From Nanobdellota archaeon (GTDB lineage Archaea; Nanobdellota; Nanobdellia; Woesearchaeales; JAHWHD01), in assembly GCA_034722435.1 (NCBI GenBank), contig JAYENX010000050.1:1-62380 (forward strand): a stretch of 62,380 bases of DNA, given 5' to 3'. The translations under genes were made by a program, and so were the position numbers. The notes below the pieces were generated by a model. That model did no database searches. It had not been told where the DNA came from and saw only the letters and a list, made by a program, of their open reading frames with translations. Shown one piece after another: positions 1 to 62,380 of the stretch. Position 1 is the stretch's first letter, and every line of letters starts with the position of its first letter.

Positions 1-110
1 TTTCCGGTCTTAAGAACTGCATCAACAGAAGCATGCGCAACCTGTGCTGCCAATTTACCTTTAGGAAGTTTCAAATCTTGTCTTACCAAGATTACTTGTT
101 TGTATGCCAT
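1..110 (-). CDS. pth2: peptidyl-tRNA hydrolase, archaeal/eukaryal type (Pth2); N-terminal fragment that runs off the window edge
   Basis: Reverse translation from the ATG at 108-110 gives MAYKQVILVRQDLKLPKGKLAAQVAHASVDAVLKTG. The GKLAAQxxHAS block matches the conserved Pth2 N-terminus. Confidence 0.6.
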   Translation of the reverse strand, partial: MAYKQVILVRQDLKLPKGKLAAQVAHASVDAVLKTG

Positions 111-211
111 ATCAAAATTAATATTTAAGGTATTTAAAAATTTAACTGTAAATATTATCAATTATTATAAAAAATCCAAAAAACAAATAGAAATATACAA
201 AATTAATAATT

Positions 212-655
212 TTATTTTAAATCAAGAAGATACTCATCTTCAGAATCTATAATATTACCAGTTCGTTTAAAGCCTAATTTTTTATACAATGAAATAGCTT
301 TATTATTATTCGCAAGAACACTTAAAACCAAAACATCTAGACCTTTATTAATTGCATCATTAATAATTAACTTAAGAGATTCTTCACCATATCCTTTACA
401 TCTATAATCTTCTGCAATCATCATTCGCCAAATCCAAAACCGTTTATCATTAGAAAAATCATCTACTCCATACATGACAAATCCAATCATAACTTCATCT
501 AAATACACTCCATAAATATTCATACCAGGATAAAATTGTACTTGCGCAATAGAAAATAAATTTGAAGTGACATAATTTCTATGATCATCACTAATCTTTA
601 AATTAACAGCATCTTTCCAATTATCTTTATTTATTTTAATAAGTTTAACTACCAT
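212..655 (-). CDS. GNAT-family N-acetyltransferase
   Basis: Acetyl-CoA-binding motif-A-like stretch RCKGYGEESLKLII and a C-terminal AISLYKKLGFK motif. The ATG at 655 (MVVKLIKI) is preferred over the TTG at 670 used by the ORF track. Confidence 0.75.
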   Translation of the reverse strand: MVVKLIKINKDNWKDAVNLKISDDHRNYVTSNLFSIAQVQFYPGMNIYGVYLDEVMIGFVMYGVDDFSNDKRFWIWRMMIAEDYRCKGYGEESLKLIINDAINKGLDVLVLSVLANNNKAISLYKKLGFKRTGNIIDSEDEYLLDLK

Positions 656-686
656 TTTTAAATTAAACAATCAAATCAAAATCTAT

Positions 687-1802
687 TCATTTCAATAATA
701 TCCTTGGTTCAACTAAGTCCGGCATTTTCTCTACAAGATTCAAAGCTTCCAAACTAATTTTACCATAATAAAGTTTCTTGATACTGCCGCCTTTCTTAAA
801 ATATTTCTTTAACATAAGATAACCTTTCAAATAGACATGATCTTTTGTGCATCCACCAGGCTGTGAAGTATCAGATATTCCTCGCTTTGCACGCATCGTA
901 ATTTTATAAGCAGTCAATCTACTAAAAAACTTAAGCAGATACGTATAAATTTCTGAAAAAGAACATTCAAGCGCCATATTCGTCGCTATTACCCTGCCAG
1001 CATACTTTTTTAAAGTCGCATTATCAAGAAGACCCATCCTTTCCTCATTTATCACTGCAAGACCTTCCTCAGTAGCTATATAATTTGGAAAACCTGATGA
1101 AAAAAGTTTCAATTCTTGCAAAGCACCATTCTCCGCTCTCAAGACATGCGATCCAATCTCGTGAACAATCAATCTTTTAACATAATTATCAGTAAAATTC
1201 TGCCCTCTACGAAGCAACACCGTTTTATCAGAAATATTCACATAAGCAGAACTTCCCAAACCATTTATTTGTTTTATTTTCCACTCTTTAAGTCCATAAT
1301 CCTCCAAACCACGTTGCAACATCGGTATATACTTATCAGATTTCAATTTCTTCACATCCTTAACAACAGAAAGTTCAATCAAATCTTTTGCTTTCCTTAC
1401 AAGAGACTGTGTTGGCTTTCCATAAACTCGCATACAATACTTTGTAAATCTTGAAGTACCAATATTTTTAAGCATAGAAATTTTATCAAGATGATGCTTT
1501 TTTGCCATCTCAAGAACTTCATGATAAGGTCCGGTAGGAATTTTAAGCTTCTTCAACCGTCTTTTAAGCAAATCCAGACTAAACCTTATCTTTCTATACT
1601 TAAACTGCGGATTATATGAAGGATCTGCAAAACATTTCTGTTTCTCAGCCACTGAATTGATAGGGTTAATATACAAAAACGAAAGTTTCTTTGAAGCCCT
1701 ATCAAGTACATAATCTGCATGTTTAGTCTCTGCATCCATAGAATTATTATATTTCAACCATTTAAAAACCTTCCTTTTCAAAAAAATGTTATGAAAACAC
1801 AT
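687..1802 (-). CDS. DUF1704 / QEGLA-motif putative metallopeptidase
   Basis: HEIGSH (an HExxH motif) is followed by ATEEGLAV, a QEGLA-type motif, as in the flavohemoglobin-expression-modulating QEGLA protein family. The ATG at 1802 is preferred over the GTG at 1808. Confidence 0.55.
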   Translation of the reverse strand: MCFHNIFLKRKVFKWLKYNNSMDAETKHADYVLDRASKKLSFLYINPINSVAEKQKCFADPSYNPQFKYRKIRFSLDLLKRRLKKLKIPTGPYHEVLEMAKKHHLDKISMLKNIGTSRFTKYCMRVYGKPTQSLVRKAKDLIELSVVKDVKKLKSDKYIPMLQRGLEDYGLKEWKIKQINGLGSSAYVNISDKTVLLRRGQNFTDNYVKRLIVHEIGSHVLRAENGALQELKLFSSGFPNYIATEEGLAVINEERMGLLDNATLKKYAGRVIATNMALECSFSEIYTYLLKFFSRLTAYKITMRAKRGISDTSQPGGCTKDHVYLKGYLMLKKYFKKGGSIKKLYYGKISLEALNLVEKMPDLVEPRILLK

Positions 1803-1815
1803 ATCCACAAGTAAT

Positions 1816-1860
1816 CACAATCACTTTAAAGAGACAACAGAAAAGAAACATTTATATATT
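1816..1860 (+). promoter_or_regulatory. Copy 1 of a conserved ~43-nt promoter element (upstream box + BRE-like AGAAAC + TATA TTTATATA)
   Basis: The sequence cacaatcactttaaagagacaacagaaaagaaacatttatatatt aligns with the copies at 19021, 22627 and 25951. The TATA centre lies 27.5 nt upstream of the ATG at 1882. Confidence 0.55.
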
Positions 1861-1881
1861 CTAAACCCATAGCTAATTAAC

Positions 1882-1962
1882 ATGAACATAAAACAAATAG
1901 CAAAACCTGTAATTGTTTTACTTAGTTCAGCTTCTACATCCACTACAACAACAACTGCGTAA
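1882..1962 (+). CDS. 26-aa mini-ORF MNIKQIAKPVIVLLSSASTSTTTTTA (Thr-codon run), possibly leaderless
   Basis: The ATG is placed at the expected transcription start of promoter copy 1. Six of the last eight codons are Thr. It lies 107 nt upstream of thrS. Coding status is unproven. Confidence 0.3.
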   Translation: MNIKQIAKPVIVLLSSASTSTTTTTA

Positions 1963-2075
1963 GCAGTTCATTTACCCTAAAGTTCTTGCAACCACAATCT
2001 CAAGGACTTGATTCAAATATAAAAAAAACAAAACTATATAAAAACCCGAAAAATAACTCAAACAAGGTGATGTAC

Positions 2076-3965
2076 ATGAAAATAGAATTCCCTGACGGAT
2101 CAAAAAAAGAATACAACCAACCAATAACCGGCCTTGACATTGCTAAAGGCATCTCTGAAGGTCTCGCTAGAGTAGCTTTCGCTATCGAAGTAAACGGCTC
2201 TATCCAGGATATGAACCGAGAAATCAAAGAAGACGCAAAAATTAAAATCATAACATGGAAAGATGAAGAAGGAATTGAAATTTTCAGACATTCATCTGCC
2301 CATTTATTAGCAGAAGCAGTCTTAAGAATATTTCCAAGAGCTAAACCAACTATAGGTCCTGCTGTTGAAGAAGGATTTTATTATGACTTCGCTATGCCTC
2401 CACTTAAACCTGAAGATTTAGAAAAAATTGAAGCAGAAATAAAAAAGATAATCAAAGAAAAAAAACCTTTCGAAAGAAAAGAAGTATCTAAAAAGGAAGC
2501 TCTTAAACTTTTCAAAGATAATAAGTACAAAATAGAAATGATAAACGCCTTAGAAGAAGGTACAATATCTATCTATCAAATGGGTTCTTTTATCGATTTA
2601 TGCCGAGGTCCACACGTCCCTAATACAGGATATATCAAAGCTGTAAAGTTAATGAAAATTTCTTCTGCATACTGGAGAGCTGACGCAAAAAACGACTCTC
2701 TTCAAAGAATCTACGGAATATCATTCCCTGATAAAAAAGACCTTAAAACACATCTTAACCTTCTTGAAGAAGCAAAAAAACGTGACCATAAAAAGATAGG
2801 TAAAGAAATGGAACTTTTCTCAGTTCATCCTGAAGGCCCAGGATTTCCATTTTTCCATCATAAAGGTTTAGTTATCTGGAACAAACTATTAGAGTTATGG
2901 AGAGATGAACATAAAAAAGCAGGTTACACTGAACATAAAACCCCTATCATTCTTAACAGAGAATTATGGGAAACATCAGGTCACTGGGAAAACTATAAAG
3001 AAAATATGTATAGTTTAAAAATTGATAAACAAGAATTTGCAATAAAACCTATGAACTGCCCAGGAGGCATGCTTTTGTATAAAGAAAAAGTACATTCATA
3101 CAAAGAACTTCCTATTAGAGCAGGAGAAATAGGTCTTGTTCATAGACACGAAATGTCAGGCGTGCTTAACGGCCTATTAAGAGTAAGAGCATTTCATCAA
3201 GACGATGCACATATATTCATGACAATTGACCAAATCAAGGACGAAATTTTGGGCGTAATTAATCTTGTAGATAAAATATACAAAATATTCGATTTAGACT
3301 ACAATCTAGAACTTTCAACACGTCCAGAAAAGTCAATAGGTACAGATGAACAATGGGAAATTGCAACAACCGAATTACAAGCAGCTCTAGATTCAACCGG
3401 AAAAGATTACAAAATAAATGAAGGAGACGGCGCATTTTACGGTCCTAAAATTGACTTCCATATCAAAGATTCTTTAGGAAGAACCTGGCAATGTGCAACA
3501 ATCCAATTAGACATGTCACTCCCAGAAAGATTTGATCTTAACTATGACGGCCAGGATGGACACAAACATCGGCCAGTAATGATTCATCGTGTTGTATATG
3601 GCGCTATCGAAAGATTCCTAGGAATTTTAATAGAACATTACGCAGGTAAATTCCCGTTATGGATATCACCAAACCAGGTTAAGGTATTAACAGTTGCTGA
3701 CAGGAACAACGACTACGCCATTGAAATAGCAAACAAGCTAAGACAAGAAGATTTCCTTGTAGACACAGATTTCCGTTCAGAATCGATCCCTAAAAAAGTA
3801 AGGGATGCACAGATACAAAAATATAACTACATTCTTGTAATTGGCGACAGCGAACAAAAAAACAAAACTGTAAATATCAGAACAAGAGATAACGAAGTAC
3901 TTGGAGAAGCTAAACTTAACAAACTTATCAAGGACATGAAAAAAGAAGTTCAAGATAAAAATTAA
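2076..3965 (+). CDS. thrS: threonyl-tRNA synthetase with TGS domain and bacterial-type editing domain
   Basis: TGS-like N-terminus KIEFPDGSKKEY, editing-domain motif HSSAHLLAEAV, class II core (FRHEMSG-like VHRHEMSGVLNGLLRVRAFHQDDAHIF) and an anticodon-binding C-terminus. AGGTGAT Shine-Dalgarno at 2065-2071. The start is ATG 2076 or 2070. The TTG at 1986 is rejected. Confidence 0.95.
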   Translation: MKIEFPDGSKKEYNQPITGLDIAKGISEGLARVAFAIEVNGSIQDMNREIKEDAKIKIITWKDEEGIEIFRHSSAHLLAEAVLRIFPRAKPTIGPAVEEGFYYDFAMPPLKPEDLEKIEAEIKKIIKEKKPFERKEVSKKEALKLFKDNKYKIEMINALEEGTISIYQMGSFIDLCRGPHVPNTGYIKAVKLMKISSAYWRADAKNDSLQRIYGISFPDKKDLKTHLNLLEEAKKRDHKKIGKEMELFSVHPEGPGFPFFHHKGLVIWNKLLELWRDEHKKAGYTEHKTPIILNRELWETSGHWENYKENMYSLKIDKQEFAIKPMNCPGGMLLYKEKVHSYKELPIRAGEIGLVHRHEMSGVLNGLLRVRAFHQDDAHIFMTIDQIKDEILGVINLVDKIYKIFDLDYNLELSTRPEKSIGTDEQWEIATTELQAALDSTGKDYKINEGDGAFYGPKIDFHIKDSLGRTWQCATIQLDMSLPERFDLNYDGQDGHKHRPVMIHRVVYGAIERFLGILIEHYAGKFPLWISPNQVKVLTVADRNNDYAIEIANKLRQEDFLVDTDFRSESIPKKVRDAQIQKYNYILVIGDSEQKNKTVNIRTRDNEVLGEAKLNKLIKDMKKEVQDKN

Positions 3966-4033
3966 CTTTTTTATTTTTCAATTTAAAATATTTTACTTTC
4001 AAAAAAGAGGCATAGCGACTTAGGAGGAGAAAA

Positions 4034-4339
4034 ATGGCAGAAGCACTACCGGAAAGAATAATTCCCAAAAAACCAGTTCAGTTTATTCAAGACACAGTTG
4101 AAAATATAATTAAAAATAACGCAAAAATTCAACTACATTATGAATTGGGTAATTTCTTAACAGGAATTCTAGGAAACGAACATCTTTATGTTAGGAGTCT
4201 TGAAGAACTAACTAACGCCAATCTTGAAGGTCTAAACGAATGCGTTACAGTTATTGAAGACATGAAAAGAAGTCCTAAAAATTATCAAAGCGAACTTAAA
4301 AACCTCACAGGATACTGCACAGATTTAATGGAACATTAA
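4034..4339 (+). CDS. hypothetical protein (101 aa)
   Basis: A strong Shine-Dalgarno (taggaggag) precedes the ATG. No recognisable motifs. Confidence 0.5.
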   Translation: MAEALPERIIPKKPVQFIQDTVENIIKNNAKIQLHYELGNFLTGILGNEHLYVRSLEELTNANLEGLNECVTVIEDMKRSPKNYQSELKNLTGYCTDLMEH

Positions 4340-4407
4340 TTTGTTTCATTAAATTTATAAACACATTAAGTATTAATATATTCTAAAGAAGATAGTTTAA
4401 GTTATCA

Positions 4408-5418
4408 ATGACATTTTCAATAAAAAAAGGTTTTAGACAATTTCTTATACGTTTAGGAATATTTGCAATTATTCTATACTTAATTGTTCCAGCGATTATC
4501 AATTTTTTTGCAAAAAACAAACAACTAGCATTCATTTATAGAGGAGATTACATAGATATCTTCATAATAAGCGTAGTTATAACATTCACACTTCTAAAAA
4601 GACAAGAACTATTAAAAATTAAACCTTATAAAAATAACATCATAGAAACCAGCATATTTACCATCATTTCAGGTTTATTTTTCTATTTACTATACTATAA
4701 CAAATATTTAATTAATCTTTCATATCTTGCAACCCATTCAAGAACTGTTATAATGTTCACATTTCTATTCTATATTCTTGGAATAATTTTTCTAGGACTT
4801 GCAATATTTAACATGAAAATATTTTACAAATTTTTTAATAGTATCATAAGTTCAATAGGAATTTTAATTGTATATATATGCTCAATCTTAATACTCAATT
4901 CGCATTGGAGATTTTTCGCAAACCTAATTGCCAAAGGTTCAGCTTTTTTATTACGTTTAACATTTAACAATGTCATACTAGACCTTTCAAAAACTGACCC
5001 ATTACTAGGTGCTGAACAATTTTCAGTAATTATAGGTTCACCTTGTTCAGGAATCACATCCTTAAGCATGTTCATAGGCCTTTTTCTTTTAATTACGATT
5101 ATAGATTATAATAAATTAATAAAAAATAAGATATTCCCTTATTTAACAGCAGGCATAATTGGAATGTTTGCAGTAGCCACTCTAAGAGTATACGCTTTAA
5201 TGGTTGTTGGAATCAAAATTTCACCAGAATACGCTTTAAACGCTTTCCATAACAACGCAGGATGGATATTCTTCATAACATATCTCATCATTTTCTGGTA
5301 CTTTGTATATCCTAAACTATTTAAAAAGGCAAATAAAAAACCTAAAACAATAAAAACAGCTAAAAAGAAAACAAAAAATAGAAGAAAAAAAAGCAATAGT
5401 AAAGCACGTAAGAAGTAA
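4408..5418 (+). CDS. exosortase/archaeosortase-family transpeptidase-like membrane protein with a Lys/Arg-rich C-terminal tail
   Basis: Polytopic membrane ORF. It has a Cys motif (IGSPCSGITSL), an Arg (ATLRVYALMV) and a His (AFHNNAGWIFF) in the order and spacing of the archaeosortase catalytic triad. The tail reads KKANKKPKTIKTAKKKTKNRRKKSNSKARKK. Confidence 0.6.
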   Translation: MTFSIKKGFRQFLIRLGIFAIILYLIVPAIINFFAKNKQLAFIYRGDYIDIFIISVVITFTLLKRQELLKIKPYKNNIIETSIFTIISGLFFYLLYYNKYLINLSYLATHSRTVIMFTFLFYILGIIFLGLAIFNMKIFYKFFNSIISSIGILIVYICSILILNSHWRFFANLIAKGSAFLLRLTFNNVILDLSKTDPLLGAEQFSVIIGSPCSGITSLSMFIGLFLLITIIDYNKLIKNKIFPYLTAGIIGMFAVATLRVYALMVVGIKISPEYALNAFHNNAGWIFFITYLIIFWYFVYPKLFKKANKKPKTIKTAKKKTKNRRKKSNSKARKK

Positions 5419-5451
5419 TATTTATAAACAAACTCTGTTTCTGTGTACACT

Positions 5452-6801
5452 ATGGTACTTGACAAACTTGGCGGCTCTTTAAAGAATACACTACAAAAAA
5501 TAGCCAGTTCCATGTTCGTAGATGAAAAATTAGTAAACGAATTAGTTAAAGATATCCAGCGCGCTTTACTTCAATCAGATGTAAATGTTAAACTTGTTTT
5601 TGAACTAACAAACTCTATCAAAAAAAGAATCCTAAAAGAAGATACACCTGCGGGACTAACTAAAAAAGAATATTTAATAAATGTAGTATATGAAGAACTA
5701 ACCCAATTCTTGGGAGCAAAAGCTCACGAAATTAACATAAATAAAAAACCTACAAAAATTATGCTTGTAGGTCTTTTCGGTAACGGTAAAACTACAACAG
5801 CTGCTAAACTTGGAAAATATTTTCAAAAACGTCAATCAAAAGTTGCATTAATATCAACCGATACATGGAGACCTGCAGCTTTCGAACAACTTAAACAGCT
5901 AGGAGGACAAATCAATGCTGATGTTTTCGGAAACCCTGAACTAAAAGATCCTATTAAAATCTATAAATCTTTTGAACCTAAACTTTCAAAATACGATATA
6001 ATTATAATTGATACAGCAGGACGTGACGCACTTTCTGATGAACTGATTGAAGAACTTAACAGTATCAACAACGTCGTTCAACCTGACGAAACAATACTTG
6101 TAATGGCGGCCGATGTTGGACAAGCAGCACAAAAACAAGCAGAAACATTTGCAGAAACATGCAAAGTATCTGGCGTAATAATAACAAAGCTTGACGGTAC
6201 TGCTAAAGGTGGTGGCGCATTAACCGCTTGTTCAGTAACTAAAGCTCCAGTCAAATTCATAGGTATAGGCGAGAAAATTGACGACCTTGAAGTTTTTAAC
6301 CCTGAACGGTTCGTAGGACGACTTCTCGGAATGGGAGATCTTGCTACATTACTTGAAAAAGCTCGAGATGCTATCTCAGAAGAAGATGCTCAAGACCTAG
6401 GTAAGAAATTTTTGAAAGGTAAATTCAACCTTCTTGACCTTTACGAACAAATGCGTGCAATGTCAAAAATGGGCCCTCTAGGTAAAATAGTCGAAATGAT
6501 TCCCGGATTTTCACAACTCAAACTCCCTAAAGATGCTATCAAGGTACAAGAAGGAAAATTAAAAAAATGGCGAAATATAATGGACAGCTGTACAAAAAAA
6601 GAACTTGAAGAACCAGAAATAATTTCAAGAAACAGAATTGACAGAATTTCTCGAGGTTCAGGTTGTGGAGCCAGCGAAGTAAGAGAGCTCCTTAAACAAC
6701 ATAAACAAGCAAAAAAGATGTCAAAAATGCTCAAACCAGGCAAAGGAAATAACATGCAACAAATGATGAAAAAGTTCCAAGGTAAATTTCCGGGTAAATA
6801 A
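5452..6801 (+). CDS. srp54: signal recognition particle protein SRP54
   Basis: GTPase motifs GLFGNGKTTT, DTAGR and TKLDG, plus a Met-rich M domain. The canonical N-terminus MVLDKLGGSL starts at ATG 5452. The GTG at 5443 is rejected. Confidence 0.95.
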   Translation: MVLDKLGGSLKNTLQKIASSMFVDEKLVNELVKDIQRALLQSDVNVKLVFELTNSIKKRILKEDTPAGLTKKEYLINVVYEELTQFLGAKAHEININKKPTKIMLVGLFGNGKTTTAAKLGKYFQKRQSKVALISTDTWRPAAFEQLKQLGGQINADVFGNPELKDPIKIYKSFEPKLSKYDIIIIDTAGRDALSDELIEELNSINNVVQPDETILVMAADVGQAAQKQAETFAETCKVSGVIITKLDGTAKGGGALTACSVTKAPVKFIGIGEKIDDLEVFNPERFVGRLLGMGDLATLLEKARDAISEEDAQDLGKKFLKGKFNLLDLYEQMRAMSKMGPLGKIVEMIPGFSQLKLPKDAIKVQEGKLKKWRNIMDSCTKKELEEPEIISRNRIDRISRGSGCGASEVRELLKQHKQAKKMSKMLKPGKGNNMQQMMKKFQGKFPGK

Positions 6802-6971
6802 ATTCTAAATAAAATAATAATAAAATTAAATATTATAAGTAATATACTTGTTTTGCTCGAGCTTTATTAAAAGGTCGTGATGCACAAGTTCCAAGGTAAA
6901 TTTCCAGGTAAATAAATTCTAAATAAAATAATAATAAAATTAAATATTATAAGTAATATACTTGTTTTGCT
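6772..6971. repeat. Two 86-bp direct repeats (6772-6857 and 6886-6971, 1 mismatch) separated by 28 bp
   Basis: Each copy contains the last 9 codons of srp54 (KFQGKFPGK plus stop) and the downstream hairpin aagtaatatactt plus T-run. The second copy is preceded by atgcac, giving a mini-ORF MHKFQGKFPGK. Confidence 0.9.
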
Positions 6972-7020
6972 TAATCAAACAAAAATATATATAAATAAAG
7001 AATTCCACATTTAAATTGAT

Positions 7021-8295
7021 ATGATAATAGCAGATCTACACATTCACGGAAGACATTCTCAAGCAACTTCTAAAGATATTAATATCCCAAACTTAGAAAA
7101 ATGGGCAAACATCAAAGGCGTTGACCTTTTAGGAACAGGCGATTTTACACATCCAAAATGGATTGAACACTTAAAAGAAGAACTTACTGATGACGGTTCA
7201 GGAATATTAAGAACAAAAACAAACTTTCCATTCTTACTTCAAACAGAAATATCTTTAATATATAGCCAAGACGGTAAAGGACGAAGGATACACAATGTTA
7301 TACTTGCACCAAACTTTGAAGTCGTACAACAAATAACCGACTACTTATTAACAAAAGGACGGATAGATTATGACGGCAGACCCATTTTCGGAATACCCTG
7401 TCCAGAATTTGTTGAAAGTCTAAAAAAGATAAGTAAAAAGATAGAAATTATCCCCGCACATATATGGACACCTTGGTTCTCTCTCTTCGGTTCAAAGTCT
7501 GGCTTTGATAGAATCGAAGATTGCTTTAAAGATCAAACAAAACATATCCACGCTTTAGAAACTGGGCTAAGCAGCGACCCGGCAATGAACTGGCGCATCT
7601 CAGCTCTTGATAAATATTCACTTATTTCGTCATCAGATCTTCATTCGTTCTGGCCTTGGAGAATTGGGAGAGAAGCCACTTTATTTGACTTAAAAAAGCT
7701 TACTTACGACAATATAATAAAAGCGCTCAGAACAAAAAAAGGCCTTGCAGAAACTATTGAAGTCGACCCAAACTACGGAAAGTACCATGTTGACGGTCAC
7801 AGAAAATGTAATGTTAGATTCACTCCTGAACAAACAAGAAAATTGAGAGGTATCTGTCCAGTATGTAAAAAACCTCTAACCATAGGAGTTCTTTACAGGG
7901 TTGAAGAACTAGCAGACAGACCGGAAGGGTTTAAACCAAAAAACGCTAAACCTTTCAGAACGCTCATACCCCTTTCTGAAATACTATCTAAAGTTCTTGG
8001 TAGAGCTCTCAATACAAAAACGGTCTGGACAGAATACAACAAACTTCTTACAGAATTTAAAAGCGAAATGAACATCCTACTTAATGTTAACAAGAAATCT
8101 CTTACAAAGATTACAAATGAAAAAATTGCAAATATTATTATGAATAACAGAATTGGCCAAATAGAGGTTCAACCAGGTTTTGATGGAGAATACGGAGTCC
8201 CTGTATTCAATGATAAAGACAGACAAAAATTCGCTGAAATAGATATAGAAAAAAATAAAAATAATAACCCACAAAAAGGTTTAGATCAATTCTAA
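7021..8295 (+). CDS. endonuclease Q (PHP-like nuclease acting on deaminated bases)
   Basis: Motifs ADLHIHGRHS, GTGDFTHP, PAHIWTPW, ETGLSSD, SSDLHS and GKYHVDGH, a zinc finger CPVCKKPLTIGV, and C-terminal PGFDGEYG. The architecture and length match EndoQ. Confidence 0.8.
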   Translation: MIIADLHIHGRHSQATSKDINIPNLEKWANIKGVDLLGTGDFTHPKWIEHLKEELTDDGSGILRTKTNFPFLLQTEISLIYSQDGKGRRIHNVILAPNFEVVQQITDYLLTKGRIDYDGRPIFGIPCPEFVESLKKISKKIEIIPAHIWTPWFSLFGSKSGFDRIEDCFKDQTKHIHALETGLSSDPAMNWRISALDKYSLISSSDLHSFWPWRIGREATLFDLKKLTYDNIIKALRTKKGLAETIEVDPNYGKYHVDGHRKCNVRFTPEQTRKLRGICPVCKKPLTIGVLYRVEELADRPEGFKPKNAKPFRTLIPLSEILSKVLGRALNTKTVWTEYNKLLTEFKSEMNILLNVNKKSLTKITNEKIANIIMNNRIGQIEVQPGFDGEYGVPVFNDKDRQKFAEIDIEKNKNNNPQKGLDQF

Positions 8296-8768
8296 TTTAA
8301 GTCTTTGAACCATCTAACTGCATTACCTACAATTGTAAGTCTAGCAGCCGCTCCAGGTAAAACTGTATATTGATAATCTCCAGGTTCTTCAAAAGTATAA
8401 GACCACTTATCTCCAGGTTTTAATAAAGGACTCTCAAAATTTGAAAATCTATCACCCTTTATCCTATACTCACGATCATCCTCACCATCAACATGCTTAT
8501 TAACCCAAATAATCTCCTGCCCAACTTTTACTTTAGGATTAAAAGGGGTAATCTGTCTCGCAGCCACAATCTCTATCACTACAGGTTCAAGTCCTGCACC
8601 ATTCCCTTCCTCGACCAAAACTTCAGCAGGCATTTCTTCAATCGGTTCAATAGACCCATCCTTAGCCAATCCAGATTGAGATGTATCCGCATCAGAAACT
8701 TTCGCACAACCAATTGCAAACACTAAAAGCAATACCAATATTAACGAAATATATTTCATCTTTATCAT
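8292..8768 (-). CDS. lipobox protein with C-terminal cupredoxin-like domain lacking Cu ligands (paralog 1 of 4)
   Basis: Signal peptide plus lipobox (FAIGC). The C-terminal domain reads VKVGQEIIWVNKH...GDKWSYTFEEPGDYQYTVLPGAAARLTIV. Its start overlaps the upstream stop (ATGA). Confidence 0.6.
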   Translation of the reverse strand: MIKMKYISLILVLLLVFAIGCAKVSDADTSQSGLAKDGSIEPIEEMPAEVLVEEGNGAGLEPVVIEIVAARQITPFNPKVKVGQEIIWVNKHVDGEDDREYRIKGDRFSNFESPLLKPGDKWSYTFEEPGDYQYTVLPGAAARLTIVGNAVRWFKDLN

Positions 8769-9367
8769 CCCTCAACATAGATTTTTCCAGCTCCACCAGG
8801 AGAAATCTTAACAGTATATTCACCAACCGCTTCATAAACATGCGAATATTGATCATGAGGACCCATTACTTCGCTCGAGAAAAAATCCTGACTATCACCT
8901 ACGATGGTCCAAAATTTATCCTTCTTATCCTCTACAGGCTTATTAACAAAAACTACTTCCTGTCCAACTTTCGGCCTTGGCTCTTTGGGATCAAAATAAA
9001 CACCTTCAAGAATATTAACAATATAAGGCTCATCCGCAGATACTGAAACAACACCTTCATCCTCAATTACATCTCCAGACTCTTCCTCGTCATTATTTTC
9101 AACACTAATTTCATCATCACTATCTTCAGTTCCTTCATCATCAACAGTTACAATTTCATCACTATTATCCCCAGATTCACTTACATCTTGATCTACAACT
9201 ACATCTTCAACTGTATCTTCACTAGCTTCAACTTCGACATTCACATTTGTACTTGCACCAGACATTTCATCATCTAATCCAGATTCAACATCAACATCCT
9301 TACTACAACCAAACAAAAACATACTTAATATCAACATAGATATCATAAAATAAACAGTTATTTTCAC
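8765..9367 (-). CDS. lipobox protein with acidic linker and cupredoxin-like domain (paralog 2 of 4)
   Basis: Lipobox LFGC and a D/E/S-rich linker. The domain reads PKVGQEVVFVNKP...HDQYSHVYEAVGEYTVKISPGGAGKIYVE. The GTG at 9367, 6 nt after a GAGGTG Shine-Dalgarno, is preferred over the GTG at 9376. Confidence 0.6.
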   Translation of the reverse strand: MKITVYFMISMLILSMFLFGCSKDVDVESGLDDEMSGASTNVNVEVEASEDTVEDVVVDQDVSESGDNSDEIVTVDDEGTEDSDDEISVENNDEEESGDVIEDEGVVSVSADEPYIVNILEGVYFDPKEPRPKVGQEVVFVNKPVEDKKDKFWTIVGDSQDFFSSEVMGPHDQYSHVYEAVGEYTVKISPGGAGKIYVEG

Positions 9368-9377
9368 GTTAAACACC

Positions 9378-9770
9378 TCATTCTACAATTACTTTACCCG
9401 GCTTACCAGGCGAAACAATAAATACATACTCCCCAGGAACTTCATAAACTCTTGACCAAACATCTCCTGGCAAAATTTTTGGACTCTTAAATAGATCCAA
9501 TTTATCACCTAATATCTGATAAGGAATCCTATCACGATTTCTCCATATAACTTCCTGACCTGCCTTTATAGTCACTTCATCAGGCATAGGCACTGTAGAA
9601 AATAAATCAATCACAACCGGTTTCAACTCTTCAACTTCAGGTTGTACAGATTCTTCCGAAACTGGTTCTTCGACCTCAATTTGATTAACTACTGGTTCAA
9701 CAGTTTCAGAAACACAACTAATAACAAGTATAGAAACAACAAATAATCCAAAAATTAAATACCACCTCAT
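9378..9770 (-). CDS. lipobox protein with cupredoxin-like domain (paralog 3 of 4)
   Basis: Lipobox VISC. The domain reads IKAGQEVIWRNRD...GDVWSRVYEVPGEYVFIVSPGKPGKVIVE. Confidence 0.6.
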   Translation of the reverse strand: MRWYLIFGLFVVSILVISCVSETVEPVVNQIEVEEPVSEESVQPEVEELKPVVIDLFSTVPMPDEVTIKAGQEVIWRNRDRIPYQILGDKLDLFKSPKILPGDVWSRVYEVPGEYVFIVSPGKPGKVIVE

Positions 9771-9796
9771 TTTTAAAAAAATAAAATAAAAAAAAT

Positions 9797-10225
9797 TTAT
9801 TCTACTGTTATTGTTCCTCTTACAAATCCAGCAAATGGACCTGATACCCAGTCATAAACGCCAGCTTCTTCAAATAAATAAGAATACTCATCATCCATAT
9901 CTAGATTTTCAGAACTATCAACATTTTCTTTAGCTTCATTCTTAATTAAGATCTTATGCTTTGTCTCTCCTTTATTAAGCCAAGTTACAGTAGCACCAGC
10001 TTCGATAGTTACGTCAGATTCAGACATTTCGAACTTCTCGATTTCAATTGTTTTTCCTTCCGGAACAACAAGTTCTGGCTCAGCTACAGGCTCTGGTTCG
10101 GTAACAACAGGTTCTGTCACTACAGGTTCAGTTTCTACTTCATCTTTTTTACATCCTGTAAGAACACCTGCAATTACTAACAAAGCAACAATAGCCAAAA
10201 TAGCAATTACATTCCTCGTTTTCAT
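9797..10225 (-). CDS. lipobox protein with cupredoxin-like domain (paralog 4 of 4)
   Basis: Lipobox LTGC, a repeated EPVVT linker, and the domain IEAGATVTWLNKGETKHKI...YSYLFEEAGVYDWVSGPFAGFVRGTITVE. The ATG at 10225, 9 nt after a GAGGTG Shine-Dalgarno, is preferred over the GTG at 10237. Confidence 0.6.
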   Translation of the reverse strand: MKTRNVIAILAIVALLVIAGVLTGCKKDEVETEPVVTEPVVTEPEPVAEPELVVPEGKTIEIEKFEMSESDVTIEAGATVTWLNKGETKHKILIKNEAKENVDSSENLDMDDEYSYLFEEAGVYDWVSGPFAGFVRGTITVE

Positions 10226-10366
10226 TGTATTTTTCACCTCAAAATTATAAAATTATATACTGTTCAGTGATATCGTATTTAAATAGTTTTTGGTTATCTA
10301 GTTGCGAACAATAGTAAGTTATAATAAATTTTAGCAACTAAATATAGAAAGACAAACAAATTATAA

Positions 10367-10906
10367 TTAATTTTTGTCTTTCTTTAATCTCTTCTGTTTC
10401 TTAATCTTAGACGTCCTCTTCTTAGATTTCCCTTTTATTTTCTTTTTTACAACCTTTTTATTACCCTTTTTCTTAACAGGTTTCTTAATAACTTTTTTTT
10501 TAAACAGTTTTTTAATTTTAATTATCAAATTTTTCTTAACAGGTTTCTTTGCTCTTTTCTTTTTCACTACCGATTCCTTTATTATCTTTTTCTTAGTTGC
10601 CTTATTCTTCACTACTTTTTTCTTCTTAACACTTTTTTTATTTTTCACTTTAGGTTTCATATTTTTCTTAACTTTATTCACTACTTTCACTTTCTTAACA
10701 GATTTCTTTTTTACAACCTTTTTATTACTCTTTTTCTTAACAGCACGTTTAATAACCCTTACATTAACAGCTTTCTTTACAGGTATTTTGATAGTCTCAG
10801 CAAAAACCAAACCACAATCTCTACATACTAAAGCTGAATTATATTTACTATAGAACAAGTCCATGCTACCGCATTCAGGACACTCCTTCACCTCTTTAAG
10901 ATTCAT
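10367..10906 (-). CDS. TFIIB-type zinc-ribbon protein with ~130-aa poly-Lys tail
   Basis: The N-terminus CPECGSMDLFYSKYNSALVCRDCGLVF is a C4 ribbon like the TFB/TFIIB N-terminus. The remainder consists of KKKxVKK-type repeats. An AGGTGAT Shine-Dalgarno precedes the gene, which starts 5 nt after the lonB stop. Confidence 0.6.
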   Translation of the reverse strand: MNLKEVKECPECGSMDLFYSKYNSALVCRDCGLVFAETIKIPVKKAVNVRVIKRAVKKKSNKKVVKKKSVKKVKVVNKVKKNMKPKVKNKKSVKKKKVVKNKATKKKIIKESVVKKKRAKKPVKKNLIIKIKKLFKKKVIKKPVKKKGNKKVVKKKIKGKSKKRTSKIKKQKRLKKDKN

Positions 10907-10910
10907 ACTA

Positions 10911-12779
10911 TCACCTTTTTTCTAATTTTTTCAGGATAGACTCAAAACCTTTCCAATCCAAAGCCTCTTTCAAGACCTCAATAATATTTACAACAGGTAT
11001 AATCTTTATCTTTTTTAATTTATCAGCAGGAATAACTATATCTTTTATATTAGATTTAGGAACAATAACTTTCTTTATACCTGTTTCGATTGCTGCTTCC
11101 ACTTTACTACTAACTCCACCAACTGGCAAAACCTCGCCCCTTACAGATAAACTACCTGTCATTGCAGTATCCTGTTTTACAGGTACATTTTTAAGAGCAG
11201 ATATTATCGAAGTTGCAACCGCTATTGAAGCAGAATCGCCTTCAACACCTTCATACGTTTGAAGAAACTGCACATAAATATCATACTTCTCTTTTATATC
11301 ATCACCAAAATTTTTCTTAATTATAGCAGCAACATTCTTAACAGCCTCTTTCGCAATTTCCCCAAGTTTACCTGTAGCAACAATCTCTTTCTCTTTACCA
11401 CCAGGAGTAACCTGACTTTCTATTGGCAATATAATACCTGAATAACTATTATCACCACCAATAACAGCTAGACCATTAACCCTACCAACTTTCTGTCCAG
11501 ATGTAACAATCACTTCATACTCTTTCTTTCTATCAATATACTTATCAGCTATTTGTTTCTCTAAAGTACGCGCTATTTTCTTAGCATCCCTAACATGTTT
11601 AGCTTTGACCAACTTAGAACCATCTTCCATTGCCAAATCTCCAGCAGCCCTCACTAAACCACCAAGCTCACGTAATCTTAAAGTAAGATGGTCCTTACGA
11701 TTAGCCATCTTTCGCGCCTCTTCAATTATGGCATTAACGGCATCTTTAGCAAAATGCGGAATCTTCTTATCCTTTACAATTTCTTGCGCTACAAATATCG
11801 CAATTTTATCACGGTTATCAGGAGTATCAGGCATCGTATCATTCATATAAATTTCATATCCATACCCTCTAATTCTACTTCTCAAAGCTGGATGCATTTT
11901 CTTAATAGTCTCCATATTACCAGCTGCAACTAAAATAAAATTACAAGGCACTGCCTCAGTCCTTACCATAGCACCAGCACTTCTTTCTGATTGACCAGTT
12001 ATAGGATACTTACCTTCTTGTAAAGAAGTCAACAATTCTTGTTGAGTATGCGGCGCAAGCGTAGCAATCTCATCAACAAAAAGTACACCCATGTGCCCTT
12101 TATGTATCATACCTGCCACCACTCTTTCATTAGCCGGAGTTCCTAAACCTCCTGATTGAAACGGATCGTGTAATACATCCCCTAAAAGAGCACCTGCATG
12201 AGCTCCTGTTGCATCAAAGAACGGTGCTTGTTTTTTCCCAAAATTATCAACTATAGTCTTTGGCGGATTAACTTTACCAGGTCCAACAGTCGGCTTTCTA
12301 TAAAATACATTAACAAATATTACAAATGCAACTAAAAACATCATACCTCCGATAAAGAAAGCTGCAAACATAACATCTGATTTATAATAATATCTTGCCC
12401 ACCACGGAACAATCATAGCCAATATTACAAAAAATAACATAATATAATTTTGATTCTTAAAACTTGAAATATTCTGAGCCTTTGCTTTTGAAACCAGATC
12501 ACGACCTTGCCCAGCTGGCACTGTCCTTACCAAAGGCTGATTCTCATCATTAGGATTTGTAAAAGAAAGTATATCTACTAATTTTTCTTTAGGAAGAAGT
12601 TCTGCTAATGCCAATCCAAGCATACTTTTACCTGTGCCAGGTTCACCAATTAATAACACGTGCCTTCTCTGTTTTGCAGATTTTCTAATTACATCAACAG
12701 CACTATCCTGACCCATTACCTGGTCTACAATCTTCTTACTAACAGAAATGTCTTTTGTTGAAGAATATTTTAACACCAT
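10911..12779 (-). CDS. lonB: archaeal membrane-bound Lon protease (LonB)
   Basis: Walker [12 protein letters not shown], two TM helices inserted in the AAA+ module ([15 protein letters not shown] / [15 protein letters not shown]), and a C-terminal Lon protease domain ([32 protein letters not shown]). The ATG at 12779 is preferred over the TTG at 12788. Confidence 0.95.
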
Positions 12780-12904
12780 CCAAATCAATTAGAAGTTTTT
12801 GATTTATATAGTTTACTATCCTCATTTATATTAACCCAAAACTCTAAACATTCAAATAAAAAAATCACCAAACATTTAAATACTGTTTAAATATAAATAC
12901 TACA

Positions 12905-13711
12905 ATGGCAAAGAAATTTGACTATATAGATACACTAGGAGAATCTCTTAAACAACTTTTCTCTAATGGAAAGATATTCATACCTATTGCTAGTTTTATA
13001 TTTGTAAACTATTTCCTTAACCTGTTATACATTCCAAGCATATCAAGCATTTTTCAAGGAGTCTTTGATTTCAGATTCTTGATATACATCCCTATAATGT
13101 TCATCGTATCAGTATTATTCTATTCGTGGTTTTATATTGAAATTAAAAATATAACTGACGGAAAAAAGATAAAAACTTACAAAGACTTTGTTAAAGGTCT
13201 AAAAAAAAGCTGGGAACTGATAGGCCTCTACATCCTTTTATTCCTTATACTTATAGGAGTGGCACTAGTTCTTGTATTATTATTAGGTTTTGCATTCTTT
13301 GCTTTAGCTATTAACATAATCTTCGGCATAATACTATCTATAATTATAGGAATCCTTGCTATCTTGATAACCTTCAGTTTTGGCTCTGCAGCAATGTACG
13401 CACCAGTAATATTTTTTACTGATAACTTAAGCATTGTTAAAACTTTAAAAAGAACATACGAATTTTTCATGAAAAAGAAAGGACACTGCATAATCATGTT
13501 TTTGATATATCTTGCAGTAATTATGGTCTCAAGCGTTATTGGTAATATGTTTATATATCTCGCAGTACCTGCAACAGAAGTCCAATTTCTTATGATAAAC
13601 GACCCGTTAAAATATGTTACACTTTCAATCCCTTCTATGATTATAGGCGCAACAGCATTCGTCTGGATATACATATTCTATTTCAGAACTTATAAAAAAT
13701 TTAAAAAATGA
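12905..13711 (+). CDS. hypothetical polytopic membrane protein
   Basis: About 6 hydrophobic segments. A TATA-like aaacatttaaata lies about 25 nt upstream of the ATG. No family recognised. Confidence 0.5.
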   Translation: MAKKFDYIDTLGESLKQLFSNGKIFIPIASFIFVNYFLNLLYIPSISSIFQGVFDFRFLIYIPIMFIVSVLFYSWFYIEIKNITDGKKIKTYKDFVKGLKKSWELIGLYILLFLILIGVALVLVLLLGFAFFALAINIIFGIILSIIIGILAILITFSFGSAAMYAPVIFFTDNLSIVKTLKRTYEFFMKKKGHCIIMFLIYLAVIMVSSVIGNMFIYLAVPATEVQFLMINDPLKYVTLSIPSMIIGATAFVWIYIFYFRTYKKFKK

Positions 13712-13760
13712 TTAATGCACACCAACAATAATTAAATACCTAACCACATTCTTTTCCTTT

Positions 13761-13982
13761 ATGCACAACAAAATAGTTTACTCAATTATAATTTTCTCTG
13801 TCATAACTTTAACAATAATAGCACTCTCAAGCCCTACCAGGTCAGAATCTCCTGAAATAAAAGAACATATAAAAGTTGTAAAAGATAAAACTTTAAGTTT
13901 AATTGATTATATAGGATTAGGGGGTTCGATAGGGATAGGAATCATAATGATTGGCTCATTCTTAAAATGGACTAAAGAATGA
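13761..13982 (+). CDS. small membrane protein (N-terminal signal/anchor plus C-terminal Gly-rich TM)
   Basis: 73 aa with two hydrophobic segments. Its stop overlaps the start of the next ORF (ATGA). Confidence 0.4.
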   Translation: MHNKIVYSIIIFSVITLTIIALSSPTRSESPEIKEHIKVVKDKTLSLIDYIGLGGSIGIGIIMIGSFLKWTKE

Positions 13983-14317
13983 AAGAAAAAACATTACTAA
14001 AAGTTTCTCTAATCATAACTTTGGCAGGAATCACAATCCTATTCATAATGTCACAATCGTTAGATATTAACGAAAAAATAATCTCAACTGATAACATCGG
14101 TAAAGATGTAAAAATAACGGGTCTTGTAACAAGAATTACAGATAAAGAAAACGTCATGTTCATAGAAATATCCAAACCTGATAAGATTAACGCATGTATA
14201 TTCAAGAACAAAATAAATAATATTGACATAAAAGTTAACGACAAAGTAACAGTTGAAGGGGAAATTGAAGAATACAAAGGAAATCTGGAACTAATAATAA
14301 ACAAAATAAAAAAATAA
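13979..14317 (+). CDS. membrane-anchored OB-fold (tRNA_anti-like) protein
   Basis: An N-terminal TM is followed by VKITGLVTRITDKENVMFIEISKPDKINACIF...VTVEGEIEEYKGNLELII, which is typical of an OB-fold nucleic-acid-binding domain. Confidence 0.5.
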   Translation: MKEKTLLKVSLIITLAGITILFIMSQSLDINEKIISTDNIGKDVKITGLVTRITDKENVMFIEISKPDKINACIFKNKINNIDIKVNDKVTVEGEIEEYKGNLELIINKIKK

Positions 14318-14328
14318 TCAAACTTCTA

Positions 14329-15096
14329 TCAGTGTGCATGTACAGGTGCATAAAGAATAACTAGAACAATTATAGCTATACCTATGAAAATTGCCGCTAA
14401 ATGTAATATGGTATCTTTTAACTTACAATGCCTATGCAACTGCGGTAAAAGATTTGACGCTGCAATATAAATGAAATTACCTGCCGCAAACGGAATTATA
14501 AAATGTGTAAAACCATGAATCTTTTCAATCAAAAAGAAACCTAACACAGTTCCAACAATAGCCGTAGCCGCAGATACAAAATTAAATACTAAAGCTTTCT
14601 TCTTAGAAAGACCAGAATAAAGAAGAACACCAAAATCTGCAATCTCCTGCGGAACTTCATGAAATATGATTGACACTGTAGCCGCAATCCCTAAAGTAAT
14701 ATTAACTGCATAAGCACCAGCAATCACAAGACCATCAATAAAATTATGTATACCATCACCAATAAGATTGACAGGAGCGACATTATACGCATGCCCATGA
14801 CCACAATCTCCCGTCTCACATTTTTTATGATGATGAAAATGTATAAACTTCTCCAATATAAACATAACAACAAAACCAAGAAGAATATAAATCCCAGTCA
14901 TAAGAGTATAACCATGTTCAATCATCTCAGGAAGAAAATTTAAAAATACAGTACTGAGCAAAACTCCAACTGAAATACTAAGCAAGAACAAAAGCAACCT
15001 AGTTGATAATTTCTTTTTAATAAGTAAAGGAATTGCAACAACAATTGAAATTAATGAAACAATTATTACACTTATTATTGGATAAATAAAATTCAT
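14329..15096 (-). CDS. ZIP-family divalent metal transporter (ZupT-like)
   Basis: ZIP signatures GDGIHNFIDGL and HEVPQEIADFGVL, plus a His-rich loop HFHHHKKCETGDCGHGH. The ATG at 15096 is preferred over the TTG at 15117. Confidence 0.85.
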   Translation of the reverse strand: MNFIYPIISVIIVSLISIVVAIPLLIKKKLSTRLLLFLLSISVGVLLSTVFLNFLPEMIEHGYTLMTGIYILLGFVVMFILEKFIHFHHHKKCETGDCGHGHAYNVAPVNLIGDGIHNFIDGLVIAGAYAVNITLGIAATVSIIFHEVPQEIADFGVLLYSGLSKKKALVFNFVSAATAIVGTVLGFFLIEKIHGFTHFIIPFAAGNFIYIAASNLLPQLHRHCKLKDTILHLAAIFIGIAIIVLVILYAPVHAH

Positions 15097-15185
15097 AAAT
15101 ACGAATAATAAATCCAAGGTTTAAATATATTACTAAATGGTAAACAAATACTAACAACCCGCAAACTCTCCAAGAATCCTTTTTA

Positions 15186-15202
15186 AAAAACCAAAAACAT
15201 AA
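15186..15202. repeat. Left copy of a 17-bp direct repeat aaaaaccaaaaacataa flanking the NTase/HEPN cassette
   Basis: An exact 17-mer recurs at 16226-16242. The two copies bracket only the two cassette genes. Confidence 0.8.
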
Positions 15203-15212
15203 TCTACAAACT

Positions 15213-15647
15213 TCACTTTTTATTTAAATCATCAGTTATTACGTGTTTTTCCAATTCCTTAATCAATCGAGGTATCTCCCTAACTGCTTCTTTAACTGTC
15301 TCTATATCAATATTATCCCCATAATAATTGATTCCATTCCTTAACCTTCTATATCTATCAAACTTTTTATAAACAGATTCCTCATTTAAAACATCCCTCA
15401 AAAAATAACTGATAGATATATGATCTAAAAACTTATATCCATACAAATAACCAAGAGCTTCGCAGTATTCTCTTAAACCTTCATACAATTCTCTTAAAAT
15501 TGTTTTAGTGGAATTAATATTCAAAGATATCAATTTAGCAGTCATAACAGCCTGAGTTGAAGACTTAAACAAACTTAAAGCACGTATTTTATTTAAATTG
15601 ACTTTTTTAACTTTACCTTCACCTAAACAGAACTCAAAATTCATCAT
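15213..15647 (-). CDS. HEPN-domain protein (pair 1)
   Basis: All-helical 144-aa protein with FDRYRRLRNGINYYG. It is paralogous to the ORF at 30359-30778, and its start overlaps the stop of the upstream NTase. Confidence 0.65.
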   Translation of the reverse strand: MMNFEFCLGEGKVKKVNLNKIRALSLFKSSTQAVMTAKLISLNINSTKTILRELYEGLREYCEALGYLYGYKFLDHISISYFLRDVLNEESVYKKFDRYRRLRNGINYYGDNIDIETVKEAVREIPRLIKELEKHVITDDLNKK

Positions 15648-16174
15648 ATAACCTCTAACTCACCAGATAAAACAATACCATTACAAATGTTATTCACCAA
15701 ATTAGGATTTGATTTCTTCATATTTTTCCAGTCCTTTTTACTAAATTTATGTATAGATACTTTTCTATTCAGTATCTTCTCATATTTCTTAACAGAAAAA
15801 TCTTTATCAACATTGGAAATTAAACAAATATCTATATCACTGGTTAAATCATCCATTGCAGAAGCATAACTTCCAAATAAAACAATAACTGGAAAGTCAA
15901 ACTTTTGTTCCAAATCTTCAACAAGATTAGACTCTCTAATTTTTTCAAAGTTATAATAAAATTTCAAATTCAAAGTTTTTTTAGTTAAAAACAACCTAAA
16001 AAACGAATACACTCCTTCTTTTTTTAAAAACAAAAACCCCTCTTTGACTAACATATTAAGATACTGTCTAACAGTAGTATGATTAATTTCTAAAATTCTT
16101 GCAAGTTCCCTAATACTAAATTTCCTATTAGGATCTTCAAAAAAAGATTTAAGAATGGTTAGTTTTCTTTCCAT
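15644..16174 (-). CDS. winged-HTH + minimal nucleotidyltransferase (MNT-like, pair 1)
   Basis: wHTH segment FSIRELARILEINHTTVRQYLNMLVKEGFL. Polbeta-type NTase motif FGSYASAMDDLTSDIDI (G[SG] ... DxD). Confidence 0.7.
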   Translation of the reverse strand: MERKLTILKSFFEDPNRKFSIRELARILEINHTTVRQYLNMLVKEGFLFLKKEGVYSFFRLFLTKKTLNLKFYYNFEKIRESNLVEDLEQKFDFPVIVLFGSYASAMDDLTSDIDICLISNVDKDFSVKKYEKILNRKVSIHKFSKKDWKNMKKSNPNLVNNICNGIVLSGELEVI

Positions 16175-16225
16175 ATGTAAGCATATACTTCCAGTTGTTT
16201 ATAAATCTTTCCATCAGTCTATCTT

Positions 16226-16242
16226 AAAAACCAAAAACATAA
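16226..16242. repeat. Right copy of the 17-bp direct repeat aaaaaccaaaaacataa
   Basis: Identical to 15186-15202. It lies in the promoter region of the ORF at 16268. Confidence 0.8.
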
Positions 16243-16267
16243 AACCCCAAACACATCCTTCAACTAA

Positions 16268-17479
16268 ATGTTCATAGAAATCATCATAGCATTATTAGTG
16301 GGCGTTCTTTTCGGAACCATAACCGGCCTCATACCTGGTGTCCACGTAAATCTCATCTCAATCATCCTTCTTTCCTTGACAGGCTACCTTCTTGGTTTCA
16401 CTAGTCCACTTATCCTCGCAGTGTTCATAATCTCCATGGCAATAACTCATACATTCTTAGACCCTATTCCATCAATCTTCCTTGGTGCCCCTGATGCAGA
16501 TACAGCCCTAGCTGTACTTCCAGGACATAAACTTCTTCTGGAAGGTAAAGGTTACGAAGCTGTAAAACTTACTGTCATAGGTTCACTCCTCTGCCTCATT
16601 CTAACCATTATACTTATACCCTTACTCATACCCGTAGCACCGACAATCTATAACTTCATCAAACCTTATATGGGTTGGATTCTTGTTGCAGTTGTCACTT
16701 TCATGATATTAAAAGAAAAAACTTTAAAGAAAAAGTTCTGGGCATTCACAGTTTTCTCAATCTCAGGCATTCTAGGATTGATAGTCCTTAACCTAAACTC
16801 TCTTGAACAACCACTCTTTCCATTATTATCAGGTTTATTTGGTATAAGTATATTGGTTACATCTCTAAACACTAAAGTCACACTACCAAAACAAATAATA
16901 TCTGAAACTATCCACGTTTCAAAAAAAAACATTGCTAAATCAATAACAGCCGGAACTTTCTCAGGCACATTAACAGGCCTCTTCCCCGGCCTCGGAGCTG
17001 CACAAGCCGCAATTATAGGAACCCAACTTACAGGAAACATTGGCAGTCACGCTTTTATGATCTTAGTAGGAGGAGTTAACACTGTTAACTTCATGTTTTC
17101 ATTAGTTACTTTATACACCCTACAAAAAGCAAGAAACGGAGCAGTAATCGCTGTTATGGAAATAATAAAATCAATCAATATTAAAGAGCTCATAATCTTC
17201 ATTGCCGTCGCTTTAATTGTCGGAGGAATAGCAACATTCTTAGCCCTAAAAATCACAAAAATCTTCGCAAGAATTATCAACAAGATTAATTACCAAAAAT
17301 TAGTATTCGGAATCATTATCCTTATAACAACACTAATATTTATTTTCTCCAAACCGTTAGGATTATTAGTATTATTTATCTCAACAGCAGCAGGAATTAT
17401 ACCTTCAGCTGTAGGTGTAGGAAAGAACCACGCAATGGGATGTTTACTTCTACCTGTTATTTTATTTTTTTTAATTTAG
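16268..17479 (+). CDS. TctA-like (DUF112) polytopic membrane transporter
   Basis: About 10-12 TM segments and duplicated motifs GLIPGVH / GLFPGLGAAQAA, typical of the tripartite tricarboxylate transporter large subunit family. Confidence 0.5.
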   Translation: MFIEIIIALLVGVLFGTITGLIPGVHVNLISIILLSLTGYLLGFTSPLILAVFIISMAITHTFLDPIPSIFLGAPDADTALAVLPGHKLLLEGKGYEAVKLTVIGSLLCLILTIILIPLLIPVAPTIYNFIKPYMGWILVAVVTFMILKEKTLKKKFWAFTVFSISGILGLIVLNLNSLEQPLFPLLSGLFGISILVTSLNTKVTLPKQIISETIHVSKKNIAKSITAGTFSGTLTGLFPGLGAAQAAIIGTQLTGNIGSHAFMILVGGVNTVNFMFSLVTLYTLQKARNGAVIAVMEIIKSINIKELIIFIAVALIVGGIATFLALKITKIFARIINKINYQKLVFGIIILITTLIFIFSKPLGLLVLFISTAAGIIPSAVGVGKNHAMGCLLLPVILFFLI

Positions 17480-17488
17480 AATTTCACT

Positions 17489-17767
17489 TTATAAATTTTT
17501 ATAAATATTCTTTCTATGACCTACTTTGATTACCAAGATAAGCAATTTACCATTATCAATATCCATTAATATCCTATAATCGCCCACCCTTAACTTAAAA
17601 ACATTATCACCAACCAGCTTCGTAACATAAGATTCAGGCCTTATTCTAATCCTCTGCAAAGAATTGATTATCCTTTTTTGAATATCTTTTTCCAATTTAA
17701 GGAATTGTTTTTTAGCCTTATCGGAAAATAATAAATCATACACGAAAAAAACACCTCGTTTTTTCAT
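17489..17767 (-). CDS. RelE/ParE-family type II toxin
   Basis: FKLRVGDYRILMDIDNGKLLILVIKVGHRKNIY matches the RelE/StbE C-terminal signature. The ORF is 92 aa. Confidence 0.8.
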   Translation of the reverse strand: MKKRGVFFVYDLLFSDKAKKQFLKLEKDIQKRIINSLQRIRIRPESYVTKLVGDNVFKLRVGDYRILMDIDNGKLLILVIKVGHRKNIYKNL

Positions 17768-17801
17768 AATCTAAAAAGTTCAAAGAAATTTTGAAAGACA
17801 T

Positions 17802-18020
17802 TTACAAACCTGCTTCTTTTTTAACTTGTTCCAGAGAATAAACCATTCCCTTCTTTATATCTGCACGCGCTTCTGCAATTTCCTTTTTAGTCTCTTCACT
17901 TATCTCCATTGTGTCATCTATCATATCCCAAATTACCTCTTCATAAGTCTCATTATCGTATAACTTTCGCTTAGTCAAAGTCTGTTGCAAATTCTCACTA
18001 ATCTGTATTGTTGTCACCAT
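17802..18020 (-). CDS. putative antitoxin partner of RelE
   Basis: A small (72 aa) acidic ORF directly upstream of the toxin. A BRE/TATA (cgaaaattttatatac) lies about 27 nt upstream of the ATG. Confidence 0.55.
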   Translation of the reverse strand: MVTTIQISENLQQTLTKRKLYDNETYEEVIWDMIDDTMEISEETKKEIAEARADIKKGMVYSLEQVKKEAGL

Positions 18021-18087
18021 AGTGAACTATAGTACGCTGTAGTATATAAAATTTTCGTAATTTTAAAAGAAATCAACATATCAAAAT

Positions 18088-18999
18088 TCAACCAGCCATT
18101 CGAAATTCGCCCACGTAATAATCAGGTTTAGAATTAACGACTTTTTTATTCTTTGTTTCTGAATGTTTTCCTACAACAGAAATACCCATACATGAAGATT
18201 GGAGAGTCATCGCATACTCTACTGCCTCTCTCACATCTAAATCATCCGATAAAATCCTTACATCTTCTCCAGCCATTTCAGCAATAGCGTACGCTGTAGA
18301 AACTAAATTAAGGTCAGCAGTTACACCGTTATGAAACTTTTCAATCGAATCTCTCACTCCAGATATAGAAATATTATGTACTCTATCAGATAAATCTCTA
18401 CAAATATTTGTAATCTTATCCTTCAACCTATCCCTTTTCTCAGGCTGTTTACAAAGTTCATTCGCTATACCTTCATACAACAATTCACAATCAGGCTCAT
18501 AATTAAACTCTCTAGCAGCAATATTCATTGCTTCCGTTCTATACATATCCATTGCAAGGTCTGTAAGCTGCCTTACAACACTTCTATCATGCATATACGC
18601 CTTTACAAGCCCAGGATTATCACGTGCAACTTCATAAGCCAAAGTCTTAGTCAATAACCCGCGAAACTGTTCAAAAAACTCACCAGTCTCAAAATCATGA
18701 ACTCTTGAAGAATCCTTTCTAAACAATCTAGAAATACTAAGAGTGTTATTATATTTATATATACTATTACCATATTTCCGTTCAAATTTTCGCAAAGCTT
18801 CAGCACCAAGATTACGCTTAGCAAACTCAATACCCATCCTTTTAGCATTAATCAAAGGATCAAACTTAACAGACTGTTGCTCGGCATTTTTCCAAGCATC
18901 AACCTCTCCAAGAACTTTAACAGTAACTCGATCATCTTTTCTTAAATGCGTTTTATCAATATCTTCAAGGCTACAAGTATCTAATATTGTAATAGTCAT
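18088..18999 (-). CDS. hypothetical protein, possibly a PIN-like nuclease split by a ~190-aa helical insertion
   Basis: N-terminal strand TILDTCSL and C-terminal ADLNLVSTAYAIAEMAGEDVRILSDDLDV resemble the first and last acidic PIN motifs. The start at ATG 18999 fits the promoter geometry. The ATG at 19017 is too close to the TATA box. Confidence 0.35.
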   Translation of the reverse strand: MTITILDTCSLEDIDKTHLRKDDRVTVKVLGEVDAWKNAEQQSVKFDPLINAKRMGIEFAKRNLGAEALRKFERKYGNSIYKYNNTLSISRLFRKDSSRVHDFETGEFFEQFRGLLTKTLAYEVARDNPGLVKAYMHDRSVVRQLTDLAMDMYRTEAMNIAAREFNYEPDCELLYEGIANELCKQPEKRDRLKDKITNICRDLSDRVHNISISGVRDSIEKFHNGVTADLNLVSTAYAIAEMAGEDVRILSDDLDVREAVEYAMTLQSSCMGISVVGKHSETKNKKVVNSKPDYYVGEFRMAG

Positions 19000-19020
19000 A
19001 TCCAAGAGATAAACCATCGA

Positions 19021-19064
19021 AATATTTAAAGATTTCGCTTTGTTACCACTTTAAAGAGACTAAG
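19021..19064 (-). promoter_or_regulatory. Copy 2 of the conserved ~43-nt promoter element
   Basis: The minus-strand reading is cttagtctctttaaagtggtaacaaagcgaaatctttaaatatt. It shares 34/43 identity with the secA copy. The TATA centre lies 27.5 nt from the ATG at 18999. Confidence 0.6.
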
Positions 19065-19165
19065 TAAAATGAAATACACACATCAAACAATTAACCACAC
19101 ATATTCAAAACCACAATTAATCTAAAAACAATCCAGAAATCATAAAAAAATAAAAAATAGAAAAT

Positions 19166-19405
19166 CTATTCATCAGAATTTTTAAACATTTTACCCGTAG
19201 CTGCAAGATATCCTAAACCAGCTAATGCACCCATAAAAGTGCCATATCCAACACAATATTGAACACCTTGGTCATATTTCATCTTCTCTGCAACTTTAAA
19301 AGGAGCTGTCCACTCTCCAGGTTCAAAATGATCAGTTGTAGCAGAAGCCACTAATCCTGCAATTCCTAATAACACTGCTGCTGCAGCTTTACTTTTTAAT
19401 GCCAT
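19166..19405 (-). CDS. small secreted/membrane protein (79 aa) with N-terminal signal and C-terminal Gly-rich TM
   Basis: An AAGGTGA Shine-Dalgarno. N-terminus AAAAVLLGIAGLVASA. C-terminus GTFMGALAGLGYLAATGKMFK. Confidence 0.5.
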   Translation of the reverse strand: MALKSKAAAAVLLGIAGLVASATTDHFEPGEWTAPFKVAEKMKYDQGVQYCVGYGTFMGALAGLGYLAATGKMFKNSDE

Positions 19406-19519
19406 TTATTTTCACCTTATATAATTTATAAACCTTGTAAACAAGAGTTTCTTATAAAAGTTATTCAAAACTCTAATGACTCGAAACATATATAAATCAC
19501 TTATTGATTCTATCCAAGT

Positions 19520-19777
19520 ATGGACGCAGTTATAGTAAGCTTCAGACGAAGCAGACACACCCAGAAGGATAATCATATGATTTTATCAGTTCCAGGTATC
19601 GAAGATAAGGAAAAAGCAACCCCTTTAGTAGGTAAAACAGTCGTTTTCACCACAGAATCCAAAAAGGAGATTAAAGGCAAAGTTGCAGCAGCACACGGCA
19701 CCAAAGGAGCCATTAGAGCCATTTTCGAGAAAGGAATGCCTGGTCAAAGCCTAGGAAAGAAAGTAAAAATCGAATAA
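19520..19777 (+). CDS. rpl35ae: 50S ribosomal protein L35Ae (eL33)
   Basis: RRSRHTQ...LVGKTVVF...GKVAAAHGTKGAIRAIFEKGMPGQSLGKKV matches the L35Ae signature. A TATA box lies about 27 nt upstream. Confidence 0.85.
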   Translation: MDAVIVSFRRSRHTQKDNHMILSVPGIEDKEKATPLVGKTVVFTTESKKEIKGKVAAAHGTKGAIRAIFEKGMPGQSLGKKVKIE

Positions 19778-19923
19778 ATCATAACCAAGACTTCTTTTTA
19801 TTTATTGTATTTCTTATTAATGTTATTCTATACACACAACTAATTATCAAATCAACTCCATAAACTACTAAGAACACCAATTATAAAATATTAGAAAAAA
19901 GTTAAATAAAATATTTATTCTCC

Positions 19924-20058
19924 TTAACCACATATACTTAGAGCAGTAGGTATAATATCTGTAGCTACAAGATATGTTAGAATGATTCCAAATAATAAAC
20001 CTGTAACAAACCCTTTCACAAGATCTGCAAAGCTTGTAATAAAACCTCTTTTATCCAT
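19924..20058 (-). CDS. 44-aa single-TM mini-protein downstream of secA
   Basis: Not in the ORF track because it is under 60 aa. Sequence MDKRGFITSFADLVKGFVTGLLFGIILTYLVATDIIPTALSICG. An AAGGTGAT Shine-Dalgarno sits 5 nt upstream. It lies 60 nt after the secA stop on the same strand. Confidence 0.45.
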   Translation of the reverse strand: MDKRGFITSFADLVKGFVTGLLFGIILTYLVATDIIPTALSICG

Positions 20059-20118
20059 GACTATCACCTTCTTTTAAACAATTAATAGAATATGAGTTTA
20101 TAAATATTTCTAATTATT

Positions 20119-22605
20119 TCAGAGCACCGAATCAAGGAACCCTGCATTAATCCTATCCCACATTTTTTGATACATCAGATTACCATCATCTCCGTACCTC
20201 CTTTTAGGCGGAATTGTAGAATTTTTCTGAGTCATATAAATAATATCTTTTAATTTACCCATTTCAGTAAGATGTTCTTGCCATGAAACATCAATCGCAT
20301 TTAACATAGCCTTTCGTTCTACTCCTCCCATAACCTCAGAACCAAGACGTTTAACTCTTTTAACGTACGCATCATGCACTTTAATATACAAAAATTTAGC
20401 CACATCTTCTTCAGATTCTAAAACCTCGGCTGTGACATCAGCATCTAAAACAACATTTGCCCATTCAGATAATCGATCATAATCAACATTTGATTCTTCA
20501 GAAAGTATTTTAACTGTGGACACTACTCCATCCCATAATCTATCAAGAGTTTTGTCTTGATTATATTCGGTAGAAGTCAATAAACTCTGCCTTAAAGAAT
20601 ATGTCGCAGCTCTATGTCCCTCCAATACATCTGAAAATTCTTTAAGAGATTTTCTCCCATCAAAATGCATAGATTCAACACGTTTTTGAGAATCTTTTAT
20701 CAACCTAGTAACCTGACCAGATTCAATAGATTCGCCATATTCACCAAGTCTACGAAAAACTTTTTTTACCATCTCCCCACCAAATATTTTAATTATATCA
20801 TCTTCAAGAGAAACTTTAAATCTTGACTCACCAGGATCACCCTGCCTACCACCTCTGCCTCTTAACTGATTATCGACTCTCCTCGAATGATGCCTTTCAG
20901 TTCCAAGAATATATAAACCACCAAGCTCAATAATTTCATCATGTTCAGTTTGCCACTTTTCTAAAGCCTCAGAACCTTCAGGCTTTTTTCCACCAAGCTC
21001 AATATCTGTCCCTCTTCCAGCCATGTTTGTTGCAACAGTCACAGCACCTTTCTTACCAGCATCTGCAATAATCTTACCTTCTTCTTCATGATTCTTTGCA
21101 TTAAGAACATTATGAGGAATTTTTAATTCCTTCAACATCCCACTAAGATTCTCTGAAGCTTCAACAGATTTAGTACCAATCAAAATTGGCCTTCTTTTTT
21201 CATACGACTGTTGCACATCCTTAACCACAGCTTCCCATTTTTCTTTTGCAGTTAAATATACTTCATCAAGTTGTTCTTTTCTAATTAACGGTTTATTAGT
21301 AGGTATTTCAACCACTTCCAAATTATAAGTCTTATTAAATTCTGCAGCATCAGTCATAGCAGTACCAGTCATTCCAGATAGTTTATCATATAAACCAAAA
21401 AAGTTTTGAAACGCTATCTGAGCAATAGTTCTATTCTCTGATTTTACACGAACACCATCCCTCAAATGTCTCGCCTCAACAGCTTGATGTAAACCCTCAC
21501 TCCAACGCCTTCCAGGCTGTTTTCTACCAGTTTGCTCATCAATAATGACAATCTCATCATCATAAACAACATAATCTTTATCTTCATTATAAAGTTCTTT
21601 TGCATATAAAGACTGTAAAACTTGGTGTTCCATAACAGCTTGCTCAGGATTATGAAACTCTACTTCCTCATTGACAAGATCTGAAAGCTTTCTTTCAGCC
21701 TTTAATGTACCATCAGAAGTCAATACTATTGTATGTTTCTTTTTATCAACTGTATAATCTCCACCCTCTTTAAGGATATTCGCTGCCTCTAAAGCATTAT
21801 AATATCCTTCAACAGGAGTATCAGTCTGTCCCGAAATTATCAAAGGCGTTCTAGCTTCATCAATAAGTAAACTATCAACCTCATCAACCACAGCAAAAGC
21901 AAAACCTCTCTGAACCTGTTCATCAACTGAAAGAGCCATATTATCTCTCAAGAAATCAAACGCGAACGTATTACCAGTACCATAAGTAATATCACAATTA
22001 TAAGCTTCTTTTTTTTCTAATTCTGAAGAATCTTGTTTAACTGTTCCAACTGTTAAACCTAAAAACTCATATACAGGTTTCATTAAATCCTTATCTCTAT
22101 CAGCAAGATAATCATTAACAGTTATAACGTGTACAGGATCTCCCATTAAAGCGTTTAGATAAGCAGGAAGTGTAGCTGCAAGAGTTTTACCCTCACCAGT
22201 CACCATCTCAGCAATCTTTCCTTGATGAAGAACCATACCACCTATAAGCTGAACATCATAATGTCTTTGTCCAATAGTACGTTTTGCAGTTTCTCTGACA
22301 ACAGCATAAGCCTCTGGCAGAAAATGATCAAACACTTTCTGCCTGATCTCAACTTTCTGTTTAGTAGATTTAGTATCATATTTTACTTTATCATAAATTG
22401 TTTGAATTCTTTCCCTAAACTCACCAGTTTTTGATTTTAAATCATCATCAGAAAGACTAGTAAGATGAGATTCAAGAGAATTAATCTTATCAATAGTTGG
22501 AGCTAAAACATCCAATTCACGTTCATTGCTACTGCCAAATACAGTCAATAAACCGTTATGTACAGCACCAGTCATAGTATGCCATATATCTGTTAAACCA
22601 ACCAT
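20119..22605 (-). CDS. secA: preprotein translocase ATPase SecA (bacterial type, no C-terminal zinc finger)
   Basis: N-terminus LLTVFGSSNERELD..INSLE..LSDDDLKSKTGEFRERI, Walker A MVTGEGKTLAATLPAYLNAL, DEAD-like VDEVDSLLIDEARTPLIISG, TNMAGRGTDI, and HHSRRVDNQLRGRGGRQGDPG. The start at ATG 22605 is 26.5 nt from the TATA centre. ATG 22575 is an alternative. The TTG at 22626 is rejected. Confidence 0.93.
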   Translation of the reverse strand: MVGLTDIWHTMTGAVHNGLLTVFGSSNERELDVLAPTIDKINSLESHLTSLSDDDLKSKTGEFRERIQTIYDKVKYDTKSTKQKVEIRQKVFDHFLPEAYAVVRETAKRTIGQRHYDVQLIGGMVLHQGKIAEMVTGEGKTLAATLPAYLNALMGDPVHVITVNDYLADRDKDLMKPVYEFLGLTVGTVKQDSSELEKKEAYNCDITYGTGNTFAFDFLRDNMALSVDEQVQRGFAFAVVDEVDSLLIDEARTPLIISGQTDTPVEGYYNALEAANILKEGGDYTVDKKKHTIVLTSDGTLKAERKLSDLVNEEVEFHNPEQAVMEHQVLQSLYAKELYNEDKDYVVYDDEIVIIDEQTGRKQPGRRWSEGLHQAVEARHLRDGVRVKSENRTIAQIAFQNFFGLYDKLSGMTGTAMTDAAEFNKTYNLEVVEIPTNKPLIRKEQLDEVYLTAKEKWEAVVKDVQQSYEKRRPILIGTKSVEASENLSGMLKELKIPHNVLNAKNHEEEGKIIADAGKKGAVTVATNMAGRGTDIELGGKKPEGSEALEKWQTEHDEIIELGGLYILGTERHHSRRVDNQLRGRGGRQGDPGESRFKVSLEDDIIKIFGGEMVKKVFRRLGEYGESIESGQVTRLIKDSQKRVESMHFDGRKSLKEFSDVLEGHRAATYSLRQSLLTSTEYNQDKTLDRLWDGVVSTVKILSEESNVDYDRLSEWANVVLDADVTAEVLESEEDVAKFLYIKVHDAYVKRVKRLGSEVMGGVERKAMLNAIDVSWQEHLTEMGKLKDIIYMTQKNSTIPPKRRYGDDGNLMYQKMWDRINAGFLDSVL

Positions 22606-22626
22606 ATCCTTACCATAGAAAAACAA

Positions 22627-22669
22627 CTATTTAAATGTTTCGTTTTGTTGCCACTATTAAGTGACTAAC
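22627..22669 (-). promoter_or_regulatory. Copy 3 of the conserved ~43-nt promoter element (secA promoter)
   Basis: The minus-strand reading is gttagtcacttaatagtggcaacaaaacgaaacatttaaatag. It contains a CGAAA BRE and a TTTAAATA TATA box. Confidence 0.6.
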
Positions 22670-22753
22670 AAACAGAAGCTTTAAATACAACTCACACATA
22701 CCAGTCAAGTAATAATAAGAATCATAATAAAAAACCTTACGGAGGGATAATAA

Positions 22754-23560
22754 ATGGTCAACGGAACATCAGCATCACCTACAGGATATTCAATAAGAGA
22801 TTCAAAAATAACTAAATATATCATAGGAGGACTCGCAGTAGCAACTTTATTAGGAAGTTTCGGATACCTTTTCTCAGGATGTTCATCTTCAAAACCTAAA
22901 AAACCGTCTAAACTTGAACAAACACTAGAATTTGGAAATGCTAAAGAAATCAAATTTCCAACAGGAAAAATTTCTAAAAAAGGTTTCAGACTTTACGATG
23001 TGTTAGGTGGTGTCATAAAAGGCGATAAACATGTTGAAGGAACAGGTTCACAATTTATCTGGAACAAAACCACTAACAAATTCAGCGTAAGAGTTGCTAA
23101 AGGTCTAGAAGTAGTTGATAAAATATACACAGATAGAGCTTGCACTCAAAAAATGGATGCAAAATTCATAGGTTATAGTGCAAATACTAAATCTGATGGA
23201 AGTGGTTTACACGGAACTGTGAATAAATACTGGAGATTAACAAACGGATCAGAAGTATCTAAAGAGTTCGCTCCAGCAAATAATCAGGCCTACACAAACA
23301 ATCTTGCAAAAGCTAACGAGTTTTTCACATACGCTAAAAATGCGCACGAAGAAAACATAAAAAACAGACATAAAAGAGCTATTGCAGCACAGAAAGCAAG
23401 TGCCGATAGGATTAAAGCACCAAACGCTAAAAAACCTAAAGCAACAGTTCCTGATAGAAATTTACCATCAGCTAGCACAGCAAATACATTTTTAGGAACA
23501 AGTGCATCCGCAAATAACGGAACAGTAACTCCTGCACTTCCAAAAGTTAGAACAAATTAA
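22754..23560 (+). CDS. lipobox-anchored surface protein, paralogous module shared with the ORF at 23630
   Basis: GGAGGG Shine-Dalgarno. TM/signal ending in LFSGC. GTGSQFIWNKTTNKFSVRVAKG and PANNQAYTNNLAKANEFFTYAK align with segments of the 774-aa neighbour. Confidence 0.6.
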   Translation: MVNGTSASPTGYSIRDSKITKYIIGGLAVATLLGSFGYLFSGCSSSKPKKPSKLEQTLEFGNAKEIKFPTGKISKKGFRLYDVLGGVIKGDKHVEGTGSQFIWNKTTNKFSVRVAKGLEVVDKIYTDRACTQKMDAKFIGYSANTKSDGSGLHGTVNKYWRLTNGSEVSKEFAPANNQAYTNNLAKANEFFTYAKNAHEENIKNRHKRAIAAQKASADRIKAPNAKKPKATVPDRNLPSASTANTFLGTSASANNGTVTPALPKVRTN

Positions 23561-23629
23561 TTGTTTTTATTTTTTTCAATAATTATTAAATTAAAAAGGG
23601 AATAAAACACTTATCGAGGAGGATAAATA

Positions 23630-25954
23630 ATGTCATTAATAGACAAAATAAAAAATTATATTCCATCAACCAGAACATTACTAAAAGGTACAGCAATCGG
23701 AATAGGCTTAGGACTCTTCGCTATGTATGCGGCAGCAAGCACTGCTGAAGCTAGAACTATTAAATTTGAAATTAAAGGAAAACAAAACCCTTACCAAGTA
23801 CTTCAAAAAAAAGGAGGAGATGATCAAAAGAGAGTTTACAAGTTCTTAGGAAAACAAAAAAAACCAAATTCAGGAAAAACACTTGCACACTGCCTAGGCG
23901 GTAAATATAAGGTTACTATAGATGATTCTACTAATGAAGTTACTAAAATAAAAGGAAAACTTCCTAGATGGTACAACCCATCTGTAAATGCAGCAACAAC
24001 AGCTCAAACAAGACAAAGTTCTAGAACTCAAACTAGAACCGCAGCTAATACTACAAAAAAAATAGCACAAGATAATAGCTACAAAATCAAAGTAAATTAT
24101 TATGATAAAAATGGTCAACCAAAGGGGTCTGCTTTCGAAGTAGTTCCAAACGGAAAAGTCCCTGAACAAGGTTGGAATCTTGAACATAAAGGAGACAACT
24201 TCATCTTTAACAAAGCACTTAATAGATTCAGAGTTAAATACGGCAAAAATAAAAGACCAAATGTTAAACAATTCTTTGGCGAGAAATACCTTAAATATAG
24301 CAGAAGAGAAATCTTCGGATTAGAAGGAGTTGTAAAAAAAGGCAAAGTTGGCGACAACATAAGTATATTCTTAGTAAAAGAATCAAAAGGTAAACCAGTT
24401 AAAGAACTTGAAAAGTATCCTATAAGTGCAAACAATCAAGCACACACAAATCTTAAACAAGACATAACAGATTATCTTAGTTTTGCATCAAAAGAATCAA
24501 AAAAAGCATTCAAACACCAAAGAAAAGAAGTGTTAGAAACTCTTAGTAACACAAGTAACATAAGAGTTCCTACAATGGGAAATCTTAAAACCTTTTTACT
24601 TGGTGGAAGCACACCTACTACTCCAAATAGAAATACAAGATTACCTTATGCTAACACAGGAAATACATACGTAGGCGCAAGTAATACAGCTAGTATAGGA
24701 GCAACAGGATTAGCTACCGCAGGTGCAGCAGCAACTATATACACTACAAATCCAGTATCAATAAGATCTGTGCCAAGTTCAACTACATCAACAACCAGTA
24801 CAGCAGCGACAAGAACAGTAACTTCGACAGCATCAACTGGAAGAACCACACCCACAACTCTAACAATAACATCAATAGCAAGTACAACTCCAACAACATC
24901 AGTAAGAAGTACACCCGCTACAACTAAAACAACAGACTCAAATTTAACAATGCCTAGTTATACATTACCAAAATCAACACCATTCAACATAAATTCAAAT
25001 AACAAAAGTACAACCCCTAAACCAAAAAGTAAAGCAAAACCAGTAACAAAACCAACAACTTTCACAGGCAACGAAAAAACTAATAAGAAAAAGAACCAAT
25101 ACGATTGGGGAAAAACAATTAAAATAAACCTTGGCAATAAAGTTATAAAATTCCAAGTTCAAGGAAAACCTCACAGTTATAGAGACGGTATATTTAACAG
25201 CGGAGAATGGGGCTTTAAAAGTTTTATAGGTAATCAAAAGAGAAACACAGGTTACAAATTAGTCAAAGATCTATACAAAAGTAAAAGTACTGAGATTAAT
25301 GCTATTAAAGATGTAAATGGAACTTTCACATATCAGAAGAAATCTAGCGGATGGGAGAAAGTAGTTATACCAGTAGAACCAAAAGTTGTAATATCAAAAC
25401 CTACAGCAGTACCTACTCCAACACCTAAACCTGCTAGAAGACGAATTAAACTTAGATCAACTCCAAAAGCAACACCAAAAAGAGTGGCTAAACCAACTCC
25501 CTCTGTTACACCAACTCCAAGTCCTACACCAAAACCAACAACAGTAGATGACTCAACATTTGACGGTATTTTTGAAAATCCTGAACCAAGATTTTTTAAA
25601 CCTACTAGAAGAGCTACTCCAACACCAACAGTTACACCAAGTCCTACTGCAACACCTACACCAACTCCAGCTACAACAGCAAGTGGAACAGTAACAGCTT
25701 CATCCACTCCTAAACCTAAAACATGGAAAGAATTTGATATACCTCCATCATTCATACCATTAATACCAAAACATATTACAACCGTAGAACAATTTCAAGG
25801 ATCTACTAAAAATGATATTAAAATAACGCATTCCCCAACAAAAGTCACATTAACACCAAAGAATAATATTATTGTAACATACGATGATGAAGTAACAAAA
25901 CCAGTTAAAGTACCACCATATATGCACAGGGAACTTAAAAGATTAAGAAAGTAA
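23630..25954 (+). CDS. large signal-anchored surface protein with two Thr/Ser/Pro-rich mucin-like tracts
   Basis: GAGGAGG Shine-Dalgarno. Signal GTAIGIGLGLFAMYAAASTAEA. Repeated basic beta-rich modules. T/S tract at ~24770-24940 and TP-rich tract at ~25400-25725. Confidence 0.6.
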   Translation: MSLIDKIKNYIPSTRTLLKGTAIGIGLGLFAMYAAASTAEARTIKFEIKGKQNPYQVLQKKGGDDQKRVYKFLGKQKKPNSGKTLAHCLGGKYKVTIDDSTNEVTKIKGKLPRWYNPSVNAATTAQTRQSSRTQTRTAANTTKKIAQDNSYKIKVNYYDKNGQPKGSAFEVVPNGKVPEQGWNLEHKGDNFIFNKALNRFRVKYGKNKRPNVKQFFGEKYLKYSRREIFGLEGVVKKGKVGDNISIFLVKESKGKPVKELEKYPISANNQAHTNLKQDITDYLSFASKESKKAFKHQRKEVLETLSNTSNIRVPTMGNLKTFLLGGSTPTTPNRNTRLPYANTGNTYVGASNTASIGATGLATAGAAATIYTTNPVSIRSVPSSTTSTTSTAATRTVTSTASTGRTTPTTLTITSIASTTPTTSVRSTPATTKTTDSNLTMPSYTLPKSTPFNINSNNKSTTPKPKSKAKPVTKPTTFTGNEKTNKKKNQYDWGKTIKINLGNKVIKFQVQGKPHSYRDGIFNSGEWGFKSFIGNQKRNTGYKLVKDLYKSKSTEINAIKDVNGTFTYQKKSSGWEKVVIPVEPKVVISKPTAVPTPTPKPARRRIKLRSTPKATPKRVAKPTPSVTPTPSPTPKPTTVDDSTFDGIFENPEPRFFKPTRRATPTPTVTPSPTATPTPTPATTASGTVTASSTPKPKTWKEFDIPPSFIPLIPKHITTVEQFQGSTKNDIKITHSPTKVTLTPKNNIIVTYDDEVTKPVKVPPYMHRELKRLRK

Positions 25955-25994
25955 TCACTCAAAAGGGACAACAAAAGCGAAACATTTATATATT
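25951..25994 (+). promoter_or_regulatory. Copy 4 of the conserved ~43-nt promoter element
   Basis: The sequence gtaatcactcaaaagggacaacaaaagcgaaacatttatatatt overlaps the stop codon of the 774-aa gene. The expected transcription start near 26015 gives a 34-nt leader with an AGGAGTG Shine-Dalgarno before the ATG at 26049. Confidence 0.55.
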
Positions 25995-26048
25995 AGCTCG
26001 ATTTATTCTTTAATATTAACTATAATAATCATAAAGGAGTGATACAAA

Positions 26049-27983
26049 ATGTCAATATGGAACTATTTATTTGGTGAAAAAAAAGAATCTCTTGAAGCAG
26101 CACTAGATACGGATACAAACGGTACAAATTCCACACCAAGACCCGATATTACAGAAACAACTGATGAATCTGATTATACTACAAGTTCTACAACTGAAGA
26201 ATCAACTGAATCAGAAACTTCTACACCAACTCCTAAACTAGCACCAGTGATTCCATCAATAACACCAGTTACACCAACTTCTGACCCTGATGAAACATAT
26301 AAACAATTACTAAAAGATGCCACCCCCGAAAGTAACGAAAAAATAAAAGAATTTGGTCAATATTTATTTACTAACCTTAACGAAGAACTTGGAAATATCA
26401 CAATAGATGATGAAGAAAAGAAAAGAGACTGGATTATAGCATCAGATTTAGCAACCGCTGTTAAACTTAGAAACCAAGATTTAGCAGATTATGTAATAAG
26501 ACATCACCAAGGAGAAATAACATTATCAGATGAAAAGCAAACTCATTTTGATAATTTTATTGATTATACTAAAAAACAAATCATTATTGGTAAAGGAGAC
26601 GACAAAGTAGAAAAATACAAAACACGTAACACTTCAGATCTAAATGAAAGAGATCAGACAGCATTAGAAGTTCTTCTTGAAAAAGCTATTGAACATTATG
26701 ATAGAGCAGAATCTGTAATCACTAAAGCAGATGAACTTATAGACTCAAAAGAACTTTCACTAGCACAAGCACTTTTGAACCAATACGATCACACTACTAA
26801 AACAGACAAAAAAGATATCTTTACTAAACAAATGGAAATTCTTGAAAAAGGAGAAACAATCTACAACACAGCTACTCAAGATAAATTAGACGAAAATAGA
26901 AATAATGTTGAAGTTGTAAGAACAGCTCTAAAATCTCTTGACGCATTACTTAATGTAAAAACCCCATATAAAAATGGCGAACCAACTGAAGATAGTAAAA
27001 ATTTAGTTGAAAAAAATATGGCTTTATCAAAAAAAGCTAACCAAGACAGATTAAGAGTTAACGTACAAGAATATATTAACCAAAGTCTAGCCGGAGAACA
27101 AGATACAGACAATCAAAAAATAGGAGCTATCTTTGATACAACCACCCAAATAAGTTCAGAAGGACTTATGACAGAGTATGAAAAACTAAAAGAAGAAGCA
27201 GACACTGAAAAAAATACCAGTGTTAAAATTCAAAAACTTGAAATTGCCTATGCTCTTACTCCGATAACAATAGATGAACAAAGAGAATTAGTTTGTAAAA
27301 CAAATAATGCTAAAGAACATTTCTGGAACAATGCAGAATACGGAAAAGATTTAGCAGAAGCATTAATAGAAACTGGCGATTATGAAAAAGCTCTAGGACC
27401 TATCAACTTTAGCCTTACAATTGCAAGAGGTTTACCCGCACAAGGAAATAAAGAGACAGGAAAAAGAAAAGGTTTAGTCTCAAAACTAACTTTTAAAGGT
27501 TATACAGCAGCATCAAATTTAGCTGAACAAGTAAAAGCTCAAGGTCAATACGAAGCCGCTGACACACTTTACGAACAAGCACTCAATATGCTAGGAGAAC
27601 ATGTTAGTCAACAAACCGAAGAAAAACAAAAAAGACTAAAACCACAAGAAGAAGATCTAATTAATAAATACAGTAACAATAAAGAAGCATGGGCAAACGC
27701 AACTGCACAAAAACCTGCAAGCGAAATAACTAAATCAGAAATTAAGAACGCATTCGGATATTTCGTTGAAACAAGCAGAGACGAACAAGGAGATCCACAT
27801 CTCGAAGCAATACCTGATAACATAAGAGAAAGAGAATCCCAAAACGTACTTAGTTCAATTAAATACGAATTTGGTAAAATGAATGATGTTCGTGAAAAAT
27901 TGGAAACTGCATATGTCTTAAATCCAAACGACTCAGATTTAAAAGAAATGTTAGGACACTTCGAATTATTTCAAAGAAATTAA
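26049..27983 (+). CDS. hypothetical acidic protein: T/S/E-rich N-terminal region plus long helical (TPR-like) body, no signal peptide
   Basis: 644-aa ORF with a Shine-Dalgarno. The N-terminus MSIWNYLFGEKKE is followed by TETTDESDYTTSSTTEESTESETSTPTP. The C-terminal helical repeats contain Y/A/L patterns (GQYEAADTLYEQALNMLG). Confidence 0.55.
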   Translation: MSIWNYLFGEKKESLEAALDTDTNGTNSTPRPDITETTDESDYTTSSTTEESTESETSTPTPKLAPVIPSITPVTPTSDPDETYKQLLKDATPESNEKIKEFGQYLFTNLNEELGNITIDDEEKKRDWIIASDLATAVKLRNQDLADYVIRHHQGEITLSDEKQTHFDNFIDYTKKQIIIGKGDDKVEKYKTRNTSDLNERDQTALEVLLEKAIEHYDRAESVITKADELIDSKELSLAQALLNQYDHTTKTDKKDIFTKQMEILEKGETIYNTATQDKLDENRNNVEVVRTALKSLDALLNVKTPYKNGEPTEDSKNLVEKNMALSKKANQDRLRVNVQEYINQSLAGEQDTDNQKIGAIFDTTTQISSEGLMTEYEKLKEEADTEKNTSVKIQKLEIAYALTPITIDEQRELVCKTNNAKEHFWNNAEYGKDLAEALIETGDYEKALGPINFSLTIARGLPAQGNKETGKRKGLVSKLTFKGYTAASNLAEQVKAQGQYEAADTLYEQALNMLGEHVSQQTEEKQKRLKPQEEDLINKYSNNKEAWANATAQKPASEITKSEIKNAFGYFVETSRDEQGDPHLEAIPDNIRERESQNVLSSIKYEFGKMNDVREKLETAYVLNPNDSDLKEMLGHFELFQRN

Positions 27984-27984
27984 A

Positions 27985-29604
27985 TTAACGAATTTTCTTT
28001 TTTATTTCAGTTGGAAGTAATTTAAAAGCTTCAATAACCTTCTTTCGCAAATCAACAAAAATAGCAAATTCTTTTTGAATCTCTGCTCGCGATTTATCTA
28101 AAGACTCATAATTTTTTTTCAAAGTTTCTGCAGCAGTTTTAAGATGTCCCTCAATCATTGTAAGATGATGCATAGCCTTATCCCATACACCCATTTTTCC
28201 AAAAGCTCTCAAACCCATAACTGAATAAGTTTTATATGTATTCGCAAGCAAAGTCCATAACTGTTCTACCGCTATCTGTACAGGTTTCAAACGTTCAGAA
28301 ACTATTTTAACATTACTTTCATAATCAGTCATCAAAATTACCCTAGAATTCTTAATTTGCAAAAGTAATTCCCTTAACTCTTCATTCGCTGTATGAAGAA
28401 GATGAATATCTGCTTGAGATTTATCATCAACTAACTTCTTATCGGCACGTGAAAGAGTATTATATTTATTAAGATGCGCATCATAAGTTTTAAGCATGGT
28501 TTCGGCTCTATTAATTTCACTAATAAGATGTTTATCAATATTGAACTCTTTCCCTAACACCGTAATAATTGATTTAAACTCCTTAGAACCATGCTCGAAA
28601 TTACCAATCAAATCTTTTAATATTTTATTAAATGCATTAAAAGAATCATTAAACATCAAAAAACCTTTTTTAATGTAAGTACCATCTTTCGAATATTTTA
28701 AGTCTCTAGCTCCCTGTTTAAGAACTGCAACTATCTTAAGAAGTTGAGCAAGATGTTTATACTGAAGATACTCCTCAGCTTCAAGAGCTCTAATATCTAC
28801 TAAAACACGTTCATCAAGTTTTTTCTCAAGCGCTAACAACTTTTGCGCACTCTCAAGTTCAGCCTCTTCTTTCTTCTCCAGTTTACTTTCAGCAACTGTA
28901 GCCGCTTTTGCCCCAGGACTACTCGGAGTCTTATCCCCGCCACCGCCAAAGACTTTATCCCATAACGATGAACCTCCACCAGAACCGCCTTCACCCATTT
29001 GACCAGCTGCCCATGAAAACGCTTCTAATATATGTATAACTAACATGAACATGAAAAACAACTGCAATAAACCAAACCATTTAATTGTTTCAAACAAGAA
29101 CGGAAGATCACTACCACCCTGAACAGCAGCCATTGTAGAAGAAACTATCATTATAGACAAGGCATCAATTATACCTTTCATCACAGGATGACTGAAATTT
29201 TTATACATCTTAAACCCGAGCCATATAAGCAGCACAGGCAACATAATCCCGACTATACCAGCATAAAGCTCAGCCATTTTCAATACATAAGTACCTGGTA
29301 ATAATATTACTGAGAACAAAGACAATCCAAGAGAAATAACTGTACATATTCTAGGTTGTTTAAAAAATTTAAACGATCCATAATAAAACAATGCAAACAA
29401 TACTATAAACAATACAAACTTAGCAAACACTATAAAAGATTCACTCGGTCCTACACCGAACTCAACCAATATTTTTCTTAAAAGATTGTATACAGGTTCA
29501 GGTACAAGATCAAACTGTGAAGGATTATACGCAGATACACTTCCAATATTTAGAAAAGATAAAACTGCTACAATTATACCTAATAACGTAATCCTCTTTT
29601 TCAT
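27985..29604 (-). CDS. hypothetical polytopic membrane protein with Gly-rich linker and ~300-aa coiled-coil domain
   Basis: Signal MKKRITLLGIIVAVLSFLNIGSVSA, about 6 TM segments, linker GEGGSGGGSSLWDKVFGGGGDK, then heptad-rich helical sequence. A promoter lies in the 29673-29690 arm. Confidence 0.55.
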   Translation of the reverse strand: MKKRITLLGIIVAVLSFLNIGSVSAYNPSQFDLVPEPVYNLLRKILVEFGVGPSESFIVFAKFVLFIVLFALFYYGSFKFFKQPRICTVISLGLSLFSVILLPGTYVLKMAELYAGIVGIMLPVLLIWLGFKMYKNFSHPVMKGIIDALSIMIVSSTMAAVQGGSDLPFLFETIKWFGLLQLFFMFMLVIHILEAFSWAAGQMGEGGSGGGSSLWDKVFGGGGDKTPSSPGAKAATVAESKLEKKEEAELESAQKLLALEKKLDERVLVDIRALEAEEYLQYKHLAQLLKIVAVLKQGARDLKYSKDGTYIKKGFLMFNDSFNAFNKILKDLIGNFEHGSKEFKSIITVLGKEFNIDKHLISEINRAETMLKTYDAHLNKYNTLSRADKKLVDDKSQADIHLLHTANEELRELLLQIKNSRVILMTDYESNVKIVSERLKPVQIAVEQLWTLLANTYKTYSVMGLRAFGKMGVWDKAMHHLTMIEGHLKTAAETLKKNYESLDKSRAEIQKEFAIFVDLRKKVIEAFKLLPTEIKKKIR

Positions 29605-29672
29605 TTAAACACCAGTGTAATAAATACAACAATATAATTAATTATATATAAAGGATTTCTGTGTTTATAGTA

Positions 29673-29716
29673 TTTAAATGTTTTGAAAATTAAAAAAAGA
29701 TTTTCAAACATTTAAA
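29673..29716. promoter_or_regulatory. Inverted repeat of two back-to-back TATA/BRE-like promoter cores
   Basis: tttaaatgttttgaaaat (29673-29690) and attttcaaacatttaaa (29700-29716) are reverse complements apart from a 1-nt indel. Each arm reads AAACATTTAAA outward. Confidence 0.5.
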
Positions 29717-29843
29717 CTTAGAAATCACAAATTTCTTTTGTTTAAATATTTGGAATTTTAATATATATATTAAGAAATGAAAATTTATAAACAATATAAA
29801 ACAACCGAAAATTATTTAAACAACTGTTCATTTTATTAAACAT

Positions 29844-30368
29844 ATGTTCAAAGAAATAAACACATTAAAACCATTCTTAGAAGAACCAAATAAAGAGTTC
29901 AATGTAAGAGAACTTGCAAGATTGCTTAATATCGCACCAGCAACAGCAAGCAAAAAACTAAAATATTTCACAAAAAATAAAATCCTAAAACAAAGAGAAG
30001 AAAGAATGCTTCTTTTATATAAAGCAGATCTTGACTCAGAATTTTATAAAGATCTTAAAATATACTACAATATAAGAAAAATCAAAAAATCCGGACTAAT
30101 AGAAATCTTAAACAAATTCTACCTCAAACCCTCTATCACACTTTTCGGTTCAACTGCTACAGGCCTCGACACTAAAACAAGCGACATTGACTTGTTCGTT
30201 GAAACTGAACAAAAATCACAGATAAAAGAACTCAAAACATTTGAAAAAAAAATAAACAGAACCTTACAAATACTAACCGCCTCAGATATTAAAAAACTTA
30301 AAAACCCTCATTTAATAAACAATATACTTAATGGTATTACTATACAAGGAACTCTAAAATGGATTTAA
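29844..30368 (+). CDS. winged-HTH + minimal nucleotidyltransferase (MNT-like, pair 2)
   Basis: wHTH FNVRELARLLNIAPATASKKLKYFTKNKIL. NTase motif FGSTATGLDTKTSDIDLFV. Paralog of the ORF at 15644-16174. Confidence 0.7.
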   Translation: MFKEINTLKPFLEEPNKEFNVRELARLLNIAPATASKKLKYFTKNKILKQREERMLLLYKADLDSEFYKDLKIYYNIRKIKKSGLIEILNKFYLKPSITLFGSTATGLDTKTSDIDLFVETEQKSQIKELKTFEKKINRTLQILTASDIKKLKNPHLINNILNGITIQGTLKWI

Positions 30369-30778
30369 ATGAATGTTTCAAAAAAGGACTTATTAAAAAA
30401 ACCAAGATAGATACCGAACTCTCAAAATCTTTAATTGAAATGTCCAATATTAAAGAAAATACTGTTAAAAAAGCAAATATAGATAATATAAACATATCAG
30501 TCTATGTCTCAGTAGCTTATGATTCATTAAGAGAAATTCTCGAAGCAATCTGTATAATGCAAGGGTATAAAGTAATCTCACACATTTGTATAGGAAAACT
30601 TTTAAAAGAATCTATTACCCAAGAAGACTATCAAGAATTCGACAGAGTCCGCTGGATTCGAAACAGTATCAATTATTACGGAGAAAAAGTTGAATTTCAG
30701 CAAGGCAAAGAAATCATAAACAAGATTTTCAATATAAAGAGAAGATTATTAAATAACAATTTAAAGGAATTAAACTAA
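30359..30778 (+). CDS. HEPN-domain protein (pair 2)
   Basis: FDRVRWIRNSINYYG aligns with pair 1. It overlaps the NTase by 10 nt, and its stop TAA (30776-30778) overlaps the gltX ATG. Confidence 0.65.
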   Translation: MDLNECFKKGLIKKTKIDTELSKSLIEMSNIKENTVKKANIDNINISVYVSVAYDSLREILEAICIMQGYKVISHICIGKLLKESITQEDYQEFDRVRWIRNSINYYGEKVEFQQGKEIINKIFNIKRRLLNNNLKELN

Positions 30779-32457
30779 TGTCACTCGAACAATCTATCAG
30801 AAAATTCGCATTACTAAACGCTGTCAAGCATAAAGGTAAAGCTAACCCTGGCGCTTTAGTTGGCCAACTTATCCAAGAAGATCCAAAAGTAAAGGATAAC
30901 ATGAAAAAAATTATGCCACTAATTCAGAAAATTGTCAAAGAAATAAACTCTTTAGATTTCGAAAAGCAAAAAGAAATAATCAATACTGAATTCCCCGAAC
31001 TTCTTGAAAAAAAAACTGAAGAACGTGACATATTCGCATTCCTTAAACTCGATCCAAAACAAAAAGTTAATACTGCATACCCGCCAGGTCCAGAAAAATA
31101 TCCACATCTAGGCCATGCTAAAGCTTCAATTATAAATTACGAACTTGCAAAAAAGCATAAAGGAAAATTCATACTAAGATTTGAAGATACAAACCCTAGA
31201 CTTGTAAAAAAAGAGTTTTATGATATAATCCAGGACAACCTTAAATGGCTAGGTGTTAAATGGGACGAGCTAGTCTATGCGTCCGATCACATAGATTTCT
31301 TTTACGAACAAGCAGAAAAAGTAATAGAACAAGATGACGCATACATGTGCACTTGTAATCCTGACCAGATAAGAGATGGTAGAATGAACGGCAATCCTTG
31401 CAACTGCAGAAAAAAAGATTCTAAACAAAACATGAAAGAATGGAAAGAACTTTTTAAAGCACCTGAAGGTTCAGCAATCTTAAGATTAAAGATTGACCTT
31501 GCACACAAAAATTCTACAATGCGCGATCCTACAATATTCAGAATAATCGAAGAACCTCACGCACGACACAAAACTAAATATAGGGTCTGGCCAAACTACG
31601 ATTTCCAGAACGCTATCATGGACGCTAAAAACGATATCGATATGCGCATCCGTTCAAAAGAATTCGAAATGCGTTCAGAACTACAAAGACATATTCAAAA
31701 AATCCTAAACTTAAAAATCACAAGTACATACGAAATAGGAAGATTCAATCTTGAAGGAGTTCCAAGCTCAGGCAGAGTTATAAGAGAACTAGTTAACGAA
31801 GGCAAACTTCTTGGCTGGGACGACCCATCACTTCAAACATTGGTAGCTGTCAAAAGACGCGGTTTTCAACCACAAGCAATCAAGGATTTCGTACTAAGCA
31901 CTGGCTTAACCAAATCAGAATCAACTCTTACCTGGGACGATATAATAATGCACAACAAACGTCTCCTGGATAAAGAAGCACTCAGATACTTTTTCATAGA
32001 AGATCCAGTAGAAATAACTATAGAAGGAGCCCCAGAACAAAACATCCAATTAAACCTTCACCCGGAATTTCCCGAGAAAGGTTTCAGAAAATACAAAACA
32101 AACACAAAATTCCTAATAACAAAAAAAGACTACGACAACATTAAAGACAAAGAAATAATTAGACTCATGGACTGTCTTAACTTCACAAAACAAAAAGACA
32201 AACTAATATTCCATTCATTAGACTATAAAGATTTCAAGGGTAAAGGGAAAAAGATAATACACTTCTTACCACAACAACCCGACTTAACAGATACAGAAAT
32301 CTTAATGCCAAATAAAAAAGTTAAAACAGGTAAAGCATCTCCTTACATAAACAAACTAAAACCAAACATTGTAATCCAATTTGAAAGAACTGGATTTGTA
32401 AGACTTGATAAAATTGAGAAAAAAGATAAAAAATATATGTTTTGGTTCACTCATTAA
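30778..32457 (+). CDS. gltX: glutamyl-tRNA synthetase, archaeal type
   Basis: Archaeal N-terminal block IRKFALLNAVKHKGKANPGALVG. HIGH-type motif PHLGHAKA. Class I core ILRFEDTNP. Confidence 0.9.
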   Translation: MSLEQSIRKFALLNAVKHKGKANPGALVGQLIQEDPKVKDNMKKIMPLIQKIVKEINSLDFEKQKEIINTEFPELLEKKTEERDIFAFLKLDPKQKVNTAYPPGPEKYPHLGHAKASIINYELAKKHKGKFILRFEDTNPRLVKKEFYDIIQDNLKWLGVKWDELVYASDHIDFFYEQAEKVIEQDDAYMCTCNPDQIRDGRMNGNPCNCRKKDSKQNMKEWKELFKAPEGSAILRLKIDLAHKNSTMRDPTIFRIIEEPHARHKTKYRVWPNYDFQNAIMDAKNDIDMRIRSKEFEMRSELQRHIQKILNLKITSTYEIGRFNLEGVPSSGRVIRELVNEGKLLGWDDPSLQTLVAVKRRGFQPQAIKDFVLSTGLTKSESTLTWDDIIMHNKRLLDKEALRYFFIEDPVEITIEGAPEQNIQLNLHPEFPEKGFRKYKTNTKFLITKKDYDNIKDKEIIRLMDCLNFTKQKDKLIFHSLDYKDFKGKGKKIIHFLPQQPDLTDTEILMPNKKVKTGKASPYINKLKPNIVIQFERTGFVRLDKIEKKDKKYMFWFTH

Positions 32458-32511
32458 TTTATTAATTAATATTATTCTATCCACTAACATTATTCAACAA
32501 TATTAATAAAT

Positions 32512-33249
32512 CTACTCATCAATAACTTTCTCAACAAGCGCACCATAATCTTTAGCACCTGAACTACTTTTAGCATACTTAAATATACTTTTACCATGCT
32601 TAGGCGCTTCTTTTAACTTCGAATTCATCCTTATAGGACTACTTACTTCTCCAGGAAAAGTTTCCTGCATAGCTTTCAAAGTTTCTTTACAAATCTTGTT
32701 TCGTTTATCAAAAAGTGTAGGTATAATCATACTTACTTTGATAGTATGCCCATAGTGTTTACTTATCTCTTCAACTATACCAGGAATTTTCATAAGCGCA
32801 TCATATCCTAAATAATCAGTGCTCACCGGAACAAATAATTCATCACAAAACGATAACACGTTCTGGTTAAGAATACCAAGTGAAGGAGGACAATCAACAA
32901 TCATAAAATCATATCCAGAAATCTTACTAAGCATATCCTTGAAAGTATCAGCTAAACCTTCTTGATTTGCAAGATAATATTCAACCTTTGCAAGCGATTC
33001 TGTTGAACCTATAACATCAAAATTTGTTGCTATATTAACAATGACATCATTAATCTCACTATTTCCCCTCATTACATCATAAAAATTATTCTTAACACCC
33101 GCTCTTAAAGCAAGATCAATGTTACCTTGCGGATCTAAATCAACCAAAAGAACTTTCTTATCCTTTCTCGAAAGACCTGCTGCAAGATTGATGGCAGTAG
33201 TTGTTTTTCCAACCCCTCCTTTATGATTAAATATACAAATTGTCCTCAT
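32512..33249 (-). CDS. ParA/MinD-family P-loop ATPase
   Basis: Deviant Walker A NHKGGVGKTTTAINLA and Walker B VLLVDLDPQGN. AGGTGAT Shine-Dalgarno before the ATG at 33249. The GTG at 33258 is rejected. Confidence 0.85.
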   Translation of the reverse strand: MRTICIFNHKGGVGKTTTAINLAAGLSRKDKKVLLVDLDPQGNIDLALRAGVKNNFYDVMRGNSEINDVIVNIATNFDVIGSTESLAKVEYYLANQEGLADTFKDMLSKISGYDFMIVDCPPSLGILNQNVLSFCDELFVPVSTDYLGYDALMKIPGIVEEISKHYGHTIKVSMIIPTLFDKRNKICKETLKAMQETFPGEVSSPIRMNSKLKEAPKHGKSIFKYAKSSSGAKDYGALVEKVIDE

Positions 33250-33540
33250 CAATATCACCTGTTTTATTTTTTATATTTTCTAAATCTTTTCTAAGTTTTT
33301 CTTAGATTTTTATATGATGAAAATGTTTACCGAGAGTATATAAGCTTTATCAAAGTACACCATATAGTAATATGAAACTTTATACTAAACCATGCTTTAG
33401 CATCTTAATTTTTCACTCGACCACCTTAGGCAAGAGACTTTCTACTAAAATATTTTACACAATACACACATGTAATTACATAGTTAAATTTAAATACTAA
33501 AACAAAATAAAGTAAACTAAATAATAACGGGGTGAATATT

Positions 33541-33702
33541 ATGATAGTAGTTAAAGCTAAAATAAAAGAACTTGCAGGTAACTATAACGTTTCTGGCGAC
33601 TTTGCCGAAGCTCTAGATGTAAAAGTTAGCGAATTTGTAAAAGCAGCAATTGCAAGAGCAGAAGCTAATAACAGAAAAACAGTTATGGCTAAAGACTTAT
33701 AA
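33541..33702 (+). CDS. DUF1931-type histone-fold-like small protein (53 aa)
   Basis: Not in the ORF track. Sequence MIVVKAKIKELAGNYNVSGDFAEALDVKVSEFVKAAIARAEANNRKTVMAKDL. GGGGTGA Shine-Dalgarno. The pattern matches DUF1931 (K.K.kel....mrvs.df.eaL...v..li..A..rA.anGRKTv...D). Confidence 0.6.
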   Translation: MIVVKAKIKELAGNYNVSGDFAEALDVKVSEFVKAAIARAEANNRKTVMAKDL

Positions 33703-33729
33703 TATTTTTATTAAATTTTTTCTTTAATT

Positions 33730-34872
33730 TTATAAGCCAAACCAAGCCCTTATTCTTGTCATTAGACTAAGCTGTTTAGGAGCTCCAAACTCTTTAGGCA
33801 TCTCAAATTTATTATCAAGATCAGGTTGTAAATCTGGAAGATGATTTTCAACTTTAGGAAGTTCTAAACCTTTTTCTTGCTTAACAAAATCATTTTCAAG
33901 TTTAGGTAAACTGGATACAACAGACTTACCTTCGCCTTCTAAAGCAGGCATATTTAACTGCTTATTTGTCGGCTTAGGAGGTAACTTTTTAGGAGAAAAT
34001 TCAGGCACTTTTTTTAATGAAGGAATCTTTAACTCAGAAACAGCTTCCTGCTTTTTCTCTTTAACCTCTTTCTTAATATCTTTAAAATTAGGAGGGACCC
34101 ATTCTGGTTTTTTCTCAGGCAAATTCAAATTCAACTTTCTCGGTACAAAACCTGTTGAAGGCGGATACTTTTTCATAAGTATCTCAGACTTATTTTTTAA
34201 ACTAGAAATTTTTTCTTCAACTTTTCCCAAAACTTCTTTAGGAATCCCTTTCTTTTTAAGTTCTTTAGACTTTCTTTCAAGATGCCGTATTTCTTGTTCA
34301 ATAAGTAAAAGCTGCTTTCGATTCATCTGTACATCAGAACGTATACGCTTCTCAAGCAAATTTAAACGTGCAGGTGAAACAACATCCAATCTCTGCCTTA
34401 TATCTGAAATACCTCGATTAGCTCTATTAACTTGTTCTTTAGTATACCTAAGATCATAAAGTTCTTCTTTTTCAACATGACTTAAACCAAATTCAAGCTG
34501 TTCAATTCTATTTTTATACTCTGCAGCGTGCAAATTTTCAGATGCCATATTCCTATCAAGCTGCGTTTTCATTTTTTCAAATTCGTCTTTAAAATCAGGA
34601 CTTACCTGTTCAAGCTTAGTTTTTAGAAGATCAACATAACGCTTTTGCTGTTCAAGCATCTCTCTTTCATTTTTCATAACTTGTCTTAAAGTTTCTTCAA
34701 TTTCCTCAAGTTCAGATGATACATCTTTACCTTTTTTTGCAGAAGCTTTTACTTTCTGTAATTTTTTAGTAAGATCTTTTTTAGAAATATCTCTTTCTTT
34801 AACATTCTGCGCAGCCTTTCCTAAATGTTTCAGGGCATAATTCAATTTTTCAATTCTAATTCCTGGATTCAT
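33730..34872 (-). CDS. hypothetical coiled-coil protein with Pro/Lys-rich C-terminal half
   Basis: 380 aa. Its start overlaps the upstream stop (ATGA). It has long heptad regions and ends in LSLMTRIRAWFGL. Confidence 0.5.
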   Translation of the reverse strand: MNPGIRIEKLNYALKHLGKAAQNVKERDISKKDLTKKLQKVKASAKKGKDVSSELEEIEETLRQVMKNEREMLEQQKRYVDLLKTKLEQVSPDFKDEFEKMKTQLDRNMASENLHAAEYKNRIEQLEFGLSHVEKEELYDLRYTKEQVNRANRGISDIRQRLDVVSPARLNLLEKRIRSDVQMNRKQLLLIEQEIRHLERKSKELKKKGIPKEVLGKVEEKISSLKNKSEILMKKYPPSTGFVPRKLNLNLPEKKPEWVPPNFKDIKKEVKEKKQEAVSELKIPSLKKVPEFSPKKLPPKPTNKQLNMPALEGEGKSVVSSLPKLENDFVKQEKGLELPKVENHLPDLQPDLDNKFEMPKEFGAPKQLSLMTRIRAWFGL

Positions 34873-35468
34873 TTAGAAAATAACCCACCCAACATTCCTT
34901 TTCTTTTATCCTGTGGAGAAGGAGTTTTCTCAAAAGCACTTAAACCCGGTGGAACCGGCGGCTTTTCAAGTTGTGGCATCACAGGTCTTGGACCAGGTGC
35001 TGGTCTCGGACCAGGAGCATGCATAGGATTCGGAACCCGCGGCCTAGAAGGCTGCCTAGGCATTGAATGCATACTTGGCTTAGGCATCATAGGAGCCGAC
35101 GATCTTGGAGCCATAAACTCTAACCTGTGCAAAGCTTCCTGCATTTTAGGAATCTCTTCCCTAAACATGTCAGCTACTGCAAGTATACCTGATGCAATCT
35201 TTTGATTTTGATCAATCAAAGTGTTCAACTTTTTCATTACAGGGTCAAGAGCTTTCTCCTCTTTTTCCTCTACATTCATTGCAGTTGCAGCAGTACTAAA
35301 CATATCAATCATATTATTCAAAGAACCAGACAATTTATTCATTGAACCTTTAAGATCTTCATAACGCGCCTTTTCATCAGGCGACAATTTCTTGTGCTTT
35401 AATCTCTCAATTTCAGTCTCCACAGTGTGAAGACGTTTATGAGGCATGATTTCATATTCTTCAGCCAT
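34869..35468 (-). CDS. hypothetical coiled-coil protein with Pro-rich tail
   Basis: GGTGAT Shine-Dalgarno. A helical N-terminal part is followed by PRQPSRPRVPNPMHAPGPRPAPGPRPVMP. It ends in KRKGMLGGLFSK. Confidence 0.5.
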   Translation of the reverse strand: MAEEYEIMPHKRLHTVETEIERLKHKKLSPDEKARYEDLKGSMNKLSGSLNNMIDMFSTAATAMNVEEKEEKALDPVMKKLNTLIDQNQKIASGILAVADMFREEIPKMQEALHRLEFMAPRSSAPMMPKPSMHSMPRQPSRPRVPNPMHAPGPRPAPGPRPVMPQLEKPPVPPGLSAFEKTPSPQDKRKGMLGGLFSK

Positions 35469-35634
35469 AAGCTATCACCATCTCTTTTTCAGTATTAAAT
35501 TAAATATTGTTAATATATAAAACATAAATATATCTATGTCAATTTATAAATAAAAGAAATATTGCTTTATAAACTTTTTGTTTATTATATATAAAAATAA
35601 TAAACTTAATATAAAACTCTCAACCATCAATCAT

Positions 35635-36519
35635 ATGAACAACGCAATTCTTATCAATCCTGCATCAGGAAAATCATCACTAGAAAGAAAGATTGAACTT
35701 CTTGAACCAATTGCAAAAAAACTAAAAGCAACACTACATCATAACACAAATTCAAGATTAGAACTTATGGAGCAAGCAAAAAAGCTTGCAAAATATCATG
35801 AGATACTCATAGTTGCTGGAGGTGACGGAACATTTGCTGATGTTTTAAACTCTGTACCCAAAGGAACAAACCTTGCATACCTACCCACGGGTTCAGGTAA
35901 TGCACTTCTAACTGCAATCGGATTAGTAGGACCTAAAACAAGTTTCTTGAAAGGGGTTTTAGGGATAGATACACTTAATCAAGCAACAGAAGCAATCTAC
36001 AAAGGTAAACCTCGACCAATTGACGTTATTGAATGTAACGGAAGACTCAGCCTACTAGCAAGTCTCGGATTTGATGCCCACGTTCTAAAACATAGAGAGC
36101 CATACTTAGAAGCAGGCCAAAAAGGATTTTTAACTTATGCAAAATCAGTTATTAAAACAATTTTATCAAACCCTGATACACCAATAGCAAAAGTTCAGAT
36201 TAATGGTGAAACTACACAAGACAAAATCTATGCATTGATAATTTCTAAACACCCATATTACGGATACGGAGTTACAGCAAACCCTAGAGCAGAACTCGGT
36301 GATGGAAAAATACATGTAAGAACATTTTCCAATCTAACCTCCCTAGCATCACACTACGCAAAAGCATTCTTCAACCTATCATCAAAACAAACAACTGCAA
36401 AACACATTCGTATAAAACTAGAACAATCAATCCCTTATCAACTAGATGGCGACTTAATCGGAGAAGAAAAACAATTAGAATTTAAAATAAAAGAAAAATA
36501 TATAAATATTACATCATAG
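35635..36519 (+). CDS. diacylglycerol/lipid kinase catalytic-domain protein (YegS/DAGK family)
   Basis: INPASGK N-terminus and [14 protein letters not shown] (GGDGT motif). The ATG at 35635 is preferred over the upstream TTG at 35578. Confidence 0.75.
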
Positions 36520-38140
36520 GCATTCCACCCATACCACCCGGAGGCATTCCCGGCGGCATGTCAGGACCTTTTGAACCAGTACCTGCAATAACATCATCAA
36601 TTCTTAATATCATGATAGCTACTTCCGAAGCACTTTGAACAGCCTGAGTTTTAATCTTCAGAGGCTCAACAACCCCTTCCTGCCAAGCATCCATAACTTT
36701 TCCAGTGTAAACATTGATACCTGCCCATTTTTTATCTAGTTCATGTTCAGCTTTCAACTCAGTTAATACATCAATTGGATCCAGACCAGCATTTTCAGCT
36801 AACGTCCTCGGAATAATTTCCATAGCAGTAGCAAAAGCTTGCACAGCTAACTGTTCTCTTCCAGATAAAGAATCTGCATACTTTCGCAAATGTCTAGCAA
36901 GTTCAATCTCTGAAGCCCCAGCACCAGCCACAACTTTACCGATACGCAAAGCAGCCGCTAAGTCTCCAATCGCATCATCAATTGCTCTCTTAACTTCATC
37001 TATAACATGAGAAGTACCGCCTCTTACAAGTATTGTAACAGCTTTAGGATTCGAACACTCTTTCACATAAGTCATTTCTTCATCCCCAATCTTTTTCTCT
37101 TCTACAACACCTGCAGCACCTAAATCTGCTTCACTAAGATCATCTAAATTAGTAACTACCCTAGCCCCTGTCGCTCTTACAAGTTTTTCCATATCACTTT
37201 TCTTGACCCTTCGACAAGCATAAATATTATTCTTTGCAAGGAAATGCTGAGCAATATCATCTACACCTTTCTGACAGAAAACAACTGTAGCACCTGATGC
37301 AACAATTTTAGTAACCATATCCTTCAACATTTTTTCTTCCTGCGCAACGAACGCCTGAAGCTGAGCAGGGTCAGTTATCTGAATCTTTGCATCTGTCTCA
37401 GTATTCTTGATTTCAATTGCAGAATCAATTAAAGCAATCTTAGCATTTTTAACTTCTAAAGGCATACCAGAATGAACCCTTTCTTTGTCAAGTATAACGC
37501 CCTCAACCAGTTCACTTTCTTCAAACCCTGCACCAACTTTCTTCTCAATCTTAATATCATTAACATTAACCTTTGATCCTTCTGATACTCTCTTAATAGC
37601 ACGTACGGCGATATCTGCCAAAACATTTCCAGCATACTCCGCACCCTTACCAGTCATTGCGGTTTTTGCAATTTGTTTAAGAATATCATCATTTGTAACA
37701 TCAACATCTACAGCAATACTTTTCAAAACTGATTGAGCCTTTTCAGCTGCCAATCTATAACCTCTTGCAAGAATTGTTGGATGTACATCCTGATCAAGAA
37801 GTATCTCTGCCTGTTTAAGTAATTCACCTGCAACAATAACTGAAGTAGTAGTACCATCACCCACTTCATCTTCTTGAGTCTTTGCAACCTCAACAATCAT
37901 TTTAGCTGAAGGATGTTCAATCTGCATCTCTTCAAGAATTGTCACACCATCATTTGTAACTGTCACATCTCCCAAACTATCAACAATCATCTTATCCATA
38001 CCTTTTGGACCTAATGTTGTTCTAACAGTCTCCGCCACTAACTTAGCAGCCATGATATTAGTTCTTTGTGCATTTCTTCCAGTAGTTCTTTGAGTACCTT
38101 CAGGAAGTATGAAAATTGGTTGTACATTATTATTTGACAT
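36509..38140 (-). CDS. ths: thermosome subunit (group II chaperonin)
   Basis: [34 protein letters not shown] and a GGMGGMPMM tail. Confidence 0.97.
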
Positions 38141-38275
38141 TTATATCCCCCCTTGATTCATTTCTTTTATTATTAAAGTCACGAACAAGACATTTCCTGC
38201 TCGATAAAAATGAATTTTAGTAACCTTACAGAATTAAACAACGATATATAAAGGTTGTGGATTACTTTTAAACAT

Positions 38276-39304
38276 CTATTCTTTAAGAAAATACTGTTCC
38301 TGAGTCTTAAAAGTTCCAGCCACAAACGGCTTTCGAGATACTGGGTCAACCATCATAAGATAAAATAAAGAATTAACTATCCCTTTACCATCCCTCGCTC
38401 TTGAACGAAGATCACCTTGCGCAACATAAACATCCACTACAGAATCCAAAGGGACATGCACCTGATCAGTTGAACACATTGAAGCTCCAACATATAATTG
38501 CACTTTATCAAACTCAGCGTCAGGACCAACTTTTAATCTATCCCGTATCAAAGCTTCAGACTTATCCCCTGAAAGACTAGCAAACCTCACCATTGGATCC
38601 ACCATCAAAAAGGATGCAAGCATTGGAGAAATATAAGCATCAAACTTATCATGATAATCTTTCAAAGATATACCTGCAGACTGACAAAATTGTCTAAGCG
38701 TATCTTTTGTAATATCAAATTTATAAGGAAATTGATCAGGAAACTCTTGATTAACACAATAAATCCCTGCAACTGAACCATATACTTCATCAAGAACAAA
38801 ATTATTCTCACCAACACTTCTATCGCTAGACCCCATCAAACTATTCTTTTTATCTGAAAAAAAATCTAAAGGAATATTCACTTCACCAGCTTTATGCAAA
38901 AAAACAGATCCAGACATAGCAGTTACAATCTCTGTTAATCCATCTTCTTTAGGCAATGAAGGAGTTTTTACTTCTACCTTCATTTTTTTTGAAAAGTCAT
39001 CCCCATCTACTTCTTGAAACCAGTACTCTAACTCAATACCGTCCGTACCAACAACTATAGGATACCTTATTTTAGGAATATCAAAACCCGTTATCTTTTC
39101 ATCATGAAACTTTCGAGCCAATTTAGCAATGATTAAAGCACCAGGAGCAATTAATTCATCTCCTCGTAATAGATCATAATTTTTAATAAGTCCTGCCAAT
39201 TTAAGATAGTCTATAGACAATTTATGACTCAAATGAAAATCCCTATTTCTATCTCTATTACCTAATAAAGAAACCTCAATATCATTCTGTGTAACTCTTA
39301 CCAT
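38276..39304 (-). CDS. hypothetical protein (342 aa)
   Basis: A long ORF with typical codon usage and a GGTG Shine-Dalgarno. No motif recognised by eye. Confidence 0.5.
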   Translation of the reverse strand: MVRVTQNDIEVSLLGNRDRNRDFHLSHKLSIDYLKLAGLIKNYDLLRGDELIAPGALIIAKLARKFHDEKITGFDIPKIRYPIVVGTDGIELEYWFQEVDGDDFSKKMKVEVKTPSLPKEDGLTEIVTAMSGSVFLHKAGEVNIPLDFFSDKKNSLMGSSDRSVGENNFVLDEVYGSVAGIYCVNQEFPDQFPYKFDITKDTLRQFCQSAGISLKDYHDKFDAYISPMLASFLMVDPMVRFASLSGDKSEALIRDRLKVGPDAEFDKVQLYVGASMCSTDQVHVPLDSVVDVYVAQGDLRSRARDGKGIVNSLFYLMMVDPVSRKPFVAGTFKTQEQYFLKE

Positions 39305-39434
39305 TGTCTACACCGTATATATAACATATACTCTTGAAAGAGTAAGAACTTTTTAAACATTTATATGTTCAAAAATATGAAACAAAAACCAATTAACGAA
39401 AAACATAAAAACACATTAGTTTTCTTTTTTATGC

Positions 39435-40010
39435 ATGATACTTATTATTGCAGGTATGGCAGGAGTAGGAAAAAGCACTCTAGCTAAATTTTTAGCCAAA
39501 GAATTTAATTTAACATTTCTAGACGGCGGCGACATGATGAAAGAAATGGCTGTAGAAGCAGGATTAAAACCTACAGGAGATGAATGGTGGGAAACAGAAG
39601 AAGGTATGAAATTCTTAGAAATCCGAAAATCAGACTCTACATTTGACAAGAGACTAGATAAAAAGTTAATAGACAAAGCTGAAGAGCTTAATAATGTTGT
39701 AATGACATCTTGGGCAGTACCATGGCTGTACGATAAAGGTTTCAAAATCTACCTTAAAGGAACATTTAACGTAAGAAGTAAAAGAATCTCCGGTAGAGAC
39801 TCCACACAAGAACAAGCCGTAAAAGAAAAAGTGAAAGAAAGGGACGAAAGAAACATTAAACACTATAAAACCTTATACGGATTCAACATATCTGCAGATT
39901 ACGAACCTTTTGACTTAATAATTAACACAGACCTCTTTGGAATTGAAGAAATCAAAAATATTCTTATCAATATCATTAACAAATTAAAAAATGAACCACA
40001 ACCTTTATAA
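39435..40010 (+). CDS. cmk: archaeal-type cytidylate kinase / P-loop nucleotide kinase
   Basis: P-loop AGMAGVGKSTLAKFLAKEFNL. Length and layout (LID-like RSKRISGRD) match archaeal CMP kinase. Confidence 0.65.
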   Translation: MILIIAGMAGVGKSTLAKFLAKEFNLTFLDGGDMMKEMAVEAGLKPTGDEWWETEEGMKFLEIRKSDSTFDKRLDKKLIDKAEELNNVVMTSWAVPWLYDKGFKIYLKGTFNVRSKRISGRDSTQEQAVKEKVKERDERNIKHYKTLYGFNISADYEPFDLIINTDLFGIEEIKNILINIINKLKNEPQPL

Positions 40011-40066
40011 ATTAAAACCAAATCTCAAGATATCATACTTCTTATACTTAGAAGAAACAAGCTAAA

Positions 40067-40765
40067 ATGGCAACCATAAATAAAAAAGATTTTGTAGAAG
40101 TTGAATACTCTGGAAGATTAAAAGACAATAATGTATTGTTTGACACCACAGACGAAGCTCTTGCTAAACAGGAAAAGGTTCACAACCCTAGAATGAAATA
40201 CGGACCAGTAGTAATCTGTATCGGCGAAGGCCACATCCTTGGCGCTATTGACGAATTCCTTATAGGTAAAGAAACTGACAAAGAATATGCACTTGCTCTC
40301 GATCCTGAAAACGCGTTTGGCAAAAAAAATGCTAAACTTTTGAAGATTATACCCTTATCAAAATTCAAAAAACAAAAAATTAACCCTGTAATAGGCCTAC
40401 AAGTTAACATTGACGGAGTTTACGGAATCATCAAAACTGTTACTGGTGGAAGAACAATTGTAGATTTTAACCATCCACTATCAGGCAGAGGAGTTATTTA
40501 TACTATTAAAGCTAATAAGATTATTACAGATACAAAAGAAAAAGCAGAATCTCTCTTAAGTATGCTTCTTAACCTAAGCGATATAGATATTGAAATCAAA
40601 AACGAAACATTAACAATCATGATTAATAAAGAAGCTCCTACAAGGTTACAATCAAAACTCAACGAAAAAATAACAGCTTTAATTCCTGAGATTAAAAAAG
40701 TAGAATATTTACTTAAATCACAGGATAAGAAACCTGAAATTAAGAAGCCTGAAATCAAAGAATAA
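40067..40765 (+). CDS. long-type FKBP peptidyl-prolyl cis-trans isomerase
   Basis: DFVEVEYSGRLKDNNVLFDTTDE, an IF-domain insert, DFNHPLSGRGVIYTI, and an archaeal C-terminal domain. Confidence 0.85.
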   Translation: MATINKKDFVEVEYSGRLKDNNVLFDTTDEALAKQEKVHNPRMKYGPVVICIGEGHILGAIDEFLIGKETDKEYALALDPENAFGKKNAKLLKIIPLSKFKKQKINPVIGLQVNIDGVYGIIKTVTGGRTIVDFNHPLSGRGVIYTIKANKIITDTKEKAESLLSMLLNLSDIDIEIKNETLTIMINKEAPTRLQSKLNEKITALIPEIKKVEYLLKSQDKKPEIKKPEIKE

Positions 40766-40814
40766 ATTTATATATTAGTAATGAATATTTAAGAAGTAAA
40801 TGTGAGGTGTGGAA

Positions 40815-41963
40815 ATGGACAGCTTTATTAAAAATGCTACAGAAATTTCTGAAGAAGAAATACCCAATACTGATATTCAACCAACGCAGAAAATGCACGA
40901 ATCAAGAAGCAAGAACGATGTTGACGCAGAATTAGCTGCAATGCTTGCAAAGCACAAAGCTACTATCAAAGTTATAGGTACTGGCGGAGGCGGCAACAAC
41001 ACTATTAACAGAATCACAGAGGTAGGTATCAAAGGGGCTGAAACAATTGCCTTGAATACAGATGCTCAAGACCTCCTTTATACTACTGCAGATAAAAAAA
41101 TTTTACTAGGTAAAGATATAACACAAGGACTTGGCGCAGGATCAATCCCAAAAATTGGTGAAGAATCTGCTCGCGAATCCGAAGGTGAAATTAAAAAAGC
41201 GATGCAAGGCGCTGACATGGTTTTCATAACATGCGGTCTCGGCGGCGGTACAGGTACAGGTTCTGCACCTATAGTAGCAGAAGTCGCTAAGAAAATGGGC
41301 GCTCTAACTGTTTGTATCGTAACAGTCCCTTTCAATATGGAAGGCCAGCGAAGATACGAAAACGCAATGTATGGACTTGAAAGACTTGAACAACTAGCCG
41401 ATACATTAATCGTAATTCCTAACGATAAATTAATCGAGCTTGCTCCAGATTTACCACTTCATACTGCTTTCAAAGTAGCTGATGAAATATTAACTAACGC
41501 TGTAAAAGGAATTGCAGAACTCGTAACAAAAGCAGGTCTTGTAAACCTTGACTTTGCAGATATCAGAGCTGTCATGGGTAACGGCGGTGTAGCTTTAATC
41601 GGTGTTGGAGAATCAGACACAGAAAACAGAGCAGTTGAAGCTGTTGAAAAAGCTTTACAAAACCCTTTACTTGACGTTGACGTTTCAGGCGCAAACGGAG
41701 CACTTATCAATGTCGCAGGAGGTCCTGATATGACACTTGATGAAGCTAAAGCAATTGTTGAAACAGTATCAGAACGTCTCCAGGATGATGCAAGAATTAT
41801 ATGGGGTGCTCAAATTTACGATGACCTTCAAGGTCTTATAAGAACAATGTTAATTGTTACAGGAGTCAAATCATCACAAATTTTCGGCTCTACTAATAAA
41901 GAAGTTTCAAATAAAAAGAAAAAAGAGATTGAGAATACATTAGGAATTGAATTTGTGGACTAA
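40815..41963 (+). CDS. ftsZ: cell division GTPase FtsZ
   Basis: [13 protein letters not shown] and [22 protein letters not shown] Shine-Dalgarno 5 nt before the ATG at 40815. The GTG at 40809 is rejected. Confidence 0.95.
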
Positions 41964-41965
41964 AA

Positions 41966-42166
41966 ATGGAATTTCAAAAACAAGAAAAGCAAAGTACATG
42001 GTTTAAAATTAAAAGATTCGGTAAAGAATGTAAACGAGTCTTAAAAATTACAAGAAAACCTTCAGGTGACGAATTCAAGACAATTGTCAAAATTTCGGCT
42101 ATTGGACTTGCAGTCATCGGATTAATTGGATTCGTAATAGCAATAATTAAACAGGTGTTTTTTTAA
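41966..42166 (+). CDS. secE: protein translocase subunit SecE / Sec61gamma
   Basis: 66 aa with one C-terminal TM. ECKRVLKITRKPSGDEF motif. Conserved position upstream of spt5/L11. Confidence 0.85.
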   Translation: MEFQKQEKQSTWFKIKRFGKECKRVLKITRKPSGDEFKTIVKISAIGLAVIGLIGFVIAIIKQVFF

Positions 42167-42167
42167 A

Positions 42168-42632
42168 ATGGGACAAATATTCGCACTAAGAACAACCGCA
42201 AATCGGGAAGATCAAGTTATGGACTTTGTAACTAGTAATGTTCAAAAGAAAAAACTTGAAGTTTACTCAGTAATACGTGGACATGGCATGCGCGGCTACA
42301 TTTTTGTAGAAGCTGAAACAAAAACAGACGCAGAACAAGCTGCTTTCAATGTACCTTACGCTAGAGGCATTCTTCCTAAAGAGATCGCTTATTCAGAGAT
42401 TGAACATATGCTTGAACAAGGCAAAAAAGAAATGAACATCAAAAAGAACGACATTGTTGAAATTATCTCAGGCCCGTTCAAGAGAGAACAAGCAAAAGTT
42501 ACAAGAATCGACAAAACAAAAGAAGATGTTGTAGTTGAACTTCTAGAATCAGCCGTACCTATTCCAATAACAATTAAAATGGACTCTGTCAAAGTTATCA
42601 GAAGGGAAGGCGAAGAAGAGGAAGAAGATTAA
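42168..42632 (+). CDS. spt5: transcription elongation factor Spt5 (NusG)
   Basis: NGN domain (IFALRTTANREDQV...GYIFVEA) plus KOW (DIVEIISGPFKREQAKVTRID). Acidic tail EGEEEEED. Confidence 0.9.
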   Translation: MGQIFALRTTANREDQVMDFVTSNVQKKKLEVYSVIRGHGMRGYIFVEAETKTDAEQAAFNVPYARGILPKEIAYSEIEHMLEQGKKEMNIKKNDIVEIISGPFKREQAKVTRIDKTKEDVVVELLESAVPIPITIKMDSVKVIRREGEEEEED

Positions 42633-42673
42633 AAACTAAAAAATATTTTTTTTATTATATTTTATTATCAACC

Positions 42674-42970
42674 TTATTCTGAAAGATTAATAACTAATTT
42701 TTCTGAAGATTCACGTACAGAAGTATAAAGATCAACTATTTTAGAAAAAAACTCATCACCAGGTTTTAATCTAGACTGCGCATAATCAAACAAAGTATTA
42801 AAATCATAAGGATGTAAACTAGGATGCATTACGACCCCTCCACAAAACTCGTGTAACTGCGTTGCTTGTTCAATTGATAATTTGTCACCAAAACATGCTT
42901 CTAAAGTCTCCCTTTGTTTTTCATAGACTTGTTGCGTTTCTTCAGGTATTGTTACAATTGGTGTATACAT
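42674..42970 (-). CDS. hypothetical protein (98 aa)
   Basis: ORF with plausible composition between conserved genes. No motif recognised. Confidence 0.4.
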   Translation of the reverse strand: MYTPIVTIPEETQQVYEKQRETLEACFGDKLSIEQATQLHEFCGGVVMHPSLHPYDFNTLFDYAQSRLKPGDEFFSKIVDLYTSVRESSEKLVINLSE

Positions 42971-43080
42971 TGTAAAATATCAGAACATAACCCAGTTTAT
43001 ATACATTATTGTAATCAAATATATACACAGATTCCACAAACTTTATAAATAACATATTTTTCCAGTAATTCATTAAGAAA

Positions 43081-43818
43081 ATGGCAAAAGAAATAGTTGA
43101 ATCATTGATTGAAGGCGGAAAAGCAACAGCTGCACCACCTCTAGGGCCTGCATTAGGACCTATGGGAGTAAACATCGGCCAAGTAGTCGCTGCTATCAAC
43201 CAAAAAACTGCTTCATTTAAAGGAATGCAAGTTCCTGTAAAAGTCATTATAGATTCTGATACTAAAGAGTTCGAAATTGAAATCGGTACACCGCCCGCTT
43301 CAGCACTTATCAAAAAAGAAGCAGGTGTACAAAAAGGTGCCGGCAACCCGCTAGCGGATAAAGTTGCAGATCTAAAAATCGAACAAATCATTAAAATTGC
43401 TAAAATGAAAGAAGACGCTTTACTTGGCAAAACTTTAAAAGAAAAAATTAAAGAAATCATTGGCACATGCAATTCTATGGGTATCCTAGTTGAAGGAGTT
43501 CCTGCAAAGGACACGATTAAACTTGTTAATGAAAATAAGTTTGATAAAGAGATTAAAGAAGAAAAGACAGAACTTTCAGCTGAAGAGTTAAAAGAAGTTG
43601 AAGAAGAGAAAAAGAAACTTGCTAAAGATATGGAAGACAAACGTGCTGATTACGAAACTAAAGCTAAAGAAATCGTTAACCAAATGAAAGGAAAATCAAA
43701 TTCAAATATCCGTTCAAAGATGAAAGACGAAAAAATACCTCAACCAATCATTGACGAGATATGTCCTGCAGAAGCAACACCTGCAGCAGGCGCAGCTCCT
43801 GCTCCTGCAAAGAAATAA
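43081..43818 (+). CDS. rpl11: 50S ribosomal protein L11 (uL11) with ~85-aa C-terminal extension
   Basis: GGKATAAPPLGPALGPMGVNIGQVV... through GILVEGV covers a normal ~160-aa uL11. A charged helical segment follows, then EATPAAGAAPAPAKK. Confidence 0.9.
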   Translation: MAKEIVESLIEGGKATAAPPLGPALGPMGVNIGQVVAAINQKTASFKGMQVPVKVIIDSDTKEFEIEIGTPPASALIKKEAGVQKGAGNPLADKVADLKIEQIIKIAKMKEDALLGKTLKEKIKEIIGTCNSMGILVEGVPAKDTIKLVNENKFDKEIKEEKTELSAEELKEVEEEKKKLAKDMEDKRADYETKAKEIVNQMKGKSNSNIRSKMKDEKIPQPIIDEICPAEATPAAGAAPAPAKK

Positions 43819-43837
43819 TAATTCTAATTTAAATTAT

Positions 43838-44983
43838 CTATTCTAACTCTTTCTCTAACATTGTAATGTTTTGCTTTGGAAGAGCTTTAGGGTCTACTGG
43901 CAATATCACAATAGAATTAGTACCTGAAACTTTATCTTTTATCATACTTATTGCATGAAGAACTTTAGTAAACTCATTCGACGTAGTCAAATATTCTAAA
44001 CCTTCAAGAAGTATAACACTTTTATTATTACCCACTTTATCCATAAAGTCTGTCACTGCAAACGTAAGCTGTTCAAGTTCTACAGGGTTAAGATACGCAT
44101 GTTCAGTCTCAATTCTTGTAAGCCATATAAGCGGAGTTTGTTTCAGACCATAGTTAGATTTCACAATTTCAGGATTCGACCTGGATATCGCCAAACCATA
44201 AACCTTGTGAAGCACATGATCAATAAACATATCATAACTTTTATGCGGTTTTTGTTCTTTAACCAGATGCACTTTTCCAAGTTCTAATTTATACTTAGGC
44301 GGACCACCACTTGTCACAGATTCAATCTTTGGCGTAATTTCCAGTATATGCTCAGTTAAAGGCCTCCTATAATAATCAACAAACCCTACAAGCATTAACA
44401 ACATCGGAAGCAAAGATATTGTATAAAATAAAGCAGAAAACTCAATCCCAAACCCAATTGAAACTAAAACTACATATCCAAGCCAAGCTATACTTTGAAT
44501 AATAGAAAATCTTCTACCGCTTATTAAAAAATATCTCATGAAAAGTACACAGATAACAATATTAAAAGGAATATCAAACAAAAAAATATGCAAATTTTCA
44601 GCCAACAATATTCTACCACCTAAAAAGTCAAACCAGGCAGTCACGAACAATTGCAATATTAGAAAAGCTAAAGGAAATGCTCGTCTCCAAAAACGTTTCT
44701 TTGTAACAAGTATAGTTATTCCTAGATACACGAATATAAAAAATACCGAAACAAGACTCTGCCTTATGAAATGCAAAAAAGTATACATAAAACCTGTATC
44801 AGGAAGACTGCCCGCTATAAACAATGAAGAAAGAAAATAACTAAAAGCAAAGGCAAGAAATCCTGAACCCCAATACAGCAAACTACGATCTTTCCCCTTT
44901 TTCCATCTCAAAAAGAGTAATAAAGTTATAACTAAAGAGAACAACGCGATAATTATATGGTAAGTCCATAATGGTACAGTCAT
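43838..44983 (-). CDS. 7TM sensor-like membrane protein with C-terminal DUF835 domain (copy B)
   Basis: Seven N-terminal hydrophobic segments. The C-terminal GLAISRSNPEIVKSNYGLKQTPLIWLTR...VILLEGLEYL is typical of DUF835. Confidence 0.65.
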   Translation of the reverse strand: MTVPLWTYHIIIALFSLVITLLLFLRWKKGKDRSLLYWGSGFLAFAFSYFLSSLFIAGSLPDTGFMYTFLHFIRQSLVSVFFIFVYLGITILVTKKRFWRRAFPLAFLILQLFVTAWFDFLGGRILLAENLHIFLFDIPFNIVICVLFMRYFLISGRRFSIIQSIAWLGYVVLVSIGFGIEFSALFYTISLLPMLLMLVGFVDYYRRPLTEHILEITPKIESVTSGGPPKYKLELGKVHLVKEQKPHKSYDMFIDHVLHKVYGLAISRSNPEIVKSNYGLKQTPLIWLTRIETEHAYLNPVELEQLTFAVTDFMDKVGNNKSVILLEGLEYLTTSNEFTKVLHAISMIKDKVSGTNSIVILPVDPKALPKQNITMLEKELE

Positions 44984-46134
44984 AATCTATCAAGCTCCCT
45001 TTCAATCAATCTTAATTGAACTTCATCAAACGCTCCAGACTTTATAGGCATCAACAAATTCGAATTTACCAATGAAATCTTATCTTTAACATCTTGAATA
45101 AGGTGTAAAGTTTTTAAAAACGAATTATAAGTAGTAAGATACTCGACCCCGTCAAGGTATACAACACTTTTCTCAGCAGTTCCAATAAAACGTTCAACAG
45201 TGTAACCAATCTCTTCAATATCTGCAGGATTAAGAGCATCTTTAACATTCAACTCAGTTAACCACATAATAGGCGTACGTTTCAAAGGATACTCTTCAAG
45301 TATTTTTTTAGGATTCGTTCTTGTCAAACATAATCCTGACTTGCCATGAAGTATCTGATCAAGAAACACATGAAAATTTTCATGGAAAGACTTATCCCGA
45401 ATCACCAACGACGATTTCAAAGGTAAAGGATACTTCTGAAACTCTTTAGCACTACACTCTTCTGCCAACGGTTCTCTAACAAAAAGATAATGTCGATGTA
45501 TTGAATACGTAATAAACCCATACATGGCAATTGAAAAAAATACTGCCGACCTAAAAGTAATCTTACCAAACGCTGGAAAAACTACATCAGTCAACCCCGC
45601 AATAAACATAAACATTGAAAGACCTATTATTGCATAAGCAGCCTGCATTCTCCTTATATCAGTGTCAGGTTCTTTCAACGAAACATTAAAATTCCTTATA
45701 GCTAACAATAAATAAACAACAAAATAAATTGCAAACCATTTAGCTACCCCCCCTAATAAAGGATTAAAACTGTGAGAAAAATAAACCCCTTCAACTAACT
45801 TCCCTATCATAATAAAAAATAAAGAAGGAATGTACAAAAGTAATTTCAAATATTCATCTTTAAACATCCTATCTTTAGGAAATACAGTGGTAAAATGTAA
45901 AAACACTGCAGGTAACAAAATCAAAAATATTCCAAAAGCTTTCGCCCAGGGGAGAGCTTGCGCGCTACTATCCGCCACTCTAATAAATATGTCAGAAAAA
46001 AACATTAACCCTATAAGTACTGAAAAAAGAAGGAACAATCTATTAACTTTATTCTTTTGATTTTTTATAAGTACAATAAGACCTAACGCTATAGCAAATA
46101 CAAAAGCAATAAATGAAAAAAGTACATGCGTCAT
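44980..46134 (-). CDS. 7TM sensor-like membrane protein with C-terminal DUF835 domain (copy A)
   Basis: The N-terminus resembles the 7TM region of histidine kinases (KNKVNRLFLLFSVLIGLMFF). The C-terminus reads GLCLTRTNPKKILEEYPLKRTPIMWLTE...VVYLDGVEYL. Confidence 0.65.
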   Translation of the reverse strand: MTHVLFSFIAFVFAIALGLIVLIKNQKNKVNRLFLLFSVLIGLMFFSDIFIRVADSSAQALPWAKAFGIFLILLPAVFLHFTTVFPKDRMFKDEYLKLLLYIPSLFFIMIGKLVEGVYFSHSFNPLLGGVAKWFAIYFVVYLLLAIRNFNVSLKEPDTDIRRMQAAYAIIGLSMFMFIAGLTDVVFPAFGKITFRSAVFFSIAMYGFITYSIHRHYLFVREPLAEECSAKEFQKYPLPLKSSLVIRDKSFHENFHVFLDQILHGKSGLCLTRTNPKKILEEYPLKRTPIMWLTELNVKDALNPADIEEIGYTVERFIGTAEKSVVYLDGVEYLTTYNSFLKTLHLIQDVKDKISLVNSNLLMPIKSGAFDEVQLRLIERELDRL

Positions 46135-46137
46135 TCT

Positions 46138-46947
46138 TTATCCAACTAACTTTGTCAATGCCCTAAACCTTCCTTTACTGAAATCCAGTACAAAGATGTC
46201 CATGCTAGCTTTTGTAGCTCTTAACTTAGCCACGTTAAGCTCTCTTTTGACTTTCATACCCTCCCTTTTCATTGAAACATGCAATATAGCATCTGCCAAA
46301 AAATCTTCAACATCATACTCTCCATATCTGCTCTCATCTAAAGGCATCTCTGAGATTAAATAAGACGTTATCCCAAGATCTCGAAGGTATTCATACATAT
46401 AAAAAAGTTTAGTCCTTGGCTCTTTAAAAGTTGATAAAGAATAAAGTGCCGACATTGAGTCAAGAGCAAAAAGATCGCAAACTCCAGCATCTTTCAATTT
46501 TGAAATTATATTTTTCAAAACATTTAACCAATCAGCATCAGGATTAATATTCTTAAGCTCTCTCAACTCTTTCCTTATAGCTCCTACATCCGCAAATATA
46601 AGTGTCCCTTTCTCAGCAGTCCGTTTAATTTTATCAATGTTCTCATCAATCTTTGCAATATCCGATATTGTGATAACTCGAACCTGTGAAAGATCATAAC
46701 CCATAGAAATTACATGATTCAAAAGCGAAATCGAACTCTGCTCAAGAGTAATATAAACTCCAGATTTATTTTTCTGTACAACTTCATTATACATTACATT
46801 AAAAACAACTGAAGATTTCATTGTACCTGACGTACCTGCAACTAAAGATACAAATCCTTCGGGTATCCCTCCTTCAATATGTCTATCAAAATTCTCGATA
46901 TATGTCGGAACTCTTTTAATTTCTGATTTATGTGCAACTAACTCCAT
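46138..46947 (-). CDS. KaiC/RecA-superfamily ATPase-like protein with atypical P-loop
   Basis: GGIPEGFVSLVAGTSGTMKSS has Met where the invariant Gly precedes Lys. Walker B-like LFALDSMSAL. Single-domain KaiC-like length (269 aa). Confidence 0.65.
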   Translation of the reverse strand: MELVAHKSEIKRVPTYIENFDRHIEGGIPEGFVSLVAGTSGTMKSSVVFNVMYNEVVQKNKSGVYITLEQSSISLLNHVISMGYDLSQVRVITISDIAKIDENIDKIKRTAEKGTLIFADVGAIRKELRELKNINPDADWLNVLKNIISKLKDAGVCDLFALDSMSALYSLSTFKEPRTKLFYMYEYLRDLGITSYLISEMPLDESRYGEYDVEDFLADAILHVSMKREGMKVKRELNVAKLRATKASMDIFVLDFSKGRFRALTKLVG

Positions 46948-46952
46948 CTAAT

Positions 46953-48176
46953 TCACCTCGTATAAGCAATATCATCAAGCTTTCCTGCTTTTGTAGCGAT
47001 TATTACTTGATTCTTGTTAAGTAAAACATTTCCAGTGATTACTCCTTCAGTCTGATACTCCCAAATTTTCTTACCCACTAATTCACCAGGGTCACTTGTT
47101 AACAAATTAGTATAATGTCCAGACTGCATAACTATCCCTGAAAGTCCAGGCATATAATCTAATACATACGACCCTTCTCCATCAAGTACGTACATAGTAT
47201 TATCATAACTACTCGCCACCACCTCGAGCTTACCATCTCCATCAATATCAACAACTAAAGGTGTAGCAACCACCCAAAAATCCGTTTCATAACTCCATAA
47301 TAATTGACCATGATTATCAATTGCATAAACAGAATTATCACAACTTCCAAATACAATTTCAAGTTCGCCATCTTTATTAATATCAGCCACTGCCACAGCA
47401 GAAAATATTCGACCATCTGTTTCAAAAACCCAGCTAAGTTCCCCATCTAAAGTCAAACAATAAAGATTATGATCTGTCGAACCCACAACAATATAAAAAA
47501 TGTTATGAAACAATTCAGCCATTACAGGTTCAGCCACAATACTGGCCCCTGTTTTAAAGTTCCATAATAATTGTCCTTTAAAATCTAAACAAAATAAAAC
47601 TCCGTTATTAGCCCCAAACAAAATTTTATTCTGAGAACATCCAGGAGTACTCTCAATTCTTGATTCTGCATTATATTTCCATAACAATTTACCATTTATA
47701 TCTAAAGCATAAAAATATCCGTCCACGCTACCAAAAAATAACATATTATTACAAAAAACAATCTTCCCTCTGACTGCACCTTTAGCTTTATACTTCCATA
47801 GCAAAGCACCATCTTGGCTAAGTACCAACACATCACCCATATCAGTTCCAATAATTATTTCATCAACACCATCGTTATTAATATCGTATAATGAAGGAGA
47901 TGAATAAATAGCATTCAATTCTTGTTTCTCCAAAAACATTGCTTCAACCTTTCCAATCTTGGAAGACACTTTATACTCCCACAAAACTTGACCTTCAGAG
48001 TCCAGTCTTAAAATTCTGCCATCCATTGTAGCAACTATAACATGATTTCCAGAAACTGCGGGGCTTGCCAGAATACTCGAATTAGTGTTAAAACTCCATT
48101 TCTCAAAAACTCTACCTCTTTTTTTTCCAAACAATATAATTAACCCCTTTACTGACCATTTTAAGCATATTTCCAT
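46953..48176 (-). CDS. PQQ-like / FG-GAP beta-propeller repeat protein
   Basis: About 7-8 repeats with G.LLW.Y.. motifs (LWEYKV, LWKYKA, LWKYNA, LWNFKT, SWVFET, LWSYET, IWEYQT). Ca-binding-like DINNDGVDEIIIG, DINKDGELEIVFG and DIDGDGKLEVVAS. No obvious signal peptide. Confidence 0.7.
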   Translation of the reverse strand: MEICLKWSVKGLIILFGKKRGRVFEKWSFNTNSSILASPAVSGNHVIVATMDGRILRLDSEGQVLWEYKVSSKIGKVEAMFLEKQELNAIYSSPSLYDINNDGVDEIIIGTDMGDVLVLSQDGALLWKYKAKGAVRGKIVFCNNMLFFGSVDGYFYALDINGKLLWKYNAESRIESTPGCSQNKILFGANNGVLFCLDFKGQLLWNFKTGASIVAEPVMAELFHNIFYIVVGSTDHNLYCLTLDGELSWVFETDGRIFSAVAVADINKDGELEIVFGSCDNSVYAIDNHGQLLWSYETDFWVVATPLVVDIDGDGKLEVVASSYDNTMYVLDGEGSYVLDYMPGLSGIVMQSGHYTNLLTSDPGELVGKKIWEYQTEGVITGNVLLNKNQVIIATKAGKLDDIAYTR

Positions 48177-48301
48177 ATATAAACGTTTCTATATTACACC
48201 TTCGATAACATAACCACATAACACAAAAACAATATCAAATTATACAAACAATAAACTAAAGATATTCAAAAAAATAAACAAACATCATACAACAATACAC
48301 T

Positions 48302-48392
<91 letters not shown>

Positions 48393-48565
48393 ATTAGTAA
48401 ATTAGTAAATTAATAAAAATAAACAATCTAAAAAACAATTAAAAAATAAACAAACAATAAGCCAACAATTAAAAAACATAAATATTATTCAAAACATCTC
48501 AAAAAACAAAATTAAATTCAAACCCAATCAAAACTTTTATATATACAAATCCCAAATATTTTCAT

Positions 48566-49990
48566 ATGGAAAAGAGGTTGATAGATTTAGTTAGGAATGG
48601 ATTTGAACAAAGCCAAACAATTGATGAAATAAAACATACCTTAATCCATCACGGCTATCTCGAAAAAGATATAACATCCGCCATTAACGAGGTTTCTAAA
48701 TCAGTTAAACATGAAAAAGTAAAAAAGAAAAGATCATTATCAAAAACATTTCTAACAAAAGAAATTCTTGACAGAATAGGATACGGATTTGGTGCTGAAC
48801 AGTTCATTAACATCCTTTTCTTCCATACAGGCGCTTCATACTTCCTGATAGGAATAATAAACGGAATAAAAGCTTTAGTATCAGTATTCTTTTCAAGTTT
48901 TCTCACCAAATATACCGAAACAAAAAGTATTGACAAAAAAATAATTGCAAGGTCAGGGATTATGTTCGGTTTCTCATTCCTGCTTATAGCAATTGCAAGA
49001 TTCATCCACAGCGTACCCCTTTTCATTGTAGCTGTTTTACTCGGAGCCGTGAGTGTTGTAAGCCACGGTAATCTGTACCAAAAACTGATTTCTGATGTAC
49101 TTAGAAAAGAAAAAAGGAGTGAAACCTTAAGAAAAATAGGTTACTACGGAGTTTTCATCCTTGGCATTTCAATGCTAATATCAGGATTCTTAATGGACAT
49201 CTTCCCGGCAGCAGGAACTCCAATTACATTCCTAGGCAAACAGTTCAGAGTCTACGGATACCTTTTAGCTTTTGAGATAACAGCATTTGCATTCATCATC
49301 TCAGGTTTCACCTTATCATTTGTCAAAGAAAAACCTAAACAAAAAGTATCAATATCTGAAGAATTCCATAACTTTTATTTTACATTAAAACATAACACAA
49401 TTAAATACTTAAAAAATAAAACAATCCTTATTCTTTTAATCACAGCAACCATTACAGGTTTCACACAAACAATAGGATATTCATACTATGGCCTTTACAT
49501 TTACCAAATATTCAATAGTATCTATTTGAAAGGTTTTCTCAATGTTGCTACAATTTTCTTAGTAGCCGCACTTTTTTCACTTGTATCACCAATGGTTGCA
49601 CGAAAAGTCTCAAAAAAATATGGCCAAGTACCAATGCTCGTATTCGGTACAACCCTTTTATCCATAATGCCATTCACTTTTTATTTCAATCCAACAATAT
49701 ACACTATCGCAGCAGGTACAGTCCTTAGCATAATAGGTGCTTCACTAGTTGGACTTGCAACAGGTCTTGTCCTTGGAGATATTATAAGAAAAACTGAAAG
49801 AAAAATTTACTATTCAACATTTTCACTTATAATCACAATACCTTACTTAATAAGTATCCCTATAGGTTCATGGATTGCTGAAACTCTAGGTCCAAGGATG
49901 CTTTTCCTTTACCTAGGAATTCTTTTGCTTGTTATTGTAGCACCACTATATTTCATACTTTTATTTATCAAGCGCGAGGCTATAATTTAA
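48566..49990 (+). CDS. MFS-like multi-pass transporter with ~60-aa cytosolic N-terminal domain
   Basis: About 12 hydrophobic segments in a 6+6 layout with a central loop. No specific substrate signature. Confidence 0.5.
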   Translation: MEKRLIDLVRNGFEQSQTIDEIKHTLIHHGYLEKDITSAINEVSKSVKHEKVKKKRSLSKTFLTKEILDRIGYGFGAEQFINILFFHTGASYFLIGIINGIKALVSVFFSSFLTKYTETKSIDKKIIARSGIMFGFSFLLIAIARFIHSVPLFIVAVLLGAVSVVSHGNLYQKLISDVLRKEKRSETLRKIGYYGVFILGISMLISGFLMDIFPAAGTPITFLGKQFRVYGYLLAFEITAFAFIISGFTLSFVKEKPKQKVSISEEFHNFYFTLKHNTIKYLKNKTILILLITATITGFTQTIGYSYYGLYIYQIFNSIYLKGFLNVATIFLVAALFSLVSPMVARKVSKKYGQVPMLVFGTTLLSIMPFTFYFNPTIYTIAAGTVLSIIGASLVGLATGLVLGDIIRKTERKIYYSTFSLIITIPYLISIPIGSWIAETLGPRMLFLYLGILLLVIVAPLYFILLFIKREAII

Positions 49991-49991
49991 A

Positions 49992-50939
49992 ATGCTAATA
50001 CCTTTAATTATTTTAATAACAAGTATAATAGGTCTTTTATTAAGTTCAGAAATAATAATAAAATCACTCAGGAAAATTGCCAGACATTTTAACATTTCAG
50101 AACTTCTTATAGGTATAACAGTTGTAGCTATTGGCACCTCGCTACCTGAAGTAGCAACAAACATCTCGGCAGGATTTAAAAAAGCCTCCGGAGTCGCTAT
50201 TGGTAACATTGTAGGTTCAAACATAACAAACATCTGCCTTCTTCTAGGCATGGCAGGACTTTTCTCAATGCTTTTCATGAACGAAAAAACAAAAAAACGT
50301 GAAGGAAGAATGATCGTTATTGCCGTAGTACTTATGTTATTTGCATTTCTCGATTTCAAAATATCGCAACTCGAAGGTGCAATATTAATTTTAGTCTATA
50401 TAATCTACCTTATCTATGTATATATTCAAGAAAAAAGATTAAAAAAAATAAAAGTCAAAGGAAGACATCCTGCAATCAGACTCTGGTTCTGGATTCCTTC
50501 TGCAATCATAGGATTTATCGCTTTAATCTTTTCATCAAATTACACTGTTAACAGCGCAATCTCTCTAGCACAATTATGGGGAATACCGCAAACTATAATT
50601 GGAATCTTCATTATAGGTATAGGAACCTCGCTACCAGAACTAACAGTCATTCTTCAAGGCATAAGAAAACGTGCAAAAGGTCTCTCTATCGGTACGTTGA
50701 TAGGTTCCAACATTTCAAACCCGCTTCTCGCACTCGGTTCAGGTGCAATAATAACTGGATATTCAATAAGCAAAAATATTGTAAAATTCGATATGATCTT
50801 TCTTCTAATAGTAACAATCATTGCCCTATTCTTTCTTGAACGCCACGATTCTTTCGATAAAAAACGTGCAGCTTTCTTAATAGCTCTATTCGCGTTCTAT
50901 GTATACATGAGACTGTTCGTGATTAATGGAGTGTTTTAG
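49992..50939 (+). CDS. Na+/Ca2+ exchanger family (CaCA, YrbG-like) transporter
   Basis: Two alpha-repeat signatures: GTSLPEVATN..GNIVGSNITN and GTSLPELTV..GTLIGSNISN. Confidence 0.85.
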   Translation: MLIPLIILITSIIGLLLSSEIIIKSLRKIARHFNISELLIGITVVAIGTSLPEVATNISAGFKKASGVAIGNIVGSNITNICLLLGMAGLFSMLFMNEKTKKREGRMIVIAVVLMLFAFLDFKISQLEGAILILVYIIYLIYVYIQEKRLKKIKVKGRHPAIRLWFWIPSAIIGFIALIFSSNYTVNSAISLAQLWGIPQTIIGIFIIGIGTSLPELTVILQGIRKRAKGLSIGTLIGSNISNPLLALGSGAIITGYSISKNIVKFDMIFLLIVTIIALFFLERHDSFDKKRAAFLIALFAFYVYMRLFVINGVF

Positions 50940-50971
50940 ATAAACATACAAAACGAAATCAAAACCATTAA

Positions 50972-51385
50972 CTAAATTCTAATACTACAAACATCCTCAA
51001 CACACATCCAAGCACACATATTCCCATAACCAGTTTTATCAATATTAAACTCTGAAACAGCTTCAACATTCTTTAAGAAAACTAAAATACAATACTTCTT
51101 ATCCTTAACAGTTTCATAATAATCCAAATCAACCCCTAACTGTTTATGGTATTTTCCAATTATCTCTTTAACCTTAACATAATCCAAATCAGAAAAAAAC
51201 ATAACATCACTAACCACAGCTTTAGCCCTAACCAACCCTTCCTTAAAATAAATAACATCCCCTTTAGAAACTTTCATCCAAGGATCTCTTTTATACTTAT
51301 ACCAACGCGATTCAACAGTCTTCAAACCATTAAAAATCTTATCAACTAACTTCCACTCTTTCTTCATTATAGCTACGTGCTGCAT
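50972..51385 (-). CDS. ASCH (PUA-like) domain protein
   Basis: MKKEWKLVDKIFNGLKTVESRW is a typical ASCH N-terminus. Its start overlaps the dtdA stop by 1 nt (TGATG). Confidence 0.6.
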   Translation of the reverse strand: MQHVAIMKKEWKLVDKIFNGLKTVESRWYKYKRDPWMKVSKGDVIYFKEGLVRAKAVVSDVMFFSDLDYVKVKEIIGKYHKQLGVDLDYYETVKDKKYCILVFLKNVEAVSEFNIDKTGYGNMCAWMCVEDVCSIRI

Positions 51386-52251
51386 CAGAATTCACTAGTC
51401 CTTCTTACTTCCAACCCACTCTCTTCACACACTTCCTTAACCCTATCTTTATTCCCTGAACCTAACCCTTTCCAATCTAGTACAATAAGCGTAGCCTTAG
51501 GAACAGTCTTTTCTATTGCTTGCTTCAACATATCACTATCAAAACTATTAATCATATACTTGGGACACGCATGACCAATTGCAACATCAGAATCAAATAT
51601 GACTTTTTTAAAATTAGGAGTCGTATGTAAACCACCCACTCCAACTGCAGTTTTATACGAAGTCTTATCCTTCAACGATTCAATTATAGTCTTTGCAATT
51701 ACAGAAGCAGCATCTAAATCCTTCCACTGCTCTTCCTTAGAACCAATCTCAATAAATATACAAGGCGCATCCAGATCAGGCCCATGATGAGTAACCTCTT
51801 GCACAACATCATACTCTAAACTTTCAGGCTTAAACTTTTTTAAATTCATCATACACTTCTTCAACAACTCAGCAGGACACATTACTAAAGTCTTCTTCTT
51901 CCCACCATACGTATTATCAGAACTCCAGTTACCCTGCGTATGCGCAGATAACGAGGGAATCTCGGATACAGAAGCATGCGTTGTTGCAAATATAAACAAA
52001 GAAGCATCTATTTTCTTATCAAGCTCTTCATGAAATATACATTCTCCTTTAACAGTATATATTTTAACATCTTCACCAATCTCATCAACAATAGAAGAAT
52101 CATCTAAAACATAAACAGCTTCATCATCATACATCTCATCGCTAACCTTAAAATCATACCCTTCTAACAACTTCTTCTTAATACCTTTACCAGCATAATC
52201 AGGTTTATCATCCATCTTACTCTTCATTGTAGATATTATAATTGCAATCAT
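51385..52251 (-). CDS. dtdA: D-aminoacyl-tRNA deacylase, archaeal type (DtdA)
   Basis: ATTHASVSEIPSLSAHTQGNW and QEVTHHGP match the archaeal tRNA_deacylase family. The ATG at 52251 overlaps the NUDIX stop (ATGA). The upstream alternative start at 52284 is rejected. Confidence 0.75.
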   Translation of the reverse strand: MIAIIISTMKSKMDDKPDYAGKGIKKKLLEGYDFKVSDEMYDDEAVYVLDDSSIVDEIGEDVKIYTVKGECIFHEELDKKIDASLFIFATTHASVSEIPSLSAHTQGNWSSDNTYGGKKKTLVMCPAELLKKCMMNLKKFKPESLEYDVVQEVTHHGPDLDAPCIFIEIGSKEEQWKDLDAASVIAKTIIESLKDKTSYKTAVGVGGLHTTPNFKKVIFDSDVAIGHACPKYMINSFDSDMLKQAIEKTVPKATLIVLDWKGLGSGNKDRVKEVCEESGLEVRRTSEF

Positions 52252-52655
52252 TCTTTCCAAACCCCAATATCTCTTAAAACCCATTCTACACTTGGAACAA
52301 GCTTAAGATTCTTAATCTCTTCAATAGAAAAAAACCTTGCATCAGAAACATCATCGCTAGCTTTAATATTAAGATGTTTCGGCTTGCCAAGATAAAAAAA
52401 TATTACAGTATGATAATCATGCATAGGAAATACAACTTCTTTATGTCCAATAAGCTTAACAATCTCAACATCTAGATTTGTTTCCTCTTTAATCTCTCGG
52501 ACAGCAGCATCTTTAAGCGTTTCGCCGAAATCAACCCCTCCCCCGGGTATTACCCAACATCCTCTAGCATTTTCTTTATTCCTTTGAGCCAAAAGAAATT
52601 TACCATCATTCTCAACTAATACAGCACTTGTTAATCTTGGTGATCTTTTTTCCAT
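52248..52655 (-). CDS. NUDIX hydrolase
   Basis: Nudix box GGGVDFGETLKDAAVREIKEETNL. Confidence 0.85.
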   Translation of the reverse strand: MEKRSPRLTSAVLVENDGKFLLAQRNKENARGCWVIPGGGVDFGETLKDAAVREIKEETNLDVEIVKLIGHKEVVFPMHDYHTVIFFYLGKPKHLNIKASDDVSDARFFSIEEIKNLKLVPSVEWVLRDIGVWKE

Positions 52656-52741
52656 AAAATAAAAGAATCAATAACTCATATATTAAAATTTTCATAACTT
52701 ATAAATACTGCCAACCCTTAAAAAACAAAAAAAGAGGAAAC

Positions 52742-54055
52742 ATGAACAACAAACACAAATCATTCATATTAAAACTAACACCACTCCTATTATTTATCTT
52801 ACTTTATTTCATTATACCGACACCAGTAGGACTAACTACAAATGGTTGGAAAGCACTCATTATATTTCTTATAGCTGTCTACCTCTGGGCAACTGAGACT
52901 ATTAACATTTCAATAACAGCAATATTAGCAATATTCCTACTACTATTCACAGGTGCTGTCAAACCATTACAAGCATTCTCAGGTTTCAGTTCATCAGCTT
53001 TGTTCCTTGTAATCATCGGCTTCCTTATGGCCTTCGGCTTAACAGCTTCAGGTTTAGATAAGAGAATCTCCAACTATTTCCTTAAACACTGCAAAAAAGA
53101 GAGCACTATAATGCTAGGAATTATTCTAATCACTGCATTCTTATCAATGATCATGACCAACACTACTACTACTTTACTAATGCTACCTATAGTAGCCAGG
53201 ATAGCCTCAAAATCAAAAATAAAAAAAGTTTCTTTATTCATAATAACAGCATTCTCCGCCAATATAGGAGGTATTGGTTTTCTTATCGGAACTCCACCAA
53301 ATATCATAGCTGCCGAAGCACTTAACCTAAACTTTAATCAATGGTTCATAATAGGATTTCCATTCATGATCGTAATGCTAGCGCTGTTATACTTATCATT
53401 CAGAATACAATTCAAACCAAGAAAAAAATATCTTAAAATAAAAACTGAAAAATTAAAAGAATTCTCAAAAAAAGAAAAAACAGCCTCAATCATTATCCTT
53501 CTCACTCTAATCTTATGGTTCACCACTTCATTACATAATATCTCAACAATTACAATTGGACTCCTAGGAGGACTCTTGCTACTATTAACAACCTATACAT
53601 GGAAATATTTCACAAAAAATACTGACTGGGGAGTCATCTTCTTAGTAGGTGGAGCAATCTCGCTCGGTCACGCTTTAGAATCAACAGGAGCAGCATTATG
53701 GGTAGCACAAAACGTTCTAAGCGTAACAGGACTCCAAAGTCCATTATGGATATCCTTCGGATTTGTAGTTATCTCTTTACTGATAACACAGTTCATACAA
53801 AATACAGCCACAGCAGCAATCATGGCACCAGTATTAGTAGGAATCGCAGCTAGCATGGGCATTGCACCATCAGCATTAGTAATACCGATGGCAATTGGAG
53901 TTTCAATGGCATTCCTTCTTCCATCAGCAACAGCACCTAACGCTATCGTTTTCGGCAAAGCAAAAATTAAAGTCAAAGAAATGGCACGACTCGGCTTACT
54001 CCCAACACTATTCTCGCTTGTAGCTTTATTTGTTTTATGTTGGATACTAATTTAA
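52742..54055 (+). CDS. SLC13/DASS-family (ArsB/NhaD superfamily) anion:Na+ symporter
   Basis: Duplicated hairpin motifs SANIGGIGFLIGTPPN and PSATAPNAIVF, and about 12-14 TM segments. Confidence 0.7.
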   Translation: MNNKHKSFILKLTPLLLFILLYFIIPTPVGLTTNGWKALIIFLIAVYLWATETINISITAILAIFLLLFTGAVKPLQAFSGFSSSALFLVIIGFLMAFGLTASGLDKRISNYFLKHCKKESTIMLGIILITAFLSMIMTNTTTTLLMLPIVARIASKSKIKKVSLFIITAFSANIGGIGFLIGTPPNIIAAEALNLNFNQWFIIGFPFMIVMLALLYLSFRIQFKPRKKYLKIKTEKLKEFSKKEKTASIIILLTLILWFTTSLHNISTITIGLLGGLLLLLTTYTWKYFTKNTDWGVIFLVGGAISLGHALESTGAALWVAQNVLSVTGLQSPLWISFGFVVISLLITQFIQNTATAAIMAPVLVGIAASMGIAPSALVIPMAIGVSMAFLLPSATAPNAIVFGKAKIKVKEMARLGLLPTLFSLVALFVLCWILI

Positions 54056-54091
54056 GAAAATTATATATACACGAGATTCTAAAACACCCGT

Positions 54092-54532
54092 ATGATCACT
54101 GAACATCCACCAAAAAACTTTAATCCAGATATTGAAACTGCGAGTTGTATTCTAAAACATAATGGAAAAATAATAATTCTACACAGACAAGACCATAAAC
54201 CACAAGGAAACACGTGGGGCTCACCAACAGGGAAAATAGATAAAAATGAAACCCCTCTTAAAACAATATCAAGAGAAGTCAAAGAAGAAACAGGGATAGA
54301 CATACCTGAAAACGAATTCAAGTTCTACAAATCATACTATGTTGAATACCCTGATTTAAGATTCATTTACCATTTATTTTCATGCGAAATAAACCAAGCT
54401 CCGCAAATAATAATAAGAAACAATGAACATAAAAATTTCAAATGGGTAACTCCTGAACAAGCTTTGAACATGCCACTAATTCAAGACTTTGATTCAGTTA
54501 TCAAAGATTTCTTTAATATAAATAAAAAATAA
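54092..54532 (+). CDS. NUDIX hydrolase
   Basis: Nudix box GSPTGKIDKNETPLKTISREVKEETGI. Confidence 0.8.
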   Translation: MITEHPPKNFNPDIETASCILKHNGKIIILHRQDHKPQGNTWGSPTGKIDKNETPLKTISREVKEETGIDIPENEFKFYKSYYVEYPDLRFIYHLFSCEINQAPQIIIRNNEHKNFKWVTPEQALNMPLIQDFDSVIKDFFNINKK

Positions 54533-54570
54533 CAAACAACCAAATTAAGAATAAAAATCTAAACAAATAA

Positions 54571-54981
54571 TTAATCAAAAAACTGATTAATATAACCGCA
54601 CACAGTCCTCAGACCAAACCCTAAAACTCCAAAAACATTCTCAGTTAAAGAATACTTTTGAAAACCAATTAAATAACAACTATTTTCATTAACCAAATCA
54701 GGTTTTAATCCAAAATCATGCCCCACAATATTCAACACTTGTTTAATACCTATGTTAGAAAACGAACAATTTTGAGGAATATCAATAGCTAAAACATATT
54801 TATTATTATGCTCAGCAACAACGTCCTCTTCAAGCTCTCGAACTTGATAACCTGCATTCTCAAGTCTAACTACCGCAGAATTATAAGCCATTTTCGTAAT
54901 ATTATCCAATGTAATATCATCCAACATAAAATCATGTAAAGAAATTATAGTTAAAAGTATTTCGCTTCTAGAAAATATCAA
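54571..54981 (-). CDS. hypothetical protein (136 aa)
   Basis: Overlaps the stop of the upstream ORF by 4 nt, suggesting an operon. No motif recognised. Confidence 0.4.
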   Translation of the reverse strand: MIFSRSEILLTIISLHDFMLDDITLDNITKMAYNSAVVRLENAGYQVRELEEDVVAEHNNKYVLAIDIPQNCSFSNIGIKQVLNIVGHDFGLKPDLVNENSCYLIGFQKYSLTENVFGVLGFGLRTVCGYINQFFD

Positions 54982-55655
54982 TCCTTCTTCCCAGAATTCT
55001 CATACAATCCAACCCTTCCACCAGTAACAATATTTAGCAAAGTTCTGGAAAATGTTAACCGTCTAAAAACACTAAACGTATTAGAATTATCATCCTCGGG
55101 CTCAGCACACAACCTAAGCTCGGGCTTGTACTGAATCTTCCCTAATGATTGATATCTAGGAATTGAATTAAAATAAGACGCATCACCATGCCAATCATTT
55201 GCAAGAATATAACCACCTGGTTGTAAAAACCTTCCAACCGAATGCGCTAAACCTGTTGAATTAAGAAGTATTACAAGATCGTGTTTTCCATCATACAACT
55301 CAACATCCTGAGTCAAAGCAACTAACCCATTTTTTCTCATAAGCGACATAGCTTTATCATCAATATCAGAAAAAATAACATTATCAAAAACGTTTGCAGG
55401 ACTTCCATCAATATTACAACACGGATAAAAAACAGATTTAGGACTATAAATATTCGCATTAAACCATTGATACTGATCAATAAGATTCTTTGAAAATCTA
55501 GGTCCTGTTAAAACTAATTTTGATTTTAAATCTTTTTTAGATTTTGGTTCAAATTCGAATTCAAATTCAGATTCAAATTCAGATTCAAACTCAGGTTCTT
55601 TACTTAACCTAATCATTCCCGAAAGACCCATTCCTTCATTCCATTCTTTAATCAT
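54978..55655 (-). CDS. hypothetical protein, possibly Rossmann/methyltransferase-like, with an (EF/ES) dipeptide repeat near the N-terminus
   Basis: EPEFESEFESEFEFEFEP is encoded by a 12-bp tandem repeat at ~55547-55597. VFYPCCNIDGSP, FSDIDD, DLVILLNS and LQPGGYIL loosely resemble class I MTase motifs. Confidence 0.35.
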   Translation of the reverse strand: MIKEWNEGMGLSGMIRLSKEPEFESEFESEFEFEFEPKSKKDLKSKLVLTGPRFSKNLIDQYQWFNANIYSPKSVFYPCCNIDGSPANVFDNVIFSDIDDKAMSLMRKNGLVALTQDVELYDGKHDLVILLNSTGLAHSVGRFLQPGGYILANDWHGDASYFNSIPRYQSLGKIQYKPELRLCAEPEDDNSNTFSVFRRLTFSRTLLNIVTGGRVGLYENSGKKD

Positions 55656-55691
55656 TTCAAAATTAGAAAATTAAAGTCATTTAAATAACTT

Positions 55692-55813
55692 ATACTTCAA
55701 ACACAAAAGTAAGTATATTTTTAAGTAATAAATGGAATACTTATAAAAGCAAATTAATTAATAGAAAAGTATATAAATAAGATAATACTTAATAAAGTAA
55801 AAAAATAAGTATT
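55692..55813. promoter_or_regulatory. Cluster of ~7 ATACTTA/TAAGTAT heptamers in the divergent intergenic region upstream of the AbrB-like gene
   Basis: Sites at 55692 (atactt), 55710 (taagtat), 55722 (taagtaa), 55737 (atactta), ~55767 (aagtata), 55785 (atactta) and 55807 (taagtat). Confidence 0.4.
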
Positions 55814-55824
55814 AAATTAATAAA

Positions 55825-56010
55825 ATGACAGAAATTCGACGTAAACTCTACAAAAGGGGTTCAAGCTTTGAAACAACCATACCTATGCCCATTCTATTCG
55901 CAATTGACAAAAAAAAGAAGCACGAAGTAGTGTTCAAGTTTGATAAAAAAGGCAATCGTTGGTACGTAGAATTTGAAGAACTAAAAACGTTAAAAGGAGG
56001 GAGAAAATGA
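55825..56010 (+). CDS. AbrB/SpoVT/MazE-fold small DNA-binding protein
   Basis: RKLYKRGSSFETTIPMPI is typical of a swapped-hairpin AbrB-type N-terminus. 61 aa. Its stop overlaps the next ATG (ATGA). Confidence 0.6.
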   Translation: MTEIRRKLYKRGSSFETTIPMPILFAIDKKKKHEVVFKFDKKGNRWYVEFEELKTLKGGRK

Positions 56011-57275
56011 GAATAACATTCAGAGGAGCTGCACAAGAAGTAGGAAGATCGTGCATAGATATTGAATCAAGACAAGGTAGATTTTTACTTGACTGTGGAA
56101 TCGCAATCTCACCTGAAGGATTAATATATCCTGAAGAACTAAAAGACCTTCATAAAATAAAAGCTACATTTTTAAGCCACGCACATCTAGACCATTGCGG
56201 AGCTCTATCCTTAGAACAACATCGAGGTTTGCGAAGCCCTATATTTTGTACTCAAGAAACTAAAGAACTCTCACGAATGCTTCTTCAAGACTCGCACAAA
56301 ATCGACATGCATTCCCACAGATTAGTAGAATATAATGAAAAAGATATTGAAAAAGTAATAAGTCGATGCAGAAATGTTGAATACCAAAAAGAAAACAACT
56401 TCAAAAATGTACCTTTCACATTCCACGACGCCTGCCATATCCCAGGAAGTGCATCTATTGAATTAGAGCTAGAAAATAAAAAAATCCTATACACTGGAGA
56501 TATGAACGATCAAAACACACGTTTATTAAGAAGCAACCTGGCTCTCCCAAAGAACCCAGACATAATGATAACTGAGTGTACTTACGGCGATAGAGACCAC
56601 CCCCCTAGAAAAAATACTGAAACTAAATTTCTAAACGCTGTAAAACAAACACTCGCAAGTAAAGGCTCTGTTCTAGTTCCTGCATTCGCAGTAGGAAGAG
56701 CCCAGGAACTGCTTCTATTATTGCAAGACCTCGATACTGAAGTACCAATTTATTTAGACGGTATGGCAGTAAAAGTTACAAGAAACTTTCTAAGACTTGA
56801 CAGATTTATTAAGGATAAGCGAGAACTTGGCGATGCTTTTGGAAACACTTTCTTAATCAAAAATTACAAGCACAGAAAAGAAGTAGTTAAACATCAAGGA
56901 ATATTTGTAACAACATCAGGCATGTTAACAGGCGGACCAGTAATGGAATACCTTAAAACATTTGTCAAAAGACCTAACTTTAGCATTCTTATGACAGGTT
57001 ACCAAGCAGAAGAAACAAATGGAAGATCTCTTTTAGAAACTGGAAATATCAATGTCGACGGTTACACTCTAAGAGCAAAATGTTTTTACAACAAATTCGA
57101 TTTCTCTGCACATATAGGATTAAAAAATCTACAGAGAATTATCAAGGACACTAACCCTGGACAGCTCATACTGAACCACGGAGACGCGCCTTCAATTGAC
57201 AATATGAAGATATGGGCAAAATCGCAAGGTTTCAAAGTATTTGCGCCTAAACTTCTACAACACATCACAACTTAA
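56007..57275 (+). CDS. metallo-beta-lactamase beta-CASP ribonuclease (aCPSF2/RNase J-like, no KH domains)
   Basis: HAHLDHCGAL (HxHxDH), CHIPGS, LYTGDM, ITECTYG (motif A), FSAH (motif B) and LNHGD (motif C). Confidence 0.85.
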   Translation: MRITFRGAAQEVGRSCIDIESRQGRFLLDCGIAISPEGLIYPEELKDLHKIKATFLSHAHLDHCGALSLEQHRGLRSPIFCTQETKELSRMLLQDSHKIDMHSHRLVEYNEKDIEKVISRCRNVEYQKENNFKNVPFTFHDACHIPGSASIELELENKKILYTGDMNDQNTRLLRSNLALPKNPDIMITECTYGDRDHPPRKNTETKFLNAVKQTLASKGSVLVPAFAVGRAQELLLLLQDLDTEVPIYLDGMAVKVTRNFLRLDRFIKDKRELGDAFGNTFLIKNYKHRKEVVKHQGIFVTTSGMLTGGPVMEYLKTFVKRPNFSILMTGYQAEETNGRSLLETGNINVDGYTLRAKCFYNKFDFSAHIGLKNLQRIIKDTNPGQLILNHGDAPSIDNMKIWAKSQGFKVFAPKLLQHITT

Positions 57276-57303
57276 TATTTTTGGCGGAAAACAGAGGTGT
57301 TTC

Positions 57304-57351
57304 ACCAGTGAGGGGTGTGAGGCTTGGCGGCCTTCCCCACTGGTTTTATTT
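57304..57351 (+). terminator. GC-rich extended hairpin plus T-tract after the beta-CASP gene
   Basis: accagtg(a)ggg pairs with cccc/actggt, giving 10 bp with 1 bulge. An inner aggc/gcct stem is present. ttttattt follows. The segment is unusually GC-rich for this locus. Confidence 0.45.
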
Positions 57352-57401
57352 AATAAATAAATTTATTAAAAAAAAAATAAATAAACAGAGGAGGTGAAGT
57401 A

Positions 57402-57488
57402 ATGAGATTTTTAAAAAAACTATTTGGACCAAAATACCTTGACTGGGACGATTTCCAGAAAAGAGCAAACTCTTACAAAGAAAACTAA
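57402..57488 (+). CDS. 28-aa mini-ORF MRFLKKLFGPKYLDWDDFQKRANSYKEN upstream of the Ca-ATPase
   Basis: A perfect GGAGGTGA Shine-Dalgarno 5 nt upstream of the ATG. It lies 33 nt before the P-type ATPase start. It is below the ORF-track cutoff. Confidence 0.4.
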   Translation: MRFLKKLFGPKYLDWDDFQKRANSYKEN

Positions 57489-57521
57489 ACACCAAAAATA
57501 AATTTAAAAAAAAAGAGTAAA

Positions 57522-60185
57522 ATGGATTTTTATACTGAAAAAAAAGAAGCGATACTTAACGAATTACAAAGTTCTGCTAAAGGTTTAACTAGTTCTGAAG
57601 CTAAAAAACGTCTAAAAAAATATGGCCCAAACTCTATTAAAAAAGAAAAAGGAATTTCGCCATGGAAAATATTCATAAATCAATTCAAAAGTTTTCTTAT
57701 TGCAATCCTTGCGGCAGCAGTTGTAATCTCAGGATATATAGGATACCAAGAATTCATTCACGAAGGTGCAAACCTGTTAAGACACATGGCAGACCCTTTA
57801 GTGATAGGAATCATTCTAATATTAAACGCAATATTAGGTTTTCGTTCAGAATATAAGGCAGAACGTTCAATCGAAGCTCTAAAAAAACTTACAAGTCTTA
57901 AAGCAACAGTATTAAGAAATGGTAAAGAAACACAAATCAACGCTTCCGAAGTCGTACCAGGGGATATATTAGTACTCGCTACTGGCGATAAAATTCCTGC
58001 TGACGCATACTTACTCGAATCAATCATACTCGAAACATTAGAATCCGCACTCACAGGAGAATCAACGCCCGTAACAAAAGAAGTATGTATTATTAAAAAA
58101 GACACGGCTGTAGCTGACAGAAAAAACATAGTATTTTCAAGCACAATAATAACTAAGGGCAGAGGCCTTGCAATTGTTGTTGGCACGGGCATGAATACAG
58201 AAATCGGAAAAATTGCAAAATTGATTCAACAAGAAGAACGCCCTGAAACTCCTCTACAAAAAGATCTAAAACATCTTGGTAAATGGTTAGGCATTCTTAC
58301 AATCATAATAACAACCATAGTTTTCTTTGCAGGAATCATGACAGGCAAAGGATATACTGAAATGTTCCTAGCTTCTATATCATTAGCGGTTGCAGCTATC
58401 CCGGAAGGTCTACCCGCAGTTGTTACAATCGCACTTGCTCTCGGAATTACAAGATTAACAAAAAAGAAATCATTGATAAGAAAATTACACTCTGTCGAAA
58501 CGCTCGGCGCAACAACTGTTATATGTACCGACAAAACAGGAACTTTAACACATAACGAAATGACAGTTGAGAAAATATTTACCAATAATAAAATTATTGA
58601 AATAACAGGTCGCGGTTATGACACTAAAGGAAAATTTTCTGAAAATCCAAAACAATTCAAAAGACTTCTAGAAATTGGAACCTTATGTAACGATGCTGTA
58701 CTAAAAAATAAAAAAATAATAGGAGACCCTACTGAAGGCGCGCTCATAGTCTCAGCTGCAAAAGCGGGAATAAATAAAGAATCAATCACAAAAACACACT
58801 CAAGAATTCATGAAATACCCTTCGATTCTAAACGAAAACTTATGACCACAGTTCACAAAATATCCAACAAATATTATGCATATACTAAAGGCGCCCCTGA
58901 TGAACTTCTTAAAAAATGTAAAAAAATTGAAATAAACGGAAAAGTGAGGAAACTCACTATTAAAGAAAAAAAAGAAATTCTAAAAACAAACGACAAATTC
59001 GCAAGGCAAGCACTCAGAGTTTTAGGTTTTGCCTATCGCCCACTTAAAAATGCCAAACAAGAAAATATAGAGAAAGAACTTATTTTTGTAGGATTACAAG
59101 CAATGATTGACCCCCCGCGTCAAGAAGCTAAAGCCGCAATTGAAAAATGTAAAAAAGCAGGCATAAAAATTATAGTAGTTACAGGCGACCACGCCATTAC
59201 AGCAACCGCAATAGGTCACCAGCTCGGGCTTGAAGGAAAAACTATGACAGGCCAAGAACTTGAAAAAATAAAAGATCTTTCAAAAATTGTTGAAGATATA
59301 GCAATCTTCGCAAGAGTTTCTCCTGAACATAAACTTAAAATTGTAAAAGCCCTGAAAAAAAGAAGACACGTGATTGCCATGACAGGTGACGGAGTTAACG
59401 ATGCACCTGCTTTAAAAAAAGCAGATATTGGCATTGCAATGGGCAAAGCAGGAACAGATGTAGCCAAAGAAGCATCTGAAATGATTCTTATGGATGATAA
59501 CTTCAGCCATATTGTGGATGCTATTGAAGAAGGAAGAAATATTTATGAAAACATAAAAAAATTTGTTTACTATTTACTATCGAGCAACATGGGCGAAATA
59601 CTAACCATTTTCGTCGCCATAATGATAGGACTACCGCTACCACTATTAGCTATACAGATTTTATGGATTAATCTTGTTACTGACGGTTTCCCTGCCCTCG
59701 CTCTAGGCATTGATCCTGGAGAACCAGATATAATGGACAGAAAACCAAGAAATCCTAAAGAAAAAATTGTTAATAAACACAGAACATTCATGATGATTTT
59801 CATCGGCATCATTATGATGACTGGAACTTTAGCAATCTTTTGGCGTTATCTAGGAATAAAACCAACACTATACGCGCAAACAATCGCTTTCACAACACTT
59901 ATGATGTACCAGATGTTCAATGTCCTTAATTCAAGAAGCGAAACTAACTCAATATTCAAACTCAAAAAAAATATATACCTTTACATTGCAATCGCAATCT
60001 CAATAGGATTACAATTTATAGTAATTTATTCACCTATAAATTTATTTTTCCGTACAGTAGCCATCACATTAAAAGATTGGGGATACATAATATTAACAGC
60101 TTCATCAGTACTCATATTTGGAGAACTCTATAAACTCGCCCACAGAACACATAAACAGATTAAAAAGGTGGTAAACCATGGCTAG
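57522..60185 (+). CDS. P-type (P2A, SERCA/PMCA-like) Ca2+-transporting ATPase
   Basis: TGES, IPEGLPAVVT (M4 PEGL), CTDKTGTLT, TGDHAITA and MTGDGVNDAPALKKADIG. 10 TM layout. Confidence 0.93.
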   Translation: MDFYTEKKEAILNELQSSAKGLTSSEAKKRLKKYGPNSIKKEKGISPWKIFINQFKSFLIAILAAAVVISGYIGYQEFIHEGANLLRHMADPLVIGIILILNAILGFRSEYKAERSIEALKKLTSLKATVLRNGKETQINASEVVPGDILVLATGDKIPADAYLLESIILETLESALTGESTPVTKEVCIIKKDTAVADRKNIVFSSTIITKGRGLAIVVGTGMNTEIGKIAKLIQQEERPETPLQKDLKHLGKWLGILTIIITTIVFFAGIMTGKGYTEMFLASISLAVAAIPEGLPAVVTIALALGITRLTKKKSLIRKLHSVETLGATTVICTDKTGTLTHNEMTVEKIFTNNKIIEITGRGYDTKGKFSENPKQFKRLLEIGTLCNDAVLKNKKIIGDPTEGALIVSAAKAGINKESITKTHSRIHEIPFDSKRKLMTTVHKISNKYYAYTKGAPDELLKKCKKIEINGKVRKLTIKEKKEILKTNDKFARQALRVLGFAYRPLKNAKQENIEKELIFVGLQAMIDPPRQEAKAAIEKCKKAGIKIIVVTGDHAITATAIGHQLGLEGKTMTGQELEKIKDLSKIVEDIAIFARVSPEHKLKIVKALKKRRHVIAMTGDGVNDAPALKKADIGIAMGKAGTDVAKEASEMILMDDNFSHIVDAIEEGRNIYENIKKFVYYLLSSNMGEILTIFVAIMIGLPLPLLAIQILWINLVTDGFPALALGIDPGEPDIMDRKPRNPKEKIVNKHRTFMMIFIGIIMMTGTLAIFWRYLGIKPTLYAQTIAFTTLMMYQMFNVLNSRSETNSIFKLKKNIYLYIAIAISIGLQFIVIYSPINLFFRTVAITLKDWGYIILTASSVLIFGELYKLAHRTHKQIKKVVNHG

Positions 60186-61116
60186 CCTTCTTTATTATTT
60201 AATAATTTCAGCAGCCAGTATTGCAGTCCTACTTTTCTCAGCAGACCTCGCAGTTGCAGGTATTGCAAGTTACGCAAAAAAATTAGGCATCTCAGATTTT
60301 CTTTACGGATTTGTCGTTGTAGGTCTTGGAACCTCAATCCCTGAATTTGTTTCATCTTTCACAGGCGCAGCCGCGGGCGAAGGAGGAATCGTATTTGGAA
60401 CCTTATTTGGATCTCTCATAGGAAGTTATTGTTTTGTACTCGGTATACCAGCCATCATGCAAAAAAAGATTAAAGTAGCTAGAAATGTAAGAAAAAGAAA
60501 AAACTGGCCAATACTTATCATCGTAGCAATTATCGGAATCCTTGCAATCGATGGCCAACTATCTCATGTAGATGGTTTAATTCTTGCAGGGGTTTATGCA
60601 GGCTATTTATTTACTCTATGGAAAAAAGAAGGCACTTTCGGTAACATCAAAAAAGATGTCAAACTAAAACATCTTTGGAGAGACGGCGCCATATTTTTAG
60701 GATCTCTTGTCGCTTTATTGTTAAGCGCACGTTGGCTAGTTTTTTCATCAGTAATTGTTGCACGTGACTTCCTAAAGATAAAACCATTCCTAATAGCAAT
60801 CACAGTTATAGGAGTAATAAGTTTTTTACCTGACTTAATAGTTCAGATAAGATCCATGAAAAGAGGCCATGCACAAATTGGCATGGGTAACGTACTAGGC
60901 TCAGGAATCATCAACCTGACATTAATCCCGGCCATAGTGGTTATTATTAACCCTATCAAAATAGATTTCATGATGATACTTCCAGCTATAATCACAGGCT
61001 TAGCAGTAGTATCGTTAGTTTTATGGATAATCAAAAAAGGATATTTCCTGAGAAGACACGGCATTTATCTAGGATTAATTTATGCAGCATTTATCACGTT
61101 CCAAATACTAATTTGA
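60178..61116 (+). CDS. Na+/Ca2+ exchanger family (CaCA) transporter
   Basis: The alpha-1 repeat GLGTSIPEFVSS is present. The second half has GNVLGSGIINL. Its start overlaps the ATPase 3' end by 8 nt. Confidence 0.75.
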   Translation: MASLLYYLIISAASIAVLLFSADLAVAGIASYAKKLGISDFLYGFVVVGLGTSIPEFVSSFTGAAAGEGGIVFGTLFGSLIGSYCFVLGIPAIMQKKIKVARNVRKRKNWPILIIVAIIGILAIDGQLSHVDGLILAGVYAGYLFTLWKKEGTFGNIKKDVKLKHLWRDGAIFLGSLVALLLSARWLVFSSVIVARDFLKIKPFLIAITVIGVISFLPDLIVQIRSMKRGHAQIGMGNVLGSGIINLTLIPAIVVIINPIKIDFMMILPAIITGLAVVSLVLWIIKKGYFLRRHGIYLGLIYAAFITFQILI

Positions 61117-61171
61117 ACCGAAAGATTTAAATAAGGATTTATAAACATAATACATAAAAAAAGAGTTTAAC

Positions 61172-62263
61172 ATGATTCAAAAAAGAGGGGTAATAGAAAC
61201 TGATGTAGATAAATTGTTCATCATTATAAAGAGCAATCCAAATCTTACAGTTGAACAACTTGCTTCTAAAATTAAAGTACCTCTCGACACGATAAATCTA
61301 TGGATAGACTTTCTGGAAGATGAAGGCCTTATCAAAATAGAATATAAATTTACTAAAGCATATGTACGCCTCATCAAACATCCAGGGGAAGAAACTCCTG
61401 TTGAAGAAAAAAAAGAAGAAACAGAAATTCTGAAAGTTAAAAAAGTAAATATTCCTAAAATATCTAAACAAGAAAAGAAAAAAGAAAAAAAGAAAGAACC
61501 TGAACCAATTAAGAAAGAAACCAAAAAACCAATATTAAAGAAAGAAAAACTTAAAGTTACAAAAATTGAAATACCAATAACTAAATCCGATGATAAATAT
61601 ATGCTTCCTGAATTTGATTTAGAAGAAAAAGAATCCATATTCAAAAGATTTCTAAGGAGAACATTCAAACTAAGCCAAAAAGATCGCGAGCTACGCACCA
61701 TTGAAAGAGCTATAAGTAAAAAACAAAAAGAACTCTCAACCACTCAAGCTGATATAATTGAAAAAAGAAAACTTAAACTTGATATTGACAGATTACTTCT
61801 TAAAAAAGATAAAATTGATCAGGGAGTAATGAGTGCTAAACAACTAGCAAAAAGAGAAAATGCACTCAAAGAAAGAGAAAATAAACTAAAGAAACAAGTT
61901 AAACAGTGGCTAATCAAACAAAAAGAATTAAATAAAAAATCTCAAGCTATTCCTAAAAAAGAAAAAGGATTATTCAAAAGAGAAAAACGTATTCAGAAAA
62001 AAGAAGGAAAAATATCCAAAAAAGCATTACAACTTGAAAAAGAACTTCAAAAACTTAAAAAGATAAGAGCAGCAAAACTAAAAATTATTGCAAAAGAATC
62101 TATTAAAGTCAAAAACATTAAAAAAGTTAAAAATATTAAAATTAAAAAGATTAAATCAAAACCTAAACCTATAAAAACACAAAATTTGGTTTCTGTCAAG
62201 ATAGATTTTCCCTCAAAGTGGGAGCTAGTGGGCGAAGTCGTGAACTCGAAGTGTATGCAATAA
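61172..62263 (+). CDS. winged-HTH protein with long Lys/Glu-rich coiled-coil tail
   Basis: The N-terminus LTVEQLASKIKVPLDTINLWIDFLEDEGLIKIEY is wHTH-like. The remainder is K/E-rich heptads and KKxK repeats. Confidence 0.5.
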   Translation: MIQKRGVIETDVDKLFIIIKSNPNLTVEQLASKIKVPLDTINLWIDFLEDEGLIKIEYKFTKAYVRLIKHPGEETPVEEKKEETEILKVKKVNIPKISKQEKKKEKKKEPEPIKKETKKPILKKEKLKVTKIEIPITKSDDKYMLPEFDLEEKESIFKRFLRRTFKLSQKDRELRTIERAISKKQKELSTTQADIIEKRKLKLDIDRLLLKKDKIDQGVMSAKQLAKRENALKERENKLKKQVKQWLIKQKELNKKSQAIPKKEKGLFKREKRIQKKEGKISKKALQLEKELQKLKKIRAAKLKIIAKESIKVKNIKKVKNIKIKKIKSKPKPIKTQNLVSVKIDFPSKWELVGEVVNSKCMQ

Positions 62264-62265
62264 CA

Positions 62266-62281
62266 GGCCGTAGGCCGTTTT
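62266..62281 (+). terminator. Short GC hairpin ggcc-gta-ggcc plus TTTT after the last CDS
   Basis: Read directly from the sequence. The stem is only 4 bp, so this is weak. Confidence 0.3.
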
Positions 62282-62380
62282 GCAGGCAGGAATACTTTAG
62301 GGGCACATTAACATAGGCATACAGGATTTTTAGCTAAAAGCTAAAAAAAAGTTACTATAACTGACCCGCGATCGTGGGCT

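Follow-up and report, generated by a model that had tools for sequence, protein, structure and literature searches.

The window analyzed here (62,380 nt) carries a secA gene among genes for five proteins of 44, 268, 774, 644, and 539 residues. Every feature listed for this locus by the first-pass annotation is present (Table 1). The contig is archaeal, because it encodes L35Ae, SRP54, LonB, class-I GluRS, a thermosome, and FtsZ, displays the secE-Spt5-L11 order, and shares a common BRE/TATA consensus among its promoters. The order around secE, ftsZ-secE-spt5-L11, is archaeal, its neighbors encoding FtsZ, Spt5-NGN, and L11. The marker genes and the consensus thus bear out the earlier claim that the host is an archaeon, and it looks like a low-GC, small-genome archaeon of the DPANN type. 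The L35Ae gene, convergent with the 44-aa gene, anchors the archaeal context. The predicted SRP54 indicates that the co-translational targeting pathway is also encoded on the secA contig. A SecY gene is absent from the 62,380-nt window.

Table 1. Positions of the genes and expression signals considered in the text.
Feature	Position	Strand	Remarks
SRP54	5443-6801	+	Pfam SRP54, SRP_SPB, and SRP54_N domains
L35Ae ribosomal protein	19520-19777	+	archaeal/eukaryal; Pfam PF01247, E 4e-19
44-aa ORF	19924-20058	-	begins 60 nt past the secA stop
44-aa gene Shine-Dalgarno, AAGGTGAT	20063-20070	-	inside the 60-nt secA-to-44-aa spacer
44-aa gene promoter, GAAATATTTATAAA	20097-20110	-	inside the 60-nt secA-to-44-aa spacer
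secA ORF	20119-22626	-	likely start ATG 22605, giving 20119-22605 and 828 aa
secA BRE/TATA promoter, GAAACATTTAAATA	22628-22641	-	perfect match to the genome-wide consensus
268-aa protein	22754-23560	+	divergent from secA over 148 bp
774-aa protein	23630-25954	+	ORF; very basic, net charge +81
644-aa gene BRE/TATA promoter	25979-25992	+	17/19-nt match to the secA promoter element
644-aa protein	26049-27983	+	acidic (net charge -39), no transmembrane segment, helical
539-aa protein	27985-29604	-	signal-like N-terminus, five to six hydrophobic helices, Gly-rich linker
secE (Sec61-gamma)	41966-42166	+	native archaeal; Pfam PF00584, score 26.3 vs cut-off 22.7

The secA product is predicted to be a complete, canonical bacterial-type (SecA1-like) translocation ATPase. 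Four Pfam SecA domains are found (SecA_DEAD, PPXD, P-loop, and Wing/Scaffold; E 1e-115 to 1e-30), the NCBIfam equivalog cut-offs are exceeded (PRK12904, 937 vs 814; TIGR00963, 895 vs 800), and the scores fall under all NCBIfam SecA2 cut-offs. The top PDB match is E. coli SecA (E 1e-197), alignable end to end. The motifs GEGKT, DEVD, TNMAGRGTDI, and RGRGGRQGDPG are intact. The C-terminal SEC-C zinc finger is lacking, as it is in several SecAs among the matches. Thus, the protein has the same four domains and ATPase motifs as canonical SecA1 (E. coli, PDB 6S0K and 2FSF; the short SecAs of Patescibacteria). It differs from canonical SecA1 in having an N-terminal insertion and a divergent two-helix-finger tip, 2-3 residues longer than that of bacterial SecA, in which the position of E. 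coli Tyr794 is unconserved, with a Tyr-Met or Phe-Met close by. It differs also in setting, as its gene lies in an archaeal chromosome, behind a BRE/TATA promoter, with an archaeal secE and SRP54. The presence of a bacterial SecA in an archaeon is the most unusual point of the locus, and the first-pass annotation passed over it. According to reviews (PMC6098224, PMC7613921), no archaeal SecA is known, and full-text literature searches found no report of one.

The gene is intact, under purifying selection, as a dN/dS of ~0.27 indicates, and driven by a consensus archaeal promoter. That consensus, GAAACATTTAWATA, occurs genome-wide at 22 sites vs 6.3 expected, before many unrelated genes. The secA promoter ends 22 nt 5' of the ATG, which implies that the mRNA is leaderless or near-leaderless. 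The match to this element noticed earlier 5' of the 644-aa gene is real, but it is not specific, being the generic consensus. A shared promoter was accordingly rejected as the mark of a secA module. In composition, secA is typical of the window (GC 0.355, GC3 0.205, codon usage cosine 0.90), i.e., fully host-adapted.

The sole close relative (P0002) of the window SecA, 59% identical to it, is the SecA of locus L081, part of the closest relative (L081 and L084 derive from one sequencing run); all other SecAs found reach at most 49-51%. The two archaeal sequences branch apart from the bacterial SecAs, to which they are 42-51% identical. Both next-best matches whose context was examined (n = 2) lie in bacterial gene neighborhoods. 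Judged from its sequence, secA is of bacterial origin. Could it come from a co-occurring Patescibacteria-type bacterium, mis-assembled into the archaeal contig? Patescibacteria, which live in the same habitats as DPANN archaea, indeed account for many of the best genome-scan matches. However, no bacterial SecA exceeds 51% identity, a perfect host-type BRE/TATA element stands 5' of secA, and secA resembles the host in GC, GC3, and codon usage. Moreover, L081, assembled independently from a different sample, has both junctions too, with proteins 59-82% identical. The two are therefore not the same DNA, and the contig is not a chimera. An assembly or binning artefact is effectively refuted, its probability being close to nil.

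The window arrangement is also present in L081/L084. The order in L081 is 268-like gene, secA, 44-aa gene, L35Ae, 79-aa gene, 309-aa gene, and the divergent 268-secA layout is kept over the 148-bp spacer. Two other relatives have no secA at the locus. L083 shares synteny with the window across the interval bounded by the 199-aa and 79-aa genes, minus secA; its order is GluRS, 539-like, 644-like, a pair of envelope genes, 44-aa gene, L35Ae. At the L082 locus, L35Ae and the 44-aa gene are neighbors, and a 539-like fragment is close by. Thus, the linkage to secA holds in L081/L084 and is missing at the L083 and L082 loci, which are contigs, so that secA may sit elsewhere in those genomes.

The 44-aa single-transmembrane ORF with its Shine-Dalgarno sequence, reported earlier 60 nt past secA, is confirmed. 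It is a real gene, since it has four orthologues (50-82% identity), two of them in loci without secA, and a dN/dS of 0.16-0.26. An amphipathic N-terminal stretch precedes the single transmembrane helix. The gene adjoins L35Ae in the window, L081, and L082, and an NTase/HEPN pair lies between them in L083. Its promoter and Shine-Dalgarno sequence are kept in all four loci; the 44-aa gene is transcribed as a separate unit and has no specific tie to SecA. The protein has no match to a family or PDB entry (Pfam, NCBIfam, PDB sequences). Sec61-beta was considered as its identity and rejected.

The 644-aa and 539-aa genes form a conserved convergent pair. The 644-aa protein is predicted to be cytoplasmic, acidic, and helical, which agrees with its first description as an acidic protein with no signal peptide. 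Of the TPR-like body then proposed, the helical character stands, and only one TPR motif, sub-threshold, is found. Among 1.84 billion representatives, its only full-length match is itself, and 21 others match through a single TPR motif. An orthologue is found in L084 (45% identity), and the C-terminus of an L083 protein of 1007 aa is 22% identical (E 4e-5). In the 539-aa protein, the signal-like N-terminus, transmembrane segments (about five), Gly linker, and long helical region described at first are all present; the C-terminal half is all-helical over ~300 residues, and this domain is probably cytoplasmic. Its family has four members in a search of 5.8 billion proteins. The fold search that had been proposed for the unknown proteins gave, for the 539-aa protein, no PDB structure match at E <= 1e-3 (Foldseek).

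As first noted, none of the five proteins belongs to a nameable family; Pfam, NCBIfam, PHROGs, PADLOC, and PDB sequences are all without a match. Each has two to four relatives, and they are orphans. The large homologue searches, which took in the 268- and 539-aa proteins (5.8 billion proteins) and the 644-aa protein (1.84 billion representatives), agree. In related archaea, the 44-aa gene and the 539/644 pair keep the same order without secA. The three genes are therefore independent of SecA, not accessories to it. The proposal that all five genes specify one SecA-dependent apparatus thus fails, as L083 and L082 keep genes of the set without secA and the promoter is generic.

The 268-, 774-, and 539-aa proteins do look like envelope-type proteins, as had been suggested. 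The 268-aa protein is predicted to be an exported protein of the lipobox type. A hydrophobic segment (residues 22-41) is followed by LFSGC, or YFSGC in the L081 orthologue, and the protein is basic (pI 10.0, net charge +23). That orthologue, 63% identical, is the sole homologue among 5.8 billion proteins. An AlphaFold2 model has a pLDDT of 35.7 and is therefore unusable. The 774-aa protein is predicted to be secreted or anchored, and modular, with two Thr/Ser/Pro-rich stalks. Both tracts were seen at first pass and are confirmed at residues ~330-480 and ~585-710. Of the signal anchor assigned to it, the N-terminal segment is found, moderately hydrophobic and ending in ASTAEA, but it resembles a cleavable signal peptide more closely than it does an anchor. 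The protein has a weak internal repeat, its partial orthologue in L081 has the modules in a different order, and Pfam, NCBIfam, and PDB sequences yield no match. The paralogy reported for the pair is confirmed, though weak: one 774-aa module aligns with the 268-aa protein over 216 residues at 26% identity (BLASTP E 6e-10).

The pair is limited to the two secA-bearing genomes, which is compatible with a SecA link. It is possible, though unlikely, that secA and the 268- and 774-aa genes make up a dedicated export unit, in which SecA serves specifically to export these surface proteins, extremely basic and hard to translocate, much as accessory SecA2 systems export serine-rich adhesins. In this form, the core of the first-pass idea survives. 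Besides the distribution of the two families, the conservation of the 148-bp divergent spacer in both secA-bearing assemblies is in its favor, as are the charges of +23 and +81, compared with +1 and +26 for the positional counterparts in L083; an ATP motor is plausibly required to bring many positive charges out across a membrane whose potential is negative inside. However, the secA-bearing genomes number only two and are mutually closest, and the co-occurrence may reflect shared ancestry. The genes in the L083 slot have the same architecture, with LYQGC as a lipobox-like motif and a stalk of Thr/Pro, and show a weak motif match (hhalign E 0.012); the 268- and 774-aa genes may be fast-evolving orthologues that pre-date secA. 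Further, this SecA scores as canonical, not as SecA2, its neighborhood has no genes for SecY2, Asp, or glycosyltransferases, and every gene has a generic promoter.

We favor, with a probability of about 0.7, the reading that a bacterial secA was horizontally acquired into an older, lineage-specific archaeal neighborhood. A housekeeping-type bacterial secA would have entered the lineage of the window organism, landing between two existing promoters, those of the variable envelope gene pair and of the 44-aa gene. The neighborhood, with the 44-aa gene adjoining L35Ae, would be older than secA. That secA was gained and not lost is the parsimonious reading of four loci only. SecA would then be an ATP-driven motor, pushing signal-peptide proteins post-translationally through the host's archaeal channel. 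As SecE is archaeal, SecA would have to pair with SecYE-beta and not with SecYEG. Its clients would likely be abundant exported proteins, including the 268- and 774-aa surface proteins encoded next to secA, which are extremely basic and rich in Thr and Pro.

The divergent, longer finger tip and motif changes in the L081 SecA, where TPLIISG and LRGR are altered, count against the motor role. These changes, together with the absence of secA at the locus in two relatives, could mean that SecA is a passenger no longer acting in translocation, drifting to loss or to another ATPase or chaperone role. Across the same split, SecA is 59% identical vs 81% for L35Ae; it evolves at the rate of its orphan neighbors, which suggests a relaxed or auxiliary role. 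We consider decay or repurposing improbable, however, as both copies are full-length (~830 aa) and without frameshifts, the dN/dS indicates selection, and the window copy keeps every ATPase motif, exceeds the curated equivalog cut-offs, and has a consensus promoter.

The locus can be compared with other systems. Chloroplast and cyanobacterial SecA provide a precedent for a bacterial-type SecA lasting after transfer into another host lineage. In plastids, the partner SecY/E is of bacterial origin too, whereas here at least SecE is archaeal. Accessory SecA2 systems export serine-rich adhesins in Gram-positive bacteria. The SecA2-SecY2 islands resemble the window in layout only, with a SecA gene next to ones encoding large surface proteins rich in Ser and Thr. 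In contrast to those islands, the window SecA scores below the SecA2 cut-offs, lacks SecY2, Asp1-3, and glycosyltransferase genes near it, and is, as far as seen, the organism's only SecA. The Ser/Thr-rich surface proteins of the window may be glycosylated. No known adhesin or S-layer domain was detected, which sets the window proteins apart from the lineage-specific, fast-evolving surface proteins of DPANN archaea and other episymbionts. The latter are likewise orphans with signal peptides, lipobox-like Cys residues, low-complexity Thr/Pro stalks, and shuffled modules, and they turn over rapidly at a fixed genomic slot, as at the window locus.

By every sequence test, the protein encoded in the window belongs to the SecA family; its oddity lies in the host domain and in the archaeal channel partner thereby implied. 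The usual taxonomic range of SecA is bacteria and plastids. The archaeal host is the unusual point, and it gives no ground to doubt the family assignment. PF07517, PF01043, PF21090, and PF07516 all match well above the Pfam gathering scores, and the four-domain set of SecA is present, i.e., the DEAD-like NBD1, the preprotein cross-linking domain, the NBD2 P-loop domain, and the wing/scaffold. E. coli SecA aligns with the window protein end to end (E 1e-197). In that alignment the Walker A (GEGKT) and Walker B (DEVD) motifs and the Arg-finger region (TNMAGRGTDI / RGRGGRQGDPG) are intact. The NCBIfam equivalog cut-offs for canonical SecA are exceeded (NF009538, 937.1 vs 814; TIGR00963, 895 vs 800), and those for SecA2 are all missed (TIGR03714, 640 vs 930; TIGR04397, 735 vs 1085; TIGR04221, 543 vs 725; NF012136, 547 vs 1100). 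An accessory SecA2/SecY2 system is thus ruled out. Such a system has a SecA2-type ATPase with adjacent SecY2, Asp1-3, and glycosyltransferases, whereas the window locus has neither: no SecY2, Asp1-3, or glycosyltransferase gene was found among the neighbours (Pfam, NCBIfam) or the scanned window ORFs, which comprise most of those of at least 110 aa.

Some features depart from the bacterial pattern. The C-terminal SEC-C zinc finger is absent from the window SecA, both in the Pfam scan and in the database comparison. The SecA of the closest relative, encoded on contig L081, has partly altered ATPase motifs. At the tip of the two-helix finger, the sequence is IYMTQKNSTIPPKRRY in the window, IRFMVPQQKKPEIEY in L081, and LRGYAQKDPKQEY in E. 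coli, where Tyr794 is the aromatic/bulky residue at the tip. In the archaeal pair the finger loop exceeds the bacterial one by 2-3 residues; bulky residues lie nearby, and the residue aligned to Tyr794 is not kept. The finger tip and the altered L081 motifs would bear on a secA that is decaying or has been repurposed, a reading that we consider quite unlikely. Between the window and L081 lineages, the dN/dS of secA is ~0.27, which is similar to that of neighbouring genes and above the 0.10 of L35Ae.

The host of the secA contig is an archaeon, and secA is genuinely part of it. In addition to the ribosomal protein L35Ae, the contig encodes SRP54, LonB, class-I GluRS, an archaeosortase-like protein, the thermosome, and FtsZ. 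The gene run ftsZ-secE-spt5 (Spt5-NGN)-L11 follows the usual archaeal order, ftsZ-secE-nusG/spt5-L11. The motif GAAACATTTAWATA, read as a BRE plus TATA box, lies upstream of many genes (22 occurrences vs 6.3 expected), and a perfect copy stands before secA, ending 22 nt upstream of the ATG. The GC, GC3, and codon usage of secA are typical of the window. That an assembly artefact placed secA on an archaeal contig is very improbable. L081 is an independent Logan contig with the order 268-like gene, secA, 44-aa gene, L35Ae, 79-aa gene, 309-aa gene; the secA junctions are reproduced there, and a chimera is therefore excluded. L084, a second contig of the same sequencing run, holds the 644/539 pair. 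The gene thus described reads as a canonical, intact, and selected secA behind an archaeal promoter, in an archaeon with its own SecE and SRP54.

Positions of secA and of other features in the window
Feature	Position	Strand	Remarks
MATCAP-matching protein, 373 aa	687-1808	minus	E 4e-53
Distant exosortase/archaeosortase-family membrane protein	4408-5418	plus	directly upstream of SRP54; Pfam E 6e-11, TIGR04178 signature present
Nucleotidyltransferase/HEPN-like pair	15213-16174	minus	paralogous to the pair at 29844-30778
92-aa ORF beside 72-aa acidic ORF	17489-18020	minus	RelE/ParE-like C-terminal motif in the 92-aa ORF; candidate toxin-antitoxin (by eye)
309-aa soluble orphan	18088-19017	minus	
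79-aa orphan	19166-19405	minus	signal-like N-terminus, hydrophobic C-terminus
L35Ae ribosomal protein			directly beside the 44-aa gene; Pfam
44-aa ORF	19924-20058	minus	starts 60 nt after the secA stop; Shine-Dalgarno AAGGTGAT
secA ORF	20119-22626	minus	likely start ATG 22605, 828 aa; same start in P0001, its database copy (828 aa)
774-aa protein	23630-25954		
Nucleotidyltransferase/HEPN-like pair	29844-30778	plus	
secE / Sec61-gamma, 66 aa	41966-42166	plus	in the 200-bp gap between ftsZ and spt5, within 40809-43818
L11 ORF, 245 aa	43081-43818		L11 domains stop at residue 137; C-terminal extension of ~100 aa
Four same-strand genes	43838-48176	minus	two tandem 7TM + DUF835 paralogues, KaiC-like ATPase, secreted PQQ/FG-GAP beta-propeller protein

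The origin of secA is bacterial, as judged from its relatives. Only P0002, the database copy of the L081 protein, exceeds 51% identity to the window SecA (59%); in a search of 5.8 billion proteins, all matches beyond P0002 are at most 49% identical. Scanning representative genomes with SecA gave bacterial loci only, at 40-49% identity, many of them in Patescibacteria, and two of the next-best matches lie in plainly bacterial gene contexts. Across an alignment of 83 SecAs, identity between the archaeal pair and bacterial SecAs is 42-51%; among the bacterial SecAs themselves the median is 53%. The pair forms its own branch in the neighbour-joining tree and identity matrix of these sequences, with no donor singled out. 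Exact-match lookups with the window SecA sequence gave no record.

The first-pass annotation listed five unfamiliar genes around secA, encoding proteins of 44, 268, 774, 644, and 539 aa, and proposed that they form one SecA-centred apparatus. The genes are present as described, including the 44-aa mini-ORF downstream of secA on the same strand behind a strong Shine-Dalgarno. The single apparatus is mostly unsupported, as three of the five (44-, 539-, and 644-aa) are demonstrably independent of secA. More distant relatives, found by a JGI metagenome scan with the 44-aa protein and by lookup of contigs encoding 539-aa homologues, keep the neighbouring genes without secA. One of them, L083 (Ga0071116_1001671; GluRS 69% and L35Ae 73% identical to the window's), is collinear with the window through the 199- and 380-aa genes, histone, ParA, GluRS, a 539-like gene, a 1007-aa protein with a C-terminal match to the 644-aa protein, two envelope genes, the 44-aa gene (58% identical), and L35Ae; no secA occurs in this stretch. 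In the other, L082 (Ga0209542_10008144; LonB 71% identical), the 44-aa gene (55% identical) is convergent with L35Ae, and a 539-like fragment lies nearby; no secA is found at the 44-aa/L35Ae locus there either. At each of the four loci, the 44-aa gene is preceded by a conserved promoter and Shine-Dalgarno of its own. Because of this promoter and the synteny without secA, the 44-, 539-, and 644-aa genes are taken as a neighbourhood independent of secA. secA fills the precise interval bounded by two promoters, the divergent one of the variable envelope pair and that of the 44-aa gene. The promoter element that secA has in common with the 644-aa gene, first noted as a copy of the secA element, is ruled out as the mark of a regulon, as it is the genome-wide consensus.

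The 79- and 309-aa genes belong to the same conserved, secA-independent neighbourhood. The former adjoins L35Ae in the window, L081, and L083 (54-56% identity), and the latter lies near L35Ae in the same three contigs (28-54% identity). The two nucleotidyltransferase/HEPN-like pairs resemble MNT/HEPN toxin-antitoxin systems. One pair flanks the 539-aa gene, and the L083 equivalent lies between the 44-aa gene and L35Ae; this different placement indicates that such pairs move within the neighbourhood.

That the five proteins resemble no recognisable family was borne out, as Pfam, NCBIfam, PHROGs, PADLOC, and PDB sequences returned nothing. The 44-aa protein, whose gene has a dN/dS of 0.16-0.26, was considered as a Sec61-beta and ruled out: there is no PF03911 match, no Pfam match at E ≤ 0.1, and no Sec-beta among the PDB matches, and hhalign against an approximate M. 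jannaschii Sec-beta sequence gave a probability of 0.8%. Its best PDB match, 8ZEE chain 1, a subunit of a photosystem II repair complex, is a chance transmembrane-helix similarity. The 644-aa protein is acidic and has no transmembrane segment, as first described; its supposed TPR-like body comes down to a single motif at residues 487-514, with every TPR model below the Pfam cut-off. Among 1.84 billion representatives, its only full-length match is itself, and the other 21 matches run through one TPR motif. The 539-aa protein, from a family of four members, begins with a signal-like N-terminus and has ~5 other hydrophobic helices and a Gly-rich linker; its C-terminal half is entirely helical. 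Its AlphaFold2 model (pLDDT 57.6) is too weak to use; Foldseek of that model against the PDB gave generic helical bundles only, none at E ≤ 1e-3.

The 268-aa protein has a hydrophobic segment at residues 22-41 and a lipobox, L-F-S-G-C, at 39-43, which reads Y-F-S-G-C in the L081 orthologue; the Cys is present in both (pattern read by eye). Its family has two members among 5.8 billion proteins, and the AlphaFold2 model, built on a 3-sequence alignment, is also too weak to use (pLDDT 35.7). No Lgt/Lsp-type gene for lipid modification or cleavage is present among the window ORFs scanned. A lipoprotein-modifying enzyme is not known for archaea (PMC7613921). In the 774-aa protein, the N-terminus is signal-like, two tracts are rich in Ser/Thr/Pro, and a weak internal repeat is present. 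The two proteins do share a module (BLASTP E 6e-10), in keeping with the paralogy first noticed. In the L081 orthologue of the 774-aa protein (L081 1-330, minus strand), the signal peptide runs directly into the module that occupies residues 485-575 in the window version. The two closest relatives thus differ in module order, which points to domain shuffling in this surface protein. Neither the 268- nor the 774-aa protein shows a C-terminal sorting signal.

In L083, the genes in the 268/774 slot have the same architecture, with a lipobox-like LYQGC and a Thr/Pro stalk; homology of these two genes to the 268- and 774-aa proteins was not demonstrable by comparison. Envelope proteins at this site seem to evolve or to be replaced quickly. 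The 268- and 774-aa proteins carry net charges of +23 and +81, and the L083 counterparts are much less basic. Both families are found only in the two secA-bearing genomes, which also keep the divergent secA/268 arrangement. These observations would fit a SecA dedicated to export of the adjacent, extremely basic pair; such a role is improbable on present counts, as the secA-bearing genomes number only two and are sister lineages.

Reviews state that no SecA has been identified in Archaea and that the energy source of archaeal post-translational Sec export is unknown (PMC6098224, PMC7613921). Full-text literature searches gave no report of an archaeal SecA, and no paper turned up for the sample accessions; subscription-only literature lay outside their scope, and an earlier mention is possible. 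What stands out is that a bacterial SecA has become established in an archaeal lineage, which adds a core-machinery gene to the bacterial genes acquired by small archaea. The presence of SecA, an archaeal secE, and SRP54 on one contig makes a natural experiment: can a bacterial motor use an archaeal channel? Of the host's Sec and SRP components, the window shows SecE and SRP54, and no SecY gene lies in it. We suggest that SecA would use ATP to drive post-translational export via the archaeal SecYE-beta channel, with the organism's many signal-peptide proteins as its probable clients. A bolder proposal, to which we assign a probability of roughly 0.15, is that this hybrid translocase exports the co-evolving, extremely basic, Thr/Pro-rich 268/774 surface pair, which would mediate host-cell contact. 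If true, such a translocase would be the first natural case of ATP-driven, post-translational Sec export in Archaea. Elsewhere in the cluster the picture is more ordinary, with fast-turnover orphan envelope proteins that are candidate host-contact surfaces.

A few further features of the window deserve mention. The run of four genes that includes the KaiC-like ATPase is a possible membrane signalling or surface unit. The MATCAP (microtubule-associated tyrosine carboxypeptidase) match is unexpected in an archaeal genome, the family name being derived from eukaryotic members. On the plus strand of the whole window (1-62380), GC skew is negative almost throughout (cumulative -5.8) and AT skew is mostly positive. 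The compositional strand asymmetry therefore persists whatever the gene orientation.

What the first reader, a model, noticed from the sequence alone, without database searches (positions are those of the whole stretch)
20119..22669. Intact bacterial-type SecA motor ATPase in an otherwise archaeal genome, expressed from an archaeal BRE/TATA promoter
Seen in the sequence: an 828-835-aa ORF carries every SecA hallmark I can recognise. These are the N-terminal LLTVFGSSNEREL..INSLE..LSDDDLKSKTGEFRERI, Walker A MVTGEGKTLAATLPAYLNAL, VDEVDSLLIDEARTPLIISG, TNMAGRGTDI and RRVDNQLRGRGGRQGDPG. There is no C-terminal zinc-finger tail. The surrounding 60 kb is archaeal throughout (thermosome, eL33, Spt5, Sec61gamma, LonB, Pth2, DtdA, EndoQ, archaeal GluRS). 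Established knowledge: the canonical archaeal Sec pathway uses SecYE(beta), SRP and SecDF and is regarded as lacking SecA. Also seen: the gene has a CGAAA-TTTAAATA BRE/TATA whose centre is 26.5 nt from the ATG at 22605. This leaderless geometry matches its neighbours, and the AT-rich composition looks native. Inference: the gene is an anciently acquired and domesticated bacterial motor rather than contamination.
Basis: partly seen in the sequence, partly recalled or inferred. Interest (0 to 1): 0.72.

Follow-up and report, generated by a model that had tools for sequence, protein, structure and literature searches.

The report
Bacterial SecA motor in DPANN archaeon
A complete bacterial-type SecA protein-export motor gene sits in the chromosome of a tiny Woesearchaeota (DPANN) archaeon, a domain usually described as lacking SecA; it was acquired by gene transfer, uses archaeal expression signals, and is known from only two sister lineages.

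Summary
Window 20119-22605 (-) encodes an intact 828-aa canonical SecA. It passes the NCBIfam SecA equivalog cut-offs, has all four SecA Pfam domains and lacks the zinc-finger tail.

- **Host:** the 62 kb around it is Woesearchaeota chromosome (thermosome, archaeal LonB, archaeal GluRS, Sec61-gamma, Spt5, eL33).
- **Not a chimera:** an independent assembly (SRR7614767) has a 59%-identical SecA in the same six-gene order next to eL33, with the same BRE/TATA about 27 nt before the ATG.
- **Native look:** codon usage is typical of the window.
- **Selection:** dN/dS is about 0.27.

"Anciently acquired" is not supported. These two proteins are the only members of their clade among about 15 billion proteins. 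The nearest relatives (thermosome 87% and 81% identical) have the same eL33 locus without SecA.

The gene evolves much faster than host core genes. It has lost 9-20 of 136 positions invariant in a 37-bacterium sample and has a remodelled two-helix-finger tip. The donor is unresolved and does not look like CPR.

Most likely it is a working export ATPase acting on the archaeal SecYE-beta channel, perhaps for the secreted-protein paralogues next to it. That step is inferred.

The parts
20119..22605 (-). secA coding sequence, 828 aa plus stop. Predicted domains: NBD1, PPXD, NBD2, helical scaffold, helical wing, two-helix finger. No zinc-finger tail.
   Evidence: AlphaFold2 model: pLDDT 85.6, pTM 0.80. 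Foldseek TM-score 0.82/0.89 to SecA in the SecA-SecY complex 6ITC.
22628..22642 (-). Archaeal BRE/TATA-like promoter element CGAAACATTTAAATA. The TATA centre is 26.5 nt upstream of the ATG, which implies a leaderless mRNA.
   Evidence: The same element and spacing (27.5 nt) lie upstream of secA in L001. The motif is enriched 13 versus 1.5 expected, mostly in front of genes.
22754..23560 (+). p268, transcribed divergently from secA. It is a predicted exported or lipobox-like (FSGC) protein with a long N-region. Possible SecA client.
   Evidence: 63% identical homologue in the same position in L001. Paralogue of p774 (BLASTP 6e-10). Nothing similar at the SecA-less loci L084 and L082. No Pfam family.
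23630..25954 (+). p774, a Thr/Ser/Pro-rich predicted secreted protein and paralogue of p268.
   Evidence: A homologous N-terminus (MSLIDKI..YIPS.R) lies at the L001 contig end, downstream of the p268 homologue.
19924..20058 (-). 44-aa single-pass membrane protein directly downstream of secA, with its own TATA and Shine-Dalgarno sequence. It marks the downstream edge of the SecA-bearing segment and predates SecA.
   Evidence: 82% identical in L001. Also present next to eL33 in the SecA-less L084 (61%) and in L088. No Pfam family.
19520..19777 (+). Ribosomal protein eL33 (L35Ae), an archaeal/eukaryotic-only marker. It serves as the synteny anchor, convergent with the small gene and secA.
   Evidence: Pfam PF01247, 69 bits. 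Same arrangement in L001, L082, L084 and L088.
41966..42166 (+). Archaeal SecE/Sec61-gamma, a subunit of the host's own translocon, in the ftsZ-secE-spt5-L11 cluster.
   Evidence: TIGR00327 secE_euk_arch 60.9 bits (cut-off 36.2). Pfam SecE.
5443..6801 (+). SRP54, part of the host's co-translational targeting pathway.
   Evidence: Pfam SRP54, SRP_SPB and SRP54_N.

Best explanation
Shown:
- A canonical housekeeping-type bacterial secA was transferred into a narrow sublineage of Woesearchaeota (DPANN archaea).
- It was inserted into a variable surface-protein region just upstream of a conserved small-membrane-protein/eL33 gene pair.
- It has since been inherited vertically by at least two lineages.
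- It sits behind a native BRE/TATA at the spacing typical of leaderless genes in this window.
- Its codon usage matches the host, and it is kept open by purifying selection.
- The ATPase motor residues are intact in the window's copy: Walker A K108, the DEVD Walker B, R509, R566, R574 and R577 (E. coli numbering). The full SecA domain set is present.

Inferred:
- The protein still works as an ATP-driven preprotein motor, pushing unfolded secretory proteins post-translationally through the host's archaeal SecYE-beta channel.
- The lineage-specific changes reflect re-fitting to an archaeal channel and archaeal lipids, with some relaxation of constraint. These changes are a 13-aa N-terminal extension on the lipid-binding helix, a remodelled tip of the two-helix finger that enters SecY, four shared substitutions in the TYGTNNEFGFDY motif, and the missing zinc-finger tail.
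- Its likely clients include the lineage-specific exported paralogues p268 and p774, which occur next to it only in the SecA-bearing lineages.
For: - Identity and integrity.
- Archaeal host: Woesearchaeota thermosome hits at 73-88% identity; archaeal-specific equivalogs; Pfam context.
- Not chimeric, and vertically inherited: L001 from SRR7614767 shares p774-p268-SecA-small gene-eL33-p79-p309 at 54-83% identity.
- Promoter conserved and typical of neighbours.
- Codon usage: SecA fits the window background better than 30 of the 37 other genes compared; GC3 is 0.205 against a range of 0.16-0.335.
- Selection: dN/dS 0.27 at dS about 1.2, with a 2.5-kb ORF open in both lineages.
- Motor residues kept: 127 of 136 columns invariant in 37 bacteria are retained in the window's protein.
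- Narrow gain: the clade has two members only; there is no close relative among the best 80 matches in GTDB species genomes, none of them archaeal; empty sites in L084, L082/L083 and L088.
- p268 and p774 co-occur only with SecA.
Against: - No SecY is visible in the window, so the partner is unknown. No case of SecA acting on an archaeal or eukaryotic-type SecY/Sec61 is known to me.
- The two-helix-finger tip is not conserved. E. coli Y794 aligns to Asn in the window's protein, and the loop length differs in both archaeal proteins. This could mean loss of SecY engagement rather than adaptation.
- The gene evolves as fast as poorly constrained neighbours: 59% identity against 81% for eL33 on the same contig, and 87% for the thermosome.
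- The SRR7614767 copy has lost 20 of 136 bacterial invariants, including E218N, R220K, T221K and R572A.
- Close relatives live without SecA, so it is not essential to the clade.
- There are no expression data.
Confidence: 0.6

Rival explanations
1. SecA has taken on a new function. The gene is functional but no longer acts as a general SecY-coupled motor. It may be a cytosolic ATP-dependent holdase or targeting factor. Alternatively it may be a dedicated accessory motor for the adjacent p268/p774 family, analogous to SecA2 systems for serine-rich adhesins, possibly with a partner other than the housekeeping SecY.
For: - The two-helix-finger tip is remodelled with indels, differently in the two lineages. 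The helical scaffold and finger are the least bacterial-like of the conserved regions.
- Four shared substitutions fall in an otherwise invariant NBD1 motif.
- Evolution is accelerated.
- The p774-p268-SecA block is found only in SecA-bearing lineages.
- Close relatives do without SecA.
Against: - The protein scores as housekeeping SecA. It falls below every SecA2 model cut-off.
- All motor motifs, the PPXD clamp and the scaffold are present.
- Gene adjacency is weak evidence for a client relationship.
- p268 and p774 have no known family.
Confidence: 0.22
2. The gene is a passenger in slow decay. It is a fairly recent horizontal acquisition with little or no function, not yet inactivated.
For: - It has very fast divergence relative to core genes.
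- Bacterial invariant residues are lost, especially in the SRR7614767 copy: 116 of 136 kept, against 95-100% in bacterial leave-one-out controls.
- Distribution is patchy, with SecA-less sister genomes.
Against: - An 828-832 codon ORF stays open in two lineages separated by dS of about 1.2 in an AT-rich genome.
- dN/dS is 0.27, the same as neighbouring genes.
- The promoter and its spacing are conserved in both.
- The catalytic residues K108, D209/E210, R509, R566, R574 and R577 are kept in both copies.
Confidence: 0.1
3. The acquisition was ancient. SecA entered DPANN or Woesearchaeota long ago and was lost repeatedly, so the two carriers are relicts.
For: - The archaeal pair sits on a long stem, and no bacterial sequence is more than about 52% identical.
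- Codon usage is fully ameliorated.
Against: - Only two sister lineages carry it among about 15 billion proteins.
- SecA-less relatives have clean empty sites with no remnant.
- The high evolutionary rate inside the archaeal lineages can by itself produce the long stem. The two archaeal copies differ as much as bacterial phyla differ from one another.
Confidence: 0.15
4. The finding is an assembly chimera or bin contamination: a bacterial secA fragment joined to an archaeal contig.
For: SecA is otherwise bacterial, and DPANN and CPR organisms co-occur in the same samples.
Against: - The same gene order is found in an independent assembly from another sample, at 54-83% protein identity across at least six genes.
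- Archaeal genes lie within 350 bp on both sides.
- The gene has an archaeal promoter and host-like codon usage and GC.
- There are no flanking repeats or mobile-element genes.
Confidence: 0.02

Closest known systems
Housekeeping bacterial SecA (SecA1; e.g. E. coli 2FSF/6S0K, B. subtilis 1M6N/6ITC, T. maritima 3DIN)
   Same: - Same domain order and length of the core.
- Passes the SecA equivalog cut-offs.
- 41-49% identical to solved SecAs.
- The Walker A and B motifs, R509, R566, R574/R577, the PPXD and the scaffold are present.
- The predicted fold superposes best on SecY-bound SecA (TM-score 0.82/0.89).
   Different: - The host is an archaeon with a Sec61-gamma-type SecE.
- It has a 13-aa N-terminal extension.
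- It has no C-terminal linker or zinc finger.
- The two-helix-finger tip loop is of different length and lacks the Tyr at the E. coli 794 position.
- N179G, E181T, G183A and Y186F are shared by both archaeal copies.
- It evolves much faster than host core genes.
- It has an archaeal BRE/TATA at leaderless spacing in place of a bacterial promoter and ribosome-binding site.
Accessory SecA2 systems of Gram-positive bacteria and mycobacteria (e.g. 4UAQ, 6SXH)
   Same: - It is not universal in its clade, so it is dispensable.
- It lacks the zinc-finger tail.
- It sits next to Ser/Thr-rich predicted surface proteins with unusually long N-terminal regions. This recalls SecA2/SecY2 loci that export serine-rich adhesins (my own knowledge of those systems).
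   Different: - It scores below every SecA2 model cut-off: 735 vs 1085, 640 vs 930, 547 vs 1100 and 543 vs 725.
- No SecY2, Asp or glycosyltransferase genes are nearby.
- There is no SecA1 for it to be accessory to.
Chloroplast cpSecA (SecA functioning outside Bacteria)
   Same: It is a bacterial SecA operating in a non-bacterial lineage after transfer.
   Different: cpSecA arrived together with its bacterial SecY/E partner by endosymbiosis (established knowledge). Here a lone secA is seen, in a genome whose visible translocon subunit is archaeal.
Archaeal Sec pathway (SecYE-beta, SRP54/FtsY, sometimes SecDF)
   Same: The window encodes the normal archaeal components SRP54 and SecE/Sec61-gamma.
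   Different: Reviews state that no SecA or substitute motor has been identified in archaea, and that the energy source of post-translational export is unknown (PMC6098224; PMC7613921). This genome adds a bacterial motor.

Membership tests
SecA (housekeeping preprotein translocase ATPase) | Whole-protein score above the curated equivalog cut-offs | tested here: met
   NF009538 937 bits (cut-off 814); TIGR00963 894.7 bits (cut-off 800).
SecA (housekeeping preprotein translocase ATPase) | Domain architecture: NBD1 with the PPXD inserted, then NBD2, then the scaffold, wing and IRA1 domains | tested here: met
   Pfam SecA_DEAD 28-431, SecA_PP_bind 274-384, P-loop_SecA 446-628, SecA_SW 634-831. AlphaFold2 model pTM 0.80. 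Foldseek TM-score 0.69-0.82 to full-length SecA structures.
SecA (housekeeping preprotein translocase ATPase) | ATPase catalytic residues: Walker A GEGKT (K108), Walker B DEVD (D209/E210), arginine finger R509, motif VI R566/R574/R577 | tested here: met
   All are present in the window's protein and in P0002. P0002 has additionally lost H562, R565 and R572, and E218, R220 and T221.
SecA (housekeeping preprotein translocase ATPase) | Two-helix finger with a conserved tip (GIxLRxYxQxDP; Tyr794 in E. coli) that inserts into SecY | tested here: inconclusive
   The helix-loop-helix is predicted (H756-795, loop 796-799, H800-827). The tip sequence is not conserved: IIYMTQKNSTIPP in the window and GISIRFMVPQQKKP in P0002, with indels. 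Y794 aligns to Asn.
SecA (housekeeping preprotein translocase ATPase) | Retention of residues invariant across bacterial SecAs | tested here: inconclusive
   127 of 136 (window) and 116 of 136 (P0002) columns invariant in 37 bacteria are kept. Bacterial leave-one-out controls keep 95-100%. Constraint is therefore high, but lower than in any sampled bacterium.
SecA (housekeeping preprotein translocase ATPase) | C-terminal SecB- and zinc-binding tail (SEC-C, PF02810). Common but not universal in the family. | tested here: not met
   Absent. It is also absent from some bacterial SecAs in the hit lists (e.g. P0132, P0139), so it does not define the family.
SecA (housekeeping preprotein translocase ATPase) | Works with a SecY channel; ATPase stimulated by SecY, lipid and preprotein | not testable with these tools
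   No SecY lies in the window. Only the archaeal SecE is seen. Testing needs the full genome and biochemistry.
Accessory SecA2 | Score above a SecA2 model cut-off, and linkage to SecY2, Asp or glycosylation genes or to a SecA1 paralogue | tested here: not met
   TIGR04397 735 vs 1085; TIGR03714 640 vs 930; NF012136 547 vs 1100; TIGR04221 543 vs 725. No such neighbours were found.
Native archaeal gene (by expression signals and inheritance) | Archaeal BRE/TATA at the leaderless distance, host-like codon usage, and conserved synteny in a second lineage | tested here: met

The most novel reading that the evidence does not exclude
A hybrid translocon may exist in nature: a bacterial SecA motor re-fitted to drive post-translational export through an archaeal SecYE-beta channel in archaeal ether-lipid membranes. 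The re-fitting would involve a new N-terminal membrane anchor and a remodelled two-helix finger. The motor may be dedicated to a co-occurring family of surface proteins (p268/p774) that a DPANN episymbiont uses at its cell surface.
Probability: 0.35. Interest if true: 0.8.

Novelty: new member of a known kind. Interest (0 to 1): 0.62.

Why it matters
Reviews of archaeal secretion state that archaea have no SecA, and that the motor for post-translational Sec export in archaea is unknown (PMC6098224, PMC7613921).

A verified, selected, natively expressed SecA in an archaeal chromosome is a natural experiment. It can show whether a bacterial pushing motor can be coupled to an archaeal or eukaryote-like Sec channel, and which parts of SecA must change to do so. 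The N-terminal lipid anchor and the two-helix-finger tip are the candidates.

It also shows a cross-domain transfer of a core bacterial machine part into a DPANN archaeon, with clean occupied and empty sites to compare.

The scope is limited. The gene is confined to two sister lineages, so it does not explain archaeal secretion in general.

Tried and rejected
- **More archaeal SecA relatives.** I searched a single-sequence query, a two-sequence profile and an exhaustive HMMER scan. Only P0002 turned up. The next best hits are bacterial at about 45-52% identity.
- **GTDB species-genome scan with SecA peptides.** No record among the best 80 matches was archaeal; those were CPR, Firmicutes and others at 40-49%. 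The patterns chosen favour AT-rich genomes, so this is not a census of SecA in archaea.
- **Metagenome scan with eL33.** It returned only two distant loci, both without SecA.
- **Small 44-aa downstream gene as Sec61-beta/SecG.** Rejected. It has no Pfam match, and it occurs next to eL33 in SecA-less relatives.
- **Unannotated 424-aa ORF at 7021-8295 as a hidden SecY.** Rejected. It is a soluble PHP/TIGR00375-like protein.
- **Mobile-element signs around secA.** I looked for repeats, tRNA genes and Rfam matches and found none.
- **Donor identification.**
  - A neighbour-joining tree puts the pair weakly (57% bootstrap or less) with Planctomycetota, Acidobacteriota, Desulfobacterota and Gammaproteobacteria rather than CPR or Firmicutes. 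This is not decisive.
  - The NBD1 insertion site proved to be an indel hotspot in bacteria and is uninformative.
- **Literature.** Searches for archaeal SecA, and for SecA with DPANN or Woesearchaeota, found no report. Sample and assembly accessions were not found in the paper library.
- **Tetranucleotide signature.** SecA is somewhat atypical (r = 0.89 against a mean of 0.94, within the observed range). I judged this uninformative next to the codon-usage result.
Full report
**1. The observation**

The ORF at 20119..22626 (-) is real. Its product matches all four SecA Pfam domains: SecA_DEAD 386 bits, P-loop_SecA 254, SecA_SW 109 and SecA_PP_bind 104. It exceeds the curated cut-offs of both NCBIfam housekeeping-SecA equivalogs: 937 against 814, and 895 against 800. 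It falls below every SecA2 model.

It aligns end to end with E. coli SecA (662 bits). By E. coli numbering it keeps K108, D209/E210, D217, R509, R566, R574 and R577.

An AlphaFold2 model built on a 44-sequence alignment has mean pLDDT 85.6 and pTM 0.80. It superposes best on SecA from the substrate-engaged SecA-SecY complex 6ITC (TM-score 0.82/0.89). The SEC-C zinc-finger tail is absent.

The real start is the ATG at 22605, giving 828 aa, for two reasons:
- The only close homologue is conserved from that Met onward.
- The upstream TTG at 22626 lies two bases after the TATA box.

**2. The host is an archaeon**

Curated archaeal-specific models hit on both sides of secA:
- eL33 at 19520-19777
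- archaeal LonB, 846 bits
- thermosome, 806 bits
- gltX_arch, 489 bits
- Sec61-gamma-type SecE, 61 bits
- Spt5, 164 bits
- archaeal-type D-aminoacyl-tRNA deacylase (DtdA)

SRP54, FtsZ, L11, KaiC and DUF835 proteins are also present.

The thermosome's nearest named relatives are Candidatus Woesearchaeota / Nanoarchaeota MAGs at 73-88% identity. No Pth2 hit was found. "EndoQ" is only a sub-threshold TIGR00375 match.

**3. Not a chimera**

Among 5.8 billion protein clusters, the only close homologue is P0002 (59% identity, 832 aa). It lies on a 7.4-kb contig from a different data set, SRR7614767.

That contig (L001) has the same gene order:

| Gene | Identity to the window |
|---|---|
| partial p774-like gene | homologous N-terminus (identity not computed) |
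| p268 | 63% |
| SecA | 59% |
| 44-aa membrane protein | 82% |
| eL33 | 81% |
| p79 | 56% |
| p309 | 54% |

A second contig from the same run (L086) carries the thermosome/FtsZ/Spt5/GluRS block at 80-90% identity. It probably comes from the same organism as L001; that link is an inference.

SecA's synonymous codon usage fits the window background better than 30 of the 37 other genes compared. Its GC and GC3 are in range. No repeats, tRNA genes or mobile-element genes flank it.

**4. Expression signals**

CGAAACATTTAAATA lies at 22642-22628 (-). The TATA centre is 26.5 nt before the ATG. L001 has GCGAAAGGTTTATATA with its centre 27.5 nt before its ATG.

The motif CGAAANNTWTAWATA (up to 1 mismatch) occurs 13 times against 1.5 expected, and 0 of 100 shuffles reach 13. 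By my own count, seven sites lie 26.5-27.5 nt before a start codon. These include the sites for eL33 and p309. This is the geometry of leaderless archaeal mRNAs.

Other genes in the window instead have GGAGG or GGTGA ribosome-binding sites.

**5. Distribution and history**

A two-sequence profile scores the two archaeal proteins at 1744 and 1762 bits, and the next protein at 851. An exhaustive HMMER scan of 1.84 billion cluster representatives gives 692 bits as the next best. No record among the best 80 matches in GTDB species genomes is a close relative, and none is archaeal.

The nearest relatives of the host lack the gene at the same locus:
- NCBI MAG GCA_019323525.1 (L084; thermosome 87% and GluRS 75% identical) has 221-aa gene / about 150 bp / small membrane gene / eL33.
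- The DRR851375 lineage (L082/L083; thermosome 81%) has 786-aa gene / 40-aa gene / eL33.
- A more distant JGI contig (L088) again has the small gene next to eL33.

tblastn finds no SecA remnant in any of them.

The SRR7614767 organism is closer to the window than L084 is. GluRS is 80% against 75%, eL33 81% against 73%, and the small protein 83% against 61%. The simplest history is therefore one gain in the common ancestor of the two carriers. Ancient gain with repeated loss is not excluded, but nothing supports it.

The p268/p774 family occurs next to SecA in both carriers. Nothing similar occurs at the empty sites.

**6. Donor**

In a neighbour-joining tree of 37 labelled bacterial SecAs, the archaeal pair is monophyletic (100% bootstrap) on a long stem. 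It groups weakly (57% or less) with Planctomycetota, Acidobacteriota, Desulfobacterota, Omnitrophota and Gammaproteobacteria. It does not group with CPR or Firmicutes. Identities to all phyla lie in a narrow band of 43-52%, so the donor is unresolved.

**7. Mode of evolution**

dN/dS between the two copies is 0.27 at dS of about 1.2, like the neighbouring genes. A 2.5-kb ORF that stays open at this divergence in an AT-rich genome argues for function.

Constraint is nevertheless lower than in bacteria:
- SecA is 59% identical where eL33 on the same contig is 81% and the thermosome 87%.
- In the PPXD, NBD2 and scaffold, the two archaeal copies differ as much as bacterial phyla differ from one another.
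- Of 136 columns invariant in the 37 bacteria, the window's protein keeps 127 and P0002 keeps 116. Leave-one-out bacteria keep 95-100%.
- Both copies share changes that include N179G, E181T, G183A and Y186F in the TYGTNNEFGFDY motif.
- The tip of the two-helix finger, which enters the SecY funnel, has different sequence and length in each copy. It lacks Tyr at the E. coli 794 position.
- Both copies share a 13-aa N-terminal extension in front of the helix that binds lipid in bacteria.

**8. Interpretation**

Shown:
- The gene is a real, horizontally acquired, natively promoted and selected canonical SecA.
- It is confined to a narrow Woesearchaeota subclade.

Inferred:
- It still acts as an ATP-driven export motor, most simply on the host's archaeal SecYE-beta.
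- The N-terminal and finger changes reflect re-fitting.
- Its clients may include the adjacent p268/p774 proteins.

The main rival is a changed role: a chaperone, or a dedicated accessory motor. Decay without function is unlikely, and a chimera is excluded.

**9. Comparison with the literature**

Reviews state that no SecA or substitute has been identified in archaea (PMC6098224; PMC7613921). Full-text searches found no report of an archaeal SecA. That library omits most subscription journals. I could not survey archaeal-labelled SecA entries in databases.

I file the protein as a new member of the SecA family in an unexpected domain. If it works on an archaeal channel, the system would be a new variant.

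Noticed in passing
window 19924-20058 (-); L001 3869-4003; L084 11126-11266; L088 6604-6741: A 44-46 aa single-pass membrane protein (M.K.GF.TSF.D..KGF...L..GI.LTYLVA..IIP.A.SIC) lies convergent with eL33 in every related Woesearchaeota locus examined except the DRR851375-lineage loci (L082/L083), whether or not SecA is present. In L082/L083 a 40-aa gene holds the same position but showed no detectable similarity. In the window and L084 it has its own TATA box and a GGTGA ribosome-binding site. It has no Pfam family. It is more conserved (82%) than most neighbouring genes.
   Followed up: partly
window 22754-23560 (+) and 23630-25954 (+); L001 414-1178 and 1-330: p268 and p774 are paralogues (BLASTP 6e-10) of an unannotated, lineage-specific exported-protein family. 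Both have long N-terminal regions; p268 has an FSGC lipobox-like site and p774 is Thr/Ser/Pro-rich. The family is seen only in the two SecA-bearing lineages.
   Followed up: partly
window, 13 sites, e.g. 12868-12882, 18043-18057, 19023-19037, 19482-19496, 48529-48543, 54055-54069: The promoter motif CGAAANNTWTAWATA is about 8-fold enriched. At seven sites the TATA centre is 26.5-27.5 nt before the start codon, which implies leaderless mRNAs. Other genes (thermosome, p268, p774, 26049) have GGAGG- or GGTGA-type ribosome-binding sites, so the genome mixes both initiation modes.
   Followed up: partly
window 18088-19017 (-): The listed start of p309 is probably too far upstream. The TATA box ends 5 nt before that ATG. 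The L001 homologue starts at the Met 18 nt downstream (18999), which restores the 27.5-nt leaderless spacing.
   Followed up: partly
window 15213-16174 (-) and 29844-30778 (+); 17489-17767 (-): There are two nucleotidyltransferase (NTP_transf_2/Polbeta) genes, each paired with an overlapping small ORF, which look like MNT/HEPN toxin-antitoxin modules. There is also a ParE-toxin family gene. All lie in the variable regions that differ from related contigs.
   Followed up: no
window 43838-48176 (-); L082 680-5026: A cluster of a beta-propeller (PQQ/FG-GAP-like) protein, a KaiC-like ATPase and two paralogous DUF835 membrane proteins is conserved in the relative L082. It may be a signalling module.
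   Followed up: no
whole window: GC skew is negative almost throughout: cumulative skew reaches -11.4 over 62 kb, with a brief slightly positive stretch at about 40-44 kb. AT skew is positive over most of the window. The trend runs across stretches whose genes lie on either strand, suggesting a replication- or mutation-linked strand asymmetry.
   Followed up: no
L001 (P0002) residues about 249-257 and 572-583: The SRR7614767 SecA copy has replaced several residues that are invariant in the sampled bacteria. IDEARTPLII has become IDNAKKPFIL, and in motif VI it has H562N, R565K and R572A. It still keeps the catalytic Lys, the DEVD motif and the arginine finger. Its ATPase regulation may differ from the window's copy.
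   Followed up: partly
window 1986-3965 (+), 687-1808 (-), 4408-5418 (+): Three other genes stood out: a ThrRS with TGS and second-additional domains (bacterial/eukaryote-like layout), a MATCAP/DUF1704-family protein, and an exosortase/archaeosortase-family protein. The last suggests C-terminal sorting of surface proteins.
   Followed up: no
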